The position numbers were made by a program, and so were the translations under genes. DNA of 60,694 nucleotides from a bacterium (lineage in GTDB: Bacteria; Acidobacteriota; Polarisedimenticolia; J045). How positions within the stretch are numbered: position 1 is the stretch's first letter; every line of letters begins with the position of its first letter. The stretch lies in contig JAJFTU010000402.1 in the NCBI GenBank assembly GCA_021372775.1, forward strand, positions 1 to 60,694. The letters run 5' to 3'. Of this stretch, positions 1 to 60,694 are shown piece by piece. Under the pieces are notes generated by a model. The model worked only from the letters and a program-made list of their open reading frames with translations. It did not search any database and was not told where the DNA came from.

Positions 1-46
1 CTACCGCCTCCCCGGCGACTGGCCAGGCGGCGAGGTCGGGGGTCAC
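1..46 (-). CDS. terL: 5' end of terminase large subunit gene (continues from 60694 across the window junction)
   Basis: TerL frame is open from 60680 to 60694. If the ends are joined it stays open through 1-46 to a GTG at 46-44 that overlaps the TGA (45-43) of the upstream ORF as GTGA. Joined length is 1485 nt = 495 codons. Confidence 0.55.
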   Translation of the reverse strand, partial: MTPDLAAWPVAGEAV

Positions 47-354
47 GGCGCGACCACCCTGGCGGAGAAGGGACGTGGCATCGCGATGGTGATGATGTCG
101 CCGACTCGGAACGGGGCCTGCGGTGTCATCTGCAGCAGGTCGGCTTCGAGCGACCGATAGAAGTTCAGCCTCCGCTGAATAGCCGCGACTTCCTCCACGA
201 CGAGCCACTCGTGCAAAGCCAGGGCCGGCTTCGCCGGCAGGAAGATGCGCCTCGCCCCGGGCACCCAGAGCAGGCGGTCCACGTCCAGCGTCGACGTCAC
301 CGCAGCGCCGAGCGCGCCACCCACGAGCATCTCGAGGAAGCGGCGGCGGTCCAT
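43..354 (-). CDS. small protein with twin-arginine (Tat)-like N-terminus
   Basis: ATG at 354 shares one base with the upstream stop (TGATG). N-terminus is MDRRRFLEMLVGGALGAAV (RR-x-FL followed by a hydrophobic stretch). The track ORF extends to a GTG at 369. Confidence 0.5.
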   Translation of the reverse strand: MDRRRFLEMLVGGALGAAVTSTLDVDRLLWVPGARRIFLPAKPALALHEWLVVEEVAAIQRRLNFYRSLEADLLQMTPQAPFRVGDIITIAMPRPFSARVVAP

Positions 355-611
355 CAGTCGTCCCCCCACGCCTCGCCGGCCAGAAAGTGCTCGTCTTTCA
401 CGCGCTCCTCATCCAGCACACGGCACGCCAACTCGGGTTGGAGGACGCTGTAGCCGAAAAGCACGTCGAAGCGCACAACCGAGACGCGCGCCACGTCCCA
501 CTGCCGCACGAAACGCATCGACAGGCCCATCGGCGCAGGCGACGGCTTCCACGGCACGAGCGCCGCAGCCGCGAGACCGACGAGCGACGCGAGGAAGCCG
601 CGGCGGTTCAC
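354..611 (-). CDS. small protein with twin-arginine (Tat)-like N-terminus
   Basis: GTG start overlaps the upstream stop as GTGA. N-terminus is NRRGFLASLVGLAAAALVPW. Confidence 0.5.
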   Translation of the reverse strand: MNRRGFLASLVGLAAAALVPWKPSPAPMGLSMRFVRQWDVARVSVVRFDVLFGYSVLQPELACRVLDEERVKDEHFLAGEAWGDD

Positions 612-874
612 ACCCGCCTCCCGACCGCCGCGAACCCCTCGATGATTACGTCGTGGATGGCCTTCACGACAGCTCGCTCGACGAGTTCGGGTGTGATGAC
701 GGCCTCGACCTCGGCCTTGTGGTCGGAGACCACGCGCTCGACGATGCCGGCGATCGTGCGCTCTGCCGCTTCGCGCGCCGTGCCGTACATCAGGTCCACG
801 TCATGCCTGGAAACGGAAACGGCGTAGTCGCGGCAGCCGGTAGCCGTGTTGTCGCCCAAGTCCTTGATGTTCAC
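608..874 (-). CDS. hypothetical protein (88 aa)
   Basis: GTG start overlaps the terS stop as GTGA. Non-shadow amino-acid composition. Confidence 0.5.
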   Translation of the reverse strand: MNIKDLGDNTATGCRDYAVSVSRHDVDLMYGTAREAAERTIAGIVERVVSDHKAEVEAVITPELVERAVVKAIHDVIIEGFAAVGRRV

Positions 875-1398
875 GCCTCGCCCCTCGCCTTCCGCGCCAG
901 CGCGACGATCGCCTCGAGGTCCTTGGTGTCGAGTCGCGCGGCCTGCTCCGGCGTGAGCGGCACGAGGCCGATCGCGCCCTCGAGCTTCGTGCGGTCGGGG
1001 AACATGCCTTCCTGCTTCCCGAGCAGCTCAAGCGCCTTCACGATCACCGCCGCGGGCTTCGGGTCCTCGACGACGTCCACGGGCCGGAAGGCGATGGTGC
1101 GCAGCTTCTCGGAGATCCGTTCGGTCTCGTGCTCCGTGCGCTTCGCGAGCCGCGCCTTGCCCTCTTCGATCGCCTGGAGGACGCCTGGGTTCTGCAGGAG
1201 TTTGTACCCGTGCTGCTTCGCGCCGCGCGGCGAGTAGCCCGCCCGGATCGAGGCGGCGGCGGCGTTGAAGTCCTTGAGGTACTCCCGCGAGAAGGCCAAC
1301 ATGCGAGCGTCGTCGCCGGCGCCGCCTCGGCGAGACAGGCCGAGTCGCTTTGCGCGTGCCGGCTTCTTCGGTTTCCGCCCGGGTCGTTTCTTCGCCAT
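871..1398 (-). CDS. terS: terminase small subunit
   Basis: MAKKRPGRKPKK...REYLKDFNAAAASIRAGYSPRGAKQHGYKLLQNPGVLQAIEE resembles the Terminase_2-type small subunit N-terminus. GAGGG lies 7 nt upstream of ATG 1398. The longer ORF to 1431 has no SD. Confidence 0.75.
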   Translation of the reverse strand: MAKKRPGRKPKKPARAKRLGLSRRGGAGDDARMLAFSREYLKDFNAAAASIRAGYSPRGAKQHGYKLLQNPGVLQAIEEGKARLAKRTEHETERISEKLRTIAFRPVDVVEDPKPAAVIVKALELLGKQEGMFPDRTKLEGAIGLVPLTPEQAARLDTKDLEAIVALARKARGEA

Positions 1399-1402
1399 CG
1401 TG

Positions 1403-1867
1403 TCACCCTCGGGGGATAAGCCCCTCCGCATCGCAGCGCGTCACAATCTGGCGCGCGATGCTGTCGACGACGCTCGCCAGTTGCTCCTCGTGCGGCTTGC
1501 CGTCGTCCGTCAGAGGGAGCATCTTTACGCCCCGCCTGAGCATCCACGCGAGCCCGGCATGAACCGACTCGTGCGTGATGATGCCCATGCGCAGACCCGG
1601 GCGCGCGAGGTAGATCAGGGCGAACTCGCCGGATAGGATGCGGCCGTCGGCGTCCGCGTGCGTGACGCGCGTCACCTGGCCGCCGAGTCGTCGACGGTCA
1701 ACCGTGCGCCACCGCCGGCCGGCCGGTAGCGCCTGGTCGATGTGCCGGATGGCGTCGCGCATCGCTCGAAACGTGTCGAACACGTAGACCTTCGCGAACA
1801 GCCCCGATGCGGAAGACGGGTACACCCGGAACTTGAAGCGGTAGTCGGGGATGGTGAACCTCGGCAT
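1403..1867 (-). CDS. HExxH-motif protein (putative zinc metallopeptidase-like)
   Basis: Internal ATG at 1867 with GAGG upstream. Motif GIITHESVHAGLAW. The N-terminal 62 codons of the track ORF look like GC shadow. Confidence 0.5.
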   Translation of the reverse strand: MPRFTIPDYRFKFRVYPSSASGLFAKVYVFDTFRAMRDAIRHIDQALPAGRRWRTVDRRRLGGQVTRVTHADADGRILSGEFALIYLARPGLRMGIITHESVHAGLAWMLRRGVKMLPLTDDGKPHEEQLASVVDSIARQIVTRCDAEGLIPRG

Positions 1868-1869
1868 CC

Positions 1870-2109
1870 TCACCCTCGGTTCGGCCGGCCGTCGTGCGGG
1901 CAGAACGGCCAGGAGCCCACCGTCACCGGGACGCCACAGTCCGGGCACGGCGTCGGCGCCGGCGGCGGCTCGTGCGAGCGCCCCGCGAGCCGCGGCAGCA
2001 TGTAGACCGTCCGCGGCGGCGTGCCGGTGTTGACCACGTGCTCGACGGTGCACGAGTGCCCGTCGGCATTGCGAACCCGTTTCTGTTCAGTGATGAGCGC
2101 CATCGACAC
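1870..2109 (-). CDS. small Cys-rich protein (zinc-ribbon-like)
   Basis: 79-aa ORF (GTG 2109 or ATG 2103) with CPDCG...FCPHD near the C-terminus. First gene after a 104-nt gap. Confidence 0.4.
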   Translation of the reverse strand: MSMALITEQKRVRNADGHSCTVEHVVNTGTPPRTVYMLPRLAGRSHEPPPAPTPCPDCGVPVTVGSWPFCPHDGRPNRG

Positions 2110-2149
2110 GCACGGCGGGACGGTCGTGGGGAGAGGGACCTGCCGAAGG

Positions 2150-2178
2150 ACAATAGAGGAACTCAGCGGGAAAGTCTA
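2150..2178 (-). promoter_or_regulatory. sigma70-like promoter candidate upstream of the packaging operon
   Basis: Minus strand reads TAGACT-17 nt-TATTGT inside the 2110-2213 gap. It is preceded by the GC hairpin CCGCGC-cgtaa-GCGCGG (2197-2213) just after the upstream stop. Confidence 0.25.
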
Positions 2179-2213
2179 GTGGCCATCAGCTCCCGGCCGC
2201 GCCGTAAGCGCGG

Positions 2214-2588
2214 TCAATGGCGCACGCTGCCGTCTGGGGTGAACAGCATCACCGCCAGAATCCGGCGCAGGACAGCTTCGTTGGTCTTGATCGTCTCGTC
2301 GAGGCCATCTACGACCAGCTTCGCGGTCCGAGCCACGAGTTCCGGATCGGTACTGCGGTCCACTCGGACCGCAGCCCATGACTTGCCACGTTTCACGTAC
2401 ACGTTGGCGACCACTTCACCAGCGACCACCAGGATGAGGTCGACGGCAGGGTCTGCCGCCTGCGCCATTCGGACCGCTCCGGTCATGTCTGTGCAGTGGT
2501 CCCAAGGCAGGTAGTAACACGCGACGTGCCCTTCACAATCGACGAAGGACCTCACAAGCTCACATTGCAGCGTCTCGTTGAATGGCAT
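2214..2588 (-). CDS. hypothetical protein (124 aa)
   Basis: Internal ATG 2588 with GGAGAGG about 9 nt upstream. Upstream part of the track ORF is R/G/A shadow. Confidence 0.5.
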   Translation of the reverse strand: MPFNETLQCELVRSFVDCEGHVACYYLPWDHCTDMTGAVRMAQAADPAVDLILVVAGEVVANVYVKRGKSWAAVRVDRSTDPELVARTAKLVVDGLDETIKTNEAVLRRILAVMLFTPDGSVRH

Positions 2589-2700
2589 GGTCGGTTGCCT
2601 CTCCGCCCCTCTTGCGGCCTCGGCGTGGGCTTCAACGCCGTCCCGGGCGCGTGCCCTCGCTCCTCTCCCCGAGGCGCCGAGGCCGCTCGATGGGGGTCTC

Positions 2701-3339
2701 CTACGCTGGCGCTGGCGACCCGAGATAGCGGTCGCTGAGTTCTCGCTCTGCCGCAACAGTGAGGTCCCTGTTCCGCCCACCGTTCCCATTCAGCGCCGGA
2801 TTGAGATGCTTGATGAAGAACGCCTCCACGGTGTCCAGTTCGGATTCTGGGATGGGGATGAAGTAGGCTCGGTCGAATCTCTTACCACCAGCGCGATGGG
2901 TGACAACGCGCGACACCACCGACACCGACTGACCGACGTAGACAACTTCTTGGCCAGAGCACAGGAAATAGACACCCGGCGGCAGATACACAGCGGGGAC
3001 CTCGATCAGGTTGAGCAGCGCGGCGATCGCGACTGGAGGGTCGGTCGTAATCCGCGCGTCAAGCGCGATCACGTGACACTCGACCGGCAGCGTCTTTCCC
3101 TCTACCTGTTGGAGAAGATTCCGGGCCGCCCACTGCTTCGATTCCTTCATCCGAAAGCGCGGAGCACCACCTTCGCACCGAAAGTGGGGCCAGTACCCCG
3201 CGTCGGCCAACTCGGTGATTCGGCTCGCCGAGATACCGAGCGCGCCTGCCAACTGCTCGGCGTCAACCAGCCCGCTTGGCCAGTCCTGGCAGAAGTGCGT
3301 CACCTTCAACTTCTGGAGTGGTCCATCGACCTGTGACAT
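2701..3339 (-). CDS. HTH + GIY-YIG-like nuclease domain protein
   Basis: AGGAG lies 6 nt before the ATG. N-terminal LAGALGISASRITELA looks like an HTH. PGVYFLCSGQEVVYVGQS...R...H...E..FI....NPALN fits the GIY-YIG pattern. Confidence 0.6.
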   Translation of the reverse strand: MSQVDGPLQKLKVTHFCQDWPSGLVDAEQLAGALGISASRITELADAGYWPHFRCEGGAPRFRMKESKQWAARNLLQQVEGKTLPVECHVIALDARITTDPPVAIAALLNLIEVPAVYLPPGVYFLCSGQEVVYVGQSVSVVSRVVTHRAGGKRFDRAYFIPIPESELDTVEAFFIKHLNPALNGNGGRNRDLTVAAERELSDRYLGSPAPA

Positions 3340-3348
3340 CTGGGTCTC

Positions 3349-3534
3349 CTACGCCTGGCTGTGATGCGAACAGGGTTTCAGCTTTCCCTTGACCGTGCTT
3401 TTCCACTCGCAGGGCTGGCAGCGGTAGTGCACGCCGATCGCCGTGTTGCGCCCGATGCGCTTCTTGTGGCCGCACGCCAGAATCGCGTAGGGCGGCTCGA
3501 GGCGCACGACGGGACGGGAGACCAGGTCGATCAT
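3349..3534 (-). CDS. small Cys/His-rich protein
   Basis: ATG 3534 with GAGG upstream. ACGHKK...YRCQPCEW...CSHH. Confidence 0.4.
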   Translation of the reverse strand: MIDLVSRPVVRLEPPYAILACGHKKRIGRNTAIGVHYRCQPCEWKSTVKGKLKPCSHHSQA

Positions 3535-3641
3535 CGGGGCTACCTCGCCGACAGGGCCGGGCGCACGGCTCCCACCTCGGAACACCCGAGGCTCCTTGCG
3601 GGGTCAGCCAGACCGCGCGAGCCATGCGCCCGGCCAACTCG

Positions 3642-3920
3642 TTACGTCCCGGCCTCCCCGCGCTGCTTCAGGACCGCTTTCACGTCCGCGATGGCCTCGC
3701 GGTAGCCGGCCATCGAAAGCCCGCACAGGAACCGAGTGGGCTTCAGGCCCGCCACGATGTCGAGGGTTTCCCTCGCCCCCTCTAGGCGGGCGGCGTCCAG
3801 CGCGGAGCGGATGAGGGCGATCTGTTCGTCCCATGACAGCGAGAAATCGCCAGTCATCCGCTGCGCGGTCACATCGGCCAGCAGCCGTGCCGCCGCGTCG
3901 TGCCCCGGTTGGTCAGGCAT
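3642..3920 (-). CDS. hypothetical protein (92 aa)
   Basis: ATG 3920 preceded by AAGGGGG. Overlaps the upstream stop by 8 nt. Confidence 0.45.
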   Translation of the reverse strand: MPDQPGHDAAARLLADVTAQRMTGDFSLSWDEQIALIRSALDAARLEGARETLDIVAGLKPTRFLCGLSMAGYREAIADVKAVLKQRGEAGT

Positions 3921-4113
3921 GGATGCCCCCTTTCCGCGTGGGGCTGAGCGGCTTCGCGCCGCGCACCTCGCGCGTCTTAACGAGCCGGTACTCGACGCCA
4001 TCGACGCGCGGCTCTTGCCAGAGACGCTCCGCGACGAGCTCCATGAGCCGTGACGGGCGCGGCTCTACGTCCGAGGCGTGCTGGACCTCGACCGTGAAGG
4101 TGGTGATCGTCAT
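3913..4113 (-). CDS. hypothetical protein (66 aa)
   Basis: ATGA overlap with the upstream gene stop at 4110-4113. Confidence 0.45.
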   Translation of the reverse strand: MTITTFTVEVQHASDVEPRPSRLMELVAERLWQEPRVDGVEYRLVKTREVRGAKPLSPTRKGGIHA

Positions 4114-5384
4114 TTTGCTTCCTCCCCGCCCGGTTCCAGGGCGGCGTCCCCGAGGAATATCGACCCTTCATCCGGGTAGTCGCTGTCGAAGACGTAGAGC
4201 CCGGCCCCGCTGTGGTGCTCCAGGCCGCCCTTCACAACAGTCACGGTGTCATCAGGCTCCATGTCGTGGGTGTCGATGAAGACCTTGGCCGCTTCGTGAA
4301 GCCGCTCGACCTCGGCCAGCGTGAACTCGATCTCCGTGCGGCCCGGCGGCTTCGTCTCCCGCTCCCCCTCGGGCGCGGGCGATAGGGCGGCTTTGGCGAT
4401 GGCCTGTAGCGTGTAAACCGGATCGTTGTCCGGCGTGCGTCCCCCGTATGCGATGGCCCTCAGCGCCTCCCGCAGCGCCCGGCTCTCCTCCCGCGCCGCG
4501 TCACGCTCGGATTCGGCCTTCTCCATGCGCTTGACCAGGGCGCGTGCCGACGTGATCATCGCCGTGCCGCTGGCGGTACACCGCAGCACGTCAGCCAACT
4601 CGTGCGACTCGCAGTCCATCTCGGCCAGATCCTCGCGCAAGCGGGCAAGGTCGGCCCTCAGCCCTTCGTTCTCGGCGTAGAGCGTGGCGACCGCGCCCAA
4701 CCCGGCATCGGCTACCTTCATCGCACTACTGCCGACCTTCGCGTTCTCAGCCAACTGCCGCTCCAACGCCTCGGCGCGGGCCAGCGCGGCGTCACGCTCT
4801 GCCGCTGTCTTGGCGTGCTCGCCGTATTCCACCGAGAGGGTGTCCTTCGCGGTTTGGAGCGAGGCCAGCGCGGCGGCGAGCGCGGCTTCCAACCGCTCGA
4901 CTTCGCGGTATTGACACCCGCTGATGGCGCAGGGCGCGGCCACGCACTCGCCGTCTGGGGTCGTCACCATCGTCATCTTGCAGCCACGCAAGGCCAAGTC
5001 CCGCTCCCGCTGAAGCGATGACAGGGCCGAGGCGGCGTGCTCGCAGTCGAGGATGACGGCGGCAACCGCCTTCGCTAATGAGTTGTCATACGCTGGGTCT
5101 AGCGGCGCGTAGGCCCACAGCCCAAGCGTCTGCCGCACGCGCTGAAGCTTGGCGACGACAGCCGCGATCTCCCCCGTCTCGCCCGGCGGGGCGGCCGACA
5201 GCGCGGAGGCGGCGAGGCGGAGGTCGGCGGCTTGCGCCTCGGTGATGGCCGCGCGCTCACGGTCCAGCAGATAGCCACGCTGCCAGTCGGCCATCTGCTG
5301 ACGGTCATCGGCTATCGCGTTGAGCCTCTGGCACAGCGCGGCCCGGTCAGCGGGGGACAGCGGGTTGTCGACTGCTTTGGTCAT
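4110..5384 (-). CDS. coiled-coil protein (424 aa)
   Basis: Long A/E/R/L heptad-like stretches. ATG start. No recognisable enzymatic motif. Confidence 0.6.
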   Translation of the reverse strand: MTKAVDNPLSPADRAALCQRLNAIADDRQQMADWQRGYLLDRERAAITEAQAADLRLAASALSAAPPGETGEIAAVVAKLQRVRQTLGLWAYAPLDPAYDNSLAKAVAAVILDCEHAASALSSLQRERDLALRGCKMTMVTTPDGECVAAPCAISGCQYREVERLEAALAAALASLQTAKDTLSVEYGEHAKTAAERDAALARAEALERQLAENAKVGSSAMKVADAGLGAVATLYAENEGLRADLARLREDLAEMDCESHELADVLRCTASGTAMITSARALVKRMEKAESERDAAREESRALREALRAIAYGGRTPDNDPVYTLQAIAKAALSPAPEGERETKPPGRTEIEFTLAEVERLHEAAKVFIDTHDMEPDDTVTVVKGGLEHHSGAGLYVFDSDYPDEGSIFLGDAALEPGGEEAK

Positions 5385-5402
5385 TGTTCGTCACCAGCCC
5401 GG

Positions 5403-6299
5403 CTAGGCCGTGCGGTCCAGGTCCGCGTCCGTCACGTCGTCATTTGCGGACTCAATCGGTTTGAATCCCCGGTGCTTGCGCTTCACCCGCTCCGAGTCGA
5501 TGGCCTTGTTCACGCTCTCGCGGTCGTAGGGCACCTGGTAGTTGGCGCACCAGCTCTTGACCTCCTCGACGATGTCGCCCTCGTCGTGGCCGTCGAAGAC
5601 GTCGACCCGGATGCCCTCACGCCGGATGACGGCGGCGATGGTGCGGACCTTCGGCCGCTCTCGCGTCCGCCGCCTGGTCGGAGCCTCCGGAATCTCCGGA
5701 ATCTCCGGACCGGAGGCTCCGGGTTCCTCCGGTTCGCCCGGGGACTTTTCCACAGGCTGTGGAAATCGTGGCGCGCCAGCGCCACCGTTCTTGTCTCTTA
5801 CGTGGTCGGGCCGGGCCGGGCCGGGTACGGTACTCGCGCCCGCGGGCGCGCGGAACTCAGGACTCCGCTCGGACTCCGCAATGTGTCCTTGTGGACTCCG
5901 CTCGGACTCTGTGCGGACTCTGCGCGGAACACCGACCCGAGGTTTCAGCCCAAGTCGTTCTCTCCGTTCGGTTTCCTTGCGCGCACGGTCCTTCTCGCGA
6001 CGGGCCTGAACCTCGTCTGAGGCCGGGTTGTAGTCGTGGAAGTCGTGAATCTGAAATCCGCCGTCAGCCCGGTCCCAGAGGCCGACCGAGACCAGCGCGG
6101 AGGCCAGCGTGCCGGCTCGCTTCGACCATGTCTCGACGACGTCGAGGGGCAAGTAGCCGTCCGTGAGGTGCCGATTGGAGAAGCACACGCCGGACACGAA
6201 GAAGCCAAACGCGAGGAGCCGGCCGTCCGGACCGAGCCGCTTGCCGGCCTGGATGAACTTGAAGTGGTCGGGTGCCGAGTCGTCAATCTTCGCCCACAT
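5403..6299 (-). CDS. putative replication initiator / DNA-binding protein
   Basis: Globular N-terminal (MWAKIDDSAPDHFKF...) and C-terminal parts are joined by a low-complexity linker that coincides with DNA repeats. Lies directly upstream of the helicase. Function is inferred. Confidence 0.45.
   Translation of the reverse strand: MWAKIDDSAPDHFKFIQAGKRLGPDGRLLAFGFFVSGVCFSNRHLTDGYLPLDVVETWSKRAGTLASALVSVGLWDRADGGFQIHDFHDYNPASDEVQARREKDRARKETERRERLGLKPRVGVPRRVRTESERSPQGHIAESERSPEFRAPAGASTVPGPARPDHVRDKNGGAGAPRFPQPVEKSPGEPEEPGASGPEIPEIPEAPTRRRTRERPKVRTIAAVIRREGIRVDVFDGHDEGDIVEEVKSWCANYQVPYDRESVNKAIDSERVKRKHRGFKPIESANDDVTDADLDRTA
5685..5930. repeat. ori-like repeat zone inside the putative initiator gene
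   Basis: CTCCGG x5 (5685, 5694, 5703, 5717, 5727). Perfect 19-bp palindrome TTTCCACAG-G-CTGTGGAAA (5747-5765). GGACTC x5 (5860, 5871, 5893, 5904, 5915), including the 17-mer GGACTCCGCTCGGACTC twice. Confidence 0.45.
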
Positions 6300-6350
6300 G
6301 ATGAGGAGTCCCTGGTGGCCCTGGACTACTTTCAGCCGAGGCCGCGAAAA

Positions 6351-6503
6351 TTAGTCCACCTGCTGCTGCCGCCTGAACCGCCGCCACGCTCGACGGGTGC
6401 GCTGCTCGCGCCACACCATCCAGCCGACCACCACGACGAGGTAGACCACGGCCGTCACGACGTAGCCGACGGTGACCGTGACCATCGCGTCGGGGGTCAC
6501 CAT
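6351..6503 (-). CDS. small single-pass membrane protein (50 aa)
   Basis: ATG 6503 overlaps the helicase stop (ATGGTGA). TVGYVVTAVVYLVVVVGWMVW followed by a basic tail. Confidence 0.4.
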   Translation of the reverse strand: MVTPDAMVTVTVGYVVTAVVYLVVVVGWMVWREQRTRRAWRRFRRQQQVD

Positions 6504-7768
6504 CGGAACGCCTCCGCGGGGCCCCGCGCGGCCGCGGCCTTCCCGCCGCGGCGCCCGCCCCAGAACGCCGCCTTCCGCTTCCGCTTGTCGTCCTGGCCGA
6601 AGGAGACGTTGGTGAGCTGCCGGTCGCCCGAGAAGACCGCCCACAGGTCGTGCTTCTTGCCGGTGCGCTCGAGGCTCAGGCGCTCGATCGGCCCGAATTG
6701 CGTCGAGAGCCCGACCAGGTCCAGGACGACCGCAGAGACCTTGTCCGGCGCCGGCCGGATGGCGCGCCCGACCTGCTGGTAGTAGACCGCCAGGGACAGC
6801 GACGGCCGCGCCAGGACGACCGTGTCGAGCGCCGGGAAGTCGAACCCGGTCGAGAGCACGTTGACGTTCGCGACGACCTGGAACCCCCCGTGACGGAACG
6901 CCTCGACGAGCCCGGCCCGCTCACGGTCAGGGGTGTCGGCTGTCACAACCGCCGACGAGACGCCGGCGGCGAAGAGTCGCCGCGTGATCTCCTCGGCCTC
7001 GGCCTGGAATCGCGTGAACACCAGAATGTGCCGCCGGCCTTCCTGGGCGAGCGACAGCACCTCGGCCTCGAGCTTCCCCGCAAAGCCGCTGCGCTCGAAC
7101 TCGTCTCGGATGGACTCGTCCGTGAAATCGCCGCCCGTGGTGTTGTACTTGAGTCGCGTCCGCTCGATCGCGGGCTTGACCCGGTAATCGACGGGCGCGA
7201 GGTAGCCGTCCCGCGAGAGGTCGCCGATCTGGGTGACGTGCACGACGTCGGTGAACAGGCGCGGCCGCGTGCGCGTCTGGAACCGCAGACAGGCGCCGAA
7301 GGAGTTGCTGGCGAGCCGGTAGGGCGTGGCCGTGAGCCCGAGGCAGCGCGCGTGCGCCATCAGCCGGATGAAGTCGTGGTACATCCCGCCCTTGGCGTTG
7401 ACCAGGTGGCACTCGTCGACGAGGATGAACTCGACGTCGTGGAAGGCCTCGATATGCCGCACGACGCTGCCGATGGTGGCGAGCGTGACGCGCCCGCGCT
7501 CCCGGCAGCCCATCGAGTCGGACCAGACCGCCGGCTCGTAGCCGTAGGCGCGGAGCTTGCCGGCGTTCTGCTCGATCAGTTCCTTGGACGGCTGGAACAC
7601 GACGCACGGCCCGGGCAGGGCAAGGGCGATGTTGGCCGCCAGGAGGCTCTTGCCCGAGCCCGTGGGCGCCACGATGAGGCCGTGGCGCCCCTTCAGCGCC
7701 GGGTCGGTCAGGTACGAGACGCCGGCGGCAATCGCCGACGCTTGGTAGGGACGAGGGTGGTAGATCAT
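6497..7768 (-). CDS. SF2 DEAD/DEAH-box DNA helicase
   Basis: RPYQ, Walker A APTGSGKS, LVDECH, LGLTATP and C-terminal helicase motifs (VNVLSTGFD, QQVGRAIR). Trimmed to ATG 7768. Confidence 0.85.
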   Translation of the reverse strand: MIYHPRPYQASAIAAGVSYLTDPALKGRHGLIVAPTGSGKSLLAANIALALPGPCVVFQPSKELIEQNAGKLRAYGYEPAVWSDSMGCRERGRVTLATIGSVVRHIEAFHDVEFILVDECHLVNAKGGMYHDFIRLMAHARCLGLTATPYRLASNSFGACLRFQTRTRPRLFTDVVHVTQIGDLSRDGYLAPVDYRVKPAIERTRLKYNTTGGDFTDESIRDEFERSGFAGKLEAEVLSLAQEGRRHILVFTRFQAEAEEITRRLFAAGVSSAVVTADTPDRERAGLVEAFRHGGFQVVANVNVLSTGFDFPALDTVVLARPSLSLAVYYQQVGRAIRPAPDKVSAVVLDLVGLSTQFGPIERLSLERTGKKHDLWAVFSGDRQLTNVSFGQDDKRKRKAAFWGGRRGGKAAAARGPAEAFRW

Positions 7769-7950
7769 CGTGCCGCACTCCTCTTCGCTCGCAGCCTCCG
7801 GATGATGCCCGCGAGGCGCCGGTTCTTCAGCTTCACGTCGGCCACCTGGGCGGCCCAGAGCTGCGCCTTGCCCTTCCAGAACGCCACGTCGGCCCGAAGC
7901 CGCTCGAGCTCGGCGTGGCTGATGTTCGATGTTGGTGCGGCGGTAGTCAT
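7765..7950 (-). CDS. small coiled-coil protein (61 aa)
   Basis: ATGA overlaps at both ends (7947-7950 and 7765-7768). Confidence 0.45.
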   Translation of the reverse strand: MTTAAPTSNISHAELERLRADVAFWKGKAQLWAAQVADVKLKNRRLAGIIRRLRAKRSAAR

Positions 7951-8603
7951 GGTTCCAGTTTGTCGGTCGGGGGCCGCCCGACGTCGATGAAGGCACGCAG
8001 GCCTCGGCTCCTCGAAGGGTGACGGAGTCGCCGCAAGGCGCGGTGTTCCACTTGCCGTATGTACTCGGGCGTCACTTTGAGCAACAGGCCGACCTCCCGA
8101 AGCGTTTTGGGGCTCTCTCCATTCAGTCCGTACCGCCACTCAACGACTTGGCGCTCGCGTGGCGGGATGGAGTCAAGGGCTCCCGCCAGCGCGGCCAACA
8201 ACTCCTCCTCGGCAAGCGACGCCTCAGCCGTCGGCGCAACCAGCAATCTCTGGCGCGGTGCGGCAGCTAGAGGCAGGAAACGGTCAGAAGGGAATTCCAG
8301 CGCCACATGCACCGGCATCGCGTGCCGGTACAATTCTGGTGGGAACAGGTCTTCGGGGGAGTAAGCGCCAAGTTCGCAGAGCCGAACCGCCGTCCTTCGC
8401 AACAGGGGCCCGCGCCTCTTTTTCTTAGAATCCCGCCGTTCGTAGTAGGGGCTCTTCTTGAACGCAAGCAGAGCGCCAATTTGCGTGCACGAGAATCCCC
8501 GCGCCCGGCAGAAGGCTGCCACGCTGACGAACTCATCGAAGATGAGGTGATAGAGCCGAGCGTTCTTCAACTTCAGCTCTATCCGAATGTCGTTGTCGTC
8601 CAT
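7947..8603 (-). CDS. sigma-70 region 4-containing protein (sigma-like factor)
   Basis: C-terminus IPPRERQVVEWRYGL...TLREVGLLLKVTPEYIRQVEHRALRRLRHP matches region 4.2. No recognisable region 2 in the N-terminal half. Confidence 0.6.
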   Translation of the reverse strand: MDDNDIRIELKLKNARLYHLIFDEFVSVAAFCRARGFSCTQIGALLAFKKSPYYERRDSKKKRRGPLLRRTAVRLCELGAYSPEDLFPPELYRHAMPVHVALEFPSDRFLPLAAAPRQRLLVAPTAEASLAEEELLAALAGALDSIPPRERQVVEWRYGLNGESPKTLREVGLLLKVTPEYIRQVEHRALRRLRHPSRSRGLRAFIDVGRPPTDKLEP

Positions 8604-8620
8604 TGGTGTCCGGGCCGCTC

Positions 8621-9175
8621 CTACGCCGCCTTGCCGTCCTTCTTCTCGTCGAGCGGCAGCGCCTGCTGCGGCGACTGCCGCAGCGCGACCGCGAAGGTCT
8701 CGAGGTCCCGCTTCCAACACCCGTGCCGGCGCGCGATCTCGGCGAACTCCTCGAGGTCGTGCCGCCGGAGGCGGTACATCTGCCGGCCGCGCTCGTCCAC
8801 CTCGGGCTCGCCGGTCGTCTTGTCGTACTTCATCGCGCCGTGGCAGAGCTCGTGGTCGATGAGCGCCTTGCGCTGCGCGTCGCTGACGCCGGCGTCCTCG
8901 ATGAACTGGCGGTTGAGCAGGAGCACGAAGTCGTAGGCGGCGAACTCGCGGTCGAGGTCACTCGCCCTCTTCAGGCGGCCGAGCGTGACGCGGCCGTCGA
9001 CGTCGGGCTTCCAGCCGGTCGCCCACGCGAGCGCGACGCGCGCCTTCGCGAGGTCCTCGTGGAAGGCGTCGCGCAGCTCCTTGAGGAAGCCGTAGAGGCG
9101 GACGCCCGCGTCACTCTTCGGGTCGATGATCCGGTAGTTGACCTTCTTCGGGCCCTTCGGCTTGCGCGTTCTCAT
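8621..9175 (-). CDS. putative phage metallopeptidase (HExxH)
   Basis: ALIDHELCHGAM motif. Basic N-terminus. Confidence 0.5.
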   Translation of the reverse strand: MRTRKPKGPKKVNYRIIDPKSDAGVRLYGFLKELRDAFHEDLAKARVALAWATGWKPDVDGRVTLGRLKRASDLDREFAAYDFVLLLNRQFIEDAGVSDAQRKALIDHELCHGAMKYDKTTGEPEVDERGRQMYRLRRHDLEEFAEIARRHGCWKRDLETFAVALRQSPQQALPLDEKKDGKAA

Positions 9176-9713
9176 CGTCGTTGTCCTCCTTGCCAGGGTT
9201 GCGTTTCAGGATGCCGTCGACATCTTCGGGGCAGGCGACGCTGTCGGCGACGGCCACGGCCAGCGCCAGGGCGGACCAGGCGTGCCCGTGCACACCGTAG
9301 AACGCGCCCGGTTTCTTCTTCGTGCCCGGCGCGCCAAAGCGGTCGAGCAGGGTCTGCCGGATGTAGGACTCTTTCGCGTGGCGGGAGTGGCAGAAGTAGC
9401 GGGAGACGTCCCCGAACTCGACGAGGAACGGGTCCCGCCCGCCGGCCAGGCGCCAGTACTCCGCGACCTGGCCCGAGAAGAACACGGTGTCGAGCAGCGC
9501 CCGGCCGGCCGGCCGGCCGAGGGCTTGGGCCCGCTCGATCGCGAGGATGACCAGCGCGTGCTGCTGCTGCAGGCGCAGCGACCGCGGCAGGATGGCGCGG
9601 AGCAGGACGTCGTTCTTGATGGCCGTGCCGGACTCGAGGACCTTCGGCTCGGCGTGGTCCCACACGACGTAGCCGCTGGTCTCGGGGCCCGGGTCGACCC
9701 CCACAATCACCAT
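9111..9713 (-). CDS. RuvC-like Holliday junction resolvase
   Basis: N-terminus MVIVGVDPGPETSGYVV (catalytic Asp motif), then later ILAIE. The acidic low-complexity tail overlaps the next gene by 65 nt. Confidence 0.65.
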   Translation of the reverse strand: MVIVGVDPGPETSGYVVWDHAEPKVLESGTAIKNDVLLRAILPRSLRLQQQHALVILAIERAQALGRPAGRALLDTVFFSGQVAEYWRLAGGRDPFLVEFGDVSRYFCHSRHAKESYIRQTLLDRFGAPGTKKKPGAFYGVHGHAWSALALAVAVADSVACPEDVDGILKRNPGKEDNDDENAQAEGPEEGQLPDHRPEE

Positions 9714-10831
9714 GACGCCACCTCCCGTAGCGCGAGCTGTAGATTGCTTGTGCGCTCGCGTGCCAGTTCGTCCAAGTACTTCGGGTTGATGTCCGCGCCG
9801 AGAAACCGGCGCCCGTGTCTCAGCGCCACGCGCCCGACTGTCGCCGTGCCGCAGAACGGGTCCAGCACGGTGTCACCGGGCCGGCTGCCGGCGAGGATGC
9901 ACGGCTCGACCAGCGCCTCGGGCATCACCGCGAAGTGTGAGCCGCGGTAGGAGCAGGTCGGGATCGTCCAGACGGTGCGAGCGTTCCGGCCACGCTTCAC
10001 GCTCTCGGCGTCCAACGGTTCGCCGTTGAACCGATACGTCTTATGGCCGTCCGCTGCGACTTGTCGGATGCTGCGCCCGCGCTTCAGCGTGGCCGCGTGG
10101 TAGGGCTCGCAGATCGCGGCTTTGTCGTAGTAGTACCGTTCCGACTTCGCCAGGAGGAACAGGTGTTCGTGCGCCTTCGTCGGCCGGTCTGTTACCGACT
10201 CAGGCATCGGGTTGGGCTTCGACCAGATCACATCCGAGCGCAGATACCAGCCGTCCGCTTGCAGCGCGAAGGCCACGCGCCACGGGATGCCGATGAGGTC
10301 CTTTGGCTTGAGACCTGGCAGGGGCATCCGGTTCGGCGGCGTCATCAACCCACGCAACCGCCAAGACTCGCCTTGCTTGCCGCCGCCCGGGCGCTCGCCT
10401 ACCGAACCGCCGCCTGTCGCGTAACTGTCCCCCAGATTCAGCCACAGCGTCCCGTCATCCTTCAGCACGCGCCGCACTTCGCGGAAGCACTCCACCAGCG
10501 TGGCAACGTATTCCTCGGGCGTGCGCTCAAGGCCGATCTGGCGATCGATGCGAACAGCCCCGCACTTGGCGCACAATTCGCGGTACGGTAGGCCAAGCGC
10601 CGGCTCAACGGCTGGAGAGTCGTGGAACGTCCCGCCGCTCGCGGCCCTGTCGCGTCCTCTGCCCCTGGTTCTGATTTGCTCCTGCCGGTGATCGCACTTG
10701 GGATCGCCGCCTTCCCATGTCGCCGTGCCGTAGTCCCGCAGTCCGTAGTACGGCGGCGATGTAATGCATGTCTGCGCTGAAGCGTCAGGGAATGGCAAGC
10801 GCCGAGCGTCCGCGACGACGAGCTGAATCAC
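9707..10831 (-). CDS. DNA methyltransferase (N4-C/N6-A, beta class)
   Basis: Motif IV TSPPYYGLRDY lies N-terminal and motif I VLDPFCGTATVG lies C-terminal. GTGA overlap with the upstream gene. Confidence 0.9.
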   Translation of the reverse strand: MIQLVVADARRLPFPDASAQTCITSPPYYGLRDYGTATWEGGDPKCDHRQEQIRTRGRGRDRAASGGTFHDSPAVEPALGLPYRELCAKCGAVRIDRQIGLERTPEEYVATLVECFREVRRVLKDDGTLWLNLGDSYATGGGSVGERPGGGKQGESWRLRGLMTPPNRMPLPGLKPKDLIGIPWRVAFALQADGWYLRSDVIWSKPNPMPESVTDRPTKAHEHLFLLAKSERYYYDKAAICEPYHAATLKRGRSIRQVAADGHKTYRFNGEPLDAESVKRGRNARTVWTIPTCSYRGSHFAVMPEALVEPCILAGSRPGDTVLDPFCGTATVGRVALRHGRRFLGADINPKYLDELARERTSNLQLALREVASW

Positions 10832-11157
10832 GCGGCCTCTCCGTCTGCCACGCTCGAGCGGGTTTCGAAGAATCCGGCCAACTCCGGGTAGTCCCGCATG
10901 AGCAGGCGCGCGTAGAACGCGCGGTAGTTGTTGTTCAACTTGAAGGGGTCGGTGCCGTCGGTCTCAAACCGACTCCACCAACGGAGGCGCTCGAAGAGCG
11001 CGCCGATGCCGAAGTGGCCGCGGCCTGTCGCCTTGGCGGCCACCGCGAGCTCGGCGAGCTTGCGGTACACGTGCGGGTTCGCCTCGTGGAACGCCAGGAA
11101 CTCACGCTCGAGGCGTTCTTCGAAGAGCGGCAGGTGGCTCACGCGGACATCTCCCAT
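10828..11157 (-). CDS. hypothetical protein (109 aa)
   Basis: ATG 11157. FHEANPHVYRKL...LNNNYRAFYARLLMRDYPELAGFFETR. Confidence 0.5.
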   Translation of the reverse strand: MGDVRVSHLPLFEERLEREFLAFHEANPHVYRKLAELAVAAKATGRGHFGIGALFERLRWWSRFETDGTDPFKLNNNYRAFYARLLMRDYPELAGFFETRSSVADGEAA

Positions 11158-11582
11158 CGCAGTTTTCCCTGCAGCGGGTGCTTGTCTACGCGGGGCCGCG
11201 ACTCGCACGACCATGAGCGCCCGCGCACCTGGCCGACCAACTTCCAACCGGCCGCCCTGAGACTTGTACCCGGCTCGGTGTCGAGGATGTAGGTGACGAC
11301 CTTCCGGTATCCCATCGCCCTTGCCGCTCGCCAAGCTGCCGCGTAGAGGCAACTGCAAGCGTGCGGCGTGCCGTCCGTCGCTACCCGCGTCACTTCCAAT
11401 GTCCAGCCGTCATCGAGCATCCGCGCGACGGGCCGCCCCACCATCGCCACTCCGACCACGGTCTCGCCGGCCGCGCACGCGATAGAGAACTTCACGCGCA
11501 CGGGCGGCTGGTGGTGCCGGTGGTGTTGACGGACGAACGCGCACGCCTCGTCGAACGACACCGGAACCACGGATAGCCTCAC
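11139..11582 (-). CDS. GNAT-fold protein, XF1762/Mom-like candidate
   Basis: FVRQHHRHHQPP...VVGVAMVGRPVARMLDDGWTLEVTRVATDGTPHACSCLYAAAWRAARAMGY...SLRAAGW. GTGA start overlap. Family call is from memory. Confidence 0.45.
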   Translation of the reverse strand: MRLSVVPVSFDEACAFVRQHHRHHQPPVRVKFSIACAAGETVVGVAMVGRPVARMLDDGWTLEVTRVATDGTPHACSCLYAAAWRAARAMGYRKVVTYILDTEPGTSLRAAGWKLVGQVRGRSWSCESRPRVDKHPLQGKLRWEMSA

Positions 11583-11872
11583 GCCGTCACCGCCACGCGC
11601 CGCGTCTGCGCCTCGGCGATGGACGCCCGCTGGACGGCCCGGGCGTAGGCGTCGGCCTGCGCGCGGGTGCTCTTGACCATCTGAGAGAGCCCGACGTTGC
11701 CCGGCGCGTGGAACCGGCCGGCCTCTTCGAGCGGGTGCGGGCGCGACGCTCGCCCGAAGTTGCAGGCGTAGACGTCGTCGCCGATGAGCGTGCGCGGGTC
11801 GGACTTGTCGCCACGCCAGATCGGGGCGCGGAGCACGTAGCCGTCAGCCTGGACGAGTGCTTCGGTCGTCAT
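11579..11872 (-). CDS. hypothetical protein (97 aa)
   Basis: ATG 11872. Non-shadow composition. Confidence 0.45.
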   Translation of the reverse strand: MTTEALVQADGYVLRAPIWRGDKSDPRTLIGDDVYACNFGRASRPHPLEEAGRFHAPGNVGLSQMVKSTRAQADAYARAVQRASIAEAQTRRVAVTA

Positions 11873-11985
11873 TGGAGCCTCCACCGGAATCGCCCCGCGG
11901 CGTCCTCCAACCACTTCGACCCAATCAGAAGCGCGACGAAGACCGGCACGCCGACGAGCAGCCAGAGCGAGCGGAGGCGCGTCAC
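11869..11985 (-). CDS. possible small membrane protein (38 aa)
   Basis: GTG 11985 with GGAGGG about 8 nt upstream. LWLLVGVPVFVALLIG. Confidence 0.25.
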   Translation of the reverse strand: MTRLRSLWLLVGVPVFVALLIGSKWLEDAAGRFRWRLQ

Positions 11986-12091
11986 CGCCCCGCCCTCCGC
12001 CGCAGCACCTTGGGCCAGTCGATGATGATCACCGCCAGCGCGCAGGCGGCCAGCACGCCCCAAACGCCGACCGTGAAGAGGTCGGCGAGGT

Positions 12092-12562
12092 TCACAGCAG
12101 CCTCGCGTCCGGCGCGGCGCTGGTGTCCGGAGGGGGCGGGGGCAGCACGCTATTCGGACAGGCCGGGTCCGGTCCGGCGACGGCCGCTGTCAACGTGGGC
12201 GCCGACTCGCGGCACACGTGCCGCGCGTAGGGCCGGCCGTCCTTCGTGACGGCGACGGGACGCCCGCACTTCGAGCAGGGCATCATCCGGCGGCCGCCTT
12301 GCGTCGTCATCAGCGCCTCGAGGTCCTTGTGCGCGGCGGCCAGGTCGTACTTGGTCTGAGCCAGTTCAAGCTTGGCCTGGTCCAGGAGCCGACCGAACGC
12401 CACGCTGGCCCGCTGATGCGCGTCCACCATCTCGAAGTAGGCCGTGGTCTGCGCCTTCACCCACCCGCGCAGTCGCTTGATGTCCGTGTGTTGCGCACGC
12501 ACGCACAGCAGCAGAAGCGTTGCCCCGATGGCTGCCAGCCAAAATAGGAAGGTCATCGTCAT
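12092..12562 (-). CDS. N-terminally membrane-anchored coiled-coil protein
   Basis: MTMTFLFWLAAIGATLLLLCV, then a coiled coil, then CSKCG...HVC. Confidence 0.5.
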   Translation of the reverse strand: MTMTFLFWLAAIGATLLLLCVRAQHTDIKRLRGWVKAQTTAYFEMVDAHQRASVAFGRLLDQAKLELAQTKYDLAAAHKDLEALMTTQGGRRMMPCSKCGRPVAVTKDGRPYARHVCRESAPTLTAAVAGPDPACPNSVLPPPPPDTSAAPDARLL

Positions 12563-12674
12563 TCTCCTGAGCCGAGCCGGGCGGTTACACACCGCCGCGC
12601 CTGTCAGGCCCCGGCGCCGCTCTCCCGGTCGGCGCTGGATCTACGCCCCGCTGTGGCAGCGGGCGGGTCGGCCG

Positions 12675-12959
12675 CTAGTCCTCGTAGAGTCGTCGCTCCG
12701 GAGGCGGCTCCGGGGCGGGTTTCGGCCGCTTGAAGTCGTCGCGTTTCTCGCAGGTCCGCCAATGCACGAGGTCCGCCGAGACCACCTCGACATCGCCGTC
12801 GTGCTCGAGCACTTCCGGCGCCTCGTCGAACGGGATCGGCCGTCCCGCCTCGGTGGCGCACCACCAGATCGCGCGCTGGCAGCCACGGCACTCGCTCGCG
12901 CCGCGGCGTCTCGAGCCGCGTGCGCCGTTCACGAGGATGCGGACAGTTTTCGAGGGCAT
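12675..12959 (-). CDS. small Cys-containing protein (94 aa)
   Basis: ATG start. ECRGCQRAIWWC...WRTC. Confidence 0.45.
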   Translation of the reverse strand: MPSKTVRILVNGARGSRRRGASECRGCQRAIWWCATEAGRPIPFDEAPEVLEHDGDVEVVSADLVHWRTCEKRDDFKRPKPAPEPPPERRLYED

Positions 12960-12966
12960 GGGGGCC

Positions 12967-15492
12967 TCAGTCCGCGTAGGGCGGCAGCGCGACCGTCACG
13001 CGGCCGTCCTCGAACCGCAGTTGCGCGTCGGCCATCGCCGCCGCGTCGGCGTTGTGGCTGATGAAGTAGATCCGCTCGAACCCGCCCACCTCGAGCACGC
13101 GGCGGAGCATCGGCACGTAGCGCGAAGCGTTCTCCGGGTCGAGCGGGCCCGTCGTCTCGTCGCGCCAGCAGGTCCGGATCGGGTTGCCGTTCCGCGTGTT
13201 GATGTAGAGGCTGATGGCGTTCTTGAGGGCTTCGTCCACGACGATCTGTTCGCCGCCGGAGAGGTCGCCGAGGTCCCGCGCGTCGCCGCCCCGCTCGTTG
13301 TCGAGCACCTTGACTTCGAAACTCTCCTTGACGCCCTTGCCTGACGCCTTGGCCTCCTGGGTGACGAGCTCCACCGAGAACCTCGGCCCGTAGCAGGACG
13401 TGAGCAGGTCGTTGGCAAAGGCCGTGACCGTCGGGCCGGCCGCGTCGATTTCGAGGACCGGCAGGCCGTCCCGCCCGAGCGCCTTGGCGAGCGTCTGCCA
13501 CTCCAGTAGTTCGGTGTCGATGGCCGTGAGGCGCGTGGAGACGTCGGCGAGGTCCGCCCGGCGTGCGGTCAGGTCGGCTCGGTGCTGCGCCAGCGCCCGC
13601 TCGGCGGCGTCGACGTCGGCCAGGGCGCGGGTGGTCTCGTCCCACCGGGCGCGGAGGCCGGTCAGGGTCGCTTGGAGCGTCGCCGCCTGCTGGTTCCCGG
13701 CGGCCGTGGCGGCGAGCGCATCCTTGGCCGCGACGTACTGGCCGGCCGCGACAACGAGTGCCGCCTCGGCCGCCGCGACCTCGGCGTCCAGCTTGGCCCG
13801 TGCGCTGGCGGCTCGATCATTGACGTTGCCGAGTTCCTCTTCGTAGCGGTCCTGGGCACCGATCCGATCGGCGCCGATGTCCTCGGCGCGGTCGGCGGCG
13901 CGCATCTCGGCGGCCTTGATATCAGCCTCGGCCGTCGCCGTCGTCTCGATGCGCTGCTGCTGCAGCTCGTGGATGCGCGCTTCGGCCGCGGCGAGTTTCG
14001 GCTCGAGCTTCACGGTCTCGAGCAGGTCGTTGCGCTCGAGCGCGAGCTTCGCCTGCGCCGCGATGGAGATGTCGAGCTTGCCCCTGAGGTCGGCCCGCTC
14101 TGCCGCCACGCGCCGCCGCTCGGCCTCTGCCGTCGGGACGGCGGCCGCCGCGGTCTTGAGGTCTGGGATCTTGGCCTCGGCCGCCTTGGCGTTGACCAAG
14201 AACTGACACGCGGCGAACTCGCCCGCTCCGCCGCACGGCACCTTTCCGAGCAGCGCGCAGTCGGCCTCGGCCCGCTGGCAGTCCTGCTGTGCCCGCTGGC
14301 CCTTGGCGAGGTTGGGCACGAGCACGTCCCGGTCTCTGGTGTCGATCGCCGTGATGGCGTCTCGTAAGTTCTGCTGGACCCGGGCCTCATCGGCGAGGAT
14401 GACCGCAAGGTCGGCCGCCCGCTTTACGGCGGCGCGGATCGTGTCGGCCATCGCGACGAGGTCCCGGTTGTTCTTGAGGCGCCCGTCGAGCTCCTGCAGC
14501 GCGGCCGTGAGCTTCGCGTCGATGGCCGCGCGCTCGTCCTCGAGCGTCCGGCCGCTCTTGGCCTGGCGCGCGTCGAGGTCGACGATGGCGCGGTTGCGGG
14601 TGACTTCGATCCGTCGCCGCTCGAGCGTGAGCGCGCCGTCGAGCGCCGAACGGGAGGTGGACAGCCGATCGACCGTGGCCAGGGCGCCCAAGTGCTCGCG
14701 TTCGACGACCTGCACCCGCTGGTTGGCGAGGGCGTAGGCGGCGGCCTGGTCGGCGACCGTGGCGAGCTGCGCCTCGGCGTCGGCGATGGCCGCCCTCAGC
14801 TCGGTCTGTCGACCGACCGCCGCGACGCCGCAGGCGGTGATTCTCGTCATCTCATCGGCGAGAGCCTGGCCCTGTTCCGGCCCCGTCTGCCCCTGCAGGA
14901 AGTCCCGCAGCACGACCAGCTTGTTCCGGCTCGTCTCGGCGAGGCTGGCCGCCTTGCGCGCGATGTCGGCCATCGCCTCGTAGTGGTCGAGGCCGAGCAG
15001 CGTGGCGAAAAGCTGCTTCCGGCCCTTGCGGTCCAGCGTGACGAACGAGCCGGCCCGGTTCTGGCTGGCGAAGGCCGAGGCGAGAAGGACGTCGAGCCGC
15101 GGGAAGGCTTCGGCAACCGCGATGTCGTAGGTGCTCACTTTCCCGTCATTGACCGGGTCCATTGCGCCGTCGACCGTCTCGCGCGACAGGACGGCTTCGG
15201 ACAGCCGCCGGACTCCGTCCACGTTGAGGCGGGCGTGATAGCGGGCGCCGTCATCGAACGAGAAGACAGCCTCAACGAACGAGTCGCGGTCGTGCGCGTA
15301 GTCCACAATCTCGCCGTCGCGCGACGCGAACCGGCGGTAGAGCGCGGCCAGGGGCGCCTCGAGTAGCGTGCTCTTGCCGGCGCCGTTCGGCCCGACGAGC
15401 GCCACGAGGCCGGTCGGGAGTGCGCGGAAGTCGATCACAACCTCGTCGGCGAAGCGGAGGATGCCCTTGACGGTGAGAGCTTCAAGCCGCAT
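12967..15492 (-). CDS. SbcC/Rad50-like SMC ATPase
   Basis: Walker A GPNGAGKSTLLEA. Roughly 600-aa coiled coil. Signature LSGGEQ and Walker B near the C-terminus. Confidence 0.85.
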   Translation of the reverse strand: MRLEALTVKGILRFADEVVIDFRALPTGLVALVGPNGAGKSTLLEAPLAALYRRFASRDGEIVDYAHDRDSFVEAVFSFDDGARYHARLNVDGVRRLSEAVLSRETVDGAMDPVNDGKVSTYDIAVAEAFPRLDVLLASAFASQNRAGSFVTLDRKGRKQLFATLLGLDHYEAMADIARKAASLAETSRNKLVVLRDFLQGQTGPEQGQALADEMTRITACGVAAVGRQTELRAAIADAEAQLATVADQAAAYALANQRVQVVEREHLGALATVDRLSTSRSALDGALTLERRRIEVTRNRAIVDLDARQAKSGRTLEDERAAIDAKLTAALQELDGRLKNNRDLVAMADTIRAAVKRAADLAVILADEARVQQNLRDAITAIDTRDRDVLVPNLAKGQRAQQDCQRAEADCALLGKVPCGGAGEFAACQFLVNAKAAEAKIPDLKTAAAAVPTAEAERRRVAAERADLRGKLDISIAAQAKLALERNDLLETVKLEPKLAAAEARIHELQQQRIETTATAEADIKAAEMRAADRAEDIGADRIGAQDRYEEELGNVNDRAASARAKLDAEVAAAEAALVVAAGQYVAAKDALAATAAGNQQAATLQATLTGLRARWDETTRALADVDAAERALAQHRADLTARRADLADVSTRLTAIDTELLEWQTLAKALGRDGLPVLEIDAAGPTVTAFANDLLTSCYGPRFSVELVTQEAKASGKGVKESFEVKVLDNERGGDARDLGDLSGGEQIVVDEALKNAISLYINTRNGNPIRTCWRDETTGPLDPENASRYVPMLRRVLEVGGFERIYFISHNADAAAMADAQLRFEDGRVTVALPPYAD

Positions 15493-16693
15493 GGGACACC
15501 TCCTGCCGGGCCAGCGTCTCGAGCGCGGACAGCCGGCTCGTCACGTCGGCGATGATCTGCGCCGGGTCCTGGTGCTCGAGCGCGCCGAGCTTGGCCAGGA
15601 CGCCGTCGGTGATGGCCGCGTTGGAGACGTTGCCCCACGCCTTGAGCTTGTCCGGCAGGGTGTGCGCCGCGGCGACTTCCGGCGCGCGCAGCGCGCGGTC
15701 GGGCACGGCGACCGGCTCGACCTCGAGGCGGAGCGCGTCGGCGAAGCGGGCGCGCACGCTGGCGTGGTCGAGAACTTCGCGCTCGGAGGCCGCGAACGTG
15801 TACGTCACCTTGACTTCACAGCCGGCCCACGACTCTGGATAGTCGGCGCTCGGTTCGAGTGTGAAGCCTTCGCGGCTCAGGACGCCGCGCGCCCGGAAGA
15901 GGCGCGGTGTGTCGACCGGACGAGACTCGAGTTCATGTTCCCAGGCTCCCCGATCATCGGTGTATCGAATTACTACGGTCCTCTTTGCCTCGTGCTCGCC
16001 GAAGTCCATCGGGCAGATCGACCCCGCGTACCACGCGCCGCCGATCTCTTGAGGAGCGTGGATGTGCCCCAGAACCTTCGGCACGTCGCCGAGCAGATCG
16101 AGCGCCGCGACGTCGAGTTCTAACTCGCGCCCGATATTCGGTTGGCCGGACGAGACGACGGCCCCGCCGATGTTGATGTGTCCGGCGAACAGAGGCAGGG
16201 CCGCGCCCGCGAGGCCAACCCCGAAGCTCCGCAGGATGTCGCGGAGGTACTCGTCGCCGACTTGTAGCGTCTGATCCGCGGTTGTGCCGGCGGCAATCAA
16301 TCCCCCGCGCGACGGGTACGGCAGGCAGGCGACGGTCAGGATTGCGCTGGTCGGAGTTGGAAGTTGGATGACGATGGGCTGGTCGGCGACGGCAATCGGC
16401 CACGCGGCCGAGAGCTTCGAGAAGATCGTGGTGTCCCCGGTCTGTTCGTGATTCCCGACCAGCGCGCAGACGGGTGCTGCGGTAGCCATCCGCTGCAACC
16501 GTTCAGCAAGGGCGGCGCGGTCGGCCGGCGAAGAGCGTCCGTGGAACAGGTCGCCAAGGAGCACCCACGCCGCGAGGGCTGGCAGCGCAAGCCCATCATT
16601 GATGACCGCGTCGAGCGCGTCGAGCCGCGCCTGATTGCGCGGATGCGTGCTCTGGAGGTGTAAGTCTCCGATCGCGACTATTTCGTGCGTCAT
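15482..16693 (-). CDS. SbcD/Mre11-like metallophosphoesterase nuclease
   Basis: IGDLHL, LLGDLFH, VGNHE, GHINIGG, GHIH motifs. Overlaps the SbcC-like gene by 11 nt. Confidence 0.85.
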   Translation of the reverse strand: MTHEIVAIGDLHLQSTHPRNQARLDALDAVINDGLALPALAAWVLLGDLFHGRSSPADRAALAERLQRMATAAPVCALVGNHEQTGDTTIFSKLSAAWPIAVADQPIVIQLPTPTSAILTVACLPYPSRGGLIAAGTTADQTLQVGDEYLRDILRSFGVGLAGAALPLFAGHINIGGAVVSSGQPNIGRELELDVAALDLLGDVPKVLGHIHAPQEIGGAWYAGSICPMDFGEHEAKRTVVIRYTDDRGAWEHELESRPVDTPRLFRARGVLSREGFTLEPSADYPESWAGCEVKVTYTFAASEREVLDHASVRARFADALRLEVEPVAVPDRALRAPEVAAAHTLPDKLKAWGNVSNAAITDGVLAKLGALEHQDPAQIIADVTSRLSALETLARQEVSHAA

Positions 16694-17268
16694 GCGCTCC
16701 TCCTCGCCGATGGACGCCGACCACCGCGCGACCGCCCGCGCTCGACGCGGTCACGAGTGTTATCCGCCTGGGTCCCGAGATAGAGATGGTCCGGGCGCAC
16801 ACAGGGCGGATTGTCGCAGTGGTGGTTGATTTGCAGACCGGGCGGTATTGGCCCGTTGGCGAGTTCCCATGAGAAGCGATGCGCCAGGACGCGGCGACCG
16901 GATACGTTCAGGTGCCCATGACCGAAGTGCCGAGTTGAGCCGGTCCATTCCCAGCAAGCGTCCGTCTTCCTGACCCTGGCCCAGAACCGCTTGACGATGT
17001 TCTCGCGGACGAGAACCGCCGAAGGATTGTGCCCGTGAACGTAAATCGCCTGATGTGAGCGGTACTTGGCGAGCGGCAAGACCTGTCCACAGCCGCAGGC
17101 GCACAGCGGGGCCTCGGTCAGAGCCGGCCTCGTCTGAGGTCCGTGACCGAGAACGTAGGGCTTCGGCTCGCCCTTGATGTAGCCGAGGCGAGTGCTGCTC
17201 TGTGCGGCGATCGTGGTCTTCTGTCCGCACCCGCACTGGCAGAGGCCGCGAGGGATGGTCGTTTCCAT
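16690..17268 (-). CDS. HNH endonuclease
   Basis: CWEWTG...HGHL...AHRFSWE...INHHCDNPPCVRPDHLYLGTQADN. ATGA overlap with the SbcD-like start. Confidence 0.8.
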   Translation of the reverse strand: METTIPRGLCQCGCGQKTTIAAQSSTRLGYIKGEPKPYVLGHGPQTRPALTEAPLCACGCGQVLPLAKYRSHQAIYVHGHNPSAVLVRENIVKRFWARVRKTDACWEWTGSTRHFGHGHLNVSGRRVLAHRFSWELANGPIPPGLQINHHCDNPPCVRPDHLYLGTQADNTRDRVERGRSRGGRRPSARRSA

Positions 17269-17277
17269 CGTCGGCTC

Positions 17278-18540
17278 CTAGTACTGGCCCGCGATGTCGG
17301 CGTCCGTCGGCCCGTCTTCGTCGAGCGGGAGCGACGGCTGTGCGCGGCGCAGTTCGACGATGTCGACCCCCCACTTGCTGTCTGTCGTCGTCACGTCGAC
17401 CGGCGCCTTCGCCTCCATCAGTTCTTTGGCGAGCTTGCCGACGTTGGTGTCAAAGGTGTGCACCTCGCGGCCGTCCGAGAGGGTGATGAAGTGGCGCGTG
17501 TAGGGCTTGCCGCCCTTGCTCGTGATGTTGCCCTGCGCGTCCTTCTTTTCGGCCGTGACGTCCGACTTCAACCTGATGTTGGTGATCGTCGGCCCGGTCG
17601 GCTCCGCCGGCTTCGGTGCATCAGCCGGGGCCGCCGACGCCGCCGCGTGGCCGTTGCCGTTCGAGGGCTGCGCCTGGCCCACGAGTTCGCCCGTCGCTGT
17701 ATCGACCTTCCCGGATGGCGTGTTGACCGTCTCGACGCGCTTCGCCTCCACGACGATGTCGTCCGCCCGACCCGCGCCGACCTGGCGCGCGTTCGGGTAG
17801 AGGGCGCTGGACCCGGCGAGGCCGCGCTCGGCGACCATGCGCCGCTGCTCGGGGTCGTTCGGGTCGGCCTGGAACGCCACCCGGATGACGACAAAGGGCT
17901 TCTGCAGGTCCTTGATGGTGTACTTCTGTCGGATCCCCAACTCGCGGATCGCGGCGTTCTTGGCCTTGCTCTCGCAGACCCGAGCGCCGTTCTTGCGCGC
18001 CTGGATGATCTGTCGTTCGTCGAATCCCTTGAGCGCCGGGCTCCCGTCGCGGAGGTCCAACTCGAAACTCGCGTCGACGTTCTGCCTGGACCCGTCGGAT
18101 GCGACATACCACCCGACCGCCCTGAAGGACCAGAGGTAGCGTTCCTTTCTGTCGTCGGTTTGCCCGACGCTCGTGTCCCATGTGATTCCGGCCGCCTGGG
18201 AAATTCGGCGCAGCCCCACCTTGCCGATCGCGGCCTCGCCAGCCGACAGCCAGGGCACCCCGCGGCCATCCCGAGGGTCCGGGGGGGCGCTGTAGATTTC
18301 GCCGCCGATGCCCTTCTTGTCGACGGTCGTGTCGAGCACGACGAGCGTCGCCCGTGCGGCGTACTGCGGCGGGAGTGCCGACAAATCGACCGGGCTCAGA
18401 ACGTGCGCGTACTGCTGCCACTCGCGGATCTTTGCCGACAGGACGGCCATGTCGGTGATGACTCCGCGCGTCGACTCTTCGAGCCGCGCCAACGCCGTCG
18501 TGTTGTCGCCGGCGCGGGGATCTTTCGGTTGGTCTGCCAT
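17278..18540 (-). CDS. putative recombination / ssDNA-binding protein (function uncertain)
   Basis: 420 aa, first in the HNH-SbcCD operon. CESKAKNAAIRELGI resembles annealing-protein motifs. The acidic C-terminal tail LPLDEDGPTDADI is SSB-like. Confidence 0.35.
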   Translation of the reverse strand: MADQPKDPRAGDNTTALARLEESTRGVITDMAVLSAKIREWQQYAHVLSPVDLSALPPQYAARATLVVLDTTVDKKGIGGEIYSAPPDPRDGRGVPWLSAGEAAIGKVGLRRISQAAGITWDTSVGQTDDRKERYLWSFRAVGWYVASDGSRQNVDASFELDLRDGSPALKGFDERQIIQARKNGARVCESKAKNAAIRELGIRQKYTIKDLQKPFVVIRVAFQADPNDPEQRRMVAERGLAGSSALYPNARQVGAGRADDIVVEAKRVETVNTPSGKVDTATGELVGQAQPSNGNGHAAASAAPADAPKPAEPTGPTITNIRLKSDVTAEKKDAQGNITSKGGKPYTRHFITLSDGREVHTFDTNVGKLAKELMEAKAPVDVTTTDSKWGVDIVELRRAQPSLPLDEDGPTDADIAGQY

Positions 18541-18542
18541 GA

Positions 18543-18869
18543 CTACTTCTCCTGAATTTCGATTTCACGAACGCGGGCGGGCACGACGTCTTCGAACTCG
18601 GCGTCGAGGACGTGTCCGTAGTAGGCATCGACGATCTCGCGCTCTGGTTGTGGGCGGTCCGGGTCGTTCTGCAGCTTGAGGACGGCCAGGATCAACCGCT
18701 TGGCTGTCAGCCGGTCGAGTCCCGGGTAGTGGTGGGCTACGACCTTGCGCGCCCGCAGCATCTCCGGGGGCTCCGGTGGCGGGTCGAACGCCCGCATGAA
18801 CGACTCGATCGCCACGAGTGGACCCATGTAGGGTGCGTGCGGTAACCTGTTGTTGTCGGGCACGGGCAC
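18543..18869 (-). CDS. hypothetical protein (108 aa)
   Basis: GTG start with AAAGGAGG 5 nt upstream. Confidence 0.5.
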   Translation of the reverse strand: MPVPDNNRLPHAPYMGPLVAIESFMRAFDPPPEPPEMLRARKVVAHHYPGLDRLTAKRLILAVLKLQNDPDRPQPEREIVDAYYGHVLDAEFEDVVPARVREIEIQEK

Positions 18870-18889
18870 CTCCTTTGCTCTGCCTGATG

Positions 18890-18909
18890 GGCCGCGCTGT
18901 CACGCGGCC
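18890..18909. promoter_or_regulatory. GC hairpin in early intergenic region
   Basis: GGCCGCG-ctgtca-CGCGGCC within the 176-nt gap 18870-19045. The T-run follows it only on the plus strand. Confidence 0.3.
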
Positions 18910-19045
18910 TTTGCTGTCTCCAAGGCGGGGCGGGCGGAACCGCGCCGGACCATCCGGCGCTTCATTCGGGGACTTGTCGGGGCCGACGCAGCCGCCCAGT
19001 GTCCCGCCCACCCCTGTCAGCCGTTCCCAGTCGGCTGCATCTCGT

Positions 19046-19387
19046 CTACCCGACGCGGCGGCGGCTCGTCGCGGCGCCGCCCAACTCTGCCTTCACCATC
19101 GCGCGCTGGCCGACCGCCTCGAAGATGAGGCGGAGCCACTGAATCGCGCTTTCTGGCACCACCGGCACGCCGAACCGCGCCACGAAGCGCGCGGCGAACG
19201 CGCGCCCGACGGGCGGATCCAGCAGGAGCAAGCGATCGGCGAAGACGTGCGCGTCGCCGTGGACCATGCGGCTGATTGCCGCTTCGTCGCACTTCAGGGC
19301 GGCAGCCACTTCCTGCGGCGTGGTCCCGACGTCGCGCATCGCGCCCTGGAACATCTCGCCGATTTCGCGTGATTGCTCGTTCAACAT
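19046..19387 (-). CDS. HTH regulatory protein (CII/XRE-like)
   Basis: TPQEVAAALKCDEAAISRMVHG helix-turn-helix. Lies in the early operon next to the switch. Confidence 0.5.
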   Translation of the reverse strand: MLNEQSREIGEMFQGAMRDVGTTPQEVAAALKCDEAAISRMVHGDAHVFADRLLLLDPPVGRAFAARFVARFGVPVVPESAIQWLRLIFEAVGQRAMVKAELGGAATSRRRVG

Positions 19388-19399
19388 GGCTGCCCTCGC

Positions 19400-19711
19400 T
19401 CACTCGCAATTTCCTTGCGAGCATTCCGCCCGGTCGCAAGACGTTTGTGAGCACACGTGTTCCGAATGTCCTACCGTGGAACCGTGCGACGCACGACCAG
19501 CCCGACGACGACGCGGCGATCCGAGCGCGGTGCGGTGCATCGCCTCGCGGACGCGCGCGGGTTCGAACCGATTGGTGGTGCCGGCGATGGGCGGGACCAT
19601 CGGGGTCCCCGCGTCGGCTCGACGCTTGAACGTGCGTTTCGATACGCCAAGGACCGCACAGACCTGCGCGAGGTCCATCGCCGGCTCGATGGGATGCAGG
19701 GGGGCCATCAT
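19400..19711 (-). CDS. excisionase/MerR-type HTH protein
   Basis: MDLAQVCAVLGVSKRTFKRR motif. ATGA overlap with the Cro-like gene stop. Confidence 0.5.
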   Translation of the reverse strand: MMAPLHPIEPAMDLAQVCAVLGVSKRTFKRRADAGTPMVPPIAGTTNRFEPARVREAMHRTALGSPRRRRAGRASHGSTVGHSEHVCSQTSCDRAECSQGNCE

Positions 19712-19938
19712 GCCGCCTCCGTCGAGCGCAACAGGTAGCGGCGGACGGAGTAGCCGAGTGCGTCAGCCAGGACCTTCGCCGTCTGGGCCGTCTGGCGCTC
19801 TCCCGAAAGGAATCGAATGACGGTCATGTCGGCAACTCCGGCCCGCTGCGCGAAGGTCGATTTATTCCAGCCCTTCAGCGCCATGTCCTCGGCCATCAGT
19901 TGCGCGTTGAATCTCACAAGCGGGGTGCGTGTTCGCAT
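19708..19938 (-). CDS. Cro-like XRE-family HTH repressor
   Basis: GWNKSTFAQRAGVADMTVIRFLSGER. Divergent from the CI-like gene. ATG 19938 has no SD and lies 10 nt after a -10-like hexamer. The track start at 19980 is TTG. Confidence 0.6.
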   Translation of the reverse strand: MRTRTPLVRFNAQLMAEDMALKGWNKSTFAQRAGVADMTVIRFLSGERQTAQTAKVLADALGYSVRRYLLRSTEAA

Positions 19939-20013
19939 TGCAAACAGGAGATTACGCTCTGGCGCTCGCAATGTCAACAACTATTTCCAACCGCTGTCAA
20001 CAATGCAAACAGG
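19939..20013. promoter_or_regulatory. lysis/lysogeny switch region with repeated motifs and a leftward promoter
   Basis: TGCAAACAGG at 19939-19948 and 20004-20013. TGTCAACA at 19972-19979 and 19995-20002. The minus strand reads TTGACA (19977-19972)-17 nt-TAATCT (19954-19949). Confidence 0.45.
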
Positions 20014-20515
20014 GGAAGTGGTACCATCGCCGCACATGCCAGAGCGCCCTGTCTTCCATGCTGCCTTTGGCCAATTCCTCAAGGAATTGCGCGAGAAGCA
20101 CGGGCTGACGCAGAGCAAGGCGGCGGGGATTGCCAAGCGGCGGGGGACCCCTGCGATCACTAGACAGGTCCTAATCCAGCTTGAGGATGGGCGGGTCAAG
20201 AGCCTAAAGCCCGAAGTGCTGAAGGGGCTCGCGGCGCTCTATGAAGAGGAATACGAGCACCTGGTCCGCCGATGGGTCACCGCTCAGTACGGCGTGGACA
20301 TCGCAACCGAGGCCCCGCTGCCGGCCGGAGCCAGGGTGCTCTCAGTGAACGAGGCTGAGTGGTTGAAGCGCCTCGAGGCGTTGTCCGAGCCGGACAGGGA
20401 AATGGTGAGGGGCTTCATCGACAGGATGCTCGGCCGAGGCGTATCGAACGGCGCCGAGTTTCCCGTCGGCCAGAACATCGAGCGTCGCTCCGGCAAGGAT
20501 CGTCGTGCTAGCTGA
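20003..20515 (+). CDS. CI-like repressor (XRE HTH)
   Basis: FGQFLKELREKHGLTQSKAAGIA...ITRQVLIQLEDG helix-turn-helix. Plus strand, divergent from the cro-like gene. Start is ATG 20003 or 20036, neither with an SD. Confidence 0.7.
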   Translation: MQTGEVVPSPHMPERPVFHAAFGQFLKELREKHGLTQSKAAGIAKRRGTPAITRQVLIQLEDGRVKSLKPEVLKGLAALYEEEYEHLVRRWVTAQYGVDIATEAPLPAGARVLSVNEAEWLKRLEALSEPDREMVRGFIDRMLGRGVSNGAEFPVGQNIERRSGKDRRAS

Positions 20516-20559
20516 GTGGCGGACGAGGCGGAGCCTTTAGGGGCAACGCGGGGGTACTT

Positions 20560-20955
20560 ATGATGTGGATAGCCTGGTGCGCGCTGGTTGGCCAGTTGTC
20601 TGTTCCACAGACCCCGGTTCGGGTGGTGTGGAGCGGAACCGATGTAGTTGGAGGCCAGGTGGCTTCTGCCGTCCGCGACGCGATCGCCGTGTCGCCTCGA
20701 TACCGATCGGTCGACACCTTCCCGCCGGGAACCATAACGATCATGGTGGCTACGCTGGACACCAACGAACGAGGCGTCTCCGGCGTCAAGTCAGCGGTGT
20801 CAGTCGCCTTTGTCGGCATCACGGAGCCGCGCAACTACTTCGGCGGGCATCTCTACGTGAGCGGCATTGACCGTGTTGGCGACCTGGGGCGCGGCATCCT
20901 CTCCGATCTCGACAATGACGTCTCAAACAGGCGGCGCGAGATCGCCACAAAGTGA
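20560..20955 (+). CDS. small protein with hydrophobic N-terminus (lysogeny-cassette moron)
   Basis: MMWIAWCALVGQLSVPQ N-terminus. The stop overlaps the integrase GTG as GTGA. Confidence 0.5.
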   Translation: MMWIAWCALVGQLSVPQTPVRVVWSGTDVVGGQVASAVRDAIAVSPRYRSVDTFPPGTITIMVATLDTNERGVSGVKSAVSVAFVGITEPRNYFGGHLYVSGIDRVGDLGRGILSDLDNDVSNRRREIATK

Positions 20956-22049
20956 GCCCGCGTACCGGCCCGCGCGTCCGCATTGGCAAGTGCCTCTACC
21001 GTGACGCCACGGGCCTATCCGCCGTCGTCAACGTCGGCGACCTGACCCGCGAGCGACGGTTTCCGCTCGAGACGCCGCGCGACCGGGTCAAGCTGTGGCA
21101 GGACGAGACCCGCGTCGCGCTGAGAAAGACGGTGTCGTCGCCGACGCGCGGGACCTTCGCGGCCGACGCCGCGCGCTACCTCCGGGCCGTGAAAGCGATG
21201 GCCGGCATCGACGAGCGGACGAAACAGATCGAGGCCTGGGTCGGCGAGATCGGCCATCGTTACCGTGACCGAATCGCGTCGAGCGAGATTCGCGCGGTCC
21301 TCGAGCGGTGGAAGGAAGAGAAGGGTTGGTCGAGCTCGACGCTGAATCACTACCGGACGGCCGTTCAGCACTTGTGGAACGTGCTCGACGGCAAGGGCGA
21401 GAAGAACCCGGTCCGCGGCGTGCCGCGCTACCGTGAACCGGACGCGGCGCCGCGGGGTCTGCCGTGGCCCGCCGTTCTGTCGATCCTCCGCGCCATGCCG
21501 CCGAGCGTCACGCGCCTGCGCCTGGCGATCATGGCAACGACCGGGCTTCCTCATAGCACGCTCGGCCGGCTGGCGCACGCCGACGTTGACCTCGAGGCGC
21601 GGGTCTACCGTCGGCCTGGCCGTCAGAAGGGAGCGGGCGCGGTCGGCGCGCTGATGCCGCTCTCGAGGAGGGCTGCCGCCTACTTCCGATTGCTCGATCG
21701 CGCGGGTGGGTGGGGACCGTTCTCACGGGGCTCGCTGCGGCTGTCGTTCCTCCGGGCGTGCCGGGCGGCCGAGGCCGCCGCGGCGAAGGCTGGCGACAGG
21801 CTCGACCTGGCGGGCGTTCGCCCCTACGACCTCCGGCACTCGTTCGGCACGGCGGTCCTTCAGGCGACGGGGGATCTCCAGGCGACCAAGGAGCTGTTGG
21901 GGCACGCCGCGTTGAGCACGACCCTACGATACACGCGGGCGTCGGTCGCGCCGTCCGTCCTCGAGGCGCAGGCGAAAGTCGACCGCATTACGGCACCGAA
22001 TCGTGGCACCGGAAAGCGTAAGAGAGAGCGCGTCCAGCAAGTCGTTTAG
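20952..22049 (+). CDS. int: tyrosine recombinase / phage integrase
   Basis: C-terminal catalytic region: ...TGLPHSTL..., PYDLRHSFGT, LLGHAALSTTLRYT (R-H-R-Y pattern). Confidence 0.9.
   Translation: MSPRTGPRVRIGKCLYRDATGLSAVVNVGDLTRERRFPLETPRDRVKLWQDETRVALRKTVSSPTRGTFAADAARYLRAVKAMAGIDERTKQIEAWVGEIGHRYRDRIASSEIRAVLERWKEEKGWSSSTLNHYRTAVQHLWNVLDGKGEKNPVRGVPRYREPDAAPRGLPWPAVLSILRAMPPSVTRLRLAIMATTGLPHSTLGRLAHADVDLEARVYRRPGRQKGAGAVGALMPLSRRAAAYFRLLDRAGGWGPFSRGSLRLSFLRACRAAEAAAAKAGDRLDLAGVRPYDLRHSFGTAVLQATGDLQATKELLGHAALSTTLRYTRASVAPSVLEAQAKVDRITAPNRGTGKRKRERVQQVV
21988..22010 (+). repeat. arm-type repeat copies, int-proximal side of attP
   Basis: TTACGGCACCG followed by AATCGTGGCACC inside the last codons of int. 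Confidence 0.4.
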
Positions 22050-22070
22050 CACTAACACGTTACGTCACGT

Positions 22071-22111
22071 GCGCCCGTAGCTCAGATGGATAGAGCACCG
22101 GCCTTCTAAGC
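22071..22111 (+). other. attP core candidate: 5' half of tRNA-Arg(UCU), not a functional tRNA
   Basis: GCGCCCGTAGCTCAGATGGATAGAGCACCGGCCTTCTAAGC has the acceptor 5' strand, the D-arm, the anticodon stem 5' strand and the loop CTTCTAA. The 3' stem strand, T-arm and acceptor 3' strand are absent. Confidence 0.7.
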
Positions 22112-22214
22112 GAAATCTGGCCGTCCAGCCTTCGGCCACTTCCACGATTATCACGACAACGTGCGGCGTCGGCTGGCCCTGGCTGGCCACTACTGGCCAC
22201 GCTCGGACGGCTAA

Positions 22215-22256
22215 TTGTGGCACCGCATCGTGGCACGACGCGAGATCGTGGCACCG
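22215..22256 (+). repeat. arm-type repeat copies, distal side of attP
   Basis: TTGTGGCACC (22215), TCGTGGCACG (22228) and TCGTGGCACC (22247) are all direct. Nearby CTGGCCAC x2 at 22180-22200. Confidence 0.45.
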
Positions 22257-22378
22257 ACGAGGATGAACAGGGGGACGGCTGCGCTGGCGGCCCTGCCACG
22301 AGCCGGACGCTGGACGGTGTCTAGGGGGTCCGGCGGTCCGCGTCGATTCTAGGGCCGCCTGCGCGGTCGGGTGGCCCG

Positions 22379-22627
22379 CTAGTCGACGAGGGTAGCCACT
22401 GGCAGTTCGAACGCCGACCGGTACGGTTCGGGATATTTCACCGTGACCCGATCGCCGGCTTGAACGCTGAGCGGGCCGTGAACGTTGAACAAGGAGCACG
22501 CGCCGTTGGCGGCCGGCCGAAAGCTGACGGTGATCGGCCTGGGCTCCTCCCGCGTACCGTCATCGTGGATGCACGTCACGGTCGCCGCTGGCGGGTCGCA
22601 GCTGGTGATGGTGATCTGGTACGTCAC
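22379..22627 (-). CDS. small protein, paralog 1 of a duplicated pair
   Basis: GTG start overlaps the upstream stop (GTGA). Shares ITITS.DPP.ATVT.IHDDGTRE and QAGDR.TVKYPEPYRSAFELPV.TLVD with 22964-23242. Confidence 0.5.
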   Translation of the reverse strand: MTYQITITSCDPPAATVTCIHDDGTREEPRPITVSFRPAANGACSLFNVHGPLSVQAGDRVTVKYPEPYRSAFELPVATLVD

Positions 22628-22914
22628 AAGTTCTCCCCGTTAGCCGAGATGCCGCCGAGCCGCGCAAGAAGCGTCTGCGCCATGGCCGGCTCACACCCGC
22701 GCTGAACGAGCCAGCCCTGCGCCTTCTCCTTTGAGACGACGGCAGATTCTTCCCCCGCCCACAGTTGAACCGAAAGAACGCGCACGCATCCAAAGGCGCG
22801 GTAGCCTGAGCGCACGCAAAAACGGGCGTCAGGCGTTTCGGCCGTGAGCGGGCCAGGGACGAACGTGCCGGCGGGAAGGTTTTGCCTCATTGGCATAAGT
22901 ATGCGCCTGTCCAT
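22624..22914 (-). CDS. hypothetical protein between the paralogs (start uncertain)
   Basis: ATG candidates at 22914, 22896 and 22890 sit in a locally AT-richer patch. The track start at 22974 is TTG. Confidence 0.4.
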   Translation of the reverse strand: MDRRILMPMRQNLPAGTFVPGPLTAETPDARFCVRSGYRAFGCVRVLSVQLWAGEESAVVSKEKAQGWLVQRGCEPAMAQTLLARLGGISANGENL

Positions 22915-22963
22915 AATGAGTGGCGAATCCTGGCCAGCCGCAGGGCCACTTCTGGGCTGCCCG

Positions 22964-23242
22964 CTAATCGACAAGGGTGATGACCGGCAGTTCGAACGCC
23001 GACCGGTACGGTTCGGGATATTTCACCGTGAACCGATCGCCGGCCTGAATCGGGTAGCCGCGGAAGTCCAGCAGCGGCAACCATGCGTCCTCGGGATAGT
23101 CCGAACATGCCGAGAAGTCGGCCTTGAACGCCAGCGGCTCCGCCGGCTCCCGCGTGCCGTCGTCGTGGATGCGCGTCACGGTCGCCACGGGCGGGTCGTA
23201 GCTGGTGATGGTGATCTCGTGCAGCACGGCAGGAGTATACAC
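22964..23242 (-). CDS. small protein, paralog 2 of a duplicated pair
   Basis: 46-bp perfect DNA identity (22986-23031 versus 22401-22446) plus a near-identical 5' block. Start is GTG 23242 or GTG 23227. Confidence 0.5.
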   Translation of the reverse strand: MYTPAVLHEITITSYDPPVATVTRIHDDGTREPAEPLAFKADFSACSDYPEDAWLPLLDFRGYPIQAGDRFTVKYPEPYRSAFELPVITLVD

Positions 23243-23280
23243 CCGGCCGCCGAGGGGGCCGGCGGCGGCCGGGTGGTCGG

Positions 23281-23493
23281 CTAGGCTCCGGCCGGCGGTT
23301 CGGTCGGCGGCGGCAAGAGCGCGAGCAACGTCGCGTTGGCCATCCGTTCGTAGGCCCCGGTTTCGGCGAGCCGGGCGTCCATCATGTCGCGCGTGATGAG
23401 CGTCGGCTCGTTCGCCTTCGCAATCTCCTGTTCGATGATGGGCAGCAGGATGTTCTTCACGCCGGCCGCGAGAATCTTGGCGAGTTCCCCCAT
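23281..23493 (-). CDS. hypothetical protein (70 aa)
   Basis: ATG 23493 with GGGAGGG 4-5 nt upstream, one base after the upstream TGA. Confidence 0.5.
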   Translation of the reverse strand: MGELAKILAAGVKNILLPIIEQEIAKANEPTLITRDMMDARLAETGAYERMANATLLALLPPPTEPPAGA

Positions 23494-23494
23494 G

Positions 23495-24154
23495 TCACCC
23501 TCCCAACTTGTCGAGCGCCCCATCAACCGCGCCCGCGAGTACGGACCAACCGCCCGCCCGAGTCAGCGCGGGCACCTTCAGTTTGGCCACGCGCCACGCC
23601 GAGCGGGCGCCTTCCTGCCACGTCGACGGCATCGGCCCGAGTTCGGGGACGATCTTCACCGCCGCTTCCCACGCGGCGGTTGAGGCCACGTCGCGCCAGC
23701 CCCCGCCGGCCTTCTCGAGCGCGGCATCGGCCACGTCGATCATCTGGATCGTGACGCGGACCTCGGACACGCTGAGGATGCGCTGCCCGTAGAGGTCCCA
23801 CGCGAAGTCTCGGATCTTCCCCAAGTCCTTCATCGCGTCGTTCGCCCGGTACATCGTCTCCGTGGTCGGCGCATCAAAGACGACACCCTTCGGCGCGCAT
23901 GAGGCAAGCGGCAGGACGACGGCGAGCAGGATGATCGGCGCCGTCGGGATTCGCCCGGGCGTCGGGATCGTCTCAGGGGGCGGCGACCCCTTCGGCAGAC
24001 GCATCCAGGCCGCGAGGGTCGTGAAGAGGAAGAGACCGGCCTGTATCCAGTCCTTGTACTTCCAAGCGTTCGGCGGATCGCTCACGCCGAGGTAGGTCAG
24101 AATCAGCAGCACGACCGCCAGCGTCCAGCCCCAATGCGTTCGATCCCATTTCAT
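23495..24154 (-). CDS. multi-pass membrane protein with internal lipobox
   Basis: Hydrophobic segments WGWTLAVVLLILTYL, AGLFLFTTLAAW and APIILLAVVLPLASC (L-A-S-C lipobox-like), then a soluble C-terminal domain. Confidence 0.55.
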   Translation of the reverse strand: MKWDRTHWGWTLAVVLLILTYLGVSDPPNAWKYKDWIQAGLFLFTTLAAWMRLPKGSPPPETIPTPGRIPTAPIILLAVVLPLASCAPKGVVFDAPTTETMYRANDAMKDLGKIRDFAWDLYGQRILSVSEVRVTIQMIDVADAALEKAGGGWRDVASTAAWEAAVKIVPELGPMPSTWQEGARSAWRVAKLKVPALTRAGGWSVLAGAVDGALDKLGG

Positions 24155-24235
24155 ACTCAGTCCTCCGGTTGTCGAGTTACTTCTTGATCTGCGCGAGCAC
24201 CCACTCGAGCAGCGCGATGAGCCGCTGCCGGTCCC

Positions 24236-24661
24236 CTACTTCGCTGTCGCTGGTTTCCCACCAGCCTGGGGCGGACCTTGTACGCCGAAAGGGTCGCTGG
24301 CGACGCTGACGCCCTCCTTGAGCGTCGGCGTGTTGATGGCCGCGACCTTGATCACCAGCTTCACGTTCGGGGTCAGTCCGAGGAACCACGCCGCGTTCAC
24401 GACCGTGATCGTGTTCCCGACCGGCGTCGGCTTCCCGAGGTCCAGCGCGACGAGCAGCAGGCCCAGGTCGCCCTGCGAGTACACCCGCGCTTCGTAGCGA
24501 GACACCAGCGGCGTGCCGTCGAGGCCCGTCGCGTTGTGGTCAGGGCTTGGCGTAAACGACAGCATCGTCGGATTGAGCATCACCGCCTGCGCATGGGCGA
24601 CGGGCGCCGCGCCGATCAGGAGGCCCGTGAGGACGAGGACGACCCAGAGGCTTTTCCGCAT
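24236..24661 (-). CDS. secreted protein (signal peptide)
   Basis: MRKSLWVVLVLTGLLIGAAPVAHAQA signal peptide. Trimmed to ATG 24661. Confidence 0.55.
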   Translation of the reverse strand: MRKSLWVVLVLTGLLIGAAPVAHAQAVMLNPTMLSFTPSPDHNATGLDGTPLVSRYEARVYSQGDLGLLLVALDLGKPTPVGNTITVVNAAWFLGLTPNVKLVIKVAAINTPTLKEGVSVASDPFGVQGPPQAGGKPATAK

Positions 24662-24891
24662 AACACCGCACTCCCTTCCTGTGAACGAAACCGTTTCAGA
24701 ACCAGCAGCTCTTGCCGCTGCCGCACGAGGCGCTCGAGGCGGGTCCGCACGAACACCAAGCGCCCTTCGATCGACCGTCGATGGAGCCACGAATCCGCCT
24801 CCGCATCCGTGGTCAGTTGCTCTAGGGCACCGACGAGATGGTCGAGCTCGAGCCAGGCGTCTCGTAGGGCCGTCGAATCCTCGCGCCGCAC
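24616..24891 (-). CDS. hypothetical protein (91 aa)
   Basis: GTG start 4 nt after the upstream stop. The 3' end overlaps the next gene by 46 nt. Confidence 0.4.
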   Translation of the reverse strand: MRREDSTALRDAWLELDHLVGALEQLTTDAEADSWLHRRSIEGRLVFVRTRLERLVRQRQELLVLKRFRSQEGSAVLCGKASGSSSSSRAS

Positions 24892-24895
24892 GCCG

Positions 24896-25300
24896 CTACA
24901 CCTTCACCAGGTTCCGCACCACGAACTCGACTTCAGCCTTGCCGTACTTCGTCTCTCCGCCTTCGGTCCAGGTGTACTCGATGAGCGCCACGTGGCTCTC
25001 GCTCTCGCCACCGGTCAGCACCACCATGTCCGCGACGCCAAGCGTGATCTGGACGTTGTAGACGTTGCCGGCGCCATCCGTCTGCGCCGCCGCGTAGAGC
25101 ACGCCGCCGTTCGCGTTCTTGACGCTGCGGCGCAAGCACCCGTTGATGACGCGCTCGGTGGTCTCCTCGTAGTGCGTAATCGTGATGGTATCGAGCGCCG
25201 TCGCGTCGAGCCCCGTCGCACCATCGAGGCCCGTCAGGAGCAGCTTGAGCGGCGTCGTGACTCGCTCATCGAGGATCTCGTCAAGGGTGACGCGGCTCAT
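24896..25300 (-). CDS. hypothetical tail-region protein (134 aa)
   Basis: ATG start one base after the fibre gene stop. Confidence 0.5.
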   Translation of the reverse strand: MSRVTLDEILDERVTTPLKLLLTGLDGATGLDATALDTITITHYEETTERVINGCLRRSVKNANGGVLYAAAQTDGAGNVYNVQITLGVADMVVLTGGESESHVALIEYTWTEGGETKYGKAEVEFVVRNLVKV

Positions 25301-25301
25301 A

Positions 25302-26792
25302 TCAGACCTGCCTCTCGAGCGTCGAGGGTGTCATCGCCGCGGCGCTGGCCGACGGCTGAGTAGCCACGACGGCCGCCACCACGATCACATCGGGCAGCGC
25401 CGTGTAGCGCGTAAGCGGGGCGAGTGTCACGGCGAGCGATCCCGTCACGGCGACGGTCCCGCTTCCGGTCACGGTCAGGGGCTGGAGCGTCTCATCGAGC
25501 GCGCCGTGCGGGTTGTTCGTCACGAGGGCAGACGCGACGAGCGTCGCCGCGCCTAGCGTGTCCCCACAGACGGCGTGCACAGCGACGGCTCCGCTCGCCG
25601 CCACGGTCGCCTCGCCGAGCGTGATAGCGGCGGATGCGGACGCCTGCACGGCCCCTGCGCCGGCGAGCGTCAGCGCCTCAAGCGTGGCGGTTAGTGAAGC
25701 CGAGACCTCGCTGACGACGGCCTTCTTGAACGAGACGCCGATGATCGACCACTTCCCCGACCCGGCCGCGGCCATGTCGCCCGCGTGCGTCGAGCCGGAG
25801 GGCACCTGGTAGGTCTCGGTGCCCGCCTCAAACGTGCCCTCCACGCTCTGCCGGAGCGTGAAGTCCGAGCCGGCCGCGAGTGGACCGGCGCCGCTGTCGT
25901 TGATGGTCGCCGCACAGCAGAGCAAGTCGCCCGCCGCGACCGTCACGGCGCTTGAGGTCGCCGGGGACGCGCTCGTGCCCTGCCCGGTCTGGACGTTGCG
26001 AACCGGGTTGCCGAACGTGCAGATCCCCGTGAACACGTGGATCGCGAACACGCAGGCGCCAGCGCCCGAGGTCGTGCCCGTGACGGTCAACGAACCGTCA
26101 GCCGAGGCTCGGCCCCAGAAGGCCGACGTCCGGCCCGCCCCGGCTGGATTCGTCACGGTGGCGATGGAGGTGTAGGCGTTCTCTTGCGAGTCGGTCGGAG
26201 CGTTGTGCGTGAACGATCCGGTCGTGACCTGGTGGTAGGAGACCAGGATCAAGTCGCCGGCCTTGACGGTGACGGTGCGGCTCCACGCGGACGACGACGA
26301 GACGTGACTGCTCGAGAGGTAGGTGCCCCATCCGGCGACGACGGCGAGATCGGCGCCGTAGCTCGTGCCGACGGCGTTGGTCGCGTAGGCGCGGACGTGG
26401 TAGCCCGTGCCTCCCGACAAGCCGGTGGCGGTCGCCTCGAACGCGCCGGTCGTGCCGTCGGCCGTCGCCTTGCTGTCGGCGACGGTCGGATTCAGCGACG
26501 TGGACCAGCAGATCCCGCGTTCGATGATCGCGCCGCCGCCGTCGTCCACCACGTCACCGTTGACGCTGAGGACGGTCGGCGAGGGGATGTTGGCAAGACC
26601 GACCGTCTGGACCGACGGCGCGACGGCATCGCTGACGGTGCCTGTTCCCGCCAGGGTGAGGGCGCCGAAGGTGACGTCGGCCGAGCCGGCGACAGCCACG
26701 GCCGCCGCCAGCGTCATCGCGTCCAGGGTGGCGGAGAGTGATCCCTGGACCTCCGTGGCTTCCTGCGGCCCCATGAAGGTGAGGAAGGACAC
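25302..26792 (-). CDS. tail fibre / receptor-binding protein candidate
   Basis: 496 aa, rich in A/T/G/S/V. Repeated L(D/E)A(M/L)TLAG segments at both ends. Located in the tail region. Confidence 0.55.
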   Translation of the reverse strand: MSFLTFMGPQEATEVQGSLSATLDAMTLAAAVAVAGSADVTFGALTLAGTGTVSDAVAPSVQTVGLANIPSPTVLSVNGDVVDDGGGAIIERGICWSTSLNPTVADSKATADGTTGAFEATATGLSGGTGYHVRAYATNAVGTSYGADLAVVAGWGTYLSSSHVSSSSAWSRTVTVKAGDLILVSYHQVTTGSFTHNAPTDSQENAYTSIATVTNPAGAGRTSAFWGRASADGSLTVTGTTSGAGACVFAIHVFTGICTFGNPVRNVQTGQGTSASPATSSAVTVAAGDLLCCAATINDSGAGPLAAGSDFTLRQSVEGTFEAGTETYQVPSGSTHAGDMAAAGSGKWSIIGVSFKKAVVSEVSASLTATLEALTLAGAGAVQASASAAITLGEATVAASGAVAVHAVCGDTLGAATLVASALVTNNPHGALDETLQPLTVTGSGTVAVTGSLAVTLAPLTRYTALPDVIVVAAVVATQPSASAAAMTPSTLERQV

Positions 26793-28022
26793 TCAGTACC
26801 TCCACACCGGAGCGGCGAACCGCTGCACGTCGATGGCCCCAGACGCCGCGATCCGTCGATTCCCCGCCTGATTCGGGTGCCAGCCGTCCGTCGAGAACGG
26901 GGCGCCGGTCCCCACGTACCAATGGCCGCTGTCGCGGGCGGTCTGAATCGTGTCCGCGATTTCGTGATACCCCGCGAGTCCCGTGCCGGTCAGGTCGCCG
27001 CGGAGGCGATTGTTGAGCGCGGCGACATAGGTCTGATACCCGGATTGCGCCCCGTCCCCCGTCGAGGCGTTCGTCTGATCGTCGGGCGCCACGAAGCCGT
27101 TGGCGCTGTTCGAGATGGACGGCACCGTGTCGGCATAGACCCGCTTCCCCATCGCGGCGAAGTAGCCCCAGATCGTGATCATGTTGGCCCACGCTTGCGT
27201 GTCATTGCTGGTGCCGTAGATCACGTCGCCGCCGCCGAAGGTGCTGATCACGTGTGAGCAGTAGGCCGCAACCGCGAGGTCGATCGCGTGATTCTGGGCG
27301 ACGAACTGAGCGGCCTGACGCCCACTACAGCCCGCGTTGCAGTAGGCAAACGCCGGCCCGATAATCCGCGACCCGTACCCCGCATCACCCGCGTTGGCAT
27401 CCACGATGTCTTGCACGCCCTGTTGGCGGGAGTCTCCGGCCAGATAGAACGAGGGGCGCGTCGTCGGGCCGACCAGCGCCACGGGGCCGATGTGGATGCC
27501 GTAGGTGTTGTCGGTGACGCTCCCGCTCACGGTCAGGTCGCCCACGTCGAACTGGCAGGCGTCCCCGTTGGCCGTGTCCATCGGCGTGAAGGCCTGCACG
27601 TTCGAGTCGGTGTAGACGTAGCCGGTCGCCGAAGCGTAGTACATCCGCCAGTAGGCTTTCGCTCCTCGTGGGATCGGGACGGAGAGGTAGTCCGAAGTCA
27701 ACAGCGTGCCACTGGCCACGTTGGTGGGCTTCTGCACGCCGCCGAAAAAGAACGGGTAGAACGTCCCGGCCGGGTATTCAATCGAGGCCGCAATGGTCGC
27801 CGTGGCCCCGCTGGCGGTGTTCCCGGTCGCGGGGGTCGAATAGCCGTTGTACCAGATAAAGCGGAGGCGTCGGATGTCATCTCTCGCGTAGAAATACCCA
27901 CGCGACATCAGGTTGCCGGGGAGGTCCGCCGTGATGAGATTCGTGGCGAACCGTCCCCGGGTGCCCACATACCCGACGTAGGACGGCATGACCAGCGGGC
28001 GGCGCGCAAGAATGACGCCCAT
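26793..28022 (-). CDS. tail-associated SGNH/GDSL hydrolase
   Basis: FYLAGDSRQQG (GDS block) and C-terminal DGWHPN (D-x-x-H). N-terminal beta-rich domain. Trimmed to ATG 28022. Confidence 0.65.
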   Translation of the reverse strand: MGVILARRPLVMPSYVGYVGTRGRFATNLITADLPGNLMSRGYFYARDDIRRLRFIWYNGYSTPATGNTASGATATIAASIEYPAGTFYPFFFGGVQKPTNVASGTLLTSDYLSVPIPRGAKAYWRMYYASATGYVYTDSNVQAFTPMDTANGDACQFDVGDLTVSGSVTDNTYGIHIGPVALVGPTTRPSFYLAGDSRQQGVQDIVDANAGDAGYGSRIIGPAFAYCNAGCSGRQAAQFVAQNHAIDLAVAAYCSHVISTFGGGDVIYGTSNDTQAWANMITIWGYFAAMGKRVYADTVPSISNSANGFVAPDDQTNASTGDGAQSGYQTYVAALNNRLRGDLTGTGLAGYHEIADTIQTARDSGHWYVGTGAPFSTDGWHPNQAGNRRIAASGAIDVQRFAAPVWRY

Positions 28023-28026
28023 GATC

Positions 28027-28698
28027 TCAGTCCTGCGCGACGTGCAACACCAGCGTGTAGGTCTGCGACGCAATCGGCGTGTGCGCCGTCAGCGCCTTCA
28101 GGGTCCAGTAGATCACGCTCACGCCGGCCGCCAGCGCGGCGGCGATGTACGGTTGCCCCTGCACTTGCAGCGGCGTCGAGAGGCCATCGGTCCCGATGAT
28201 GTTGGTGCCGGAGATCAGCGTGCCGAGGTGGTTCGCCATGCCCGAGGAGATCGCCCACGCCGCGTTGTCCACGGCGACCCCTGGCGCGGCGGACCACAAG
28301 TCCACCTGGAACTGCGCGGTCGCTCGGCTGGCGTCGGTGCCGTTGCTGCGGAGCAACCCACCGAGAATCACCGCCGACGCTGCCGCCGCCCTCGTGATCG
28401 TGATCGATGGCACCGTCGGGCTCGTGGTACTCGACGCGACCATGTCGTTGATCGAGTAGGCCGTCGTTGGAGTCGACGGCCGCGTGAGCGTGGAGGTCGG
28501 GACAGCCGTGTGACCGACCGGCAGCCCATCGACGACCGACACCACGCGCTGGGGATCGCCATCGACCCCCGTGCCGCCGTAGTCGACCCCAACTGCCTGG
28601 ATCTTGATCGGCGTGCCGGTGTCGTCGCCACGGCCGGCCAGCGGCAGCGACGCCGGGGGCTTGCCGTCCGCACCGAAGGTGATAGGTGTTCTCGCCAT
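28027..28698 (-). CDS. tail-region structural protein (223 aa)
   Basis: ATG 28698. T/S/A/G-rich. Confidence 0.5.
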   Translation of the reverse strand: MARTPITFGADGKPPASLPLAGRGDDTGTPIKIQAVGVDYGGTGVDGDPQRVVSVVDGLPVGHTAVPTSTLTRPSTPTTAYSINDMVASSTTSPTVPSITITRAAAASAVILGGLLRSNGTDASRATAQFQVDLWSAAPGVAVDNAAWAISSGMANHLGTLISGTNIIGTDGLSTPLQVQGQPYIAAALAAGVSVIYWTLKALTAHTPIASQTYTLVLHVAQD

Positions 28699-28727
28699 GA
28701 GCGTTCTCCTTGGCTCCAGAGCCCGCT

Positions 28728-29129
28728 TTAGGCGTTGCCGTCGGTCAGGGTGAACCCGGTGATCGTGACCGTCTGCCCGTCCGCCACGACGGTGTTGTCG
28801 AGCTGCATGTCGCCGGTCCCGATGCCGCACGTCCCCTGTATCTTGCAGGTCGTGCCATCGCTGGCGTAGATCCGGAAGTGGCCGATCGTGCCGCCTCCGC
28901 CCGAGGCCGTCCCCGACCAGGTGCCGGACTTGGCCTTCGCCCCGCTCGACGCGGCGGCCAGATAGTCCGCCGGCAGCGACATGGAGCAGAGTACGGTGCC
29001 GGAGTCGGCGGCGGCGCAGTTGGCCGGCGCGGCGCCGCTCCGAAGTTTCAGAACGGCCGACGCGCCGATCTCGGTCTCGATCGCGTCGAGCCGAGCGTTG
29101 CGGGTGAGAACTGCGAGCTGGATGCCCAT
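28728..29129 (-). CDS. tail-region protein (133 aa)
   Basis: ATG 29129 with AGGAG 6 nt upstream. Confidence 0.5.
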   Translation of the reverse strand: MGIQLAVLTRNARLDAIETEIGASAVLKLRSGAAPANCAAADSGTVLCSMSLPADYLAAASSGAKAKSGTWSGTASGGGGTIGHFRIYASDGTTCKIQGTCGIGTGDMQLDNTVVADGQTVTITGFTLTDGNA

Positions 29130-29132
29130 GAC

Positions 29133-29168
29133 GTGCTCCTGTGAATGCCAGGGCGGCATCAGGAGCAC
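29133..29168 (-). promoter_or_regulatory. hairpin that sequesters the RBS of the 29129 gene
   Basis: gtgctcctg (29133-29141) pairs with caggagcac (29160-29168). tgcc (29146-29149) pairs with ggca (29155-29158). The SD AGGAG is inside the 3' arm on the minus strand. Confidence 0.35.
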
Positions 29169-29411
29169 GCGCGGCCTACGAAAGGCGGGGCGTGCTGGCG
29201 GGCCTGGAAGTAGTGACGCCGGTTCGGTCTACCTACACCGTCGCGTGATCGCGACGGGCAACGTCCGTCGGTCGGTCTCCAATCTGCGCGCGGTCACAGC
29301 GCGGCGCCAGGCGGGGGTCACTGGCCTCCTGCGCGAGCCAGCGTTCCCACGCCACGATCGCCATCTTCGCGGCTCGGATCAACATGCGGTGCAATTCTAC
29401 GCTCGCCGTGG

Positions 29412-29918
29412 TCACGACGCACGCTCCGGTGTGGCCGACGAGTCCCATCCGGTTTCGTAGGCCCGGACGATCTTGGCCACGTAATCGAGCGGTACGCAGG
29501 TATCGCGCCACGAGCCGCTGTTGTAGGCGTCGGCGGCGTTCTCGAGCGTGCCGCCCTGGCTACGCACCAGAAAGCGGCAGACCAGCGGCGCGAGCACGGC
29601 ATCATCCTTGAGCGCCTCGGGCGGCCCGTTGAACCCGAGCTCGCGTGCGGTCGGGAACATCATCTGCCACGTGCCGTAGCTGCACGCCGCGCCGGGCCCA
29701 AAGCGCGCGTAGAGGTCGCGCACTGCAGCCGACTGCCGGTACATCACGCCGCCCGGCGCGTAGGCCCGCTCGTGGCGCGGGACGCCGCGGTCACGGCCGT
29801 AACTGGACTCGACGGCCGCGAAGGCCCACAGCACCAGCGCGCCGTCGCAGGGGACGCCGTTGTGCGAGAGCGGCGGCACCTGGGCACCAAACTGGCAGCA
29901 CGTCTCTCGGAGGGTCAT
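29412..29918 (-). CDS. endolysin candidate (lysozyme-like / lytic transglycosylase fold)
   Basis: FAAVESSYG (catalytic Glu context), YGTWQMM, AADAYNSGSW. Directly downstream of a holin-like gene. Confidence 0.6.
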   Translation of the reverse strand: MTLRETCCQFGAQVPPLSHNGVPCDGALVLWAFAAVESSYGRDRGVPRHERAYAPGGVMYRQSAAVRDLYARFGPGAACSYGTWQMMFPTARELGFNGPPEALKDDAVLAPLVCRFLVRSQGGTLENAADAYNSGSWRDTCVPLDYVAKIVRAYETGWDSSATPERAS

Positions 29919-29924
29919 CGCTTA

Positions 29925-30215
29925 TCACTCCTCGGCCGGGCCAATGCGCATCGCCCGCTCGATGTTGGCGAGGCGCGTGTCGATCCCCTGCAGGGTCGCT
30001 TCGATGGTGTCCTTGCGCGCGAAGCTCGCCAGGTCCGCGTTCAGCCGGGAGAGTTCACGGTCGCACTGCGCCCGGCACGAGTCCATCCGTTGACTGAGTG
30101 CCGCCGGCGTCGAGTCGGTGCGCTGCCTCCACATCCCGATCGCGATGATGAGGCCCAGGATGAGCATGGCCGCCTGCACCACCTGAATGACGTCTGCCAC
30201 CGCCGCCCAATTCAT
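29925..30215 (-). CDS. holin- or spanin-like single-TM protein
   Basis: VVQAAMLILGLIIAIGMW transmembrane segment followed by a coiled coil. Trimmed to ATG 30215. Confidence 0.45.
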   Translation of the reverse strand: MNWAAVADVIQVVQAAMLILGLIIAIGMWRQRTDSTPAALSQRMDSCRAQCDRELSRLNADLASFARKDTIEATLQGIDTRLANIERAMRIGPAEE

Positions 30216-30267
30216 CGCCGCCGCCTTTCGTGGTGGGTCGGCCGACGGCCGGACCCGCGTTGCCGGC

Positions 30268-30909
30268 CTACACCACCCCGTGACTCGCCAGAATCGACCA
30301 CGCCGAGACCCCATCTGACACCAAGAGAATCGAGGGGCACACGCCGTCCGCCGCCACGGGAATCGTGTAGGCCCCTTCCACGCCGTCGATCGTGTCCGAC
30401 CCGACCGGGTAGAGCGCGATCGGTTGCGTGCCGACGTTCTTCACGATGAGCGGCTTGCCGCGGCCGGCCGCCGGCGGCATCGTCACGTGGCACGGGTTCG
30501 GCCCGCCGCTCGAGGCCACGGTTACGAGCACGTCGGTCGAGACGATCGCGTAGAAGTCCGTGACCGACTTCGTGCCGGCCGCGAGTTCGAGCCCGAACCG
30601 CTCCAGCCATGTGAGACCGACATCCTCCGCGCCGTCGTGCGGAGGCCCGACCTGGTCGCCGTTCGCGTCCTTGAGGACGAATTGGTAGCCGCCCGCGCCG
30701 AGGAACACCGAGGCCGACGGGCGGCCGTCCGACCCAAGGACCAGCGGGTTGTCGTGTTCGACGGTCCGGCCCGCGTCGGTGTAGACCGCCTTGTGCACGG
30801 TCGTCGAGCCGGCCTCGAAGCACTCGAGCGTCCCGCCCGCGAGCGGCGCGCCGATCGCGTCGTGGAACTGCAGGTCGATCCAGGACAGCAGCGAACCAGG
30901 CAGAGACAT
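30268..30909 (-). CDS. tail fibre/spike-associated protein (213 aa)
   Basis: ATG 30909, 10 nt after the giant ORF stop. Beta-rich. Confidence 0.5.
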   Translation of the reverse strand: MSLPGSLLSWIDLQFHDAIGAPLAGGTLECFEAGSTTVHKAVYTDAGRTVEHDNPLVLGSDGRPSASVFLGAGGYQFVLKDANGDQVGPPHDGAEDVGLTWLERFGLELAAGTKSVTDFYAIVSTDVLVTVASSGGPNPCHVTMPPAAGRGKPLIVKNVGTQPIALYPVGSDTIDGVEGAYTIPVAADGVCPSILLVSDGVSAWSILASHGVV

Positions 30910-30919
30910 CGTCGGTCCC

Positions 30920-33900
30920 TCAGTGAATCGTCGGTTTCCCAAGCCCCTGGCGCACGACATTCAACATTCGTGCGTAGAGCGCGTTCAGCTTCGCGCGCCG
31001 GTCGTCCGGCGAGAGCCGCGGGTCCTCGAACGCCTTGTTGACCTGCTGGCTCAGGGTCCTCAGTCGGGTCTCGGCGAACGCGATCCGGGCGGCCGTCAAC
31101 CGCGCGTCGCCGCCGTACTCGGCGTCCAGTTCCCGCGTCCGCGCCTTCGCCTTGGCGGTGTCCCCGCTCGCGCGATACTCGTCCACGCTCCGCAGCGCGC
31201 CCCGCAGCGCGTCCCGCGTCTCGTAGAACTCCTGGAACGACTGCGCGTCGGCCCGCGGGGTCTCCCGGTAGAAGGCACTCACGAACGGGGCTCGGGCCAG
31301 GCCGCCAGACGGCCGCTTGTCCTTCGCGATCCCGGTCGCGGAGAGCCCGGCATCGGTCGCGCCTTCGATCCCGCGCCCGAGGCCGGCGGTGTAGCCGTAG
31401 ACCAGGTGGTCGAACTTCGCGGGCGCCATCCTAAGCTTCGGCGCGATGAGCTTCGCGGCCTCGCTCGTCCAGCGCCCCGCCTGCAGCTCCGGGTCGAGGG
31501 TTGTATCGTAGGGGTTGACGATGCTCCGGCCGCGGAACGTGTCGTAGTTCACCGCCGCTTCTAACGCCGGGACGATGGCGGTCGGCGTGATCGACAGGAT
31601 CACGTTCCACGCGCTCGACGCGCCGCCCGGGAAGAGGCGGTCGGCCACCTTCTTGTCCTTCCCGCTCATGTAGTCCATCGCGGCTTCGAAGAACGAGCCG
31701 AAGATCATCCCGATCTCGAACGGCTTGGGGATGCGGGCCCAATCGTGCCCGTGCGCACGGCCAAGCGGCACGTGCCAATACGTGTTCCGCTCCCACGCCG
31801 GCAGCTCGTGGTAGTCCGGATCGGTGTGGTTGAGATACCAGAGCGCCAGCGACTGGAGCGTGATCCCGATGGTCGCCCGCCAGACGGCCCCGAGTGCTCG
31901 ACGCCGGCGCGGAGACCAATGACCCTTTGGCCCTTCCTTCATCGGAATGGGCGGTTGGCCGTCCCCGCCAAGTGCCTTCCCGCCCGGTCCTGGCGTGCCG
32001 CCTCCGGCCGCGGCATCCATCCCGCCGAACACCTCAGCGAGCCGTGCCCACCCCTGCACCCGCGCGTTGAAGAACGCCGTGTAGCGGTTGGCTTCCTTGC
32101 TATACCGGCCGCCCCGGGCGAAGTCGAGCGTGACGTCACGGGCCGCGAGCGCCGCGCGGGCGTAACCCTCGGCCGTCCGGCCCTCCTTCTCAACGGCCCC
32201 CATGAACTCGCCGAGCCGCGTGGCGACCTCCGTCGCTTCCGAGATCGCCCGCAGCAGTTCGATCGGGTTCCGGACGATGCTCGCGAGGAAGGCCCGGCGC
32301 TGGCTCTTCCCCATCCGCCGGAGTTCCTCCCGGATGCGGTTGCGGTCGGCCGAGACGAGCGCGGCGTTGCCGGCGCCGCTGTTCATGAACTGCTGGTAGA
32401 GTTCCCCGTTGCCCACGAACTCGAACAGCCCGCGCATTGAGTCGTAGCCGAGACGGAAGCCGTACCGCGAGTTGATGTAGGCCGTCCAGGTGTCGCGGAT
32501 GGGGTTCCGGGCTGCGAACGACACCGTCAGCGTGGCGCCGGCGCGCAGCAACCGGGCCGGGCGCATCAGGAGGTTGATGACGAGGTCGGAGTGCTTCGGC
32601 CCGATCGCGGTGATGGCGTCGTAGAGGGCCTGGTCGTTGGCGGCGTACCACTGCCGTTTACCGTCCTGGATGACCGTCACCAGGCCGCCCTTGCCGGTCG
32701 GCATGTAGAGCGGGGTGAAGACCACGGCCGATTCGTCCAGCGCCTCATCGAGGTTGTCCGGCAACTCCACGCCCGCATCCTCCAGCGCCTCACGGATCTG
32801 CGGCGTCAGGCGGGCAAGGTTGAACTTCGTGGCGGCCACGGGCGCGGGCACCTTCTCGAGGAACCGCCCGCCGCCCTCGGTCGATTCGGCCTGCGCGACC
32901 AGGGCCTGCATCGCCCGGTTCGCCTCGACCATGTTCACGAGCGTGTGTGTGTTCCGAATGATGCTCTCGAGCGGGTTGACGATGTCCCGCGTCGAGCCCT
33001 TGATCCGCTTGATGGGCACACTCCGGTTCGCGATCTTGCTCCCGGGGCCCCCACCGAACGCGCCCGAGACGGTGTCCTGCACGCGCTGGTAGGGGACGTA
33101 GTGCGGATTCAGCGCCCGCATCTGGACCGCCTGCTCCGGGGAGACCGCGCCGGCCTGCACCGCATAGTCGATGACGGCGTCCTGGAAGTCGTAGACCGCC
33201 TGGCGCGCCTCGTCGAACTCGGGCGACTGGAATGCGTCGAGGATCGCCTGGGCTTCGTCCGTCGTCATGCCGGCCTTCATCCCGCGCGCCGTCAGGTCGG
33301 CCACGCGGGACGCGACGAGGTAGGCGGCGAACTCGCGCGCCTGGTGCGCGACCGGCTTCAGGGCCGGCTCCAGTCCCTCGGAGAGCTTGGACCCGTCCGG
33401 CAGGCGCACGCCGTTCCGGAGGAAGCCGTCCGCCTTCATCGCCGCGCCCCGGGCGAGACGCGCGAGCGCGTAGCCGTTGCGGAGGATCTGTTCTGGCGTG
33501 CCGAGTTCCTTCACCATCCGACGGATCGGCGCGAGGTCGTCCACCCATGCGGTCTCAAACCGCAGCATCCAGTCGGCCTTCGGGTCAGGCTCCTGGCCGG
33601 TGAAGTCGATACGGGCCAGCCCCCTGGCGATCGAGTCCGCGCCGAGGAATCCGGTGATGAGCGTCCGAGCCTGCTCGATCGAGGCTTTCAACTCGGGCTC
33701 GACTTGCAGCGCGTCCTCGAAGGCGGCCAGGTAGAGCGGCGCCCGATTCTGGGCGGACGCCGGGTCGGACAAGTAGAGCCGCAGGAACTCGGCCTCGCCT
33801 TCCTTGCGCTTCTCGCCGGGGTCGGCGTCCAGTTCCAGGATGTCGGCGCCGAGCGCCTCAAGTTCTTCGGAGTAGGGCCGCCGCCCGCGCCGGAGGTTCA

Positions 33901-36900
33901 GGATCGTCGCGACGTGGTGCCCGAGCTCGTGGCCGATGACCTCGAGGTCGTTCGCCAGCTTCGTCCGCACCACCCGCGCCTTGTGCTTGTAGACCCCGAG
34001 GGCACGCTGGCTGAAATGTCCGGTCTTGATGGGGAGGCCGCCGAACGCCTCCGACAACCGGGCGACGATCTGATGTGGCGACAGGGGCTCCGTCGACGTC
34101 GGTGCCCCGGCGGCCGGCGCCGGGCGCTGGCGCATCGTGGAGACGTCATCGTCAGCCTCAACGTCTTCGCCCTGAGCCTTCGCCTTCCGCCGTTCCTCGG
34201 CGGCCCTGGTGCGCTCCAGCCGCTTGGATTCGGCCGCCTTGTCCTTTTCTTTCCCCTCCTCGCGGAGCTCGGCCTCGAGCTCGGCGATCCGGGCTTCTGC
34301 GGCCTTGGCGCGGCCCACCGTTTCAGGCGGCGAGGCGAGCACCTTGTCTGCCCGCTCGACCTTCCGCTGGACCTCCTGCCGGTCACGCTTGGCGTCCTCG
34401 AGCAGGGCCGGCAGCCCTTCGTAGGCGTCTACGAGTGAGGCGACGAGGTTCCGGCCGGCGCCGAACTCCTTACGGTCCTCGGCGCCGGCGAACACCTCGG
34501 CGACCTTGCGCCACTGGTCCTCGATCGGCGACTTCATGAACAGGACGACGTTGTCTTCCCGATACCCGCGGACGTGGCTCGCGCTCAGCTCCAGGCCGCG
34601 GACGTTGCCGATCGTCGTGTAGGTGACGTGGCGGCCGGCGTAGCCGACGTCCGTCTTGGTCACGGGCCACAAGGCATCGAAGATGGCGGCGTTGGCGTCT
34701 TTGCGGTCGGTGTAGGTCTTCCCGCCGACCGTCACCTCGAACGCCTCGCCGCGCAGCGACCGGAACTGTCCGGTCACCCACTCCCGGAGGCGCCCGATCT
34801 CGTCCTCGAGTGCCGCGTCTTCCCTCTGCCCGCTCGCCTTGTCGGCCTTCGCCCTGGCGATGGCGCGCTCGGCGGCCTGCGCCTGCGCCGAGAGCCGGGC
34901 GAACTTCGACCGCAGGTCGATCAACTCGATGGTGCGCGGGTCGTTCGTGGCGAGGGCCTGCGCTTCCTCGATCGAGAGCGTGGCTGGATCGTCGTCGCGG
35001 AACACCGTGGCGTCACCGCGCATGAAGTCGGTGATGTTCTTCTGTTTCCGGCCGAGCAGCCCATACAGCCACTCGTCGGTGGTGCCGTTGGTGACGTATC
35101 GGATGATTTCGACTTCCTTGTAGACGCCGTTCCCCTGCCGGATGATGCGGCCGTGCCGCTGCCGGATGTCACCCGGGCGCATCGCCCGTGGGGCGTCGAA
35201 TTCCACCTCGAGGCCGAGTCGGGCCTGGATGTTCATGCCCGTGCCGCCCTTGTCCGTCGAGGCCATCAGCACGCGCACGTCGCCACGCCGGGCCGCCTCG
35301 AAGAGCGCCAGGCGCTCGGCCGCGTTGCGGGCCTGGTGGATGAATGCGATCTCGCGGGCCGGAACGCCCTTCTTCACGAGGGCTGCCTTGATAGCCTCGT
35401 AGAGGTTGAACGCGCCGGTCTCCTGAGTCGCCCACTCGTCTTCGTCGCCTTCGATGACTTCGTCCTCGACCCCGAGCGAATCCCCCTCGGTCGAATCCTC
35501 CGCCTTGACGTCCCGGAGGAAGTCGAGCGGGCCCGGGTCCTTCGGCGTGCCGACGTCGCAGAAGACGAGGGCGACGCCCTTGTTCTTCTTCTCCGCCCGC
35601 CAGAACTTCGCGATCCGGTCGGTGGCGTCCTGGAGCCGTGAGCCCTTGTAGTCGGTCGCACGGTTCCCGAGCACCAGGCGGGGGTCGACCGCCGCCAGGC
35701 GCGCGTCGTTCATGATGGTCAGGATGTTGTCGAGCTTCCCGGTCGGCTCGCCCGTGAGCGGGTCCGGCCGCGCCGGCGCGATGTACTCGCGCGTCTGCCG
35801 GTCGACGTGCGGAGGCATGGCCTTCACGTTGGCCAGGCGGTCGGAGAACCAGCGTTTCAACTGCGGGTAGAGTGGGTGCGCCGGCGTCTTGGCGACGTCG
35901 ATCTTCCCGCCCTTCATCGTCGGGAGCTGGAGGTACGGCATGTCCTCCCACCCGACGTAGTCCATGACCTGCGAGACCATCCGATAGAGCAGGTTCAGGT
36001 TCCGGTAGTCGCGGAGGCGGAGGACTTCCTGGTAGCTGCCGTCGGGCCGCTGCTCGGTCGTCGGCAGCGCCGAAGCGAACATGGTGTACCAGTTGTCGAA
36101 GTTCTCGACCCCGTAGTCCCTGAGCGCCTGCGGCTGGAGATACCGCTGCATCGTGAAGATTTCCGCGATGCTGTTCATGATTGGCGTCGCGGTCGCCAGC
36201 ACGAGGTTGCGGTGGCTCGACTGCTCGTTGATGTCCTGCACCTTCACGAAGAGGTCGAGCGCCCGGTCGGATTCGGATCGGCTGAGGCCCCGGATGTTGT
36301 CCATCTTCGAGAAGTAATAGAGGTTCTTGAAGGCGTGGGCCTCGTCGACGAACAGAGCATCGACGCCCAACTGTTCCCACGTCAGCGCGTCGTCCTTCTT
36401 CTTCTCGAGCGATCCCTTCTTCTTGGCGATCTTGTCTTTGATGCGGTCGACGGCCGCGGCGAGTTGCTTTGTGCTCACCGATTTGCCGTCCTCGGCCTTC
36501 GCCTTCAGGTAGGCATCGGTGAGCTCCCGCTCCCACTGCTCGAGCGTCTCGACCAGGCGGGCCGTCGACACCCGGAGCAAGCCGAACGACGAGTGCGGCA
36601 CGAGGACCATGTCCCAATCGCCGAACGCGATCCGGGCCATCGCCTCCTGGCGCTTGTCGGCGCCGAGGTCCTTCTCGTCGAACGCCAGCACCTTGGCCGC
36701 GGGGTAGGCCCGCATGATGTCTTCCCGCCACTGGCCGAGCAGGTGCGTGGGGACCGTGATGAGCGGCTTCCGGGCCCGCCCGGTGCGCCGCATCTCCATC
36801 GCCGTCGCGATCATCGCGAACGTCTTGCCGGCGCCGACCTCGTGCGCGAAGAGCGTGTTCCCCGTGGCGAGCGTGCGCCAGATCACCGCCCGCTGGTGCG

Positions 36901-39900
36901 GGTGCAGGGCGAACGGCAGCGCCAGGCCGGGCAGTGTCAGGTGTGACCCGTCGAAGATCCGGGCCACCGTGCGGTTGAAGCGGGTGTTGAACGTCGACAG
37001 GAGCCGTTGCTGGACGTCCTCGTGCTCCATCACCCACTGCATCCACTGGGATCGGATCTCGTCGAGGTTGCCGCGGGCCGCCAACGTCGCCTTCTCGTCG
37101 CGGACGTAGTGCCGGTTGTCCTTGTCGCCCTCCATCGTGCCGAGGTCCGGCGTCTTCAGGTTCAGCGCGTCGTTGAGCAGGTCGAGGAACCCGTAGGTCT
37201 TCTCCTTGGCCGGACCGTAGGTGACGGCGAGCGCGTGCTGAGTGGAGGCGCGCGTCGCGGTGTGGCTGTTGCCGGACCCGACGGTGACCGACCAGGTCAC
37301 GTAACTCTCGGCGCCCTGGAGCTTCGCGGTGACGGCGTCGTCGCCGAGGCCGAGGGCCTGCGCGACGAAGGCGGCCAGGTCATCCTCGGGCACCCAATGC
37401 GAGCCGAGGGTGATCGAGACGGCGCCGCCGTAAAGGTCGTCGGCGGTCTTGTCGGCCGGCTGCACCGCCCGGAGCGCGTCGACGTTCACCTGGAACTTGG
37501 GGTCGTCTTTGGCCGCGGCCTCGGCGTCGGCCAGCTTCGTCTTGACGTCCCCGCTCAGGTACTCGTCGGCCAGGACGGTGGACCCGTCGGGCTGCTCGAA
37601 GATCCGGCCGAGGTGGGCGAGCTCCGCTTTCAGGGTGTCGATCGGCTGGCCAGAGATCCGCGCCATGTAGGGCCAGTCGATCCGCGTCTTCGTGCCGACC
37701 GAAGCCATCAGGGCGTCCACCGCGGAGTCGGCGTGGTCAATCTCGCGCTCAGCCCGGATGGTTCGCTTCGTGAAGATGTCGTGCTTGGCGACGAACTCGT
37801 GCGTCACGCGCAGCCGTTGCTCGCCGTTCTTCAGCGTCACGACCGCGGCCGTCGGCTTCAGGATCTCGAGCCCGCGGAGGTTGTGAGACTCGGGATCGAT
37901 GTCGAACAGGCGCCGGTTGATCTTGTCGTTCAGTCGCCCGTGGGCCTTGACGAAGCCGTCGTAGGCTTTGCCGAGGGCCCGCTGTGCCTTCGCGATCTCG
38001 GCGTCGGTCGACTCCGTGTTCTCCATCGCGGCCACGGTCGCGCGCAGCGCGTCGCGGACCCCGATCATGCCGGCCACGCGCTTGACCGCGGCCGAGTCGA
38101 CGACCTCCGACTTCGTCTTCTGGTTCTTCCGGGTCGGGGTGTGGTCGACGATCTGGCCGTCGCTCGTGACACGGTCGATGCGGCCCTTGGCCGGGCTTAC
38201 GCGCAGCTCGTTGACCTTGTAGCTGTCCTTGTCGGCCATGCGCGGCGCCGGCGCCGGTGCCGTGGCGCTCGTCGTCGCGGGCACGTAGGACCCGGGGGGC
38301 AGGAGTGTGGCGAGGGCCGTGCGCAAGTCTCCGGTGACGTCGTCGCTCTTGGCGGTGACGGTATATTCCCCGGACCCGTACATCGTGCCTTCGGTGCTCT
38401 CCTTCCCGAGGACCAGGTCGGGATGCGCCGTGTACCACGCGGAGCGGTAGACGTTGTTCTCGCGAGACTTCCGATTGCGGCCCCACCCGCTCGAGGATGT
38501 CGTCGAGAGGTCCTCGGCCTTCGGCGCCTCGATGAAGAGGTCCGCGTTGCGCGCGACCTTCTCATCCGGCATGAACCGCTGGAGCACAACCAGGTCGGTG
38601 ACGACCTCCGTCTTCGCGCTCTTGTCGAACGCGCTGTTCGGCAGGCGGACGGCGCCGACAAAGTGCGCCCGCTCCATCAGGTAGCGCCGGAAGCCCGTCG
38701 CCTCGGCTCCGTCCATGGTGTAGCGGGACGTCAGGAAGACGATGAGCCCGCCCGGGCGCACGTGCTGCATCGCCTTCGCGAAGAAGTAATTGTGCAGGGG
38801 CTTCGTGAGGAACTTCTGCGCGCCGGCAAACTCCGGGTCCTCGACGCCCGTGTCCGCGAAGGGCACGTTGGAGATGACGAGGTCCTGTGTGCCCCGTGCG
38901 ACTCGGGCGTCCTGGTAGCCGACCGCGTGCACGCGAGCCCTTGGGTAGAGCGCCTGTGCGATGGCGGCCGTCATCGGCTCGAGCTCGACGGCGGAGAGCG
39001 TGGAGGCGGCGCGCACATCGCCGGGCATGAGGCCGAAGGCGTGACCCGTGCCGACGGCCGGCTCGAGCACGCGCCCGCCCGTGAATCCGGCCGCCGCGAG
39101 CACGTCCCACACGGGCCGATATAGGTCGTAGGTGAAATGGGCGTTGCGCGTCGAGTGGAACGCGGAGTCGCGCTCGGCCTCCGACAGCAGCGACCGGAGG
39201 TCCTGCCACACGGCGGTCTGGTTCGCGCTCCAGCCGTAGTCGGGCGTGGTCGTCCGCGGGTCGACGTACTCGGCGAGGTCGGACGCGCCCCATCCGACGT
39301 AGCGGGCGAGCACGTCCTGCTCGTCGGGCGTCGCGTACCGCTTCTCGGTCTGGAGAGTCTTGACGAGGCGGATCGCCTCGACGTTGCCGCGCGCCCGCTC
39401 GAGTGGGCCGCGCTTGATGATGGCCTGAACGCGCTCAGGAGTGAGTTGGTAGTCGGGAGCCTTTACGCCTGGGTCGTGGGTGTCTCCGGCGGGGGATAGA
39501 GCCACTCGTTCCGGTAGCGCGTCCACGCTTCCGCGTCGGTCAGCTTCGGATCCCTCGCCTGCGCCAGCAGGCTGCTGTACTCCGTTCGGTGCCACGCGGC
39601 CCGAATCGCTCGGTCGAGTGCCAACGGCCCCTGGCTCTCCAGTTGCTTCGACAGGTTCGGCAGGAACCGCTGCCAATACGCCTTCGCGTCTAGCTCCCGC
39701 GGGCCGAGGGGTTCCGCCTCCACGCTCGGCGGGTTGTCCGGGTCGTACACGCCCACTATCTCTGACATTGGCGGCCTCCCCTTCTGAGGATACCGTAGGG
39801 CCACCTTCCGCCGGAGTCAAGGCCGGCGCGGCGGTCGCAAGAGAATTGCCCTCGAGGAGGTCGTTCGCCCAATCCATTTCGCCGAGGTACCACGGACTCC

Positions 39901-42900
39901 CCATCTCCGAACCGACCCTGTGTGAGTAGTCGATGACCGATGAGATGTAGGCCCGCAGGGTATCCTCGGTGATCGTCTTCGGACGAGCCGGCCGCACCAG
40001 CGCCGTTTTGCCCTCGAGGGCGTCGGCCGCCTTCGTGAGCGCGGCGGCGGCGTCTTTCAAGGCGGAGGCGGCCGGATGAGCAGCCGCCGGCGCCGTCGGC
40101 TCGCCGGCTCTCTCTTTTTCCCGGCGTTCCCGTTCCGAGGTGATGTCGGCCTGGATCGCCTCGATGCGGCTCTTCTCTTCCGCCGTGAGGGTCGGGTCCT
40201 CAAGACCGTCGGTGACGTTGCGCGCCAACGTGTCGAACGCTTTGTCGTCCAACTGGCCGAGGCCGTTCACGCCCCAATACGGGGCCTTGGTGCGATGCAC
40301 TCGGTCTGCGATGTTGATCGCGGTGTCGGCCGCTTCCCGCCGCTTGGCCTTTTCCTTGTCCGACAACTCGGGTGCGGGGGCCGGCTTGTCCTCCGCCGCG
40401 ATCTTGGCGGTCGCCATCTCCAGCCAACCCCGCCAGTTTTCGGCCTCGTGAGCGTTGAGCCTCGGGAGCGCCTCCGACAGGTCATCCCGAAATTGGCGCA
40501 GCTCCTTGCCCGACAAGTGCTCCACGCCGTTGCCGGCGTGCTCGTTGATGACGGCCTCCGCGCGTGCGCGGGCCGATAGTTCCGCGGTGCTCTGCGGTCC
40601 GGTCGCTTGCGAGTGGGGAACTTCACCGACCGGTCTCTTCTGTCCCCCACCGACATACTCGCCTTCGGGCGTCACCTGGTTGGTCGCGGCCGGCGCCTGC
40701 CAACCCTTCGCGGGTTCGGCCGGCTGCGCCCGCCGAGCCTCGATGCGCTTGACGGCCGCCAGCGTCTCGGTCTTGTCAGGCGCGGTCGAGTGGCTGCGCG
40801 GACGTGCGCCGGTAAGCGGGTTGCCTTCCTTGTCGCTCTCGACGACCTCGACGCTCCAGTCGTGGTCAGCGGTCGCGGGGTGGTAGGCGAGGACCTTGTC
40901 CCACTTGCCCCAATAGTCGCTGTAGACGACCGCCCCTGGCCGATACACCTCGGCGCGGAGATCAGCGGGCGTGACCTTCTTCGGCTTCTTCGGGGCCTTC
41001 ACAGTGGCTTTCAGGCTCGCCGCCACCGCGGGGGACTTCGCCGAGGCTTCTTCCTCGGCCTCGAGCTTCGCCAGGTGCTGCGGGTAGTCGTCGGCCAGCT
41101 TCGCCATCTTCTCCATGAAGGTGTGCGAGCCGACCTGGTCCGGCGTGTATTTCTTCGACTCGTTCCATGCCTGGCGGTACTGCCGGGAGAACTCGTCGTA
41201 AGTCAGCGTCGGTGCCGCTGGCGCGCCTGTGACTGCGAGCTCGGGCACGGCCTCTTTCGGCCGCGGTTTCGACACGCCGCGTTCCTTCTTCCGCTTTCCG
41301 GCCTCGGCGTCGGCCTCGGCCTCGGTCGCCCCGAATCCGACAGAGGCGCCAATCTCCCGGTCGCCGACCTGGCCGAGGCCGGCCGTCTTGAGTGCCGTGC
41401 TCACCGCGGCCTCGACCCGATCGCGCAGGCCCGTCAGGTCGCCACCGGTTCCCGGCTGCAGGGCGACGTTGAGCGCGAACTCATCGCCGCCGACGCGCGC
41501 GACGACGTCGCCAGGACGAAGGGTCTGCCGTAGCGCGTCAGCGACGACCTGCAGCGCCCGGTCGCCTTCGGAGTGGCCGAGGGTGTCGTTGACCGCCTTG
41601 AAGTTGTCGAGGTCGATGCGGGCCCACGCCCGGCCCGGTTCCTGTTTCTTCGCCCTGCGGTTGAGCCCGTTCATGTTGAACAGGTTGGTCAGCGGGTCAC
41701 GCTCGGCATCGTCGAAGAAGCCCTTGCCGACGTCGGCCTGTCCCTCGGCGACCGTGGCCTGCAGGCGCGCCAGAGCGTCGATCCCTCTCTGCACCCTGGC
41801 AGGGACCGGTGCGGTCTCCTGCGGCATCGTGACCGCGCCCGGAGCCGCAGCCGGCGCGGGTACCGGCGCGGCCGTCGCTTCAGCAGAAGCGGGTGTCGTC
41901 ACGGTCGGGGCCGGCGGCGCGGGCGCGACCTGTTGGGCCACCGCCGGCGCTGAGCCGACGACCGATACGCGCACATCGGGCGACGGCTGCGCGGGCCGCT
42001 TGACGCTGAACTGGTCGGTCGTCGGGTTGTACTCGACCGGCGACGGGCCTTCCGTTGGCAACTCGGGCGCGGGTGTCTTGACCGGCGCCGCCTGAATCTC
42101 GACCGCCCGGCGCTGCGCGGCCACCTTCGCGGTGATGTCGGCCTCGCTCAGCCCGCGGGCTTTCAACTCGCCGAGCGCAACTTGGGCCTCCGTCGACGTC
42201 GCCAGCTTCCTCGAGGGTGTGTTCGCGATCTCGCGTACGAGCATGTCGATCGTCGGCGGGGCTTGCGGGTTCCCGATGTCGAGCACGGCGCCAGGCGTCG
42301 AGGGCTTTGGCACCGGGGCCTGCCACTGAATCGTCTGAGGCGTGCGGGTGGTGTCCAACTCGCCGAACGGAATCGTCTTCGCGCCGGGAATCTCGCCGGG
42401 ACCGTAGAGCCGCGAGAGAATCGTGCCGACCTGAATCGCCTTCTTGGTTCCCGCCGCCACCTGAGCGACGCGCTTCGCGCCGCCGGCCGCGGCGATCGTG
42501 GCCGCGAGGTTGGAGACGAACCGTTGCTCCTCGGGCGACGCACCGGACAACTCGGCGGCCTTGCCCGCGCCCGCGCCCGCGAGATAACTCGTGCCGAGCG
42601 CCAGCAGGGTTTCCGGTAGGGCGAGCACGAGGCCCGCAGCCACGGCCGGAGTCGCAGCCTTGCCGGTGCCCTCCATCATGTCGGACCAGGCGTTGAGCGC
42701 CTTCTTGTCGACCTCGGGCCGACGGTCCTGGACGTACAACTGCCCCGTCCGGCTCCTGGCCATGACCGTTCCGGGCGTGCCCGGCGCCGGCGTGGGAGCC
42801 ATCGCGATTTCTCCCGACACCTTCGCGCCTTGCACGAACTGCTGCACGCCTCTCGCGGGGGTCGAAATAATGTCGTCGATGGTCTGAGAGGGCGGCCCCT

Positions 42901-43531
42901 GCACGTACAGTTGACCCGTGCGGCTTCGCGCCATGACCGTACCGGGCGGGAGCGCAGGCGGCGCCAGCGGAACGCCGCCACTGGACGGCGCGTGCATCAC
43001 CGCGAGCCTTTCCGGCAGGGGCGTGTCGTTGCTGAAGAGCGTCCGCGCTTCGGCGATGGGGTCCGACTTGCCAAACAGGGTCCGCGCCTCCGCGAGCGGA
43101 TCGCCGGCAGGCTCGGGCGCCAACCGCCCCTCGATCTTCTCGACGTAGTCCTGTGTCTCCGTGAAGGGCGGAACGCCGCCATGCCGCTCGACGGCCTCGG
43201 GGCCGGCGTTGTACGCCGCGAGGGCCAGGCGCCGGTTGCCGCCGAACCGGTCCAGCATCTGCCGCAGGTAGAGCACGCCGCCCTTGATGTTGTCGTCCGG
43301 GTCGTTGGGGTCGACTCCCAGGTCACGCGCCGTACCTGGCATCAACTGCATGGACCCGACCGCGCCCTTCGGCGACCGGGCACGGGGGTTCCCACCGGAC
43401 TCGGTCTGAATCACCGCCCGCACGAGATCCACGGGCACACCGTAGGCCGCCGCGTATCGGTCGGCGGGGTCGGTCGGCGCCCCAAGAGTCGCGCGGGCGT
43501 CACGAACGGGATCGGCGGTCTCGGGTTCCAT
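30920..43531 (-). CDS. giant multi-domain (polyvalent) virion/ejection protein, 4203 aa
   Basis: Uninterrupted ATG-initiated ORF carrying SLT, GGDEF, N6-adenine MTase, SF2 helicase and HELGHH motifs. Sits where P22 has its ejection-protein genes. Confidence 0.85.
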   Translation of the reverse strand: MEPETADPVRDARATLGAPTDPADRYAAAYGVPVDLVRAVIQTESGGNPRARSPKGAVGSMQLMPGTARDLGVDPNDPDDNIKGGVLYLRQMLDRFGGNRRLALAAYNAGPEAVERHGGVPPFTETQDYVEKIEGRLAPEPAGDPLAEARTLFGKSDPIAEARTLFSNDTPLPERLAVMHAPSSGGVPLAPPALPPGTVMARSRTGQLYVQGPPSQTIDDIISTPARGVQQFVQGAKVSGEIAMAPTPAPGTPGTVMARSRTGQLYVQDRRPEVDKKALNAWSDMMEGTGKAATPAVAAGLVLALPETLLALGTSYLAGAGAGKAAELSGASPEEQRFVSNLAATIAAAGGAKRVAQVAAGTKKAIQVGTILSRLYGPGEIPGAKTIPFGELDTTRTPQTIQWQAPVPKPSTPGAVLDIGNPQAPPTIDMLVREIANTPSRKLATSTEAQVALGELKARGLSEADITAKVAAQRRAVEIQAAPVKTPAPELPTEGPSPVEYNPTTDQFSVKRPAQPSPDVRVSVVGSAPAVAQQVAPAPPAPTVTTPASAEATAAPVPAPAAAPGAVTMPQETAPVPARVQRGIDALARLQATVAEGQADVGKGFFDDAERDPLTNLFNMNGLNRRAKKQEPGRAWARIDLDNFKAVNDTLGHSEGDRALQVVADALRQTLRPGDVVARVGGDEFALNVALQPGTGGDLTGLRDRVEAAVSTALKTAGLGQVGDREIGASVGFGATEAEADAEAGKRKKERGVSKPRPKEAVPELAVTGAPAAPTLTYDEFSRQYRQAWNESKKYTPDQVGSHTFMEKMAKLADDYPQHLAKLEAEEEASAKSPAVAASLKATVKAPKKPKKVTPADLRAEVYRPGAVVYSDYWGKWDKVLAYHPATADHDWSVEVVESDKEGNPLTGARPRSHSTAPDKTETLAAVKRIEARRAQPAEPAKGWQAPAATNQVTPEGEYVGGGQKRPVGEVPHSQATGPQSTAELSARARAEAVINEHAGNGVEHLSGKELRQFRDDLSEALPRLNAHEAENWRGWLEMATAKIAAEDKPAPAPELSDKEKAKRREAADTAINIADRVHRTKAPYWGVNGLGQLDDKAFDTLARNVTDGLEDPTLTAEEKSRIEAIQADITSERERREKERAGEPTAPAAAHPAASALKDAAAALTKAADALEGKTALVRPARPKTITEDTLRAYISSVIDYSHRVGSEMGSPWYLGEMDWANDLLEGNSLATAAPALTPAEGGPTVSSEGEAANVRDSGRVRPGQPAERGGGTPRPAGARREGVLAAVPAEPVEATGEPGAVGTRPSDSGRVAPNGVQQPAGAGEGSEADRRGSVDALPERVALSPAGDTHDPGVKAPDYQLTPERVQAIIKRGPLERARGNVEAIRLVKTLQTEKRYATPDEQDVLARYVGWGASDLAEYVDPRTTTPDYGWSANQTAVWQDLRSLLSEAERDSAFHSTRNAHFTYDLYRPVWDVLAAAGFTGGRVLEPAVGTGHAFGLMPGDVRAASTLSAVELEPMTAAIAQALYPRARVHAVGYQDARVARGTQDLVISNVPFADTGVEDPEFAGAQKFLTKPLHNYFFAKAMQHVRPGGLIVFLTSRYTMDGAEATGFRRYLMERAHFVGAVRLPNSAFDKSAKTEVVTDLVVLQRFMPDEKVARNADLFIEAPKAEDLSTTSSSGWGRNRKSRENNVYRSAWYTAHPDLVLGKESTEGTMYGSGEYTVTAKSDDVTGDLRTALATLLPPGSYVPATTSATAPAPAPRMADKDSYKVNELRVSPAKGRIDRVTSDGQIVDHTPTRKNQKTKSEVVDSAAVKRVAGMIGVRDALRATVAAMENTESTDAEIAKAQRALGKAYDGFVKAHGRLNDKINRRLFDIDPESHNLRGLEILKPTAAVVTLKNGEQRLRVTHEFVAKHDIFTKRTIRAEREIDHADSAVDALMASVGTKTRIDWPYMARISGQPIDTLKAELAHLGRIFEQPDGSTVLADEYLSGDVKTKLADAEAAAKDDPKFQVNVDALRAVQPADKTADDLYGGAVSITLGSHWVPEDDLAAFVAQALGLGDDAVTAKLQGAESYVTWSVTVGSGNSHTATRASTQHALAVTYGPAKEKTYGFLDLLNDALNLKTPDLGTMEGDKDNRHYVRDEKATLAARGNLDEIRSQWMQWVMEHEDVQQRLLSTFNTRFNRTVARIFDGSHLTLPGLALPFALHPHQRAVIWRTLATGNTLFAHEVGAGKTFAMIATAMEMRRTGRARKPLITVPTHLLGQWREDIMRAYPAAKVLAFDEKDLGADKRQEAMARIAFGDWDMVLVPHSSFGLLRVSTARLVETLEQWERELTDAYLKAKAEDGKSVSTKQLAAAVDRIKDKIAKKKGSLEKKKDDALTWEQLGVDALFVDEAHAFKNLYYFSKMDNIRGLSRSESDRALDLFVKVQDINEQSSHRNLVLATATPIMNSIAEIFTMQRYLQPQALRDYGVENFDNWYTMFASALPTTEQRPDGSYQEVLRLRDYRNLNLLYRMVSQVMDYVGWEDMPYLQLPTMKGGKIDVAKTPAHPLYPQLKRWFSDRLANVKAMPPHVDRQTREYIAPARPDPLTGEPTGKLDNILTIMNDARLAAVDPRLVLGNRATDYKGSRLQDATDRIAKFWRAEKKNKGVALVFCDVGTPKDPGPLDFLRDVKAEDSTEGDSLGVEDEVIEGDEDEWATQETGAFNLYEAIKAALVKKGVPAREIAFIHQARNAAERLALFEAARRGDVRVLMASTDKGGTGMNIQARLGLEVEFDAPRAMRPGDIRQRHGRIIRQGNGVYKEVEIIRYVTNGTTDEWLYGLLGRKQKNITDFMRGDATVFRDDDPATLSIEEAQALATNDPRTIELIDLRSKFARLSAQAQAAERAIARAKADKASGQREDAALEDEIGRLREWVTGQFRSLRGEAFEVTVGGKTYTDRKDANAAIFDALWPVTKTDVGYAGRHVTYTTIGNVRGLELSASHVRGYREDNVVLFMKSPIEDQWRKVAEVFAGAEDRKEFGAGRNLVASLVDAYEGLPALLEDAKRDRQEVQRKVERADKVLASPPETVGRAKAAEARIAELEAELREEGKEKDKAAESKRLERTRAAEERRKAKAQGEDVEADDDVSTMRQRPAPAAGAPTSTEPLSPHQIVARLSEAFGGLPIKTGHFSQRALGVYKHKARVVRTKLANDLEVIGHELGHHVATILNLRRGRRPYSEELEALGADILELDADPGEKRKEGEAEFLRLYLSDPASAQNRAPLYLAAFEDALQVEPELKASIEQARTLITGFLGADSIARGLARIDFTGQEPDPKADWMLRFETAWVDDLAPIRRMVKELGTPEQILRNGYALARLARGAAMKADGFLRNGVRLPDGSKLSEGLEPALKPVAHQAREFAAYLVASRVADLTARGMKAGMTTDEAQAILDAFQSPEFDEARQAVYDFQDAVIDYAVQAGAVSPEQAVQMRALNPHYVPYQRVQDTVSGAFGGGPGSKIANRSVPIKRIKGSTRDIVNPLESIIRNTHTLVNMVEANRAMQALVAQAESTEGGGRFLEKVPAPVAATKFNLARLTPQIREALEDAGVELPDNLDEALDESAVVFTPLYMPTGKGGLVTVIQDGKRQWYAANDQALYDAITAIGPKHSDLVINLLMRPARLLRAGATLTVSFAARNPIRDTWTAYINSRYGFRLGYDSMRGLFEFVGNGELYQQFMNSGAGNAALVSADRNRIREELRRMGKSQRRAFLASIVRNPIELLRAISEATEVATRLGEFMGAVEKEGRTAEGYARAALAARDVTLDFARGGRYSKEANRYTAFFNARVQGWARLAEVFGGMDAAAGGGTPGPGGKALGGDGQPPIPMKEGPKGHWSPRRRRALGAVWRATIGITLQSLALWYLNHTDPDYHELPAWERNTYWHVPLGRAHGHDWARIPKPFEIGMIFGSFFEAAMDYMSGKDKKVADRLFPGGASSAWNVILSITPTAIVPALEAAVNYDTFRGRSIVNPYDTTLDPELQAGRWTSEAAKLIAPKLRMAPAKFDHLVYGYTAGLGRGIEGATDAGLSATGIAKDKRPSGGLARAPFVSAFYRETPRADAQSFQEFYETRDALRGALRSVDEYRASGDTAKAKARTRELDAEYGGDARLTAARIAFAETRLRTLSQQVNKAFEDPRLSPDDRRAKLNALYARMLNVVRQGLGKPTIH
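33914..33931 (-). other. HExxH zincin motif within the giant protein
   Basis: LEVIGHELGHHVATIL. Confidence 0.5.
35129..36909 (-). other. SF2 (SNF2/DEAH-like) helicase domain of the giant protein
   Basis: HPHQ, HEVGAGKT (36818-36850), FVDEAHAFKN (36329-36352), LVLATATP, STDKGGTGMN, QRHGRIIRQGN (35129-35165). Confidence 0.8.
38570..39460 (-). other. N6-adenine DNA methyltransferase domain of the giant protein
   Basis: Motif I VLEPAVGTGHAF (about 39043-39075) and motif IV ISNVPFAD (about 38858-38869). Together with the helicase this resembles the P1 DarB architecture (from memory). Confidence 0.75.
39463..39768 (-). CDS. 101-aa ORF embedded out of frame inside the giant ORF
   Basis: GGGAGG-6 nt-ATG. 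By hand count about 86% G/C at codon position 3 in this frame versus about 50% in the giant frame over the same bases. Globular-looking sequence MSEIVGVYDPDNPP...WTRYRNEWLYPPPETPTTQA. Confidence 0.5.
   Translation of the reverse strand: MSEIVGVYDPDNPPSVEAEPLGPRELDAKAYWQRFLPNLSKQLESQGPLALDRAIRAAWHRTEYSSLLAQARDPKLTDAEAWTRYRNEWLYPPPETPTTQA
39792..39820 (-). promoter_or_regulatory. sigma70-like promoter candidate for the embedded ORF
   Basis: Minus strand reads TTGACT (39820-39815)-17 nt-TACGGT (39797-39792), about 24 nt upstream of ATG 39768. Confidence 0.3.
41318..41698 (-). other. GGDEF (diguanylate cyclase) domain of the giant protein
   Basis: DPLTNLFNMNGL...ARIDLDNFKAVNDTLGHSEGDRAL...RPGDVVARVGGDEFAL...SVGFG. 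GGDEF codons at 41477-41491. RxxD lies 5 residues upstream. Confidence 0.8.
43136..43453 (-). other. lytic transglycosylase (SLT) domain of the giant protein
   Basis: VIQTESGGNPRARSPKGAVGSMQLMPGTA...LAAYNAGPEAV. Confidence 0.8.
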
Positions 43532-43534
43532 TAG

Positions 43535-44860
43535 CTACCTCAGCGCGTCGTACTGAGCGAGCAACTGCTGTCCCTGAACCTTGAGCGCCGCCTGTTTCGC
43601 GGGGTCCCGCTCACCCTTGACCTGGTCCGCCAGCGCGCGAATCTGTTGCTCGAGGCGCGCCTTCTGCGGGCTGGCCGTCGTGGTCGACGTGTTCGCGGCT
43701 GCTGGCATCGATGCCGTCGGCTTGGCGCCAGCGTTCTGCGACGGAGGCTCCCACGCCGGCGTGTTCACGCCCTTGACCTTCCAGCCGGCCTCAGCGAGCG
43801 ACCCGACGGTCTCCTGGTTGGTCTGTGCCCGATAGCTGTTCTCGATCTCGAGCAGGCGGCCCTGGAACTCGTCGTCGTCGATCTCTTCACCCTTCCCGAC
43901 CCACTTCCTCGAGTCGCCGTCCCACTTGTAGGCGGCCTTCAGCTTGTCGATGCGCGCGTCGCGGAAGCGGAGCGCCGCGCCCTTCTGGGCCTCGGAGAGT
44001 CCAGCCTGACCGCCGAGCCGGTCGTTGCGTTCCTGACTCTGCCGCTCGAGTTCGAGGTTGTGCCGCTTCTGCTCGGCCCTGGACTCCGCCGTGTCAGCCA
44101 GGCGGCGCCGCTCTTCCGGCGTCATGGCGAGCGTGGCCATCCGGTCGGGCGCCTTCTCGTCGTACTGCTCGGGCACCAGCGCCAACACCGTCTGTGGCGC
44201 CCCCTGCGCTCTCAGGATGCCTCGGTAGGTGCTCCACAACTCCGGCGTCTTCGCGCCGGACATGATCTGACCGGACAACGCCAGCCAGTCCTGTTCGGTC
44301 TTCGGCCGCTTTTCGAGATGCGTCAGCATCTCGTTCTGCCAGGTGGTGTACTCCGACGCCTTCATGCCGATGCCACGGAGGAAGTCCACGGCCTGCCGCG
44401 CTTTCGACTGACCGCTCGCGTCGGGCTCGTCCCACACGTCAGGAAGCATGGCGGCCAGGCGCGGCTCGTACTTCTGGAGGTAGCCCTTCGCCGCGGTGAG
44501 CGTGCCCTGGTCCTTGACGCCCTGAACCACCTGCAGGCCCTGCTCGAGCTGCTGCCGGTAGACGTCGTTCTCGGCCTTGAGCGTGTCGAGGTGCGTCTTG
44601 CGCTGCGCGGCGATGGCAGACTCGAAGCGGAGTGCGGCCGCGCCGTGACCCGATTGCTGCAGCGTGTTCGACACGGCTTCCGGGTCGTCCGGGTGCTGCG
44701 CCATCGCCTCGCGGAGCGCCGCGTCGTCGCCAGCGGCCTGCACGCGAGCCTGTGTCTCGAGCTGACGGTCCTTCAACGCCATCACGTCCCCGAGTTTCTG
44801 GAGGACGTTCGGCGCCTGCGGCGCCCGAGCCGCAAGCGGAATGTTGGGGTCGATGCCCAT
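43535..44860 (-). CDS. internal virion / ejection protein candidate (441 aa)
   Basis: Q/A/E-rich helical protein. The stop lies 3 nt before the giant ORF ATG. Confidence 0.5.
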   Translation of the reverse strand: MGIDPNIPLAARAPQAPNVLQKLGDVMALKDRQLETQARVQAAGDDAALREAMAQHPDDPEAVSNTLQQSGHGAAALRFESAIAAQRKTHLDTLKAENDVYRQQLEQGLQVVQGVKDQGTLTAAKGYLQKYEPRLAAMLPDVWDEPDASGQSKARQAVDFLRGIGMKASEYTTWQNEMLTHLEKRPKTEQDWLALSGQIMSGAKTPELWSTYRGILRAQGAPQTVLALVPEQYDEKAPDRMATLAMTPEERRRLADTAESRAEQKRHNLELERQSQERNDRLGGQAGLSEAQKGAALRFRDARIDKLKAAYKWDGDSRKWVGKGEEIDDDEFQGRLLEIENSYRAQTNQETVGSLAEAGWKVKGVNTPAWEPPSQNAGAKPTASMPAAANTSTTTASPQKARLEQQIRALADQVKGERDPAKQAALKVQGQQLLAQYDALR

Positions 44861-44878
44861 AACTGGCTCCTGGCGCGA

Positions 44879-45634
44879 TCAGCGGCCGAAGATCCGACTC
44901 TCGACGTTGTTGACGTCGTTCCGAACGTAGCTGCTGCCCGTGTTCGGCGCGAGGCCCTGGTTCTGCCAGTACTTCATCAGCGCGGCGTCGGCGATGCTCA
45001 TGCCCGCGCCAGCGAGGCCGCTCCCCCAGGCGTTCCCGGCCCCGACCACGCCGGCCGCCCCCGCGTTGCCCGCGCCCGTGATGAGGTCCGATCCGTCGTT
45101 GCCGAAGTCTCCCGCGGCCGCCGCCTGCCCCGCCGCGGCCGACTGGCCCTGGCCCGATAGCGCCATCAGGCGCTGGAACTGTTTGTTCTGGTTGTTCTCG
45201 AATGTGCTGAAGGCGGTCCCGTACTGGTCCTTCGCGCGGCCGTAGACCTCGTTGTACTTCGTGTCGGCGTAGTCCTGCGCCCACTTCGTCAGGTCCTTCA
45301 TCGCGCCGCCGGTCAGCAGCGTGCCGCCGGCCGCGGCGGACCGCTGCAGCGCCTTGATGCCTTCGTCGAAGCTGAACTGGAATCCCGGGTCCTTCCGGGC
45401 CTGTTCAGCCGTCGGCGCCACGAAGGGCGTCGTCCACGGCTGCATCAGGCCGCTGGCCATCACCGACGCGAGCGGGAACTGCCCGCCGCCCGTGAAGGTG
45501 CCTGGAACGAAGTCGCCGCCCGTGTCGATGGCCGGCGGCGTCGTCGGCGTCTCGGTCAGGGTCGGGGGCTGGCCGCCCACGGTGTACTGCGGCCCGTTCA
45601 CTCCGACCGGCGCGTTGTCATCGAACCACGACAT
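44879..45634 (-). CDS. internal virion protein candidate (251 aa)
   Basis: G/A/Q-rich. Position between the neck genes and the giant ORF. Confidence 0.5.
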   Translation of the reverse strand: MSWFDDNAPVGVNGPQYTVGGQPPTLTETPTTPPAIDTGGDFVPGTFTGGGQFPLASVMASGLMQPWTTPFVAPTAEQARKDPGFQFSFDEGIKALQRSAAAGGTLLTGGAMKDLTKWAQDYADTKYNEVYGRAKDQYGTAFSTFENNQNKQFQRLMALSGQGQSAAAGQAAAAGDFGNDGSDLITGAGNAGAAGVVGAGNAWGSGLAGAGMSIADAALMKYWQNQGLAPNTGSSYVRNDVNNVESRIFGR

Positions 45635-45642
45635 AAGGCCCC

Positions 45643-46107
45643 CTACTGAACGAGCGTCGCGCCCTTGGCGACGTAGTGGCTCGCGACGCGCCGCGGCACG
45701 GCCTGCTGGCTGCCGTCAGGCGCCCGCAACAGGACCATCTCGATGTCGGCCGGCTCTCCGCCGTTCTGCCTGGCGACGGTACGCGTCGACCGCATGGTGT
45801 CCATGAACGGGCCGGGTCTCGGGGCCCGCGTCGTCGACGTGCCACCGTCCGTGATCTGCTTCGCCGCCGGCGCCGGCCGGAAGCCCATGAGCGCCGAGAG
45901 CGTCTGATTCGCCTGGTTCCCAGACGTCACCCACGGCTGGAGGTCGGCCCGGCGCGTGGTGAACATCTCGCGCTGGAGCGCCAGCGCGTCACTCGCGGAT
46001 TTCTGCTGAATGTCAGCCGCCTCGCCGGCGGAGTGCGCCGCGATGGCCGCTCCGCCGACGGACCCGGCGGGACCGATGATGGCTGGCAGGAAGGGGGCAA
46101 CCGGCAT
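45643..46107 (-). CDS. internal virion protein candidate (154 aa)
   Basis: Trimmed to ATG 46107. Hydrophobic N-terminus MPVAPFLPAIIGPAGSVGGAAIAA. Confidence 0.45.
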   Translation of the reverse strand: MPVAPFLPAIIGPAGSVGGAAIAAHSAGEAADIQQKSASDALALQREMFTTRRADLQPWVTSGNQANQTLSALMGFRPAPAAKQITDGGTSTTRAPRPGPFMDTMRSTRTVARQNGGEPADIEMVLLRAPDGSQQAVPRRVASHYVAKGATLVQ

Positions 46108-46109
46108 AG

Positions 46110-46487
46110 CTACCTCACGATCGGAAGCACGAACGATTCCGCAGCGATGGGAACGCCGCCGCACCGAATCAGCAATTCTCGGATCTTCAAGTTGTCGGCG
46201 CCGGTCCACACGCGCTCGTACCCGAACGCCTTGACCGCTCTGCGCATCGCCAACCAGAGGCGAACCGGCACAACCGGGTCCGCCTGGAACTCCGGATCGA
46301 CCTCGATCCCCTCCGCGTGCAGTTGCAGGACCGCAGCCCACTGCGCCACGATTCGCCCATCGACCTCGACCACCGGCAGACGCACGCGCTCGGGATGCGT
46401 CCTGAGCGCGTCGAGCAAGGGACCGATCGAGGACCCCGCGAGGCGGTCCCACTCGTCCACGGGCAATTCGCGGCTGGTCAGCGCCAC
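46110..46487 (-). CDS. hypothetical protein (125 aa)
   Basis: GTG 46487, 1 nt after the upstream TGA. The upstream part of the track ORF is shadow-like. Confidence 0.4.
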   Translation of the reverse strand: MALTSRELPVDEWDRLAGSSIGPLLDALRTHPERVRLPVVEVDGRIVAQWAAVLQLHAEGIEVDPEFQADPVVPVRLWLAMRRAVKAFGYERVWTGADNLKIRELLIRCGGVPIAAESFVLPIVR

Positions 46488-46488
46488 C

Positions 46489-47055
46489 TCAGTACCCCGG
46501 AATCCCTGGCATCGCGTCGATGAACGCCCCGAGCAGCGTGATCGCCCGCGGCCCTTCGAACGTGAACCGGAACACCCACTCGCGCGCGCGACCGAGCGCG
46601 CGCCACATCGGCTGACGTAGGAAGTCGTCGCTGTCGGCCATCGTGACAATCAGCGGCGCGCCCCACGTCTTCCCGTGGTCCTTCGAGACTTCCAGCGTGA
46701 ACACCGGCGTGGGGTCTTCGCGCCCTGGCGCCGTCGGTCCGAGTTCGAGGTGGACCTGCAGCCAGTTCACGAAGATCCACGTCTGATCGGCCGAGAAGTA
46801 CGTGGTCTGCCGCACGCACCGGATCGGCCGGGTGAAGTAGCGGTAGTGCACGCCGGTCGGCACAACCCCGGGCGTCGCCGCGATGACGGGCGTCAGCGTG
46901 CGGAGCACCACGCGCGTGAGCGCCACGGCCGCCGACTCTCCCGATCCGGTCAGGCTGCGCAGACTGACTCTCGTGACGCCGACGGGCGCAGTGATCCCGT
47001 CGCCCGTGAGGGTCCGCACCGCAACGCGCGTGAGGTCAATCGCCTGCGAGGCCAT
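46489..47055 (-). CDS. tail/neck structural protein with N-terminal repeats
   Basis: Three copies of (L/V)TRV.LR.LTG, then a globular C-terminal domain. Confidence 0.5.
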   Translation of the reverse strand: MASQAIDLTRVAVRTLTGDGITAPVGVTRVSLRSLTGSGESAAVALTRVVLRTLTPVIAATPGVVPTGVHYRYFTRPIRCVRQTTYFSADQTWIFVNWLQVHLELGPTAPGREDPTPVFTLEVSKDHGKTWGAPLIVTMADSDDFLRQPMWRALGRAREWVFRFTFEGPRAITLLGAFIDAMPGIPGY

Positions 47056-47058
47056 GAC

Positions 47059-48120
47059 TTAGTACGTCTTCACCGCGCCCGCTTCCATCGCGTTGAACTC
47101 GGCCTCGGTCCATGCGAGATCCGTCGCCGGGTTCACAGTGAACCGCGGCCGGAATCGCTGGATGCTGGTGCTGAGTCCCTGGGCGGACGAGTCGAAATGA
47201 TCGTCGGCCACCTGCACCGAGGCGGCGACCGAGCCCCACCCGGCCGCCTCGATACGGGCGTCCAGCACGGCCATGACATCCACGATCGGCGCGCCCGCGT
47301 TCTTCAATACGTCGTGGCCGTAGGTTTCCCGGTCGCCAACACCGGACAGGACCACGTAGGTGGTCAGGTCGTCTGGTTCCGGCGACTCGTTGACCCGGGT
47401 GTAGTGGTCCGTGCCCGAGCCCCCGACGGGCGTCCCGAAGTTGTTGTCGAGAGAATCCCCGGTCGGGAAGTGGCTATCCACGCGGTAGTCCCCGACGACG
47501 TCCGAGGCCAGAATCAGATCATCGAAGTAGACGGCCGTCGCGGCGGGCCCGCAGTACCCGCAGCCGTAGACCAGGTGCGTGATGCTTGCCGTCGCGCCGT
47601 TCTGGGTGTTGAGGCCGGTGAGCTGCAGGACGTTCGTGTCGTTCACGTAGACGTCGATCGTCCCGGCTGTCGCATGAATCGTGACCACGGCCTGCAGCGA
47701 CACGGCGGTCGCACCAACGACCCCCGCCTCTGACGTGCCAAGCACGGTCGCGCCGACACCACCCTGCGAGAAGTCGTATCCGGACGCCGCGGCGTCACGG
47801 AGGGCCGAGAGCGAGCCGTCCGGGTTGAGGCGAATTGAGACGTGGCCGCCGTCCCCGTTCTGGAAGTCGAAGAGGTAGATCGCGCGAGCCAGTTGGTTCG
47901 TCACCTGGACGACGCACCTCGCGGCGAGCGTGGGTGTCCCGCCCGACCGCGCGAAGCGCGAGACGTAGTCGCCCATCGCGGTGGCGGCCTGGCACAGCAG
48001 GCGCCGGCCGCCAAAGCGGCCACCGGTGACGGTCGTCGGCGTGCCGATGACACGCGCGTGTTCGCGCGCCGGGCTCGTGTAGTCGTCGAAGCCGTCGTAA
48101 TCGTAAATGGTGGTGGACAT
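47059..48120 (-). CDS. tail structural protein (353 aa)
   Basis: ATG start. Beta-rich T/G/V/D composition. Confidence 0.5.
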   Translation of the reverse strand: MSTTIYDYDGFDDYTSPAREHARVIGTPTTVTGGRFGGRRLLCQAATAMGDYVSRFARSGGTPTLAARCVVQVTNQLARAIYLFDFQNGDGGHVSIRLNPDGSLSALRDAAASGYDFSQGGVGATVLGTSEAGVVGATAVSLQAVVTIHATAGTIDVYVNDTNVLQLTGLNTQNGATASITHLVYGCGYCGPAATAVYFDDLILASDVVGDYRVDSHFPTGDSLDNNFGTPVGGSGTDHYTRVNESPEPDDLTTYVVLSGVGDRETYGHDVLKNAGAPIVDVMAVLDARIEAAGWGSVAASVQVADDHFDSSAQGLSTSIQRFRPRFTVNPATDLAWTEAEFNAMEAGAVKTY

Positions 48121-48129
48121 CGTTCGCCT

Positions 48130-48537
48130 CTACTCGGCGTACCCCTGCACGATTTCCGAGAACCAGACGCCGAGCGCCTCGCAGTAGGTCATCCGGACGA
48201 GGTCGCACTTGCCGGGGGTCAGCGTGACCGTCGGCGCGACCCCGCCAGGCCAGGCCACGGACGCCGGCCAGGTCACCGCGAATCCCCCGCTGCCGGACCG
48301 GACGGCGAGCAGATACTGCCCCCCGTCCTCACCATTCCGAATGGCGACGGCGCAGGACGCGGTCAGCGTGACGATCTGTTTGCGCCCTCGCGACCAGTCC
48401 ACGACCGCCGCCGATCCCACCGGCCCGCGGTCTATCCACTCGATCGGTTCTGGCTGAAAGAAGTCCGACCACGGGCCACGCATCACGAAGCGTCGATCGT
48501 CGACCAGCGGCGCGGAGAGCGGAGGGATTCTCGCCAT
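48130..48537 (-). CDS. hypothetical structural protein (135 aa)
   Basis: ATG 48537 overlaps the upstream TAA (TAATG). The track ORF to 49143 is shadow. Confidence 0.5.
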   Translation of the reverse strand: MARIPPLSAPLVDDRRFVMRGPWSDFFQPEPIEWIDRGPVGSAAVVDWSRGRKQIVTLTASCAVAIRNGEDGGQYLLAVRSGSGGFAVTWPASVAWPGGVAPTVTLTPGKCDLVRMTYCEALGVWFSEIVQGYAE

Positions 48538-49655
48538 TACGCCGCCTCCACGAGCGTGTCCTCGGCCACCTCGAGGTCCACCGCGTAGATCGCGCCCGTT
48601 GACGGATCGCCCACCAGGTGCTGCCCGTTGAAGCAGGTGTGGCAGCGCGCCGGGAACGGCCGCCAGTTCGCCCGGTCGGGGTCCCACACGCCCCACTCCA
48701 TCCAGGCGTTTGTCGAGACATCGAAGAGCCAGGTGGTCGGCAGGTCGGGGACGTAGAGCGCGTACCAGAGGTGCTTTTCGTACTCCATCGCCCACGCCAC
48801 GGCCTCGGCGAGGCGAGCAGACTTGCCGAGTTGGTGCTGGACCGCGTGGGTCGAGACGACAACGGGCGTGTAGCCGTTCATCCGCCAGACCTGGCCGCGT
48901 CCGTGGGCGTCTTGCCCGATGTAGTAGATCGTGTTGTCGAGCACCACCGCCGACCACGGGGCGAGGATGCCGTGCTCGATCTGGGCGCCGCCGTAGGGCG
49001 CGAACGGGAAATTCGACGCGCCGTTGTTGTACCAGACGGTCGTGTTCTTCGAGCCCATCAACCAGAGTTGGCGCTGAAGGACCACCATCGCCCGAAGGTT
49101 GTCCGACGACGTCGAGACCTCGCCGAGGTCGAGGCCGTCCCACGAGGTTCCGTTCTCGAGCGAGGAAATCTTGAACTGGCGCGTATTGCCCCGCAGCCCG
49201 ACGAAGTACCCGTCGACGAACGCCGCCATCGTGAGCGGCCTGGGCAAGTCCGGGTCGGTGATCTGCGCGAACCGGTTGTGCCGCAGGTCAAAGCGGTAGC
49301 CCCTTCCGCCTGACGTCGTGAGGACCTGATAGCCGGCGGTGCCGTTGCTGCTGATGGTCGCCGGGTTGGCGTCTGGCGCCATGACGCCGCGGGCGATGCT
49401 CGTGCGGTTCGCCAGCACCTCGTAGAAGCGGTCGCCGCCGACCCCGAAGCACCGGCCGTCCTCGCTCCACAGCGCCCGCACCGGCCCGCCCGGTAGGCAC
49501 GTGTAGGGCGTCACGGCAGGTCGGCCGCGCATGATGGGCTCGCTCGGTCCGCTCCCTCCGTCCACAACCTCCGGGTAGAGGTTGATCGTCCGCTCGAGGC
49601 TGACGTGCCCTGAGCGGGACGGATTCGAGGGGCCGATGAAGCCAGGCAGGCGCAT
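48537..49655 (-). CDS. P22 gp10-like neck (DNA stabilisation) protein
   Basis: 372 aa, directly after the gp4-like gene. Pattern LYPE...F.ISSLENGTSWDGLD...LWLMGSKNTTVWYNNG..FPF resembles the phage stabilisation protein family (from memory). Confidence 0.5.
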   Translation of the reverse strand: MRLPGFIGPSNPSRSGHVSLERTINLYPEVVDGGSGPSEPIMRGRPAVTPYTCLPGGPVRALWSEDGRCFGVGGDRFYEVLANRTSIARGVMAPDANPATISSNGTAGYQVLTTSGGRGYRFDLRHNRFAQITDPDLPRPLTMAAFVDGYFVGLRGNTRQFKISSLENGTSWDGLDLGEVSTSSDNLRAMVVLQRQLWLMGSKNTTVWYNNGASNFPFAPYGGAQIEHGILAPWSAVVLDNTIYYIGQDAHGRGQVWRMNGYTPVVVSTHAVQHQLGKSARLAEAVAWAMEYEKHLWYALYVPDLPTTWLFDVSTNAWMEWGVWDPDRANWRPFPARCHTCFNGQHLVGDPSTGAIYAVDLEVAEDTLVEAA

Positions 49656-49658
49656 CGG

Positions 49659-50387
49659 TCAGTCTCCCGTGAAGATGTCGAACCGGTCGGGTCGATTCAG
49701 CAGCGCGACGTCGACGCGGACCGGCTCGCTGTGAATGTTCGACCGCTTGATGTCGGCCAGCGCATCGGCTGCGTCCTGTTTCAGTTGCCCGTCGACCGGC
49801 CGGCCGAAGGGGCGGCAGCACTCGACGGCGAGGTTCAACCGAATAGCCTTCTCGTACCCGGGTGGCAGGGTCAGCTCGGTCACCAGCGAGGGCACGCTGC
49901 CAAGCGGAGCCGGCAGGTACAACACCGGCCGGATCGTCACGTCGGTTGGTACGGGCCAGAAGTAGAGCGTGCCGACCGCCGCGTCAGCGTTGTAGTAGAA
50001 CCGTCGGGGGAACGTGTTGGGCAGGAGTTTCATGCGCTCTTCCTGCCACTGCGCCTTCGTGTAGGGGTCGAGTTCTCGCTCGAACGGCGTCACCGTGCCG
50101 GGGAACTGGACCGCGACCTTGTCGATGAACACCGGCCGTGTCGGCGTCACGAAGTTGGGCGCGGGCGTGACCGAGGACGGTCCGACCGTGTAGCCGTCCT
50201 GGTTCGCCACGAACGTGAAGAGCGTCCGGGTGTAGTTGTAGATGGTCAACTCCTGGGTGCGCCAGGCGTCGAGCATCGAGTTGAACCGGCGGAGAACCTT
50301 GTAGGCGTCCGAATCGCTCACCTGTTGTCCGCCGCCGTGGCAACCGATCTCATCGAGCGTGTCGGTGATGAGCTCGAGGGCTTTCAC
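49659..50387 (-). CDS. P22 gp4-like head-to-tail adaptor
   Basis: N-terminus ALELITDTLDEIG...SDSDAYKVLRRFNSMLDAWRTQ parallels P22 gp4 LVRAALRKLGV...QDAVDDLEAMMAEW. GTGA start overlap. Confidence 0.55.
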   Translation of the reverse strand: MKALELITDTLDEIGCHGGGQQVSDSDAYKVLRRFNSMLDAWRTQELTIYNYTRTLFTFVANQDGYTVGPSSVTPAPNFVTPTRPVFIDKVAVQFPGTVTPFERELDPYTKAQWQEERMKLLPNTFPRRFYYNADAAVGTLYFWPVPTDVTIRPVLYLPAPLGSVPSLVTELTLPPGYEKAIRLNLAVECCRPFGRPVDGQLKQDAADALADIKRSNIHSEPVRVDVALLNRPDRFDIFTGD

Positions 50388-51238
50388 TTCTTGCCGCCTC
50401 TCCCGCCGCGGCGGCCGGTGGCCACCTCGGGCTGATCGGACGGTTCAAGGTCGAGGGCTTCGGCCGGCTCGCTGGCGAGGGACGCCTCCGGCGCCGGACC
50501 GGGTTCGACGACCCCGCCGGGCTTGTTGGACCATCCCGGTCCGAGTCGCTTCTCGTCCTCGGCCGTGTTGACCAACCGCTCGCCGTGCTCGGCGTGGTAG
50601 CGGACGCACGGGTACGGGGCGCCCTGGACCTGGCGAGGCTTCTGGTCGTCCTTCTTGATGCCCCAGACCGAGCCGGCGCGCTGCACCATCAGGCGCTGAC
50701 CGAGCCGGGTGAGCCAGTCGACGAAGCCCATGACCGCCTGTTCGACCTCGGGGAAGTTGATGTCATGGCCGGCGAGCGTGCCGCCGACCTTGACCTTCGG
50801 CCACCAGGCGCGCAGTTCGGCCGCGACATGCGGACCGGAGTGGTCGTCATCCAGGAAGACGAAGTCGAGGCTCGAGTCCGCGTAGGTCGCCGACATCGCG
50901 AGGCTGGAGCCGACGCGGATGTGGACTTCGCCGGCGACGGGCCGCAAGAAGTACTCGGCCGCCTCCTTGACGCCGCCGCGCTCGGCGACCGTCCGGTCGT
51001 ACCAATGCAGGTCCGCCGCGTCGATGAGGTCGCGCCGCAGACCCGCGAACGTGTCGATCGTGTCGAACCAGATCGCCTTGTGCGCGTTGTGGATCTCGAC
51101 GCCCATGCAGGCGGCCGACTTGCCGAACAGCGTGCCGACCTCCACGAAGCGCGCGCCGTCCTGCGCGGCGGCCACGTGCGCGGCGTAGACGGCCTCGAAA
51201 TCGAACCAGCCAGGGATCTCCTCGTGAAAGTGCTTCAC
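50384..51238 (-). CDS. class I SAM-dependent methyltransferase (Methyltransf_24-like)
   Basis: GTG 51238 (GTGA overlap). KHFHEEIPGWFDF...FVEVGTLFGKSAACMG...FVFLDDDHS...GGTLAGHD. About 90-aa low-complexity C-terminal tail. Confidence 0.6.
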   Translation of the reverse strand: MKHFHEEIPGWFDFEAVYAAHVAAAQDGARFVEVGTLFGKSAACMGVEIHNAHKAIWFDTIDTFAGLRRDLIDAADLHWYDRTVAERGGVKEAAEYFLRPVAGEVHIRVGSSLAMSATYADSSLDFVFLDDDHSGPHVAAELRAWWPKVKVGGTLAGHDINFPEVEQAVMGFVDWLTRLGQRLMVQRAGSVWGIKKDDQKPRQVQGAPYPCVRYHAEHGERLVNTAEDEKRLGPGWSNKPGGVVEPGPAPEASLASEPAEALDLEPSDQPEVATGRRGGRGGKK

Positions 51239-51921
51239 TTCGCGTCCTCCCTGAACGTGGCGAACACCTCCGGCCCGCGGGCCAGAGCCGTCAACCACTC
51301 GTCTCCGTGCACGGTCGGCCACACGGCCAGATTGGTGATGTGGCCGAATCGAATGGTGGGGTCTCCGTAGAGCGGGATGCCGGCCTCGTAGAGCTTCCGG
51401 CAGAAATCGAGGTCGTCGCACCACTCGTCTTCCCGGCCTTTGAACTGGCCGAGCGTCCACCAAGGAGAGTCGATACGACGGAAGACGTCGGTTCTGACCA
51501 GGAGCCCGCCCGACGTCGCGGCGGCGAGTTGCACGAGGCTGCCGTCGGTCGGGATGTCAGCGAGCCGCATCATGCACTCGAGCCGAGGCTGATTCGCGTG
51601 GAACCAGATCGGCTTGAACTCCGGCATCCGGCGCAGACTCAGCCCGACAACGGCATCGAACTGCCCGCCACGCTCCAGCATCTTCGTGAGCACGTCCGGC
51701 TGAAAGACCAAGTCGTCGTCGAGGAAGAAGATGTGCTCGGCGCCGAGCTCGAGCGCGCGCCGGACGATGAGGTTGCGATTCTGCGAGACAGACGAGCCGC
51801 GGCCCGGAACGACCCGCCAACCGGCAGGCCGTTCCAGGTCGCAGAGACAGCCCCAGAACGCGGACCATCGTCCTTGTTCCGCGCACGGGACGCCGATGAC
51901 ACCAACCGCCGTCTCAGGCAT
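51235..51921 (-). CDS. glycosyltransferase (GT-A fold, family 2-like)
   Basis: ATG 51921. NRNLIVRRALELGAEHIFFLDDDLVF (DxD). ...SGGLLVRTDVFRRI. Confidence 0.6.
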   Translation of the reverse strand: MPETAVGVIGVPCAEQGRWSAFWGCLCDLERPAGWRVVPGRGSSVSQNRNLIVRRALELGAEHIFFLDDDLVFQPDVLTKMLERGGQFDAVVGLSLRRMPEFKPIWFHANQPRLECMMRLADIPTDGSLVQLAAATSGGLLVRTDVFRRIDSPWWTLGQFKGREDEWCDDLDFCRKLYEAGIPLYGDPTIRFGHITNLAVWPTVHGDEWLTALARGPEVFATFREDAK

Positions 51922-51935
51922 CAGGGACCTGAGCG

Positions 51936-52505
51936 TCAGCCGAGGGTGACGTTCTTCGAACCGAGCACCACCCACCGACCGTCGATCGCCTCGAGGTCCA
52001 CGAAGTTGCCGATGGCCGCGCCGAAGGTCGCGACATCGCTCGAGGTGGATTCGGTGTTGAAGCCGTCGGTGGTGATCGTGTGCGCTGCGGCCGTCGCGCT
52101 CACGATGTGGAGCTGCGTCCCGTTCTCGCCGACCGACGGGTTGGCCAGTGTGAGGCCCGCAGCCGTGGCCTTCCGGATGATGTGCGTGCCGGGCTTCGGC
52201 GTGACGGCGCCATCCTGCCCGTAGCTGTACTGCCTCGGCGCGACGGCCGACGGCCCGAAGTTGATGTCCTTCCAGTCGTCCACGGTGCCGTAGACGAACG
52301 GAGCGAGAACATCGTGCGCGACCGCCATCTTGCCCTGCTGTCCGCGGGCCAGTTCGACCCGCGTGCCCGACACCTTCGTGACCTTGACAGCCTCGTCGTC
52401 GATGCGCGCGAGCATTCCGACCGCGACCGTCCCCGCCGTGGTGACGGAGGCGGCGCCATCCGTCGCGCCGATCGCCCCCGCGATCGTGGTTTTGGTGAGA
52501 GCCAT
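51936..52505 (-). CDS. head decoration / accessory capsid protein candidate
   Basis: 189 aa immediately downstream of the coat gene. SD GAGAAGGGAAC. Confidence 0.4.
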   Translation of the reverse strand: MALTKTTIAGAIGATDGAASVTTAGTVAVGMLARIDDEAVKVTKVSGTRVELARGQQGKMAVAHDVLAPFVYGTVDDWKDINFGPSAVAPRQYSYGQDGAVTPKPGTHIIRKATAAGLTLANPSVGENGTQLHIVSATAAAHTITTDGFNTESTSSDVATFGAAIGNFVDLEAIDGRWVVLGSKNVTLG

Positions 52506-52525
52506 GATTCTGTTCCCTTCTCAAA

Positions 52526-52556
52526 GGGGCGGCGGCCCGGTCTCCCGAGCCGCCCC
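52526..52556 (-). terminator. GC hairpin plus short T-run downstream of the coat gene
   Basis: GGGGCGGC (52526-52533) pairs with GCCGCCCC (52549-52556). On the minus strand it is followed by TTTGAG. Confidence 0.3.
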
Positions 52557-52611
52557 CACATCCGTTGCAGCGAACCGATCGGCCCCGCTCAGGGCCGCGT
52601 GACGCTAGACG

Positions 52612-53862
52612 TCACGAGTGGACACGGCTGGCCAGTTCCGCACGGAGCGTGGTCCAGTCGCAGAGCACGTCGAAGCGCGTGATCATCTCGTCCGACCGGA
52701 TGTCGTAGGCCGTCACCATCCGGACGCCCACGCCGGTCTGGTCGTCTCCGGCATAGGCGGCTTCGTGAACACCCTTCGGCAGCTTCAGCTTGGCGGTGAC
52801 GAACGTGAAGGCATCGCGGTGGAAGCCGAGCCCGACACGGCCGATCTTCGCGGACGCGCTGTTGAAGGTCAGAACCGCGTCCGCCGGAGCGGCCTTGTTG
52901 ACTGTCTGGTAGGCGCCGGAGGTGATGATGGACGGCGAGATCGGGATCGTCACCGTGCCGTCAGCCGCAGCCGTGCAGGGCGCCGTGCACACGAAGTCCT
53001 GCAGGTAGCCGGTCGCTTCGAGCGATTCCGGATTGACCGACTGCACACCCGTGCCGGCGGCCAGCGTGCCGATCGTGAAGACGTCGCCCTGGTTGATGGT
53101 GTCGCCCGACGTGAAGCCCTTGCAGAGCAGGCTGGCGCCGGTCTGCGCACCGCTGATCTGCCAGGTCGTGCCGTTGGTCCCCGTCCGCGTGCCCTCGGTG
53201 TGGGTCGCACAGTTCTGGTCCATGTGCCAGCCGGACCATCCGAGGACCGCGCCGGCGTACTGCCCGTTGCGGAACGACTCGGAGATCAGGTTGGCCGGGT
53301 TGAGCAGCGCGAAGTTGCTGCCCACGTGCTCGGCCTGCATGTCCGGCGTGACCACCATCGACCGCAGGGCGTCCTGCGGGGCGGCCATGTTGGCGAGCTT
53401 CACGCCCGCCTTCAGGTAGGTCATGTTGGCGGTCGGTGTCGTGGACCCGCTCGGTACGGTGCCGAGGGTGCCGACCGCGTTGTAGATGTTCTTGTACTGC
53501 TTCAGCCCCTCGAGGTCGATCTTGTTGCCGATCTTCGCCAGGATGGGCCGCAGGATGTTGTCGCTGTAGTTGTTCAGCGAGAGCAGGCGGTCGGTCTCGG
53601 AGAAGCTGATGTCGATCCCGAACTTGCGCGTCAGCTTGATCGGGACCCGGTCCTCGGTGGTCGCCTGGAGCTGGATGGCGTCGCCCTCGCGGACGATGTA
53701 CTTCGGGGGAACGCGCGCGTAGACGATGGACCCGACCTTGGCGCCTTCCTGCCCGAACATGCTGTCGTACTGGCGGTTCACGAGTCCCGTGAACACCAGG
53801 TTGTTCGTCAGCACCCGGAGTGCTTCCAGGGTGACGATCTCGAGTGTGAGTAGTTTGTTCAT
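52612..53862 (-). CDS. major capsid protein, P22 coat (gp5)-like
   Basis: 416 aa after the scaffold gene. N-terminus EALRVLTNNLVFTGLVNRQYDSMFGQEGAKVGSIVYARVPPKY fits the P22-coat family pattern (from memory). Confidence 0.75.
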   Translation of the reverse strand: MNKLLTLEIVTLEALRVLTNNLVFTGLVNRQYDSMFGQEGAKVGSIVYARVPPKYIVREGDAIQLQATTEDRVPIKLTRKFGIDISFSETDRLLSLNNYSDNILRPILAKIGNKIDLEGLKQYKNIYNAVGTLGTVPSGSTTPTANMTYLKAGVKLANMAAPQDALRSMVVTPDMQAEHVGSNFALLNPANLISESFRNGQYAGAVLGWSGWHMDQNCATHTEGTRTGTNGTTWQISGAQTGASLLCKGFTSGDTINQGDVFTIGTLAAGTGVQSVNPESLEATGYLQDFVCTAPCTAAADGTVTIPISPSIITSGAYQTVNKAAPADAVLTFNSASAKIGRVGLGFHRDAFTFVTAKLKLPKGVHEAAYAGDDQTGVGVRMVTAYDIRSDEMITRFDVLCDWTTLRAELASRVHS

Positions 53863-53952
53863 CGCTGCAACCTCGTGAAAAAGCCGTTCAGTGAACGTCT
53901 CTGTCGTGGTCTCAGCGATGACGCAGACGGCGAGCTCGGGAGGTCCCGGTAC

Positions 53953-53972
53953 GCGGGGCCCGAAGGCCCCGC
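53953..53972 (-). promoter_or_regulatory. 8-bp GC stem with TTCG tetraloop in the scaffold-coat intergenic region
   Basis: gcggggcc-cgaa-ggccccgc on the plus strand. On the mRNA strand the loop is TTCG. Confidence 0.3.
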
Positions 53973-54015
53973 AGGTGCTGCCGTCAGCAGGAAGACGCCT
54001 GTTGACCTGTGTGCC

Positions 54016-55167
54016 TTACCGTCGTGCCAGCCGGTCCCGTTCCTCCTTGTTGCGGTCGTGCATCCACTGGACCGCCTCGGGCGATCCGGGCGTAATCCGC
54101 TGCGCTCGTTCTTCGAACGTCTCGCTCGGCGCCGCGCTCGAGCCCCGCACCGGCGTGGGCGGCTGTGGTGCCTTCGGCACCGGCGCAGCGGAAGTGGCGG
54201 CGCCCGGGGCGGCCGGTTTCCCGGCCGGTGCGGCGCTGCCCTTGAGCTGCTGAGACAGCATGACCAACGCTTCGTGCGCTTCGAACGGCGGCAGCGCGGC
54301 GATGCGCGCGGCCTCGTCCAGGTGCGATCCGAGGTGGTAGAGGACGGCCGGTCCCATCGCGTTCCGCGGGTGCGAGATCCACGCGCCCATCGGTTCCGTG
54401 ATCTGCTTCATGAGGTCGGGGTTGTTGACCGTGACCTCGTCGTAGTCCGGGTGTGCCGTCGCGAACGTCTTGATGGTCTCCTGCCGGACGCGGCCGGCTT
54501 CGGCGGCGGCCGTCTCGGTGGACCGCTTCGCTTCGATCGCCTTCAGGCGTTCGTCGACCTTGGCGTCGATGCGGCGTTCCATCTGGCGGTCGCGCCACGC
54601 ATCGTGCGCCTTGTCGTAGTCCTGGTAACTCGTGAACTTCTCGTCGTCGACCTGCGGTTCGGGGTCGTCGGCAGGCACGACCGGCGCCGCCGGCGCGGTC
54701 GGAACGGGCGGCGCCGCGGCCGCGGGCTCCGCGGCGCCGGGGGCCGGTGTGCGGCCCTTGAGGATCTCGTCGAGAATCCGCTGCTGCGAGGCGACGGTGC
54801 CCTCGAGCGTCGCCACCTTGGACTCGGCCTCTCGGCGCTGTTGGCGGAGGACCTTGATGGTGTGGAGCTTCGACCTCGAGGACCGCGCTTCGCGTTCTGT
54901 GCCAGGCTCGGGCTCGCCTCCGCCCTCGTCTTCGTCGCCCTCGTCCCCTTCGTCACCGGCGGCCGGCGCGGCAGGGACAGGCTCGCCGGCGGCCGGAGTC
55001 GCCGCGGCGGCGGCAGGGGCCGCAGCCGGAGGATCGGCGGGCTTCGGGAGTTCGTCCGCCTTGCCGCCTCCACCTTCGCCAGGCGCAGGCGGAGTCTCGG
55101 GCTTCAGCCCAAGGGCCTCGTCCACGTTCGCCTGAGTCCCGGTTGTCGTCTCGAGCACAATCGCCAT
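54016..55167 (-). CDS. scaffolding protein
   Basis: Between the portal and coat genes. A/P/E-rich, helical and highly charged. ATG 55167 lies 4 nt after the portal stop. Confidence 0.6.
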   Translation of the reverse strand: MAIVLETTTGTQANVDEALGLKPETPPAPGEGGGGKADELPKPADPPAAAPAAAAATPAAGEPVPAAPAAGDEGDEGDEDEGGGEPEPGTEREARSSRSKLHTIKVLRQQRREAESKVATLEGTVASQQRILDEILKGRTPAPGAAEPAAAAPPVPTAPAAPVVPADDPEPQVDDEKFTSYQDYDKAHDAWRDRQMERRIDAKVDERLKAIEAKRSTETAAAEAGRVRQETIKTFATAHPDYDEVTVNNPDLMKQITEPMGAWISHPRNAMGPAVLYHLGSHLDEAARIAALPPFEAHEALVMLSQQLKGSAAPAGKPAAPGAATSAAPVPKAPQPPTPVRGSSAAPSETFEERAQRITPGSPEAVQWMHDRNKEERDRLARR

Positions 55168-55171
55168 GACG

Positions 55172-57613
55172 TCACACTCCTTGCGCGGGGGGTTCACCCG
55201 CGAATGACCCTACAGGCCCGGTAGGTACGGGGGCGGATGGCGGCAGGACCGGCGAGGAAACGGACGCGCCGGGAGACACGGCAGCGGGAGGACGAGTCGC
55301 TTGTCCGTCCTCGCCAGTCCCGCCAGGTGAAGCCGGCGCGCCGAGACCGGAGATGGCCTCGATGCGCGCGCGGTCGATGTCGGTCAGGTGCTGGATCTGC
55401 TGCAACTGCCCCTGCAGCAGCGCGATGGTCTCGGCGCTCGCGGTCTTCGACTGCGCCACGACGATCATCGCGGTCGCCTGAATGGCGGCAATCTTCTCGC
55501 GCGTGCTGAGCTCGAGCGCCTTCGTCTGGATCGCTTCGGTGAGTTCGTTGATGCGCGCCGCCTGCAGGTCGATGAACTTCTGCGCCTTCTGCATCTGCTG
55601 CAGGACGCCCGGCGGCAGTTCAGGCTGCCCGCCTTCCTCGTCGTCGCGGAGTTCAGGCGGCAGCGCCTTCCGGTAGCGCGCGGCGATCTTGCGACCAACG
55701 GGCGTATCCGCGTCGTCGAAGTAGAGGTCACCGATGCGGGCGAGTTGTGTTGGGTCGGCCTGAAGGATGGCCGTCATCAGCTCGCGATCCTGCTGGCGCT
55801 GTGACGAGTAGGACACGCCCGCCTTCACGCGCACGTCGTAGCGGCCAGCCGACAAGTCCACGATCTTCAACTCGGACTCGGTCTGCTTCTGCTGCTCGAG
55901 CATCTGCTTCGCCGCGGTGGCGTTGCCCGCGTGCACGATGACCGTCCGGCTCTTGCCGTCACGGCCGAGGATGCGCTTCACGCGCGGCGTGTCGTAGTAC
56001 CAGGGGAACAGGTCCAGCAGCACGCGGCCGGCGTGCCGAAGGGCCACAGCGAGATTCGCTTGGAAGTGCGAGTTGCCGACCTCGCCCTGGTGCTGGCGCG
56101 CGAGGATGGCCCGACCGCTCTGCTCGGCCCGCTGCTCGTGAGCCCCGACGTCGATCGAGAAGCCGGCGGTGGCGCGCAGGTCCTGCTCGGCCTGCAGCGA
56201 AAGCTGGATCTCGCCCTGAATCGGCGCGGTCGAGTCGGCGCGCTGCGGCGCCGGCACGAGCGTGTTGCCGCCGATCGAGACCTTCTTGTATTTCAGGACC
56301 GGCAGGTTCCGAATGTTGGCCGCTGCCCAATCTTTCTCGTGGCCCTCGAGCTGGCCTTCCTCGGCGATGTAGGGGGCCTTCGGCAGCAGCGCGACCTTCT
56401 CGGTCATGGCGGACTTCTGGTAGTTCGCCATGCGCTGCGGGTCTTTCGCGTCGCGGGTGATGCCCTTGTAGTCGACGCGGCCGTCCAGGTCGACTTCCTC
56501 GCCGACGACCGGGAACACCGGAATCCAGCGCCCGGGCATGTCGCGCGGTCCGCTGAGGTCCTTGTTGCCCTCGAGGATCGTGACCGCGTTCATCTTGCAC
56601 CAGGTCAGTTGCTTGGCCTGGACGGTGCGAGCCTCCTTCGGCGTGAGGGAGACGCCATCGGCCTTGAGGTGCTGGACGACGCGCCCGGCTGCGTCCTCGA
56701 GCTCGTCCTGCTCGAAGCACTCGCCGTTCTCCATCAGGCAGAGCGTCTTTTTGACCCGACGGAAGCTGTAGTACTCGGCGATGCGCACGCGCCCGGTCGG
56801 CATCCAGTCGGTCTGGACCTCGCCGCTCCGAGTCATCTCGGCGATGGTCGCGCGCGGCGACGACTCGCCGTAGAGCTCGTCATACTCGTCGCACGGGAGG
56901 TCGTCCACGATGAACGCGAACCGCATGTCGGAGCCGTCGAGCTCCTGATAGACCGGGTCCGGGTACACCGTGGCGAAGTTGCGGACGCTCTTGATGCGCA
57001 GTTCCTGCTCGAACGTGTTGTCGCTGGCGTACTCGGGCAGGATGCGGAACCAGCCGCGGCCGACGCGGGCCTGCGCCTGGACCGCGCGGGTGTAGGCGAC
57101 GTCGGCGTCGGAGTTGCTTTCAACGTGCTGGATGAGCCCTTGCAGGGTCTCGGCCGTGTAGACGTCGGCCGCGTTATCGACCGCGTCCACCTCGATCCCG
57201 GGGCGCGCGTCGCGGGACTCGTTCACGATCTGGCGCGCGTACCCTGCGATGCGGTTGATGGTCAGGCACGGCCGCCCGTCCTTGTCGCGCTGCGCCTTGA
57301 GCGTGTCGGGCCATTGCTTGCCGGAGAAGAAATCGAGGTCCTCGCGCTGGTCGCGCCGCAGGTCCTTGTCGTAGGTGTCCGACATGCGCCAGCGTTGAAA
57401 CGCCTGGCGGACGAACAGCCGCGCGGACTGACTGGCGTTGCTGGCGGGGTCAGAGTTGGGGTTGGTGTTGACGATGCCGGCGACCTGCCGGATGTCGCCG
57501 ACTTGAGCCGGCTCGAGGGGGATGCTCGCCTCGACAGACGCGCCCACCGCGCCAGGCAGTAGAGCTGGCGCGGAAGGCGAACGACGCCGACGAGGAGGAG
57601 TCGAGCCGGCCAT
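55172..57613 (-). CDS. portal protein
   Basis: 813 aa, between the TerL region and the scaffold gene. RRDQREDLDFFSGKQWPD...KDGRPCLTINRI is typical of the P22-type portal N-terminal region (from memory). Confidence 0.8.
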   Translation of the reverse strand: MAGSTPPRRRRSPSAPALLPGAVGASVEASIPLEPAQVGDIRQVAGIVNTNPNSDPASNASQSARLFVRQAFQRWRMSDTYDKDLRRDQREDLDFFSGKQWPDTLKAQRDKDGRPCLTINRIAGYARQIVNESRDARPGIEVDAVDNAADVYTAETLQGLIQHVESNSDADVAYTRAVQAQARVGRGWFRILPEYASDNTFEQELRIKSVRNFATVYPDPVYQELDGSDMRFAFIVDDLPCDEYDELYGESSPRATIAEMTRSGEVQTDWMPTGRVRIAEYYSFRRVKKTLCLMENGECFEQDELEDAAGRVVQHLKADGVSLTPKEARTVQAKQLTWCKMNAVTILEGNKDLSGPRDMPGRWIPVFPVVGEEVDLDGRVDYKGITRDAKDPQRMANYQKSAMTEKVALLPKAPYIAEEGQLEGHEKDWAAANIRNLPVLKYKKVSIGGNTLVPAPQRADSTAPIQGEIQLSLQAEQDLRATAGFSIDVGAHEQRAEQSGRAILARQHQGEVGNSHFQANLAVALRHAGRVLLDLFPWYYDTPRVKRILGRDGKSRTVIVHAGNATAAKQMLEQQKQTESELKIVDLSAGRYDVRVKAGVSYSSQRQQDRELMTAILQADPTQLARIGDLYFDDADTPVGRKIAARYRKALPPELRDDEEGGQPELPPGVLQQMQKAQKFIDLQAARINELTEAIQTKALELSTREKIAAIQATAMIVVAQSKTASAETIALLQGQLQQIQHLTDIDRARIEAISGLGAPASPGGTGEDGQATRPPAAVSPGASVSSPVLPPSAPVPTGPVGSFAGEPPAQGV

Positions 57614-57625
57614 GCGGGGCGCGGG

Positions 57626-57736
57626 CTACTTCTTGCCCTTGGCGCACTCGGGCTTGGTGGCGGCGACCTTCTTCGCCCCGGCGAGACCGGACGGCGCCGG
57701 CTCGCGGCTCGGGGTTTTGGTGCTGACGTGCTTCAT
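57626..57736 (-). CDS. 36-aa basic peptide (below the ORF-track cutoff)
   Basis: GGGAGG 7 nt upstream of the ATG. MKHVSTKTPSREPAPSGLAGAKKVAATKPECAKGKK. The stop lies 13 nt before the portal ATG. Confidence 0.4.
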   Translation of the reverse strand: MKHVSTKTPSREPAPSGLAGAKKVAATKPECAKGKK

Positions 57737-57839
57737 GGAGTGGCCTCCCTCGCGGTTGTGAATCGGAGAACAACCGTCTGCAGAAGCCACAATGGACGAA
57801 CTTCAGCGGGAGGGGACCGGCGACCGTGGCCAGTTGGTG

Positions 57840-58124
57840 CTACTTGGTATCGACGTGTATCGATTGGTATCGATTTAGGGCGGTCCGAATGGTCTCGAGG
57901 CGCTCGGGGTCGAGGACGTGGACCAGGCGCGCGAAGTCGAGCGAGCGGACGCCGAAGAACTGCATCACCGCCGACAAGGGCACCCGACGGTGCCGTCCGC
58001 GGCCCACGTGTTCATGCGAGAGGCCAGGCGTCCGGTCGTCGGTCCAGCTCTTCAGCGTCCGCACGGGCGTGTCGCTGATGAGGGCGACTTCGCGGAGCGT
58101 GAGCAGGGGGTCGACTTCGGTCAT
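57840..58124 (-). CDS. HTH DNA-binding protein (MerR/excisionase-like)
   Basis: LLTLREVALISDTPVRTLKSWT. TGATG overlap with the upstream stop. Confidence 0.5.
   Translation of the reverse strand: MTEVDPLLTLREVALISDTPVRTLKSWTDDRTPGLSHEHVGRGRHRRVPLSAVMQFFGVRSLDFARLVHVLDPERLETIRTALNRYQSIHVDTK
57847..57873. repeat. three GTATCGA repeats at exact 10-bp phasing
   Basis: Copies at 57847, 57857 and 57867. Two contain ATCGAT. An AT-richer patch in the last 11 codons of the HTH gene. Confidence 0.6.
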
Positions 58125-58360
58125 CAGTTCCTCATGCGCCGCTTCTGGCGCTCGACAAACGCATCCTGGATGGCCGCGACTTGGCACAACTCGTGACTCG
58201 CCGGCAGGGAGACCGCCGGCCCTGAGAGCTCGGCCGCCATCGCGCCGCAGCGCGGGCACTCGACCGGCCCATCGAGCGTGGTGCGCCACAGGCTGACGTG
58301 CGTGAAACCGCACACAGCGCAAGCCCGCAGCCCGAGGATGAACGACGGCGGCGCGGTCAC
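58124..58360 (-). CDS. zinc-ribbon protein (78 aa)
   Basis: CAVCG...22 aa...CPRCG. Confidence 0.5.
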   Translation of the reverse strand: MTAPPSFILGLRACAVCGFTHVSLWRTTLDGPVECPRCGAMAAELSGPAVSLPASHELCQVAAIQDAFVERQKRRMRN

Positions 58361-58503
58361 TTGCCCCGCTTGCCCTTCCCGCCGCGCGGGTGAGCGGTGT
58401 GCAGCGCCGCGGCGACGGCGACCTTGTGCGGGTGGCCGGAGGCCATCATTTCACTGATGTTCTGGCTGACGACCTTCTGCGACGTGCCCTTCTTGAGCGG
58501 CAT
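58357..58503 (-). CDS. small basic protein (48 aa)
   Basis: ATG 58503. MPLKKGTSQKVVSQNISEMMASGHPHKVAVAAAL resembles a small protein recurrent in phages (from memory). Confidence 0.4.
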   Translation of the reverse strand: MPLKKGTSQKVVSQNISEMMASGHPHKVAVAAALHTAHPRGGKGKRGK

Positions 58504-58630
58504 CGGGCCTCCTGAACGCTCGCCCGGCCAGGCCCCACGCCATGCCGGCGAGCCGGATGGGCAGCAGCACGATCGCCAAGAGCAGGACGCCGAGCATCTT
58601 GGCGATCGGCCACAGCAGTTCAACGGTCAT
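58451..58630 (-). CDS. possible small membrane protein (59 aa)
   Basis: MTVELLWPIAKMLGVLLLAIVLLPI. Overlaps the next ORF by 53 nt, so it is doubtful. Confidence 0.25.
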   Translation of the reverse strand: MTVELLWPIAKMLGVLLLAIVLLPIRLAGMAWGLAGRAFRRPDAAQEGHVAEGRQPEHQ

Positions 58631-58701
58631 GCGACGCGCCCACGCCTTGCGCTCGGCGCGCCAGAGCGAGGCGGCGTGACACCTCGAGGCCCACCCCACG
58701 G

Positions 58702-58956
58702 TCAGACCGCCGGGACCGGGAACACGGCCGGCGAGATGTCCAAGTAGTACTCCTGGCCCACGACGAAGCTGCCGTCGTTGACGGTGGACACGTTCAGCTT
58801 GCCGCTTGGCGTGTACTTCCAGAACGTCTTGTTCTCCTCGGACGAGTTCTGACCGCCAGTGACGGCGTTGAACTCGTAGTCGTAGACCAGCGCCGGGGAC
58901 GAGTAGTCTTTGTACTCGCGCTTCGAGATGCAGACGAACTTGCAGCGGACTGGCAT
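58702..58956 (-). CDS. hypothetical protein (84 aa)
   Basis: GGAGGG 8 nt upstream of ATG 58956. MPVRCKFVCISKREYK...SEENKTFWKYTPSGKLNVSTVND. Confidence 0.55.
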   Translation of the reverse strand: MPVRCKFVCISKREYKDYSSPALVYDYEFNAVTGGQNSSEENKTFWKYTPSGKLNVSTVNDGSFVVGQEYYLDISPAVFPVPAV

Positions 58957-58996
58957 TGAATCACCCTCCATCAGGTGCCACCGGTCAGGCGGCTGG

Positions 58997-59230
58997 TTAG
59001 GACTTCTTCGTCGCTCCGAACACCTTGCGCACGGCCGGCTCCGCCTCGGCGTAGCTGGCGTAGACGTTCCGCGTCGGCTCCTTCCACGGTCCGTTGCCGC
59101 TGTTGTCCGCCGGGATCTCGACGATGATCCCGCCGTTGTCGGCGGCCTTGATGGTGCACTCCGGCTTCCGCTTGGCCGGCTTCCCGGGCATGGACGGCGC
59201 GGTGCCGGTGACGGTCTCGCTCTTCTTCAT
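58997..59230 (-). CDS. hypothetical protein (77 aa)
   Basis: ATG start. First small gene after TerL. Confidence 0.5.
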   Translation of the reverse strand: MKKSETVTGTAPSMPGKPAKRKPECTIKAADNGGIIVEIPADNSGNGPWKEPTRNVYASYAEAEPAVRKVFGATKKS

Positions 59231-59255
59231 CGCTGCGCTCCTTCTGGTTGTCGAC

Positions 59256-60694
59256 TCACGCCATCCACGACAGGCCGTCCCGGTCCGGGAAGGCCGTCAC
59301 TACCTCGGGCTTCGGCGGCACGGGCTGAACCTTCGCGCGCGCCAGGCCGGAGTGCACGCCGTAGCGCGTCGCGTCCATCACGTGATCGTTCTGCTTCACG
59401 ATCCGGCCCTTCTCGTCGCGCCGGTAGAGCCGGTACTCCTCGAAGAACGCTTTGCACGACGCGAACACCTTGAGCAGGCCGGCCGAGAGCATCGTCCAAA
59501 CGTCGTAGACGCCGGTCTCGACGGCCTTGTCGGGCAGTTCGAGGTCGAGGCCGAGGCTCTGATACGTCGAAATGAGCTGTGCCGCGTCGTGCTCGAGCAT
59601 GATGAGCGCCGCGCAGTCGCCGACGCCCGGAATCCAGGAGCCGCGCGCCTTGATGGCGTTCGCGTGCACGACGGGCTCGGCCGAGTTGCCCTTGTGAACC
59701 GAGTAGAGATACCAGACGTGGCTCTCGGGGTCCTCGGCGAACCAGGTCGCCGCCGTGGGCTTCGCGCCGCCGCCCGCGTCCATGCTGAAACACCGCTTCC
59801 AATGCTTCGGGATCTGGAAGTCGGCCACCGTGATCTCGCTCTCGGCCACCTGGTAGACCGCGCCACTCCCGAGCTGCGGGATGCCCTTGCTGCGCGCGTC
59901 GCGCTGGTAGGGCGGGATGGAGGCCCAGAGCTCGGCGCGGGCCTGCGGCGAGAGGTGTGGAGCGTCGTCCCACGACGCCTGAATCACCGAGACGCTGTCG
60001 TTCGCGGTCTCGAGCGAGTCGATCGCGCCGCCCGGCAGCAGTTGCAGGATGAGCGGCGTCATGCCCTGCAAGGGGGTGAACGTCAGCAGCATCAGGCCGC
60101 CGCCGAGCATGTCCGGCGTGTCCATCGTCCGCAGCAGGCACTCGGTATGGATGTCCTCGGGCGGCTCTTCGTCGAGCAGGATGAAGTGCTGGCTCGTGCC
60201 CTGGAACGCCTCGCGGCGCTGGTCGTAGGACTTGAGCACACACACCGACGTGCCGCCGGAGGCGTGCCTGACTTCGATCGTCTCCACCGCGTCCGGGATG
60301 CCAGCCTTCAGCTTCGGCTTGCCGATGACCAGGTGCTCGGGCAGCATCCGCTTGTTCGGGTTGTCCTTCGGCCCGAGCAGCGTCGACTGGATGATGTCGC
60401 GGACCGTCTTGCCGGTGTCGCCGGCCGCCCACGCGCGAATCGGGCCCGGGAAGCGCCGGCCCGTCCACCACTCCGGGTAGAGGCCGGTCAGGTGGCAGAC
60501 GAGCTCGTAGCAGCCGGTGTCTGTCTTGCCGACGCGGTTCGCGGCGAGGAACACGCGCTCGCGGAAGTCGGCGCCGGCGTCCATGAGCGCGATGTGCTTC
60601 GGGTAGAACTCGCGCGAGAGCGGTCCGCCGTTCGGGAAGTAGCGGAAGAACGGCGACGCGGCGCGCTTCTCGAGCTCCAAGAGTGCGACCGCCT
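59256..60694 (-). CDS. terL: terminase large subunit (main part; 5' end wraps to 1-46)
   Basis: Walker A-like LAANRVGKTDTG, then a later LLDEEP. A C-terminal nuclease-like half. The track start at 60680 is only a TTG, and the frame is open to the window end. Confidence 0.85.
   Translation of the reverse strand, partial: AVALLELEKRAASPFFRYFPNGGPLSREFYPKHIALMDAGADFRERVFLAANRVGKTDTGCYELVCHLTGLYPEWWTGRRFPGPIRAWAAGDTGKTVRDIIQSTLLGPKDNPNKRMLPEHLVIGKPKLKAGIPDAVETIEVRHASGGTSVCVLKSYDQRREAFQGTSQHFILLDEEPPEDIHTECLLRTMDTPDMLGGGLMLLTFTPLQGMTPLILQLLPGGAIDSLETANDSVSVIQASWDDAPHLSPQARAELWASIPPYQRDARSKGIPQLGSGAVYQVAESEITVADFQIPKHWKRCFSMDAGGGAKPTAATWFAEDPESHVWYLYSVHKGNSAEPVVHANAIKARGSWIPGVGDCAALIMLEHDAAQLISTYQSLGLDLELPDKAVETGVYDVWTMLSAGLLKVFASCKAFFEEYRLYRRDEKGRIVKQNDHVMDATRYGVHSGLARAKVQPVPPKPEVVTAFPDRDGLSWMA

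What the first reader, a model, noticed from the sequence alone, without database searches (positions are those of the whole stretch)
30920..43531. 12.6-kb single ORF: giant multi-enzyme virion/ejection protein
One uninterrupted 4203-codon ORF takes 20.8% of the window. It lies after gp4-like and gp10-like neck genes and three internal-protein-like genes, which is where P22 keeps its ejection proteins. Motifs read directly from the translation are: an N-terminal lytic transglycosylase, a GGDEF domain, an N6-adenine methyltransferase (VLEPAVGTGHAF, NVPF), an SF2 helicase (GAGKT, DEAH, QRHGRIIRQGN), a HELGHH motif, and a C-terminal region of about 900 aa with no call. The methyltransferase-plus-helicase pair is the architecture I recall for the phage P1 DarB anti-restriction protein. 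Fusions of this general kind have been described as polyvalent proteins of phages and conjugative elements. I do not recognise this exact combination. It suggests a protein injected with the DNA that breaches peptidoglycan, modifies or remodels DNA and manipulates host signalling.
Basis: partly seen in the sequence, partly recalled or inferred. Interest (0 to 1): 0.85.

Follow-up and report, generated by a model that had tools for sequence, protein, structure and literature searches.

The report
Giant phage ejection protein, nested gene
The 12.6-kb ORF is real and encodes a known kind of giant multi-enzyme "polyvalent" protein that phages are thought to inject with their DNA; the unexpected part is a conserved, unannotated ~100-codon gene in its +1 frame just before the anti-restriction module.

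Summary
Observation confirmed. Window 30920-43531 (-) is one 4203-codon ORF with coding-type composition. It sits in a P22-like structural module after the adaptor, head-closure and ejection-like genes.

The "uncalled" C-terminus is a conserved ~1070-aa module containing LPD38. In relatives this module carries different N-terminal cargo.

The protein is therefore a new member of the polyvalent, DarB-like giant proteins (Iyer 2017; Bcep22 gp75; Pavtok gp27). GGDEF is a rare cargo but has been described before.

New result: codons ~1255-1356 overlap a +1-frame gene at 39463-39768 (-), with GGAGG and ATG. It is the only stretch of the ORF whose codon usage prefers another frame.
- It has about 50 homologues, including free-standing ones.
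- It folds confidently (pLDDT 89).
- It recurs at the same position and frame in giant genes of Erwinia, Klebsiella, Vibrio, Pseudomonas, Agrobacterium, Sinorhizobium, Ochrobactrum and Microcystis phages, unannotated as a separate gene in the records fetched.
- Both frames are kept open beyond chance.

Its function is unknown. I infer that it is a partner of the DarB module.

The parts
30920..43531 (-). Giant ORF of 4203 codons, encoding a polyvalent DarB-like putative ejection protein
43175..43462 (-). SLT lytic transglycosylase domain (aa 24-119). Catalytic E44-S45; GSMQLMP and AYNAG motifs present
   Evidence: Pfam PF01464 E=6.8e-25; PDB Slt70 hits; motifs read
42386..43030 (-). N-terminal segment (aa 168-382) shared with the closest chassis relatives. 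It holds the only strongly hydrophobic stretch (aa 296-314) and the duplicated peptides GTVMARSRTGQLYVQ (x2) and AEARTLF (x2)
   Evidence: BLASTP to P0124/P0127/P0128; hydropathy; repeats
41384..41704 (-). GGDEF diguanylate-cyclase domain (Pfam aa 610-716; PDB alignments extend it to about aa 582-756). Motifs: DLDNFKAVNDTLGHSEGD and RPGD-x5-GGDEF
   Evidence: PF00990 1.2e-19, TIGR00254 3.9e-20; about 50 PDB diguanylate cyclases; motifs
39464..39814 (-). Low-complexity G/P/A/R/E/S linker of the giant protein (aa ~1240-1356), which overlaps the nested gene
39463..39768 (-). Nested gene in the +1 frame of the giant ORF: 101 aa, ATG at 39768, stop at 39463-39465. Predicted four-helix protein of an uncharacterised family
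   Evidence: codon-position GC flip and log-odds frame scan; 50 homologues; pLDDT 89; syntenic copies in other giant genes
39775..39783 (-). Shine-Dalgarno sequence AAGGGGAGG, 6 nt upstream of the nested gene's ATG
34154..40282 (-). DarB-like core (aa 1084-3126): LPD36-like region with YVGWGA (aa 1411), N6-adenine MTase (motif I EPAVGTG 1490, motif IV NVPF 1555) and an SNF2-type helicase
   Evidence: phrog_10089 E=0; 30-35% identity over 80-86% to the giant proteins of PEp14, Atu_ph08, SopranoGao, VvAW1, Gamede and others; motifs; weak PDB hits to lmo1582 and EcoKI M
34982..36910 (-). SNF2/SF2 helicase (aa 2208-2850): GAGKT 2233, DEAH 2396, QRHGRIIRQG 2791
   Evidence: PF00176, PF04851, PF00271; PADLOC helicase models
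30923..34123 (-). Conserved C-terminal 'chassis' module (aa 3137-4203), found at the C-termini of large proteins in podovirus structural modules
   Evidence: 48-51% identity over ~99% to P0121-P0126; phage hits; AF2 model pLDDT 72 with no PDB fold match
33752..34084 (-). Zincin-like metallopeptidase motif region (HELGHH; H3201, E3202, H3205, E3244)
   Evidence: invariant or nearly invariant columns H75, E76, H79, E118 of alignment A1; weak local Foldseek hits to ImmA/IrrE-type proteases
31334..31822 (-). LPD38 domain (aa 3904-4066)
   Evidence: PF18857 E=2.8e-36

Best explanation
The ORF encodes one giant 'polyvalent' protein of a P22-like podovirus.

Shown by sequence: it consists of a conserved scaffold and swappable enzymatic cargo.
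- Scaffold: an N-terminal SLT lytic transglycosylase, a hydrophobic N-terminal segment, and a ~1070-aa C-terminal module (zincin peptidase motif, helical body, LPD38). This scaffold recurs in relatives.
- Cargo: a GGDEF diguanylate cyclase with intact catalytic and inhibitory sites, and a DarB-type LPD36 / N6-adenine methyltransferase / SNF2 helicase module.

Inferred from gene position and from homologues:
- The protein is packaged in the capsid and ejected with the DNA.
- The SLT domain opens peptidoglycan.
- The peptidase may cut the polyprotein into working pieces.
- The DarB-like module acts on the incoming DNA in cis to blunt restriction.
- The GGDEF domain makes c-di-GMP to perturb host signalling or rival elements.

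Shown by comparative sequence analysis: the linker just upstream of the DarB-like module is dual-coding. A separate 101-codon gene in the +1 frame, with its own Shine-Dalgarno sequence and ATG, encodes a small helical protein of a conserved, uncharacterised family. This gene sits at the same position and frame in distantly related giant genes.

Inferred: the small protein is made alongside the giant protein and works with the DarB-like module, for example as an assembly or packaging helper or as an inhibitor in the producing cell.
For: ORF and coding signal.

Domains.

Structural-module context: with a P22-like portal.

Same architecture in Bcep22 gp75 (SLT, MTase, helicase, LPD38) and in Pavtok gp27.

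Virion association of homologues: JC1 gp69 (4515 aa) gave 51 unique peptides from CsCl-purified virions (PMC9144972). P1 DarB is described as a head component that protects DNA in cis (PMC5512222).

Scaffold plus variable cargo: the C-terminal module is ~50% identical in proteins of 1154-1883 aa whose N-termini carry Zeta_toxin, DdrB-ParB, InPase, lysozyme or GGDEF instead. It also forms the C-terminus of the large protein in the tail/ejection gene block of Pelagibacter HTVC204P, Vibrio 1.211.A and Bacillus Palmer.

Nested gene:
- It is the only region of the 4203 codons that prefers another frame, and the GC1/GC3 values flip there.
- GGAGG lies 6 nt before the ATG.
- 50 homologues at E<=1e-3, 20 of them at <=1e-10, most about 100 aa long and aligned end to end.
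- Free-standing copies occur in unrelated contexts.
- AF2 gives pLDDT 89.3 and pTM 0.79.
- Homologues in the same +1 frame lie just upstream of the DarB core in L014, PEp14, Pavtok, VvAW1, SopranoGao, Itty13, POI1126, Atu_ph08, Mwe-JY07 and PBC5. hhalign between the two clades gives probability 97.9%.
- Under synonymous shuffling of the nested gene, the giant frame stays open with probability 0.025 here and <0.0002 to 0.23 in ten other loci, yet it is open in all of them.
- Substitutions favour the nested frame: against L011, 8 synonymous/5 non-synonymous versus 3/12; PEp14 against Pavtok, 15/15 versus 7/21.
Against: - No direct evidence exists for this phage: no virion proteomics, no activity data, no reads.
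- MTase motif IV is NVPF rather than NPPF, so activity is not certain.
- GGDEF enzymes need to dimerise, and nothing here shows that this one does.
- The chassis model has no PDB fold match, so its role in ejection rests only on gene position.
- Peptidase self-processing is a published proposal, not a result.
- For the nested gene there is no expression data and no family, fold or literature match.
- The substitution counts are small.
- The giant-frame translation of the overlap also shows some conservation (33% versus 40% mean identity), as expected when two frames share the same bases.
- In PBC5 the small domain is in frame with the upstream ORF. That leaves a different mode of expression open.
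Confidence: 0.78

Rival explanations
1. The small domain is not made from its own start codon. Instead, ribosomes translating the upstream part of the giant ORF shift into the +1 frame and terminate at 39463. This would give a shorter product (SLT-GGDEF-X plus the small domain) alongside the full-length protein, analogous to other phage frameshift pairs.
For: In Sinorhizobium phage PBC5 the 2197-codon upstream ORF is in frame with the small domain and stops at its stop codon. The DarB-like ORF there overlaps it in the -1 frame by about 577 nt. BFVD places the fold at the C-terminus of that PBC5 protein.
Against: In the window the +1 frame has a stop only 16 codons upstream of the ATG, and I saw no slippery motif in the sequence read. 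The nested ORFs keep a conserved ATG ('MNLNNW...' in eight phages) with SD-like purine tracts 5-9 nt upstream. Free-standing homologues exist. The PBC5 arrangement could be a single-base error in a 2001 sequence.
Confidence: 0.1
2. The giant ORF is not one polypeptide in vivo. It would be two or three genes (an N-terminal SLT-GGDEF protein, the small gene, and a DarB-like-chassis protein) that read as one ORF through stop-codon loss or an assembly error.
For: GC3 differs between aa 1-1200 (~0.85) and aa 1400-4203 (~0.93), which suggests a mosaic origin. A gene caller split the related contig L011 at this point. PBC5 is split there. By my estimate an alternate frame in 68% GC DNA can stay open by chance about 2-25% of the time.
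Against: There is no stop in frame 0 anywhere. The independent contig L011 (88% nt identity) and the loci L014 and L026 are also continuous through the overlap, as are nine cultured-phage genes. That is far beyond chance. Bcep22 gp75 and Pavtok gp27 also join SLT to the DarB core in one ORF. phrog_10089 aligns across the junction (aa 1084-3126).
Confidence: 0.07
3. The nested ORF is a selfish or decaying passenger: a small mobile cassette that lodged in a tolerant linker. It would have no role in the function of the giant protein.
For: Free-standing homologues sit in unrelated contexts, next to an integrase in L028 and next to sugar-metabolism genes in L024. Other +1-frame coding signals occur in linkers of Bcep22, Gamede, Pavtok and Atu_ph08 giant genes, including a 184-aa ORF with a strong SD in Gamede. 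Linkers therefore seem to accept inserts.
Against: The position is fixed: always immediately upstream of the LPD36-MTase-helicase module and always in frame +1. This holds across phages of eight host genera with 50-69% GC, while the cargo on the other side changes. It is absent from plasmid records apart from one 59-kb replicon with a POI1126-like copy. The fold is confident and the substitution pattern is purifying.
Confidence: 0.12
4. The protein is not packaged or ejected. It acts late in the cytoplasm or during lysis, for example as a methylase of progeny DNA plus a lysis-associated transglycosylase.
For: There are no virion data for this phage, and no PDB-level similarity of the chassis to known ejection proteins.
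Against: The gene sits inside the head-tail-ejection block, 3 nt after the preceding structural-block gene. Homologous giant proteins are found in purified virions. [quoted passage not shown] The protein has only 1 Cys in 4203 residues; I suggest this suits a protein that must unfold and cross the periplasm, but that is my inference.
Confidence: 0.08

Closest known systems
Burkholderia phage Bcep22 gp75 (4602 aa) and JC1 gp69 (4515 aa), 'DarB-like antirestriction' giant virion proteins of Lessievirus podophages
   Same: Same order of parts: N-terminal SLT, MTase, SNF2 helicase, LPD38 near the C-terminus. The gene is similarly large, about 21-22% of a ~60-kb high-GC podovirus genome, and lies in the structural module. 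JC1 gp69 was detected in virions. Bcep22 also has a +1-frame ORF with SD and ATG just upstream of the DarB core.
   Different: Only 31% identity, confined to the core. gp75 has LPD3 and no GGDEF. The C-terminal regions align only weakly (23% over ~410 aa). The Bcep22 nested ORF is not demonstrably homologous to the one here (hhalign probability 18%). The head genes also differ: the portal here is P22-like and nearest to small aquatic podoviruses.
Phage P1 DarB (2255 aa)
   Same: N6-adenine MTase plus SF2/SNF2 helicase dyad. Archetype of the module.
   Different: P1 DarB is the dyad alone, in a myovirus, and depends on separate Dar proteins. I found no nested homologue in P1 darB, and Ulx is unrelated by HMM. 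Whether this phage has DarA/Hdf-type helpers was not tested.
Polyvalent proteins of phages and conjugative elements (Iyer, Burroughs, Anand, de Souza, Aravind 2017), e.g. Acetonema longum WP_004096050.1
   Same: Many unrelated enzymatic domains in one polypeptide next to packaging genes. The hallmark parts are present: zincin MPTase, LPD36-MTase-SNF2, LPD38. GGDEF is already noted there as a rare cargo.
   Different: This exact set (SLT + GGDEF + dyad + MPTase + LPD38) was not found in the searches run here. The paper does not mention overlapping or nested genes.
Erwinia phage Pavtok gp27 (5007 aa, called the longest known phage protein) and relatives: PEp14, SopranoGao 'PLxRFG protein', Atu_ph08, POI1126, VvAW1, Itty13
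   Same: SLT at the N-terminus and a DarB core 33% identical to the one here. They carry a homologous nested +1 gene at the same place.
   Different: Their C-terminal domains are LPD37/LPD39 rather than the LPD38 chassis, and they have no GGDEF.
Rz/Rz1 spanin genes of lambda-like phages (a gene wholly embedded in the +1 frame of another); comparison from my own knowledge
   Same: A complete small gene with its own start inside a larger gene, in the +1 frame, and co-transcribed late.
   Different: The nested protein here has no signal peptide, lipobox or Cys, is unrelated in sequence, and lies in a disordered linker of a 4203-codon gene rather than in a spanin.
T7 gp16 and P22 gp7/gp20/gp16 ejection proteins (from my own knowledge; P22 from PMC8402733)
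   Same: Same position after the head-completion genes. An N-terminal lytic transglycosylase on a large internal protein, as in T7 gp16. Presumed exit through the portal with the DNA.
   Different: No sequence or fold similarity to them was detected. This protein is three or more times larger and carries DNA-modifying and signalling enzymes.

Membership tests
Polyvalent proteins (Iyer et al. 2017) | Two or more biochemically unrelated effector domains in one polypeptide | tested here: met
   SLT, GGDEF, MTase, SNF2 helicase, zincin motif and LPD38 in one stop-free ORF
Polyvalent proteins (Iyer et al. 2017) | Encoded next to phage packaging or structural (late) genes | tested here: met
   TerL, portal, major head protein, adaptor, Hc3 and ejection-like genes lie upstream on the same strand
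Polyvalent proteins (Iyer et al. 2017) | Hallmark domains: zincin MPTase, LPD36-MTase-SNF2 module, phage-only LPD38 | tested here: met
   HExxH...E conserved; YVGWGA, motifs I and IV, helicase motifs; PF18857 3e-36
Polyvalent proteins (Iyer et al. 2017) | Delivered into the recipient cell with the DNA | not testable with these tools
   Inferred only, from homologues found in virions
DarB-like antirestriction proteins | Gamma-class N6-adenine MTase fused to a C-terminal SF2/SNF2 helicase | tested here: met
   phrog_10089 E=0, phrog_11801 2e-177; tblastn to DarB-like proteins; motifs. Motif IV is NVPF, not NPPF
DarB-like antirestriction proteins | Packaged in the virion | not testable with these tools
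   Needs virion mass spectrometry
DarB-like antirestriction proteins | Protects incoming DNA in cis from type I restriction | not testable with these tools
   Needs plating assays
DarB-like antirestriction proteins | Accessory Dar proteins (DarA, Hdf, DdrA, Ulx) as in P1 | not tested
   Only Ulx was compared, and only with the nested protein: no similarity
GGDEF diguanylate cyclases | GG(D/E)EF active site, metal-binding Asp, and guanine-contacting Asn and Asp | tested here: met
   RIDLDNFKAVNDTLGHSEGD and RVGGDEF read; PF00990 and TIGR00254. The roles of these residues are from my knowledge of PleD/WspR
GGDEF diguanylate cyclases | RxxD inhibitory site 5 residues before GGDEF (present in many members, not all) | tested here: met
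   RPGD-VVARV-GGDEF at aa 672-685
GGDEF diguanylate cyclases | Dimerisation and c-di-GMP synthesis | not testable with these tools
   Needs an enzyme assay
Family 1 lytic transglycosylases (SLT) | Catalytic Glu-Ser motif plus GLMQ-like and AYNAG motifs | tested here: met
   TESGG (E44), GSMQLMP and AAYNAGP read; PF01464 7e-25
Zincin-like metallopeptidases | HExxH with a downstream Glu ligand | tested here: met
   H3201, E3202, H3205, E3244 conserved in 25 sequences
Zincin-like metallopeptidases | Zincin fold | tested here: inconclusive
   Only weak local Foldseek matches to ImmA/IrrE-type proteins (6cz6, 8sln; E>2)
Overlapping (nested) protein-coding genes | Both reading frames open, and kept open beyond chance | tested here: met
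   P(open) is 0.025 here and <0.0002-0.23 in ten other loci, and all are open. The third frame has 2-8 stops
Overlapping (nested) protein-coding genes | Independent evidence that the inner frame encodes a protein | tested here: met
   Codon usage, homologues including free-standing ones, AF2 pLDDT 89, substitution pattern
Overlapping (nested) protein-coding genes | Own translation start | tested here: met
   AAGGGGAGG-N6-ATG; ATG plus SD-like tracts in the other loci
Overlapping (nested) protein-coding genes | The product is actually made | not testable with these tools
   Needs ribosome profiling or mass spectrometry

The most novel reading that the evidence does not exclude
Giant DarB-like polyvalent genes of many tailed phages carry a hidden second gene. 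It is a ~100-aa helical protein overprinted in the +1 frame of the linker just before the LPD36-MTase-helicase module. It has been conserved from Microcystis to Erwinia phages and was not annotated as a separate gene in any record fetched here. If it is translated and is a dedicated partner of the DarB-like module (a packaging chaperone, a producer-cell inhibitor, or a co-injected anti-defence factor), it would be a missing component of a widespread phage counter-defence system. It would also be a clear case of long-term dual coding maintained inside a 12-kb gene.
Probability: 0.55. Interest if true: 0.78.

Novelty: new variant of a known kind. Interest (0 to 1): 0.62.

Why it matters
The giant protein adds a well-preserved example to a known class, and one with a rare cargo: a GGDEF domain with intact active and inhibitory sites riding on an ejection-protein scaffold. 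This makes testable the idea that a phage delivers a second-messenger synthase at the moment of entry.

The comparison also shows a simple building rule. A conserved N-terminal piece and a ~1070-aa C-terminal module carry interchangeable enzymes. That rule is useful for annotating metagenomic phages.

The nested gene matters more. It was not annotated as a separate gene in any phage record I fetched, including those of cultured phages that can be manipulated genetically (Pavtok, PEp14, SopranoGao, Atu_ph08, VvAW1, Itty13). It is tied to the DarB-type anti-restriction module, whose mechanism is still unclear. Gene callers that pick it break the giant gene instead, as happened in L011. A silent-in-one-frame mutation would directly test what it does.

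Tried and rejected
- A full-length homologue search timed out. Megablast against phages found nothing.
- The N-terminal 1100 aa recovered only SLT-domain proteins, none covering more than 19%. No close full-length relative was found.
- Fold search of the C-terminal chassis against the PDB gave no significant match.
- The nested protein has no hit in PHROGs, Pfam, PADLOC, PDB sequences or PDB folds.
- I considered that the frame anomaly was a pair of compensating sequencing errors. I rejected this because the anomaly starts at an SD-ATG and ends at a stop, and because the independent contigs L011 and L014 and cultured phages show the same layout.
- I considered that the nested protein is P1 Ulx or a nested element of P1 darB. 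I rejected this.
- I tested whether the Bcep22/Gamede +1 ORFs at the same position belong to the same family. The result was inconclusive: hhalign probability 18%, and a sub-threshold TnpV hit at E=0.045.
- By eye I took a second nested ORF in Gamede for an HNH endonuclease. Pfam did not support this.
- DNA-level repeat search found nothing notable inside the ORF. There are no tRNAs in the window.
- Gill et al. 2011 could not be read.
- Literature searches found no report of the nested gene. That is not proof that none exists.
Full report
**1. The observation**

The window holds an uninterrupted ORF at 30920-43531 on the minus strand: 4203 codons with an ATG start. The window is 66-71% GC, so long spurious ORFs are common. 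Even so, the next longest ORFs are 841 and 813 aa, both real genes. Third-position GC along the giant ORF is 0.84-0.94, as in the window's confident genes.

**2. Context**

Nearly all genes run on the minus strand. Upstream of the giant ORF, in order, are:
- large terminase, 59256-60680;
- portal, 55172-57613 (phrog_156, 5e-110);
- major head protein, 52612-53862;
- an adaptor-like gene, 49659-50387;
- head-closure Hc3, 48537-49655 (3e-67);
- a further Hc3-like fragment, 46489-47055;
- two 'DNA ejection' genes (phrog_598), 45643-46452 and 44879-45634;
- an unknown 441-aa gene that ends 3 nt before the giant ATG.

Downstream lie a virion structural protein and an SGNH-type esterase. The portal is P22-like.

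**3. Domain anatomy**

Pfam:

| Domain | Residues | E-value |
|---|---|---|
| SLT | 24-119 | 7e-25 |
| GGDEF | 610-716 | 1e-19 |
| Eco57I-type MTase | 1547-1629 | 0.007 (weak) |
| SNF2 / ResIII | 2208-2450 | 3e-11 / 4e-06 |
| Helicase_C | 2725-2800 | 8e-06 |
| LPD38 | 3904-4066 | 3e-36 |

- PHROGs gives phrog_10089 'DarB-like antirestriction' with E=0 over aa 1084-3126, and phrog_11801 'DNA methyltransferase' at 2e-177.
- The GGDEF domain matches about 50 solved diguanylate cyclases over aa 582-756. It keeps DLDNFKAVNDTLGHSEGD, RVGGDEF and an RPGD I-site five residues upstream. It therefore looks catalytically competent and GTP-specific. The residue roles come from my knowledge of PleD/WspR.
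- The MTase has motif I (EPAVGTG). Its motif IV is NVPF where Bcep22 and Pavtok have NPPF. The variant is shared with the 53%-identical L014 protein.
- YVGWGA at aa 1411 matches the GxGU signature that Iyer et al. give for LPD36.
- HELGHH is the HExxH of a zincin-type peptidase. In an alignment of 25 homologues, H75 is invariant and E76, H79 and E118 are at least 90% conserved (residues 3201, 3202, 3205 and 3244).
- The protein has a single Cys and one strongly hydrophobic stretch, at aa 296-314.

**4. A scaffold with interchangeable cargo**

The last 1070 residues are 48-51% identical, over ~99% of their length, to the C-termini of metagenomic proteins of only 1154-1883 aa. Several of these proteins also share aa 168-382 of the N-terminal region. 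Between or before these parts the relatives carry other domains: Zeta_toxin, DdrB-ParB, InPase, Phage_lysozyme2 and, in P0143, a GGDEF domain.

In cultured phages the same module forms the C-terminus of the largest protein of the tail/internal-protein block:
- Pelagibacter HTVC204P gp40, which follows tail tubular A/B and internal virion proteins;
- Bacillus Palmer gp20;
- Vibrio 1.211.A gene 14, which is followed by SGNH esterases, as in this window.

An AF2 model of the module (pLDDT 72) is mostly helical. It has no significant PDB match. Only weak local hits fall on ImmA/IrrE-type metalloproteases at the HExxH region.

I read the C-terminal module as the conserved structural part and the enzymes as cargo. 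That reading is an inference from gene position and distribution.

**5. What is already known**

The MTase-helicase core is 30-35% identical, over 80-86% of its length, to the giant proteins of Erwinia PEp14/Pavtok, Agrobacterium Atu_ph08, Klebsiella SopranoGao, Vibrio VvAW1, Ochrobactrum POI1126, Pseudomonas Itty13, Ralstonia phages and Bcep22.

- Bcep22 gp75 (4602 aa) has the same order of parts: SLT, MTase, helicase, LPD3, LPD38. Pavtok gp27 (5007 aa) has SLT, MTase, helicase, LPD37, LPD39.
- The Bcep22-like phage JC1 gave 51 unique peptides of its 4515-aa homologue from purified virions (PMC9144972).
- Pavtok gp27 is cited as the longest known phage protein and a putative ejection protein (PMC8402733).
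- Iyer et al. 2017 define the class as polyvalent proteins. They describe the LPD36-MTase-SNF2 module, and they propose the zincin peptidase as a self-processing device. They list LPD38 as phage-only, and they note rare GGDEF cargo, including a GGDEF+SNF2+MTase+MPTase+ART protein (PMC5512222).

The exact combination was not found: no protein covered more than 19% of the N-terminal 1100 aa, and there was no nucleotide-level match among phages.

**6. The unexpected feature: a nested gene**

A codon-position profile showed GC3 falling to 0.44-0.56 and GC1 rising to 0.86 between codons ~1240 and 1350. This is the signature of coding in the +1 frame. A log-odds scan with the window's own codon usage found this to be the only place in the 4203 codons where another frame wins.

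The +1 frame there holds a 101-codon ORF at 39463-39768 (-). It begins ATG and is preceded by AAGGGGAGG with a 6-nt spacer. The giant-frame translation over the same bases is a G/P/A/R/E/S-rich linker between the last globular-looking segment and the LPD36-like region.

Evidence that the inner frame encodes a real protein:
- (a) An exhaustive HMMER search found 50 homologues at E<=1e-3, 20 of them at <=1e-10. Most are 95-115 aa long and align end to end. They share the motif PDNxPS..EPL.P.EL.AKAHW.RFLP...GP.ALD.AIR.A..R.EY...LFPPPE.
- (b) AF2 gives a confident four-helix fold, with pLDDT 89.3 and pTM 0.79.
- (c) Free-standing copies exist where no long ORF overlaps them: beside sugar-metabolism genes in an Acidobacteria MAG, and near an integrase in a metagenome contig.
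- (d) A 95%-identical copy lies on an independent contig, L011, which is 88% identical in DNA. There both frames are open, and the 16 differences in the overlap give 8 synonymous/5 non-synonymous codon changes in the nested frame against 3/12 in the giant frame. PEp14 against Pavtok gives 15/15 against 7/21.

**7. The nesting is conserved**

In IMG/VR contig L014, a 43%-identical homologue with GAAGGAG and ATG lies in the +1 frame of a 3655-codon ORF. It sits just upstream of a DarB core that is 53% identical to the one here, and it shows the same GC flip. That giant protein carries InPase instead of SLT/GGDEF and has no LPD38 hit.

A profile of the family then hit the DNA of the giant genes of PEp14, Pavtok, VvAW1, SopranoGao, Itty13, POI1126, Atu_ph08 and Mwe-JY07 (E 1e-8 to 1e-11). 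In every case the hit lies immediately upstream of the core and in frame +1, and the third frame has 4-8 stops. These copies are 102-132 aa long, start 'MNLNNW..QA..HWKE' (POI1126: MEAFQNW) and have SD-like tracts. hhalign links the two clades at probability 97.9% (E 4e-13).

tblastn finds 21 phage records in all, adding PBC5, LASTA, SJM3 and Stean. None of the records lists the small ORF as a separate gene.

I resampled synonymous codons of the nested gene to ask how often the giant frame would stay open by chance:

| Locus | P(giant frame open) |
|---|---|
| window | 0.025 |
| L014 | 0.17 |
| L026 | 0.18 |
| PEp14 | 0.06 |
| Pavtok | 0.02 |
| VvAW1 | <0.0002 |
| SopranoGao | 0.003 |
| Itty13 | 0.23 |
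| POI1126 | 0.02 |
| Atu_ph08 | 0.016 |
| Mwe-JY07 | 0.10 |

It is open in all eleven, so both frames are maintained.

Bcep22 and Ralstonia Gamede lack a detectable homologue. They do, however, show a +1 coding signal and an SD-ATG ORF of ~107 aa at the same position. Homology of that ORF to the family is unproven.

PBC5 is the one exception in layout. Its upstream ORF is in frame with the small domain and ends at its stop codon. The DarB-like ORF overlaps it in the -1 frame. This is consistent with the single BFVD fold match. It may be an old sequencing error or a real alternative arrangement.

**8. Mechanism**

Shown:
- the domain content;
- the conserved scaffold;
- the late-gene context;
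- the dual-coding linker.

Inferred:
- packaging and ejection with the DNA, from virion detection of homologues;
- peptidoglycan cleavage by the SLT domain;
- self-processing by the peptidase, a published proposal;
- cis protection or modification of entering DNA by the DarB-like module;
- c-di-GMP synthesis by the GGDEF domain;
- a role for the nested protein as a partner of the DarB-like module. The reason is that it keeps its position next to that module while the cargo on the other side changes.

Its net charge is mildly acidic by my count, and its function is open. A helper for folding or packaging, or an inhibitor that keeps the module quiet in the producing cell, seem the most economical guesses.

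**9. Verdict**

As a polyvalent DarB-like ejection protein it is a new member of a known kind, with a rare GGDEF cargo.

The nested +1 gene appears to be undescribed. I found no annotation of it as a separate gene in the records fetched, no family, and nothing in the papers searched. It is what lifts the finding above the ordinary.

Noticed in passing
window 39463-39768 (-): A 101-codon gene nested in the +1 frame of the giant ORF, with its own SD and ATG. It is conserved at the same place in many phage giant genes and was not annotated as a separate gene in any record fetched. It is now part of the main finding.
   Followed up: yes
window 42728-42772 and 42899-42943 (-); 43034-43054 and 43073-43093 (-): Two identical 15-aa peptides (GTVMARSRTGQLYVQ, aa 197-211 and 254-268) and two AEARTLF heptads (aa 147-153 and 160-166). 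Their DNA copies differ at 9/45 and 5/21 positions, all silent. The repeats are therefore kept at the protein level. Their function is unknown.
   Followed up: partly
window 30920-43531 (-): Only 1 cysteine (C2658) in 4203 residues. Separately, GC3 is ~0.85 for aa 1-1200 but ~0.93 for aa 1400-4203. This suggests that the N-terminal cargo and the DarB-chassis part have different histories.
   Followed up: no
L034 (Sinorhizobium phage PBC5, AF448724) 2716-9309 and 8733-18308: In PBC5 the giant gene is deposited as two ORFs that overlap by about 577 nt. The upstream ORF reads in frame into the small 'nested' domain and stops at its stop codon. This is either a single-base error or a real split or frameshift arrangement.
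   Followed up: partly
L009 (Bcep22) 27338-27661; L022 (Ralstonia phage Gamede) ~2316-2639 and ~1011-1565: Bcep22 gp75 and the Gamede giant gene also hold +1-frame ORFs with strong SD-ATG just upstream of the DarB core (107 aa, 43% identical to each other). Further +1 coding signals occur elsewhere in these genes, including a 184-aa ORF in Gamede. Linkers of giant genes may commonly host nested genes.
   Followed up: partly
L001 (Pseudomonas phage AN14) 5953-6423; L002 (phage BL8): Yuaviruses and Bordetella phages encode a small stand-alone GGDEF-like protein (~156 aa). In the two Yuavirus loci examined it lies directly next to an annotated antirestriction gene. This is a second association of phage GGDEF domains with counter-defence loci.
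   Followed up: no
L020 (Pseudomonas phage Itty13, MW460249) 1-9512: The GenBank record annotates three long 'hypothetical proteins' on the strand opposite to the DarB-like giant ORF, which is itself open for more than 3170 codons. This is probably an antisense miscall in high-GC DNA.
   Followed up: no
window 50384-51463 (-) and 26793-28073 (-): A DNA-methyltransferase-like gene (phrog_2675) sits inside the head-tail block, between the head and adaptor genes. An SGNH/lysophospholipase-type esterase lies a few genes downstream of the giant ORF, and esterases likewise follow the homologous gene in Vibrio phage 1.211.A.
   Followed up: no
L011 (ENA contig k141_1042292) 1-860: A close relative (88% nt identity downstream) has entirely different sequence upstream of the nested gene, and lacks aa ~1176-1225 of the window protein. 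Cargo has therefore been exchanged recently, right at the nested-gene boundary.
   Followed up: partly
NZ_CP137607.1 (Brucella pseudintermedia, 59 kb 'plasmid') 14742-15047: This is the only plasmid-collection hit to the nested-gene family. The hit lies under a PLxRFG giant gene and most resembles POI1126 (53% identity), so the replicon is probably a phage-plasmid or an episomal prophage.
   Followed up: no

Follow-up and report, generated by a model that had tools for sequence, protein, structure and literature searches.

Genes embedded out of frame within other genes are a textbook feature of the tiny phages. In tailed double-stranded DNA phages, to our knowledge, they are essentially limited to the Rz/Rz1 spanin genes. 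In the lambda-like phages, and also in the Bcep22-like phages, one gene of this pair lies complete in the +1 frame inside the other, with a ribosome-binding site to itself. A single late mRNA yields both products, and Rz1 is a lipoprotein that arose with Rz and acts with it in lysis. Phage P1 carries its DarB protein in the virion and delivers it together with the DNA. The P1 accessory proteins DarA, DdrA, DdrB, Hdf and Ulx are needed for, or raise, the incorporation of DarB into the capsid, Ulx being an enhancer of it (PMC10695390). Accessories of the DarA/Ulx type have no known homologues in the Bcep22-like phages (JC1 group), where the DarB-like protein gp69 of JC1, a relative of the giant protein described below, was found by mass spectrometry to be associated with the virion (PMC9144972). 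The polyvalent proteins surveyed by Iyer et al. in 2017 carry their domains strung together in one frame, and no out-of-frame gene is described among them; the mentions of "embedded" and "reading frame" in that survey concern embedded peptidase domains and neighboring small ORFs (PMC5512222). In mammals, the XL-alpha-s/ALEX pair of the GNAS locus has a +1-frame ORF within a Pro/Ala-rich low-complexity region, and the two products bind each other (PMC1186735). A literature search for an overlapping gene in DarB-like or polyvalent genes found no prior description.

The window analyzed here, a stretch of 60,694 nucleotides, contains a giant ORF of 4203 amino acids (30920..43531, reverse strand) that the ORF list and Pfam matches identify as a DarB-like polyvalent protein. 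Pfam places a lytic transglycosylase domain (SLT) at residues 24-119, GGDEF at residues 610-716, an Eco57I-like N6-methyltransferase (Eco57I) at residues 1547-1629, SNF2/ResIII/Helicase_C at residues 2208-2800 and LPD38 at residues 3904-4066. An N6-adenine methyltransferase, an SNF2-type helicase and other effector domains are therefore found in one polypeptide, and the combination of SLT, methyltransferase, SNF2 helicase and LPD38 makes it a textbook polyvalent protein (PMC5512222). The giant gene has the same DarB-type methyltransferase and helicase core as P1 darB; the latter, however, starts directly at the methyltransferase and lacks the N-terminal modules, the linker and the nested ORF described below. 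Genes for the terminase, portal, major head and head-closure proteins are situated upstream of the giant ORF on the same strand. This position in the late structural block and the N-terminal SLT domain suggest that the giant protein may travel in the virion and be delivered along with the DNA. The methyltransferase module starts within 38600..39463 (reverse strand) with KAPDYQLTPERVQAI...YVGWG.... It was matched by tblastn in 112 phage records, where the annotation is nearly always DarB-like, DNA methylase or PLxRFG protein.

The nested gene (39463..39768, reverse strand; 101 amino acids and a TAA) is always found directly upstream of this module. It is a complete ORF that lies within the giant ORF and shares its strand but not its frame. 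Its ATG occupies 39768-39766 and its TAA 39465-39463; the offset from the giant start is 3727 nucleotides, which leaves a remainder of one upon division by three and places the nested ORF in the +1 frame. The original prediction had described a 101-residue ORF in the shifted frame, and the quoted sequence and the frame are both reproduced here. In the giant frame the same bases belong to a low-complexity linker (39464..39835, reverse strand; residues about 1233-1356), and over residues of about 1233-1360 G/A/P/R/E make up 65%, against 43% in the whole giant protein, and F/I/L/M/W/Y residues 3%, against 20%. The motifs GxGxLEGV(S/P) and TNEPEQL recur in this linker across lineages. A single-sequence AF2 model of giant residues 1150-1560 has no predicted secondary structure in the linker (mean pLDDT 38.5, a low confidence); the model is too poor to prove disorder and lends it weak support only.

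The codon signal changes frame at the nested ORF. Over its 101 codons, the nested frame has a third-position G/C content (GC3) of 0.86, compared with 0.51 for the giant frame and 0.68 for the third frame. The giant frame has a GC3 of 0.83 in the 293 codons upstream and of 0.93 in the 299 codons downstream. This comparison of the three minus frames, proposed earlier as a check, thus finds the nested frame highest and agrees with an earlier hand count of about 86% against about 50%, as well as with the claim that the giant frame has a high GC3 outside the segment. The same switch is present in the window and in every relative examined. A G/A/P/R/E-rich linker can by itself raise the nested-frame GC3, because nested position 3 is giant position 1. 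However, the giant-frame GC3 drops to about 0.5, for which reason the linker composition cannot account for the switch, and the substitution data settle this caveat.

Among closely related phages, substitutions in the regions flanking the overlap peak at giant codon position 3, with 0.20-0.23 per site in a trio of Erwinia phages and, downstream of the nested region, 0.154 per site in a Burkholderia group. Inside the overlap the peak is at nested position 3 (0.162 and 0.148, respectively), while giant position 3 falls to 0.10 and 0.09. In the more divergent lineages the giant wobble base is the least variable position in the overlap, and the amino-acid identity is 45-56% in the nested frame versus 33-39% in the giant frame. 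The window and its relative L001 differ over the overlap by eight synonymous and eight non-synonymous changes when read in the nested frame, compared with three and 13 when read in the giant frame; in the methyltransferase module, the giant frame of the same pair has 66 synonymous and 24 non-synonymous differences. The switch in substitution periodicity and the synonymous counts reveal the mark of purifying selection on the embedded frame. The opposite pattern, in which relatives would keep the linker while their nested frame carried stops, was also looked for, and the outcome was the reverse.

The Shine-Dalgarno sequence GGGAGG (39775..39780, reverse strand), which the giant frame reads within ...EGEAAN..., lies 6 nucleotides before the nested ATG, exactly as predicted. 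A GGAG/GAGG/AGGA core is found at positions -16 to -4 of the nested start in 20 of 21 lineages, against a background of 13% (binomial 7e-17), and precedes the nested ORFs of phages Bcep22, Gerry, 8P, Y7 and USP_25 as well. The start codon itself, ATG or in some cases GTG, is conserved together with this core at the nested 5' end in 20 of the 21 lineages, and stops in the nested frame occur only 3-16 codons upstream of it. The embedded gene thus possesses its own translation initiation signals.

A promoter had also been proposed in front of the nested ORF (39792..39820, reverse strand). The hexamers TTGACT (39820-39815) and TACGGT (39797-39792) are present with the claimed 17-nucleotide spacing and match the consensus at eight of 12 positions, but their function as a promoter is unsupported. 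A sigma-70 consensus scan of 36000-43600 reported no promoter-like site, the TTGACT-17-TACGGT pair falling under its cut-off. The pair is common only to the window and its closest relatives L001 and L002, with a weaker TTGCAG-17-TAAGGT in L003, and such hexamers are absent from L004, L005, L007, L010 and L020. An internal sigma-70 promoter as a general feature of the locus was dropped on the basis of the negative scan and the limited conservation.

The giant frame is free of stops over the nested gene in every intact relative, and the decayed copies L008 and L009 contain stops in it. The first base of every giant codon is the G/C-rich wobble base of a nested one, so that the giant codon specifies Gly, Ala, Val, Asp, Glu, Pro, Arg, Leu, Gln or His and is seldom a stop. 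The chance of a stop-free giant frame, given the nested protein, was estimated by codon resampling. It is 21% for the window, 0.10-0.30 within the clade of the window (a product of about 6e-5), 0.01-0.04 in L017-L019 and 0.0000-0.01 in genomes of 47-51% GC, with a per-lineage range of 0.0003-0.34 over the relatives. The log10 probabilities of 12 cultured phages add up to -20, although the values of the lineages are not independent and their products overstate the significance. Both frames are maintained in the relatives beyond chance. The nested-ORF pattern, here and across the relatives, goes far beyond chance. An Rfam scan of 39200-40100 gave only a chance miRNA match at E=1, with no family and no recoding element.

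Conservation of the nested ORF extends to more than 25 loci, both metagenomic and cultured. Among the cultured phages, homologues in the +1 frame just upstream of the methyltransferase module are found in LASTA, PEp14, Atu_ph08, VvAW1, POI1126, Itty13, Mwe-JY07 and USP_25, the giant CDS being the sole annotation at the locus; for LASTA, Atu_ph08 and VvAW1 the identity of frame and position was established by coordinate arithmetic. A tblastn search of the INPHARED phages with the nested protein of the window gave no match, and the link to the cultured phages came only through the divergent queries L018 and Itty13. The Bcep22-like and Ralstonia phages have ORFs in the equivalent position, and hhalign relates those of the Bcep22 type only weakly to the family of the window, with a probability of 23%; they are positional analogues and, as judged from these profiles, possibly distant homologues. 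The arrangement spans phages of Actinomycetota-like, alpha-, beta- and gammaproteobacterial and cyanobacterial hosts, with protein identities of 32-58%; a dozen or more genera of cultured phages have it, as do hundreds of sequences from metagenomes. It is not universal in DarB-like genes, as P1 darB and a low-GC phage contig from the human gut do not have the nested ORF; the family HMM found no match in P1 darB, ulx or lxc. A locus search with the family alignment A4 found no viral loci. The plasmid collection gave one match, in a 59-kb Brucella replicon, where the ORF lies under a PLxRFG protein. The N-terminal part shares its frame with the nested ORF in Sinorhizobium phage PBC5, whose RefSeq CDS stops at the nested stop. 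This state is due to a single-nucleotide difference from Atu_ph08, which may be an error in the 2002 Sanger record.

The HMM and structure search that had been called for places the nested protein in a family of helical proteins of about 100 residues. Its three close homologues have identities of 95%, 56% and 58%, and the family comprises 72 cluster representatives of 72-374 amino acids, to which a second profile added 22 members. None of the 72 representatives is a domain of a giant protein, and no source of the protein collection gives any of them a name. Free-standing members exist (L011/L012, L013 and L033) and begin at a methionine equivalent to the nested start; in L033 the homologue (10001-10399) starts directly after the stop of a called SNF2 gene of 2030 residues (3905-9997). 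An AF2 model of the nested protein, calculated from only four sequences, consists of four helices with a pLDDT of 84. The best Foldseek match of this model in BFVD, Q8W6J4_2 (probability 1.0, TM 0.62), is probably the PBC5 protein with the nested domain in frame. Against the PDB, Foldseek found nothing better than E=2.3 and thus no structural neighbor, and Pfam gave nothing at E<=1 for the protein of the window.

The sole Pfam family to recur among 24 family members is TnpV (PF14198), which occurs on Tn4451 and on clostridial and streptococcal mobile elements. Nine of the 24 members match the same region of the TnpV model at E values from 4e-4 to about 0.1. The best scores among the relatives are 16-20 bits versus a gathering score of 27 bits, so that all matches of the family are sub-threshold and do not assign it to TnpV, and the protein of the window has no match. 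Both groups are small helical proteins (about 110 residues in TnpV) and share the motif layout W/aromatic-x-x-h-h-P ... L-x-x-x-G-x-L ... A-x-E. A remote homology of the nested family to TnpV is therefore plausible. The function of TnpV is itself unproven and was postulated to be Xis-like (PMC3158075).

These observations taken together make it very probable that a true gene for a protein lies at 39768-39463 (reverse strand), in the +1 frame of the DarB-like polyvalent ORF. The original claim, namely that the nested frame is under selection and that the giant frame meanwhile stays open and rejoins in phase, is supported by the homologues, the periodicity of the substitutions, the confidently predicted fold and the conservation of the Shine-Dalgarno sequence and the ATG. 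The same data bear on the supposition that the nested ORF is a non-coding shadow, whose conservation and GC3 would result from selection on the giant linker or on an RNA or DNA element. The recurrent linker motifs would fit such a shadow, and a G/A/P/R/E composition alone lifts the GC content at nested position 3. Selection on the linker would, however, leave the giant wobble base free to vary, and this is the most conserved position in the overlap, the reverse of the flanks; moreover, homologues stand free where the giant frame is broken, four sequences suffice for a confident helical fold, sub-threshold TnpV matches recur and no Rfam family is found, all of which makes a shadow exceedingly improbable. 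No greater credence is given to the converse notion that the giant ORF is an illusion of high GC, and that three ordinary genes (N-terminal, small and methyltransferase-helicase) are joined by a frame that is open by chance. It is true that the genome has 68% GC, that stops are scarce in a frame whose codons begin at the wobble position of a real gene, that resampling leaves the window such a chance of an open frame as given above, and that gene callers split the region into such genes on short contigs. Nevertheless, no stop codon separates off the N-terminal part in the giant frame, and near the conserved beginning of the methyltransferase module there is no ATG, GTG or TTG, the first in-frame GTG being about 45 codons in. 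An open giant frame is common to all lineages, the genomes of 47-51% GC among them (joint probability <1e-20), and the stops in L008 and L009 have the pattern of lost constraint. In the metagenome-assembled genome L020, the methyltransferase, helicase and SprT-like parts are separate genes, and yet the small gene is still embedded after a coding N-terminal domain of 130 residues.

Programmed +1 frameshifting would allow some ribosomes to leave the N-terminal third for the nested frame and end at its TAA, yielding a product of N-terminal modules and a TnpV-like domain beside the full giant protein; in that case the nested ORF would encode a C-terminal extension and no separate protein. That the nested ORF never departs from the giant strand or from the +1 frame agrees with this, as does the PBC5 fusion, which, if real, shows that a fused product is tolerated. 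However, the PBC5 evidence depends on the one doubtful base, and the closure of the nested frame so shortly before its start leaves hardly any room for a shift site. The aligned starts, inspected by eye and not exhaustively, show no conserved slippery motif, and the Rfam scan gave no recoding element. The retention of a start codon with a Shine-Dalgarno core in nearly all lineages, and the equivalent methionine of the free-standing members, also argue against frameshifting, which is unlikely. A recent insertion of a mobile cassette into the linker, by a TnpV-carrying element of the IME type that left the host ORF unbroken, is very unlikely. TnpV-bearing IMEs do integrate site-specifically into snf2 of Streptococcus suis ICEs (PMC9815147), and a mosaic breakpoint is situated about 90 nucleotides upstream of the nested start (39850..39860; ungapped bins and blastn). 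The window and the metagenome contig L001 are 88% identical downstream of about 39856 and unrelated upstream, a comparison which indicates that the upstream edge of the nested-gene unit is where the giant gene exchanges its N-terminal modules. Downstream, though, the homology of this pair runs unbroken into the methyltransferase module, no recombinase, repeats or att-like ends accompany the nested unit, and the same frame and position across distant hosts, at the low identities noted above, imply that the arrangement is ancient.

If the nested ORF is a genuine gene, ribosomes on a long late mRNA would read about 370 bases as a disordered G/A/P/R/E-rich tether, which links the methyltransferase-helicase core with the variable N-terminal modules, while others would initiate internally at GGGAGG-6-ATG and make the protein of 101 residues. 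The small gene would be the older reading, and the giant ORF would have been assembled by running across it in another frame. Of the three origins considered originally, the evidence favors this fusion or read-through over a gene newly born inside an old one, because the family has free-standing members and a remote similarity to TnpV, while the giant-frame product is of low complexity; the recent cassette insertion does not fit an ancient and widespread arrangement. The composition of the tether would accordingly be a by-product of the overlap.

The arrangement is similar to Rz/Rz1 in that a complete +1-frame gene with its own ribosome-binding site lies wholly inside a gene of the same strand in a double-stranded DNA phage. 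It differs from Rz/Rz1 in that the embedded gene looks like the older partner, and in that the host frame is a low-complexity tether in a protein of more than 4000 residues, with no signal peptide or lipobox. XL-alpha-s/ALEX, a eukaryotic pair that depends on leaky scanning, likewise has a +1-frame ORF under a low-complexity region of a larger protein; it provides an experimental lead and not evidence.

Since the nested protein of the window has neither a Pfam match nor a PDB neighbor, homology gives no support for a function. The small protein is probably an accessory of the DarB-like core, which is the weakest step in the argument. It may be a partner in folding, packaging or the control of activity, similar in role to Ulx or DarA of P1 but not homologous to them. 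A more extended proposal, which is speculative and rather doubtful when taken as a whole, is that the nested protein is the missing accessory of the DarB-like giant virion proteins in phages of the Bcep22, PEp14 and LASTA types. The nested protein would bind the giant protein, possibly at the methyltransferase module or, as in XL-alpha-s/ALEX, at the tether that its own DNA encodes, and would regulate how the giant protein folds, enters the capsid or acts. The more ribosomes travel along the giant frame, the less of the nested protein would be made, and the polyvalent giants would owe their growth to fusion across a pre-existing small gene that was left intact.

The nested gene is missing from every annotation examined. 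Gene callers report it only on short contigs with a truncated giant ORF, and published virion mass spectrometry, matched to annotated proteins only, could not reveal its product. As a probable gene, it would add a second, deeply conserved embedded case to those of the tailed double-stranded DNA phages. It would also suggest a route of domain accretion, in which a long ORF annexes upstream modules across an intervening gene in a stop-poor frame. The DarB-like giants, which are anti-restriction proteins, take up about 20% of the genome in phages of this kind. P1 DarB has its capsid helpers, whereas none have been found in phages of the Bcep22, PEp14 and LASTA types, for which the conserved small gene beside the methyltransferase module is a candidate.

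The giant ORF occupies 12,612 nt of the minus strand (30920-43531) and encodes 4203 residues. Its Pfam domains are an N-terminal SLT lytic transglycosylase, GGDEF, an Eco57I-like N6-adenine methyltransferase, an SNF2/ResIII/Helicase_C helicase and LPD38, a "large polyvalent protein" domain; these matches place the product among the DarB-like polyvalent proteins. Upstream, all on the same strand, lie genes for terminase, portal, major head and head closure. This position downstream of virion genes on their strand gives the window the look of a podophage-type genome, ~60 kb in size. The GGDEF (diguanylate cyclase) domain is predicted at 41384-41704 on the minus strand (residues 610-716, E=1e-19), and a cyclic-di-GMP synthase that entered together with phage DNA would make a strange cargo for a polyvalent protein.

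The nested ORF is read in the +1 frame of the giant ORF, on the minus strand, from an ATG at 39768-39766 to a TAA at 39465-39463, and encodes 101 residues. GGGAGG ends 6 nt before the ATG, and TTGACT-17-TACGGT is found farther upstream, so that the ORF, start signals and hexamers of the original prediction are all present exactly. Its estimates of third-position G/C, about 86% in the nested and about 50% in the giant frame, agree with the computed GC3 of 0.86 and 0.51 over the 101 codons; across 300 codons on either side, giant-frame GC3 is 0.83 and 0.93. The sliding-window profile that it recommended shows the frame switch starting near 39870 and stopping near 39500. The giant frame encodes 65% G/A/P/R/E and 3% large hydrophobic residues in the overlap. 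A Gly/Ala/Pro/Arg/Glu-rich linker alone could raise the GC content of the nested third position, and independent evidence of coding was therefore sought. Antisense and off-frame ORFs of 150-700 residues also overlie the giant gene (for example 37007-39124, 32591-34438 and 39480-39929, all on the plus strand), some with GC3 above 0.8 through a mirror effect. Such ORFs are expected at 68% GC; gene callers are easily misled by them, and they give no evidence for further overlapping genes.

Three close relatives of the nested protein (101-107 residues; 95, 56 and 58% identity) are called as stand-alone genes on short metagenome contigs. Searched with a profile (E<=1e-3), 1.84 billion cluster representatives yielded 72 families of 72-374 residues, none with a member that is a domain of any giant protein; a second profile added 22 families, all metagenomic, with neither name nor Pfam domain. 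Free-standing copies occur after a DUF968/HNH gene (contigs L011/L012), beside hicAB (L013), and on a 53-kb contig of ENA ERZ27315036 (L033), where the 132-residue P0061 (10001-10399) directly follows the stop of a 2030-residue SNF2-helicase gene (3905-9997). The overlapping frame is broken at all of these loci. In L033 a gene of at least 1955 residues precedes the helicase gene, and two small genes, of 180 and 224 residues, follow P0061; this may be an unfused arrangement. AlphaFold2, given four sequences only, predicts a four-helix nested protein with a pLDDT of 84.

The pattern of substitutions separates a coding nested frame from a mere consequence of linker composition. In the Erwinia phages PEp14, Pavtok and Stean, the flanks change at 0.20-0.23 per site in giant position 3 and at 0.01-0.07 in the other positions; within the overlap giant position 3 has 0.10 and nested position 3 the maximum, 0.162. 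The corresponding rates for the Burkholderia phages Bcep22, BcepIL02, DC1 and JC1 are 0.154 in giant position 3 downstream, and 0.090 (giant) and 0.148 (nested) in the overlap. Among divergent lineages the giant wobble position varies least, and identity is 45-56% in the nested frame compared with 33-39% in the giant frame. The window and metagenome contig L001 differ at 16 sites in the overlap: read in the nested frame, 8 of these are synonymous and 8 non-synonymous; read in the giant frame, 3 and 13. In the next 900 nt the giant frame has 66 synonymous and 24 non-synonymous differences. These comparisons show that purifying selection acts on the nested frame, as originally proposed.

The giant frame has no stop in the part upstream of the overlap, and the methyltransferase module (KAPDYQLTPERVQAI...) lacks a start codon close to its first residues. 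When synonymous codons of the nested protein were resampled, the fraction leaving the giant frame free of stops was 0.10-0.30 for each of six lineages of the window's clade (product ~6e-5), 0.04, 0.01 and 0.011 for L017, L018 and L019, and 0.0000 to 0.34 for 12 cultured phages (summed log10 = -20), although the products overstate independence because the lineages are related. The giant frame is nevertheless open in every resampled lineage, as the original prediction held for the window, and has survived many substitutions, since protein identity across lineages is only 32-58%. The other outcome is seen in two soil metagenome fragments, L008 (657-935) and L009 (3822-4028), with decayed copies, which may be remnants in bacterial genomes: past "...QNP" the reading moves into giant-frame sequence, with several stops in the giant frame and the nested frame shifted. 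Both observations show that selection keeps the giant frame open; most simply, the giant protein would be read straight through the overlap. A single-sequence AlphaFold2 model of residues 1150-1560 is poor (pLDDT 38.5), with about 125 overlap residues lacking secondary structure between helical flanks, and is weakly consistent with a disordered tether.

The region is dual coding, and the start of the small gene is conserved together with its ribosome-binding site. A GGAG/GAGG/AGGA core occurs at -16 to -4 in 20 of 21 lineages, compared with 13% of background positions (binomial 7e-17). The initial methionine has a fixed spacing to a conserved HW.(E/R)F.P motif, and stops in the nested frame lie 3-16 codons before it. 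Rfam has no element at the nested gene. The conserved core, constant start and upstream closure favour initiation within the mRNA of the giant gene over frameshifting. The promoter-like hexamers, although present in the window, match 8 of 12 consensus positions, are unreported by a promoter scan and are common only to the window, L001 and L002. This phage may have an internal promoter, outside the conserved design.

The nested unit is present in viral contigs L004 (giant protein of 3520 residues) and L005/L006 (3670 residues), in metagenome contig L007, in L035, and in the more distant L017, L019 and L018, an Alkanindiges contig (4982 residues, 50% GC). In an Actinomycetota MAG (CAWCXH010000002.1, 9496-18809) the polyvalent protein is split into a methyltransferase (955 residues), an SNF2 helicase (1197) and a SprT-like protein (1120) whose ORF ends overlap; the small gene is still embedded in the methyltransferase ORF, behind a coding N-terminal domain of 130 residues. 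This 188-kb contig could carry a prophage or other mobile element. The L018 or Itty13 protein matched 21 INPHARED records by tblastn (Atu_ph08, PBC5, VvAW1, POI1126, LASTA/SJM3, SopranoGao, Pavtok, PEp14, Stean, Itty13, Mwe-JY07), all annotated with the giant CDS alone ("DarB-like antirestriction", "PLxRFG domain-containing protein", "DNA methylase" etc.). The nested ORF is offset from the CDS start by 1 mod 3 in LASTA, Atu_ph08 and VvAW1, as in the window. Its place just upstream of the methyltransferase module is obligatory.

The methyltransferase module occurs in 112 phage records, and those without a tblastn match to the small protein were sampled. A +1 ORF of 90-117 residues with a Shine-Dalgarno sequence lies at the equivalent position (GC3 0.65-0.90, against 0.39-0.46 in the giant frame) in Bcep22, Ralstonia phage Gerry, Pseudomonas phages 8P and USP_25 and Pseudoalteromonas phage Y7. 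The family HMM recognises that of USP_25 (1.6e-8); the Bcep22-type ORF resembles the window's family weakly (hhalign probability 23%), with a common P..Y..hK..G.L motif. It is a positional analogue and possibly a distant homologue. P1 darB, which begins at the methyltransferase, and a human-gut phage contig of 40% GC have no comparable nested ORF.

The DarB-like gene of Pseudomonas phage Itty13 (NC_070969.1 5006-11419, 68% GC) seems to have been annotated wrongly, as hypothetical proteins on the other strand, CDSs 5006..8467 and 8507..11419 being antisense to both ORFs. The 59,075-bp Brucella pseudintermedia "plasmid" NZ_CP137607.1, filed as non-mobilizable, carries the nested gene at 14826-15047, where the annotation gives a "PLxRFG domain-containing protein"; its size is that of POI1126-type phages, so it probably represents a phage or phage-plasmid. 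In Sinorhizobium phage PBC5 (NC_003324.1 ~26460-26520), the N-terminal modules are in frame with the nested ORF because, compared with Atu_ph08, one nucleotide is deleted (GTCGAAGC to GTCGAGC) and 12 nt are inserted shortly before the nested start. The RefSeq CDS (26155..32697) stops at the nested stop, and RefSeq leaves the methyltransferase part beyond it unannotated. Either such a fused variant exists in nature or the 2002 record contains a sequencing error.

Nine of 24 diverse members match Pfam TnpV (PF14198) in the same model region (E 4e-4 to ~0.1), all below the gathering score; no other family recurs, and the window protein has no TnpV match. The small protein is therefore termed remotely TnpV-like, not a member. 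No PDB fold resembles its model. The sole convincing BFVD match is Q8W6J4_2 (probability 1.0, TM 0.62), probably the PBC5 protein with its N-terminal part in frame with the domain; this match would connect the clade of the window in structure with the MNLNNW clade. TnpV is a postulated Xis-like protein of no proven function (PMC3158075), and IMEs carrying it insert into snf2 genes of S. suis ICEs (PMC9815147).

The polyvalent-protein survey describes no gene in another frame, the LASTA, Atu_ph08 and JC1 papers treat the giant gene without mention of a nested one, and full-text literature searches gave no prior report. Out-of-frame embedded phage genes are a known kind, as in Rz/Rz1. The present gene differs in its depth of conservation, its proposed polarity (an old gene in a new host frame) and its site in a putative giant virion protein, for which no earlier description was found. 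P1 DarB requires small helpers, of which Ulx "enhances incorporation of darB" (PMC10695390); JC1 has a DarB-like protein in the virion, and no helper homologues are known in its group (PMC9144972). Guilt by association would have the small protein serve the DarB-like core, a proposal that, at a rough estimate, is doubtful.

A sharp mosaic junction is seen in the comparison of the window with L001: from window ~39856 (L001 777), about 90 nt before the nested ATG, the two share 88% identity as far as the contig end, and they are unrelated upstream save for a 69-nt patch (L001 720-788). N-terminal modules are exchanged at the upstream edge of the small-gene unit, with the breakpoint of this pair near 39856, and the edge of the linker is apparently a joint at which recombination swaps them. 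The overlap itself would account for the composition of the tether, since the first base of every giant-frame codon is a nested wobble base, rich in G/C. The small gene would be the older reading, and the giant ORF would have annexed its upstream modules by reading across it.

Follow-up and report, generated by a model that had tools for sequence, protein, structure and literature searches.

A GGDEF module with an apparently intact cyclase active site in a giant phage polyvalent protein

What is a GGDEF domain doing inside a giant structural protein of a phage, and could it be delivered into the host cell at infection? The original prediction had placed the domain at positions 41318-41698 of the window (the whole 60,694-nucleotide stretch of DNA that was analysed). 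On the plus strand this span is an unrelated frame with a stop, and the feature therefore lies on the minus strand, where the predicted peptide is indeed present as aa 612-738. The span was also about 20 residues too short, as the last helix of the domain, with K748 and R751, extends to approximately aa 757 (window position 41261), while a predicted preceding helix begins at approximately aa 591 (window position 41761). The gene and its features are as follows.

43535..46452, minus strand: three upstream ORFs of the ejection cluster, two with phrog_598 matches
30920..43531, minus strand: giant polyvalent protein gene, 4,203 aa, with all Pfam and PHROG domains in one frame
43175..43462, minus strand: SLT lytic transglycosylase domain, aa 24-119 (PF01464, E = 6.8e-25)
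42572..42658, minus strand: hydrophobic peak, aa 292-320, sequence AVAAGLVLALPETLLALGT (Kyte-Doolittle, 19-residue window, peak 1.73)
41780..41995, minus strand: Ala/Pro-rich linker, aa 513-584 (at least 50% A+P in 30-residue windows)
41261..41761, minus strand: GGDEF module, aa 591-757 (Pfam, TIGR00254, AF2, Foldseek)
41507..41518, minus strand: RPGD, an RxxD inhibitory-site motif, aa 672-675, five residues upstream of GGDEF
41477..41491, minus strand: GGDEF active-site motif, G681-G-D-E-F685 (sequence and clade alignment)
40724..41218, minus strand: module without a Pfam family, aa 772-936, common to the C-terminus of P0133 and to P0138
34154..40282, minus strand: DarB-like anti-restriction module, aa 1084-3126 (phrog_10089, 1278 bits)
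33917..33931, minus strand: HELGH (HExxH) motif, aa 3201-3205, within the conserved C-terminal scaffold
31334..31822, minus strand: LPD38 domain, aa 3904-4066 (PF18857, E = 2.8e-36)

The protein thus reads, from its N-terminus, SLT, GGDEF, DarB-like methylase/helicase, HExxH and LPD38, which bears out the predicted placement of the GGDEF domain, flanked by a peptidoglycan hydrolase on one side and a DarB-like module on the other. The SLT region additionally matched phrog_342, 'internal virion protein with endolysin domain' (E = 1.1e-22). Of the protein's three hydrophobic peaks, the one at aa 292-320 is the highest, and the N-terminal half has no other; it may be a membrane-spanning segment between a periplasmic SLT domain and a cytoplasmic payload. 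The Ala/Pro-rich linker directly precedes the GGDEF module, and the module that follows it (aa 772-936) recurs at the C-terminus of a 1,326-aa protein (P0133) and as a stand-alone protein of 162 aa (P0138). The DarB-like module combines an Eco57I-like methylase with an SNF2/ResIII helicase (PF07669, PF00176, PF04851 and PF00271 matches). Relaxed Pfam scans of aa 121-610, 741-1377 and 2871-3900 found no family, the last of these including the surroundings of the HELGH motif, whose region we consider a candidate zincin-type processing peptidase on the strength of the motif. LPD38 sits in a C-terminal scaffold of ~1,100 aa that is common to large proteins of many podoviruses, with tblastn matches in Vibrio, Bacillus, Pelagibacter and Escherichia podoviruses. 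Several unrelated enzymatic domains (SLT, GGDEF, methylase, SNF2 helicase) are hence joined to LPD38 in a single chain, which makes this a polyvalent protein in the sense of Iyer et al. (2017).

The genomic setting points to a virion protein. The same strand carries, directly before the giant gene, the portal, capsid and adaptor genes and two phrog_598 ORFs, and the ATG of the giant gene is 3 nt past the stop codon of the upstream ORF. ORFs 44879-45634 and 45643-46452 match phrog_598 'DNA ejection', and ORF 43535-44860 is without a family match. Judged by this gene order, the giant gene is the last gene of a podovirus ejection-protein cluster. P0129, for comparison, sits behind an SU10-type adaptor module. 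Furthermore, phi24B gp47, an LPD38-bearing polyvalent protein, was found by proteomics to be abundant in purified virions. Both the ejection/internal virion protein position of the gene and the LPD38 domain in common with gp47 agree with the prediction of a phage structural giant, and by analogy the protein is probably packed in the virus particle and ejected into the cell, with few copies expected per virion. The phage, with 68% GC, is temperate (integrase and HTH regulator genes). A megablast search with 20 kb of its sequence found no match among 50,697 phage records, and it therefore has no close sequenced relative there. Look-ups of the exact sequences of its giant protein and its capsid protein returned no record either.

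The fold of the GGDEF module is complete. An N-terminal helix (aa 591-609) leads into the domain proper (aa 612-757), which ends in the signature KRKKERGVSKPR. Profile searches returned PF00990 with E = 1.2e-19 (71.1 bits versus a cut-off of 23.8) in Pfam and TIGR00254 with E = 3.6e-22 (78.8 bits versus 37.4) in NCBIfam. Because helix alpha-1 is shortened and the loop preceding the last helix is deleted, the Pfam match covers only profile positions 2-113 of 161; compared with canonical enzymes, alpha-1 lacks ~8-10 residues. An AF2 model of the module (pLDDT 92.3, pTM 0.85) contains all core strands and helices, and together with Foldseek it revealed the palm-like beta-alpha-alpha-beta-beta-alpha-beta arrangement. 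Foldseek returned 99 PDB matches at E <= 1e-3; the best 50 were all GGDEF-domain structures, mostly diguanylate cyclases, led by SadC, SiaD, DgcB and WspR with probability 1.00.

To which GGDEF domains is it related? In an exhaustive search of 1.84 billion representative proteins, the best 13 matches were all proteins of 1,300-2,900 aa, with GGDEF domains 44-60% identical to the present one. The signature RKxERGVSxPR at the C-terminus of the domain occurred in these clade members only and in none of the other 257 of the 270 proteins fetched. On this evidence, the domain is part of a small phage-specific clade. A recent capture from a bacterial gene was considered and rejected, as the giant phage proteins rank above everything else in the exhaustive search. 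A word-indexed search yielded ordinary bacterial GGDEF proteins only (<=300 aa, <=81 bits), and the nearest small bacterial relative (P0004) lies in an ordinary signalling neighbourhood.

The catalytic residues can be read directly as D640-L-D642, K645, N648, D657, R672-P-G-D675, V-V-A-R679-V and G681-G-D-E-F685, in line with the predicted D-x-D context, GGDEF signature and RxxD motif exactly five residues before it. Relative to PleD (Chan et al. 2004), we take D640 to be D327 (Mg), K645 to be K332, N648 and D657 to be the guanine ligands N335 and D344, R679 to be R366, D683 and E684 to be E370 and E371, and K748 to be K442. All eight of these residues (D640, K645, N648, D657, R679, D683, E684, K748) are identical in the alignment with SadC and invariant in the clade. 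More broadly, the 13-sequence clade alignment keeps every functional residue, including R672 and D675, with G-D-E-F invariant and the first G of the motif nearly so. The original prediction had left open whether an alignment would uncover ligand substitutions: the metal and guanine ligands are all canonical, but in the last helix a basic residue is out of register. There every clade member has K748 and R751, with a spacing of K-x-x-R-G versus the canonical K-x-x-G-R, HMMER alignments to PA0575 place the register off by one residue, and the second phosphate-binding basic residue (the counterpart of PleD R446) is accordingly out of register with canonical enzymes. The secondary I-site Arg (PleD R390 position) is not conserved in the clade alignment. 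Overall, the sequence describes an apparently intact diguanylate cyclase active site together with an I-site.

An intact site could nevertheless serve a purpose other than c-di-GMP synthesis. Diguanylate cyclases are active only as dimers, and in the flanks of the domain Pfam recognised no dimerisation or sensor domain, leaving just the predicted preceding helix of ~20 residues (model residues 2-20), modeled at lower confidence (pLDDT 74-83). The lack of an obvious dimerisation device, the RxxD motif that is invariant in the clade, and the many bacterial GGDEF domains that are receptors would all suit a nucleotide-binding regulatory or sensor module, one that would synthesise little or nothing and instead, by binding c-di-GMP through its I-site or GTP in its active site, couple the behaviour of the giant protein to the signalling state of the host. 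We find this quite unlikely, as receptor-type GGDEF domains usually lack GG[DE]EF or the metal and base ligands, whereas here all catalytic residues are invariant at ~50% identity; the unconserved secondary I-site Arg also speaks against it. An enzyme with a different product (e.g., 3',3'-cGAMP, c-di-AMP or linear pppGpG), or one that hydrolyses NTPs, is less likely still. Such a product would jam immune signalling by cyclic oligonucleotides or serve as a decoy in it, and the altered C-terminal phosphate-binding helix of the clade leaves room for it, as do the Hypr-GGDEF enzymes that make cGAMP and the GGDEF domain of YybT, an ATPase. The related palm enzymes mCpol/OptS make 2',3'-c-di-AMP for Panoptes (PMC12657218). 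Against this, the guanine-specifying N648 and D657 are canonical and invariant, while Hypr enzymes have Ser at the D344 position, and the conserved I-site is of the c-di-GMP-binding type.

The architectures that surround the domain suggest that it moves between proteins. P0199 joins it to ddrB-ParB, RadC and LPD38, L064 joins it to ART-PolyVal and LPD38, and L016 to ddrB-ParB. In L005, the closest relative of the DarB type, the 845 residues that correspond to this region hold no GGDEF, so we rejected the idea that DarB-type proteins carry the domain as a fixed component; it therefore behaves as a shuffled cassette. By comparison of these sequences, GGDEF appears to behave as one interchangeable payload cassette upstream of LPD38, alongside ddrB-ParB, RadC and ART alternatives. 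Such free shuffling of cassettes by polyvalent proteins, and the absence from L005, could also be taken to mean that the domain is a functionless passenger that arrived from a bacterial gene through domain shuffling. This is already disfavoured and, in our judgement, highly improbable: the clade is phage-specific with a signature of its own, its best bacterial relatives score below the phage ones, and the domain is intact in 14 divergent proteins of several architectures.

Is the arrangement as unusual as had been predicted? It is rare: BFVD holds only 9 GGDEF folds, and the ~13 clade representatives are all that emerged from 1.84 billion proteins. Among 80 GGDEF loci in IMG/VR, an ORF of >1,400 aa carries the domain on just 4 distinct contigs (5 loci). 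Two further ORFs of ~1,100 aa (L067 and L072) start in a manner that resembles host-type sensor or transporter proteins, and the rest have ORFs of <1,000 aa; with the domain in ORFs of >1,400 aa on those 4 contigs only, most of the IMG/VR loci were rejected as comparable cases. Pattern scans found no close relatives of the GGDEF region in IMG/VR or GTDB genomes. The arrangement is not new, however, as Iyer, Burroughs, Anand, de Souza and Aravind (2017, J Bacteriol, PMC5512222) had already reported phage polyvalent proteins in which GGDEF accompanies SWI2/SNF2 and methylase domains. They suggested two roles for it, using or jamming cyclic-nucleotide signals, which are also the two roles of the original prediction (reprogramming of c-di-GMP signalling or interference with cyclic-nucleotide-based defence). 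A GGDEF domain in a phage polyvalent protein is thus real and rare, and was described from sequence analysis in 2017; the present protein therefore adds another member.

Our preferred explanation, in which we place about half of our belief, is that a polyvalent virion (ejection) protein carries this compact phage-type GGDEF diguanylate-cyclase module as one of its interchangeable payload cassettes. As gene position and phi24B gp47 suggest, the protein would be packaged in the capsid through its conserved LPD38-containing C-terminal scaffold and would be ejected alongside the DNA, with the SLT domain cutting peptidoglycan and aa 292-320 perhaps marking the site of membrane crossing. The downstream modules would then enter the cytoplasm, possibly after cleavage by the HExxH region at Ala/Pro-rich linkers. 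Two GGDEF modules, perhaps pairing via the preceding helix, would convert 2 GTP into c-di-GMP, with the RxxD I-site, whose residues are present and conserved, presumably limiting the product level. An early pulse of c-di-GMP could finally help the phage to take over the host or to counter its defences, together with the DarB-like module next to it. Activity, cytoplasmic delivery and biological role of the module are what we infer here. The window contains no c-di-GMP riboswitch and no Rfam family.

The cyclase might instead act in the cell that makes the phage, either at a late stage of infection or during lysogeny. The giant protein would accumulate in the cytoplasm there before packaging and raise c-di-GMP so as to alter motility, matrix, receptors or lysis timing, a role already suggested for non-structural GGDEF genes in other phages. 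This would need no translocation of the domain, and it fits a temperate phage with integrase and HTH regulator as well as stand-alone homologues in Yuavirus and Vojvodinavirus that are non-structural genes. Lysogens of the Bordetella phage LK3 are hyper-biofilm formers, which the authors suggested to be linked to the phage GGDEF gene (PMC8471281). Lysogens normally keep late structural genes silent, however, and fusion to a virion scaffold in at least 4 architectures is hard to explain if delivery is irrelevant. The adjoining DarB-type module, moreover, is a classic injected effector, as known from P1 DarB. We consider action in the producer cell rather unlikely as the main explanation; it is compatible with injection, and neither excludes the other.

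A bolder version of the injection reading holds that the cyclase floods the cell with c-di-GMP within minutes, before phage genes are expressed, and jams or decoys cyclic-(oligo)nucleotide immunity. Immune nucleotide signals are known targets of phages, which destroy or sequester them. Here, effector or sensor sites of CBASS-like systems might be occupied, or 'guard' effectors of the Panoptes type held ligand-bound and silent, with the cyclase and the DarB module of the one chain working together. We regard this as quite unlikely. If true, it would be the first case of a virion shown to inject a nucleotide-signal synthase and would define a new anti-defence class; we know of no phage for which injection of an enzyme producing a bacterial second messenger has been demonstrated. 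The clade offers a clean test case, as a module of ~165 residues with all catalytic residues conserved belongs to a protein whose packaging is very probable. If the module is active, phages could reset c-di-GMP signalling, and with it motility, matrix, surface receptors and development, as they enter a cell, or turn the messenger against its immunity, and the 2017 prediction would gain an experimental footing; if it is inactive, an apparently perfect GGDEF domain can be kept for a non-catalytic role.

Among known systems, the cyclases PleD, WspR, SadC, SiaD and DgcB share with the present module the fold, the metal and base ligands, the phosphate ligands apart from the register shift in the last helix, GG[DE]EF and an RxxD I-site at equal spacing. 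The present module differs in having no receiver, PAS, GAF or membrane sensor domain, in lying within a probable virion protein of 4,203 aa, in its shortened alpha-1 and deleted loop, and in a C-terminal RKxERGVSxPR in place of AKxxGRN. The stand-alone GGDEF proteins of Yuavirus MP1412 (gp43) and of Vojvodinavirus CN1 (gp42) and LK3 are likewise compact and phage-type with a C-terminal K-x-E-R-x-x-S motif, and hhalign aligned them over their whole length to the clade profile (probability 99.6%, 41% identity). Their genes, in Pseudomonas (Yuavirus) and Bordetella (Vojvodinavirus) phages, directly adjoin KlcA/anti-restriction genes, which speaks for an association of this type of GGDEF with counter-defence. 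Unlike the present module, they are proteins of ~155 aa encoded among non-structural genes, with an SGDEF or AGDEF motif and without the canonical RxxD spacing or the alpha3-beta4 insert.

DarB of phage P1 is a methylase and helicase module of >2,000 aa that is packaged in the capsid, injected, and protects the incoming DNA. Together with DarB-like virion proteins, it resembles the present protein in this methylase-helicase unit of >2,000 aa, which the phrog_10089 match reflects, but P1 DarB is not known to have GGDEF, SLT or LPD38. In phi24B gp47, another very large polyvalent protein, LPD38 is combined with a metallopeptidase; its gene comes last in the structural module, and it has been proposed as an ejection protein. 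In place of GGDEF and DarB it has LPD5 and LPD1, and its homology is suggested only by the shared Pfam LPD38. Polyvalent proteins that bear RelA/SpoT present another nucleotide-messenger synthetase as payload on the same kind of scaffold, and a Synechococcus phage protein annotated as RelA/SpoT has its C-terminal scaffold in common with the giant protein, although the RelA/SpoT enzyme has a Pol-beta NTase fold and (p)ppGpp as its product. A published counterpart among these polyvalent proteins is the Acetonema longum example of Iyer et al. (2017), WP_004096050.1, also a giant phage protein with GGDEF, SWI2/SNF2 ATPase and methylase and a predicted delivery at invasion; its metallopeptidase has a candidate equivalent here in the HELGH region. 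Compared by its published description, it belongs to a Firmicute prophage and additionally has an ART domain, whereas the present protein comes from a 68% GC phage and has an N-terminal SLT and a C-terminal LPD38.

We found an intact GGDEF domain within a giant phage protein of 4,203 residues, encoded by one ORF at 30920-43531 on the minus strand. The original prediction had placed such a domain at 41318-41698, and while every residue and motif that it named is there, its strand and 3' limit are not right: the plus-strand translation of this interval has a stop in frame and lacks GGDEF, and on the minus strand, which encodes the quoted peptide, the interval covers aa 612-738, too short for a domain that ends at ~aa 757. 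Profile matches to Pfam PF00990 (aa 610-716; E = 1.2e-19, 71.1 bits versus a cut-off of 23.8) and NCBIfam TIGR00254 (78.8 bits versus 37.4) far exceed chance. The metal-binding D-x-D (D640-L-D642) is followed by K645, N648, and D657, and the I-site RxxD (R672-P-G-D675) lies, as predicted, exactly five residues (V-V-A-R679-V) ahead of an intact G681-G-D-E-F685, and the last helix contains K748 and R751 and a predicted helix from ~aa 591 precedes the domain. We take D640 to be PleD D327 (metal), K645 to be K332, N648 and D657 to be N335 and D344 (guanine recognition), R679 to be R366, D683 and E684 to be E370 and E371 (the GG[D/E]EF acidic pair), K748 to be K442 (phosphate), and R751 to be a candidate counterpart of R446, the partner arginine of K442. 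The PleD numbering follows Chan et al. 2004.

For aa 590-760, an AlphaFold2 model based on a 50-sequence alignment contained the complete GGDEF strand and helix set plus the N-terminal helix (mean pLDDT 92.3, pTM 0.85). The top 50 Foldseek matches in the PDB were GGDEF-domain structures only, mostly diguanylate cyclases and including SadC, SiaD, DgcB, WspR, and PleD, all at probability 1.00, and a PDB sequence search led to the same families. We are nearly certain that this is a folded domain under selection. Upon checking the substrate and metal ligands for substitutions, which the original prediction had left to alignment, we found every catalytic position identical to SadC up to GGEEF and invariant among close relatives, but the last-helix arginine out of register: K-x-x-R-G replaces the canonical K-x-x-G-R, and profile alignments to PA0575 slip by one residue. 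Canonical GGDEF domains also have a helix alpha-1 that is ~8-10 residues longer and a loop before the last helix that is absent here, a compactness that explains why the Pfam match is confined to profile positions 2-113 of 161. The domain is probably catalytically active.

As originally proposed, the domain sits between a peptidoglycan hydrolase and a DarB-like module. The features of the giant protein, and further genes of its phage, are as follows.

aa 24-119: SLT lytic transglycosylase
aa 292-320 (42572-42658, minus strand): hydrophobic segment, the strongest of three peaks in the giant protein
aa 513-584: Ala/Pro-rich linker
~aa 591-757: GGDEF module
aa 772-936 (40724-41218, minus strand): unannotated module adjoining the C-terminal side of GGDEF
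aa 1084-3126: DarB-like methylase-helicase (phrog_10089, 1278 bits)
aa 3201-3205 (33917-33931, minus strand): HELGH, an HExxH motif within the conserved C-terminal scaffold
aa 3904-4066: LPD38
12967-16693 (minus strand), 7947-8720 (minus strand), and 19817-22049 (plus strand): SbcC/SbcD-like nuclease pair, sigma-70 region-4 protein, HTH regulator, and tyrosine integrase

Lying between SLT and GGDEF, aa 292-320 is the sole hydrophobic peak in the N-terminal half and may show where an ejection protein passes through the membrane. Glycine-zipper-like stretches occur in relatives from the GGDEF clade, one of which (P0125) matches PF05433 'Glycine zipper 2TM'. The aa 772-936 module, for which no Pfam family matched, has counterparts in P0133 (1,326 aa; at the C-terminus, 45% identity) and P0138 (a stand-alone protein of 162 aa, 42% identity). 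The HELGH motif could belong to a candidate processing metallopeptidase, as expected in polyvalent proteins; HMM searches found no support for a peptidase in this region. Dozens of ORFs of 100-705 aa that overlap the giant gene (31431-43534, plus strand and other minus frames; for example 37007-39124 on the plus strand, 705 aa) are not genes, since stop-poor frames are expected at 68% GC.

A word-indexed search returned only ordinary bacterial GGDEF proteins (≤81 bits). Using aa 590-1200 as the query in an exhaustive phmmer search of 1.84 billion representative proteins, we obtained best matches of 1,338-2,911 aa with the GGDEF domain 400-1,200 residues from the N-terminus; 13 such giant proteins form a clade with the present domain. 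Aligning this domain with 12 of the 13 (omitting P0132, which is truncated at the N-terminus) gave 44-60% pairwise identity to it, a mean column identity of 56%, and 26 invariant columns that cover all listed functional residues as well as I-site R672 and D675, the first Gly of GGDEF being the only near-exception (HGDEF in one member). The C-terminal signature RK.[AE]R[GA][VIL]S.[PT][RK] was present in 13/13 clade proteins and 0/257 other proteins fetched, and the clade contigs that could be read have a GC content of 67-70%. This tight, high-GC clade, marked out by a C-terminal signature of its own, seems not to have been defined previously. Real and rare, the GGDEF feature is intact and under selection, and we give scarcely any credence to a functionless passenger domain.

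The architectures around the domain vary. P0199 has the order GGDEF, ddrB-ParB, RadC, LPD38 and has its C-terminal 1,100 residues in common with the giant protein, P0122 matches the C-terminal extension of polyvalent portal proteins in one region and contains a ParB-like stretch, and P0129 has an N-terminal M15 peptidase, its gene lying behind an SU10-type adaptor gene. A profile-guided scan of 2.9 million IMG/VR contigs yielded 106 GGDEF-encoding stretches, of which 80 were kept; among these, ORFs >1,400 aa with GGDEF occurred in only four distinct contigs (five loci). One of these (L064 5204-12457, IMGVR_UViG_3300045391_002935) encodes 2,418 aa with GGDEF, ART-PolyVal, and LPD38, has lost RxxD, and has His in place of Arg before GGDEF, which indicates weaker conservation of polyvalent GGDEF domains beyond the tight clade. 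Another (L016) combines GGDEF with ddrB-ParB. A clade member (L014/L015, IMGVR_UViG_3300012532_000064) appears as the same 1,421-aa ORF at 4377-8639 (plus strand) and 8450-12712 (minus strand); this contig has the look of an assembly artefact of the fold-back (inverted duplication) type, at whose turn the ORF may have been cut short. Two ORFs of ~1,100 aa (L067, L072) start like host-type sensor/transporter proteins, and the remaining kept ORFs are <1,000 aa. The closest DarB-type relative, from an Acidobacteria metagenome-assembled genome (L005; 49% identity over aa 1313-3072), lacks GGDEF across the 845 residues that precede this region. Varied architectures, clade conservation, and this GGDEF-less relative together indicate that the module is a mobile cassette, kept intact by selection wherever it is inserted.

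The element is a temperate podovirus-like phage. The giant-protein ATG lies 3 nt past the stop of the upstream ORF, and upstream on the same strand are portal, major capsid, adaptor, and head-closure genes and two 'DNA ejection' ORFs, with integrase, HTH regulator, sigma-70-like protein, SbcCD, and DNA methylase genes elsewhere in the window (GC 65-71% throughout). Megablast of 20 kb against 50,697 phage records found no close sequenced relative, and searches of the window for tRNA genes and Rfam families found none. Two DNA-methyltransferase-like ORFs (50384-51463 and 9707-10831, both minus strand), one of which falls within the head-tail structural module, suggest, with the giant-protein methylase, a heavy investment in anti-restriction. 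A 426-aa ORF (26793-28073, minus strand) matches phrog_8480, a lysophospholipase L1-like esterase (E = 2.8e-38), and recalls gp84, a NanS-type esterase that decorates the capsid of phi24B.

The last ~1,100 residues of the giant protein show 23-28% identity to large proteins of Vibrio, Bacillus, Pelagibacter, and Escherichia podoviruses, which sit at structural-module ends, one being annotated 'putative virion structural protein'. In phi24B, gp47 (2,811 aa; LPD5, LPD1, LPD38, and metallopeptidase) is abundant in virions by proteomics, is invisible in the reconstruction, and was proposed to be an ejection protein (2026 preprint). By analogy, it is well founded to expect packaging and ejection of the giant protein, which we consider likely. 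The same LPD38-containing scaffold occurs in a Synechococcus phage MinM2 protein annotated RelA/SpoT (H69, OQ594354.1 23377-24225), putatively a second nucleotide-messenger synthetase on this virion scaffold.

We propose that the C-terminal scaffold would package the giant protein for ejection at infection, that SLT would open the peptidoglycan, that the portion downstream of the hydrophobic segment would reach the cytoplasm, perhaps freed at Ala/Pro linkers, and that two GGDEF modules would pair and convert GTP to c-di-GMP, with the I-site capping its level. As a whole, this route seems to us evenly balanced; action of the cyclase at entry rather than late lies at that balance or just below it, and a role played in the producing cell or in lysogens is unlikely. 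Since the guanine ligands and the I-site are both conserved, the sequence argues for c-di-GMP as the product and against GTP depletion. The same conservation speaks against a purely receptor role, which would leave the domain as a sensor and is quite improbable, and against a different nucleotide product, which is less probable still.

Among sequenced phages, the best tblastn matches were ~155-aa stand-alone proteins of Pseudomonas Yuavirus and Bordetella Vojvodinavirus. Over its full length, Yuavirus MP1412 gp43 aligned with the clade profile (hhalign probability 99.6%, 41% identity); it ends in K-x-E-R-x-x-S, as the giant-protein clade does, whereas these stand-alone domains have SGDEF or AGDEF and lack the canonical RxxD of the clade. 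KlcA/anti-restriction genes directly adjoin the GGDEF gene in both genera (L001 7935-8896, MP1412 gp43-gp44; L002 7944-9535, CN1 gp42-gp44), paralleled by GGDEF upstream of the DarB-like module in the giant protein. This repeated neighborhood, the sole contextual hint on role, points to early counter-defence or takeover. LK3 lysogens show hyper-biofilm formation, which the authors associate with the phage GGDEF gene but did not prove directly (PMC8471281); we found no other experimental observation on phage GGDEF in the literature, nor any experimental study of such domains in polyvalent proteins. Panoptes work showed that hosts monitor cyclic-nucleotide pools and that phage counter-moves are expected (PMC12657218); these findings keep in play the idea that a virion-delivered cyclase jams or decoys cyclic-nucleotide immunity, although we regard it as a long shot. 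GGDEF domains in phage polyvalent proteins are of a kind already described by Iyer et al. 2017 (PMC5512222), who called them 'not very widespread' and suggested that they interfere with nucleotide signalling in the host; the similar function suggested in the original prediction is thus already in the literature, and plausible. The module is less a surprise than a promising lead for experiments. Compared with their Acetonema longum prophage example, which joins GGDEF to SWI2/SNF2, methylase, metallopeptidase, and ART (PMC5512222), the combination of SLT, GGDEF, DarB, and LPD38 in the giant protein is new.
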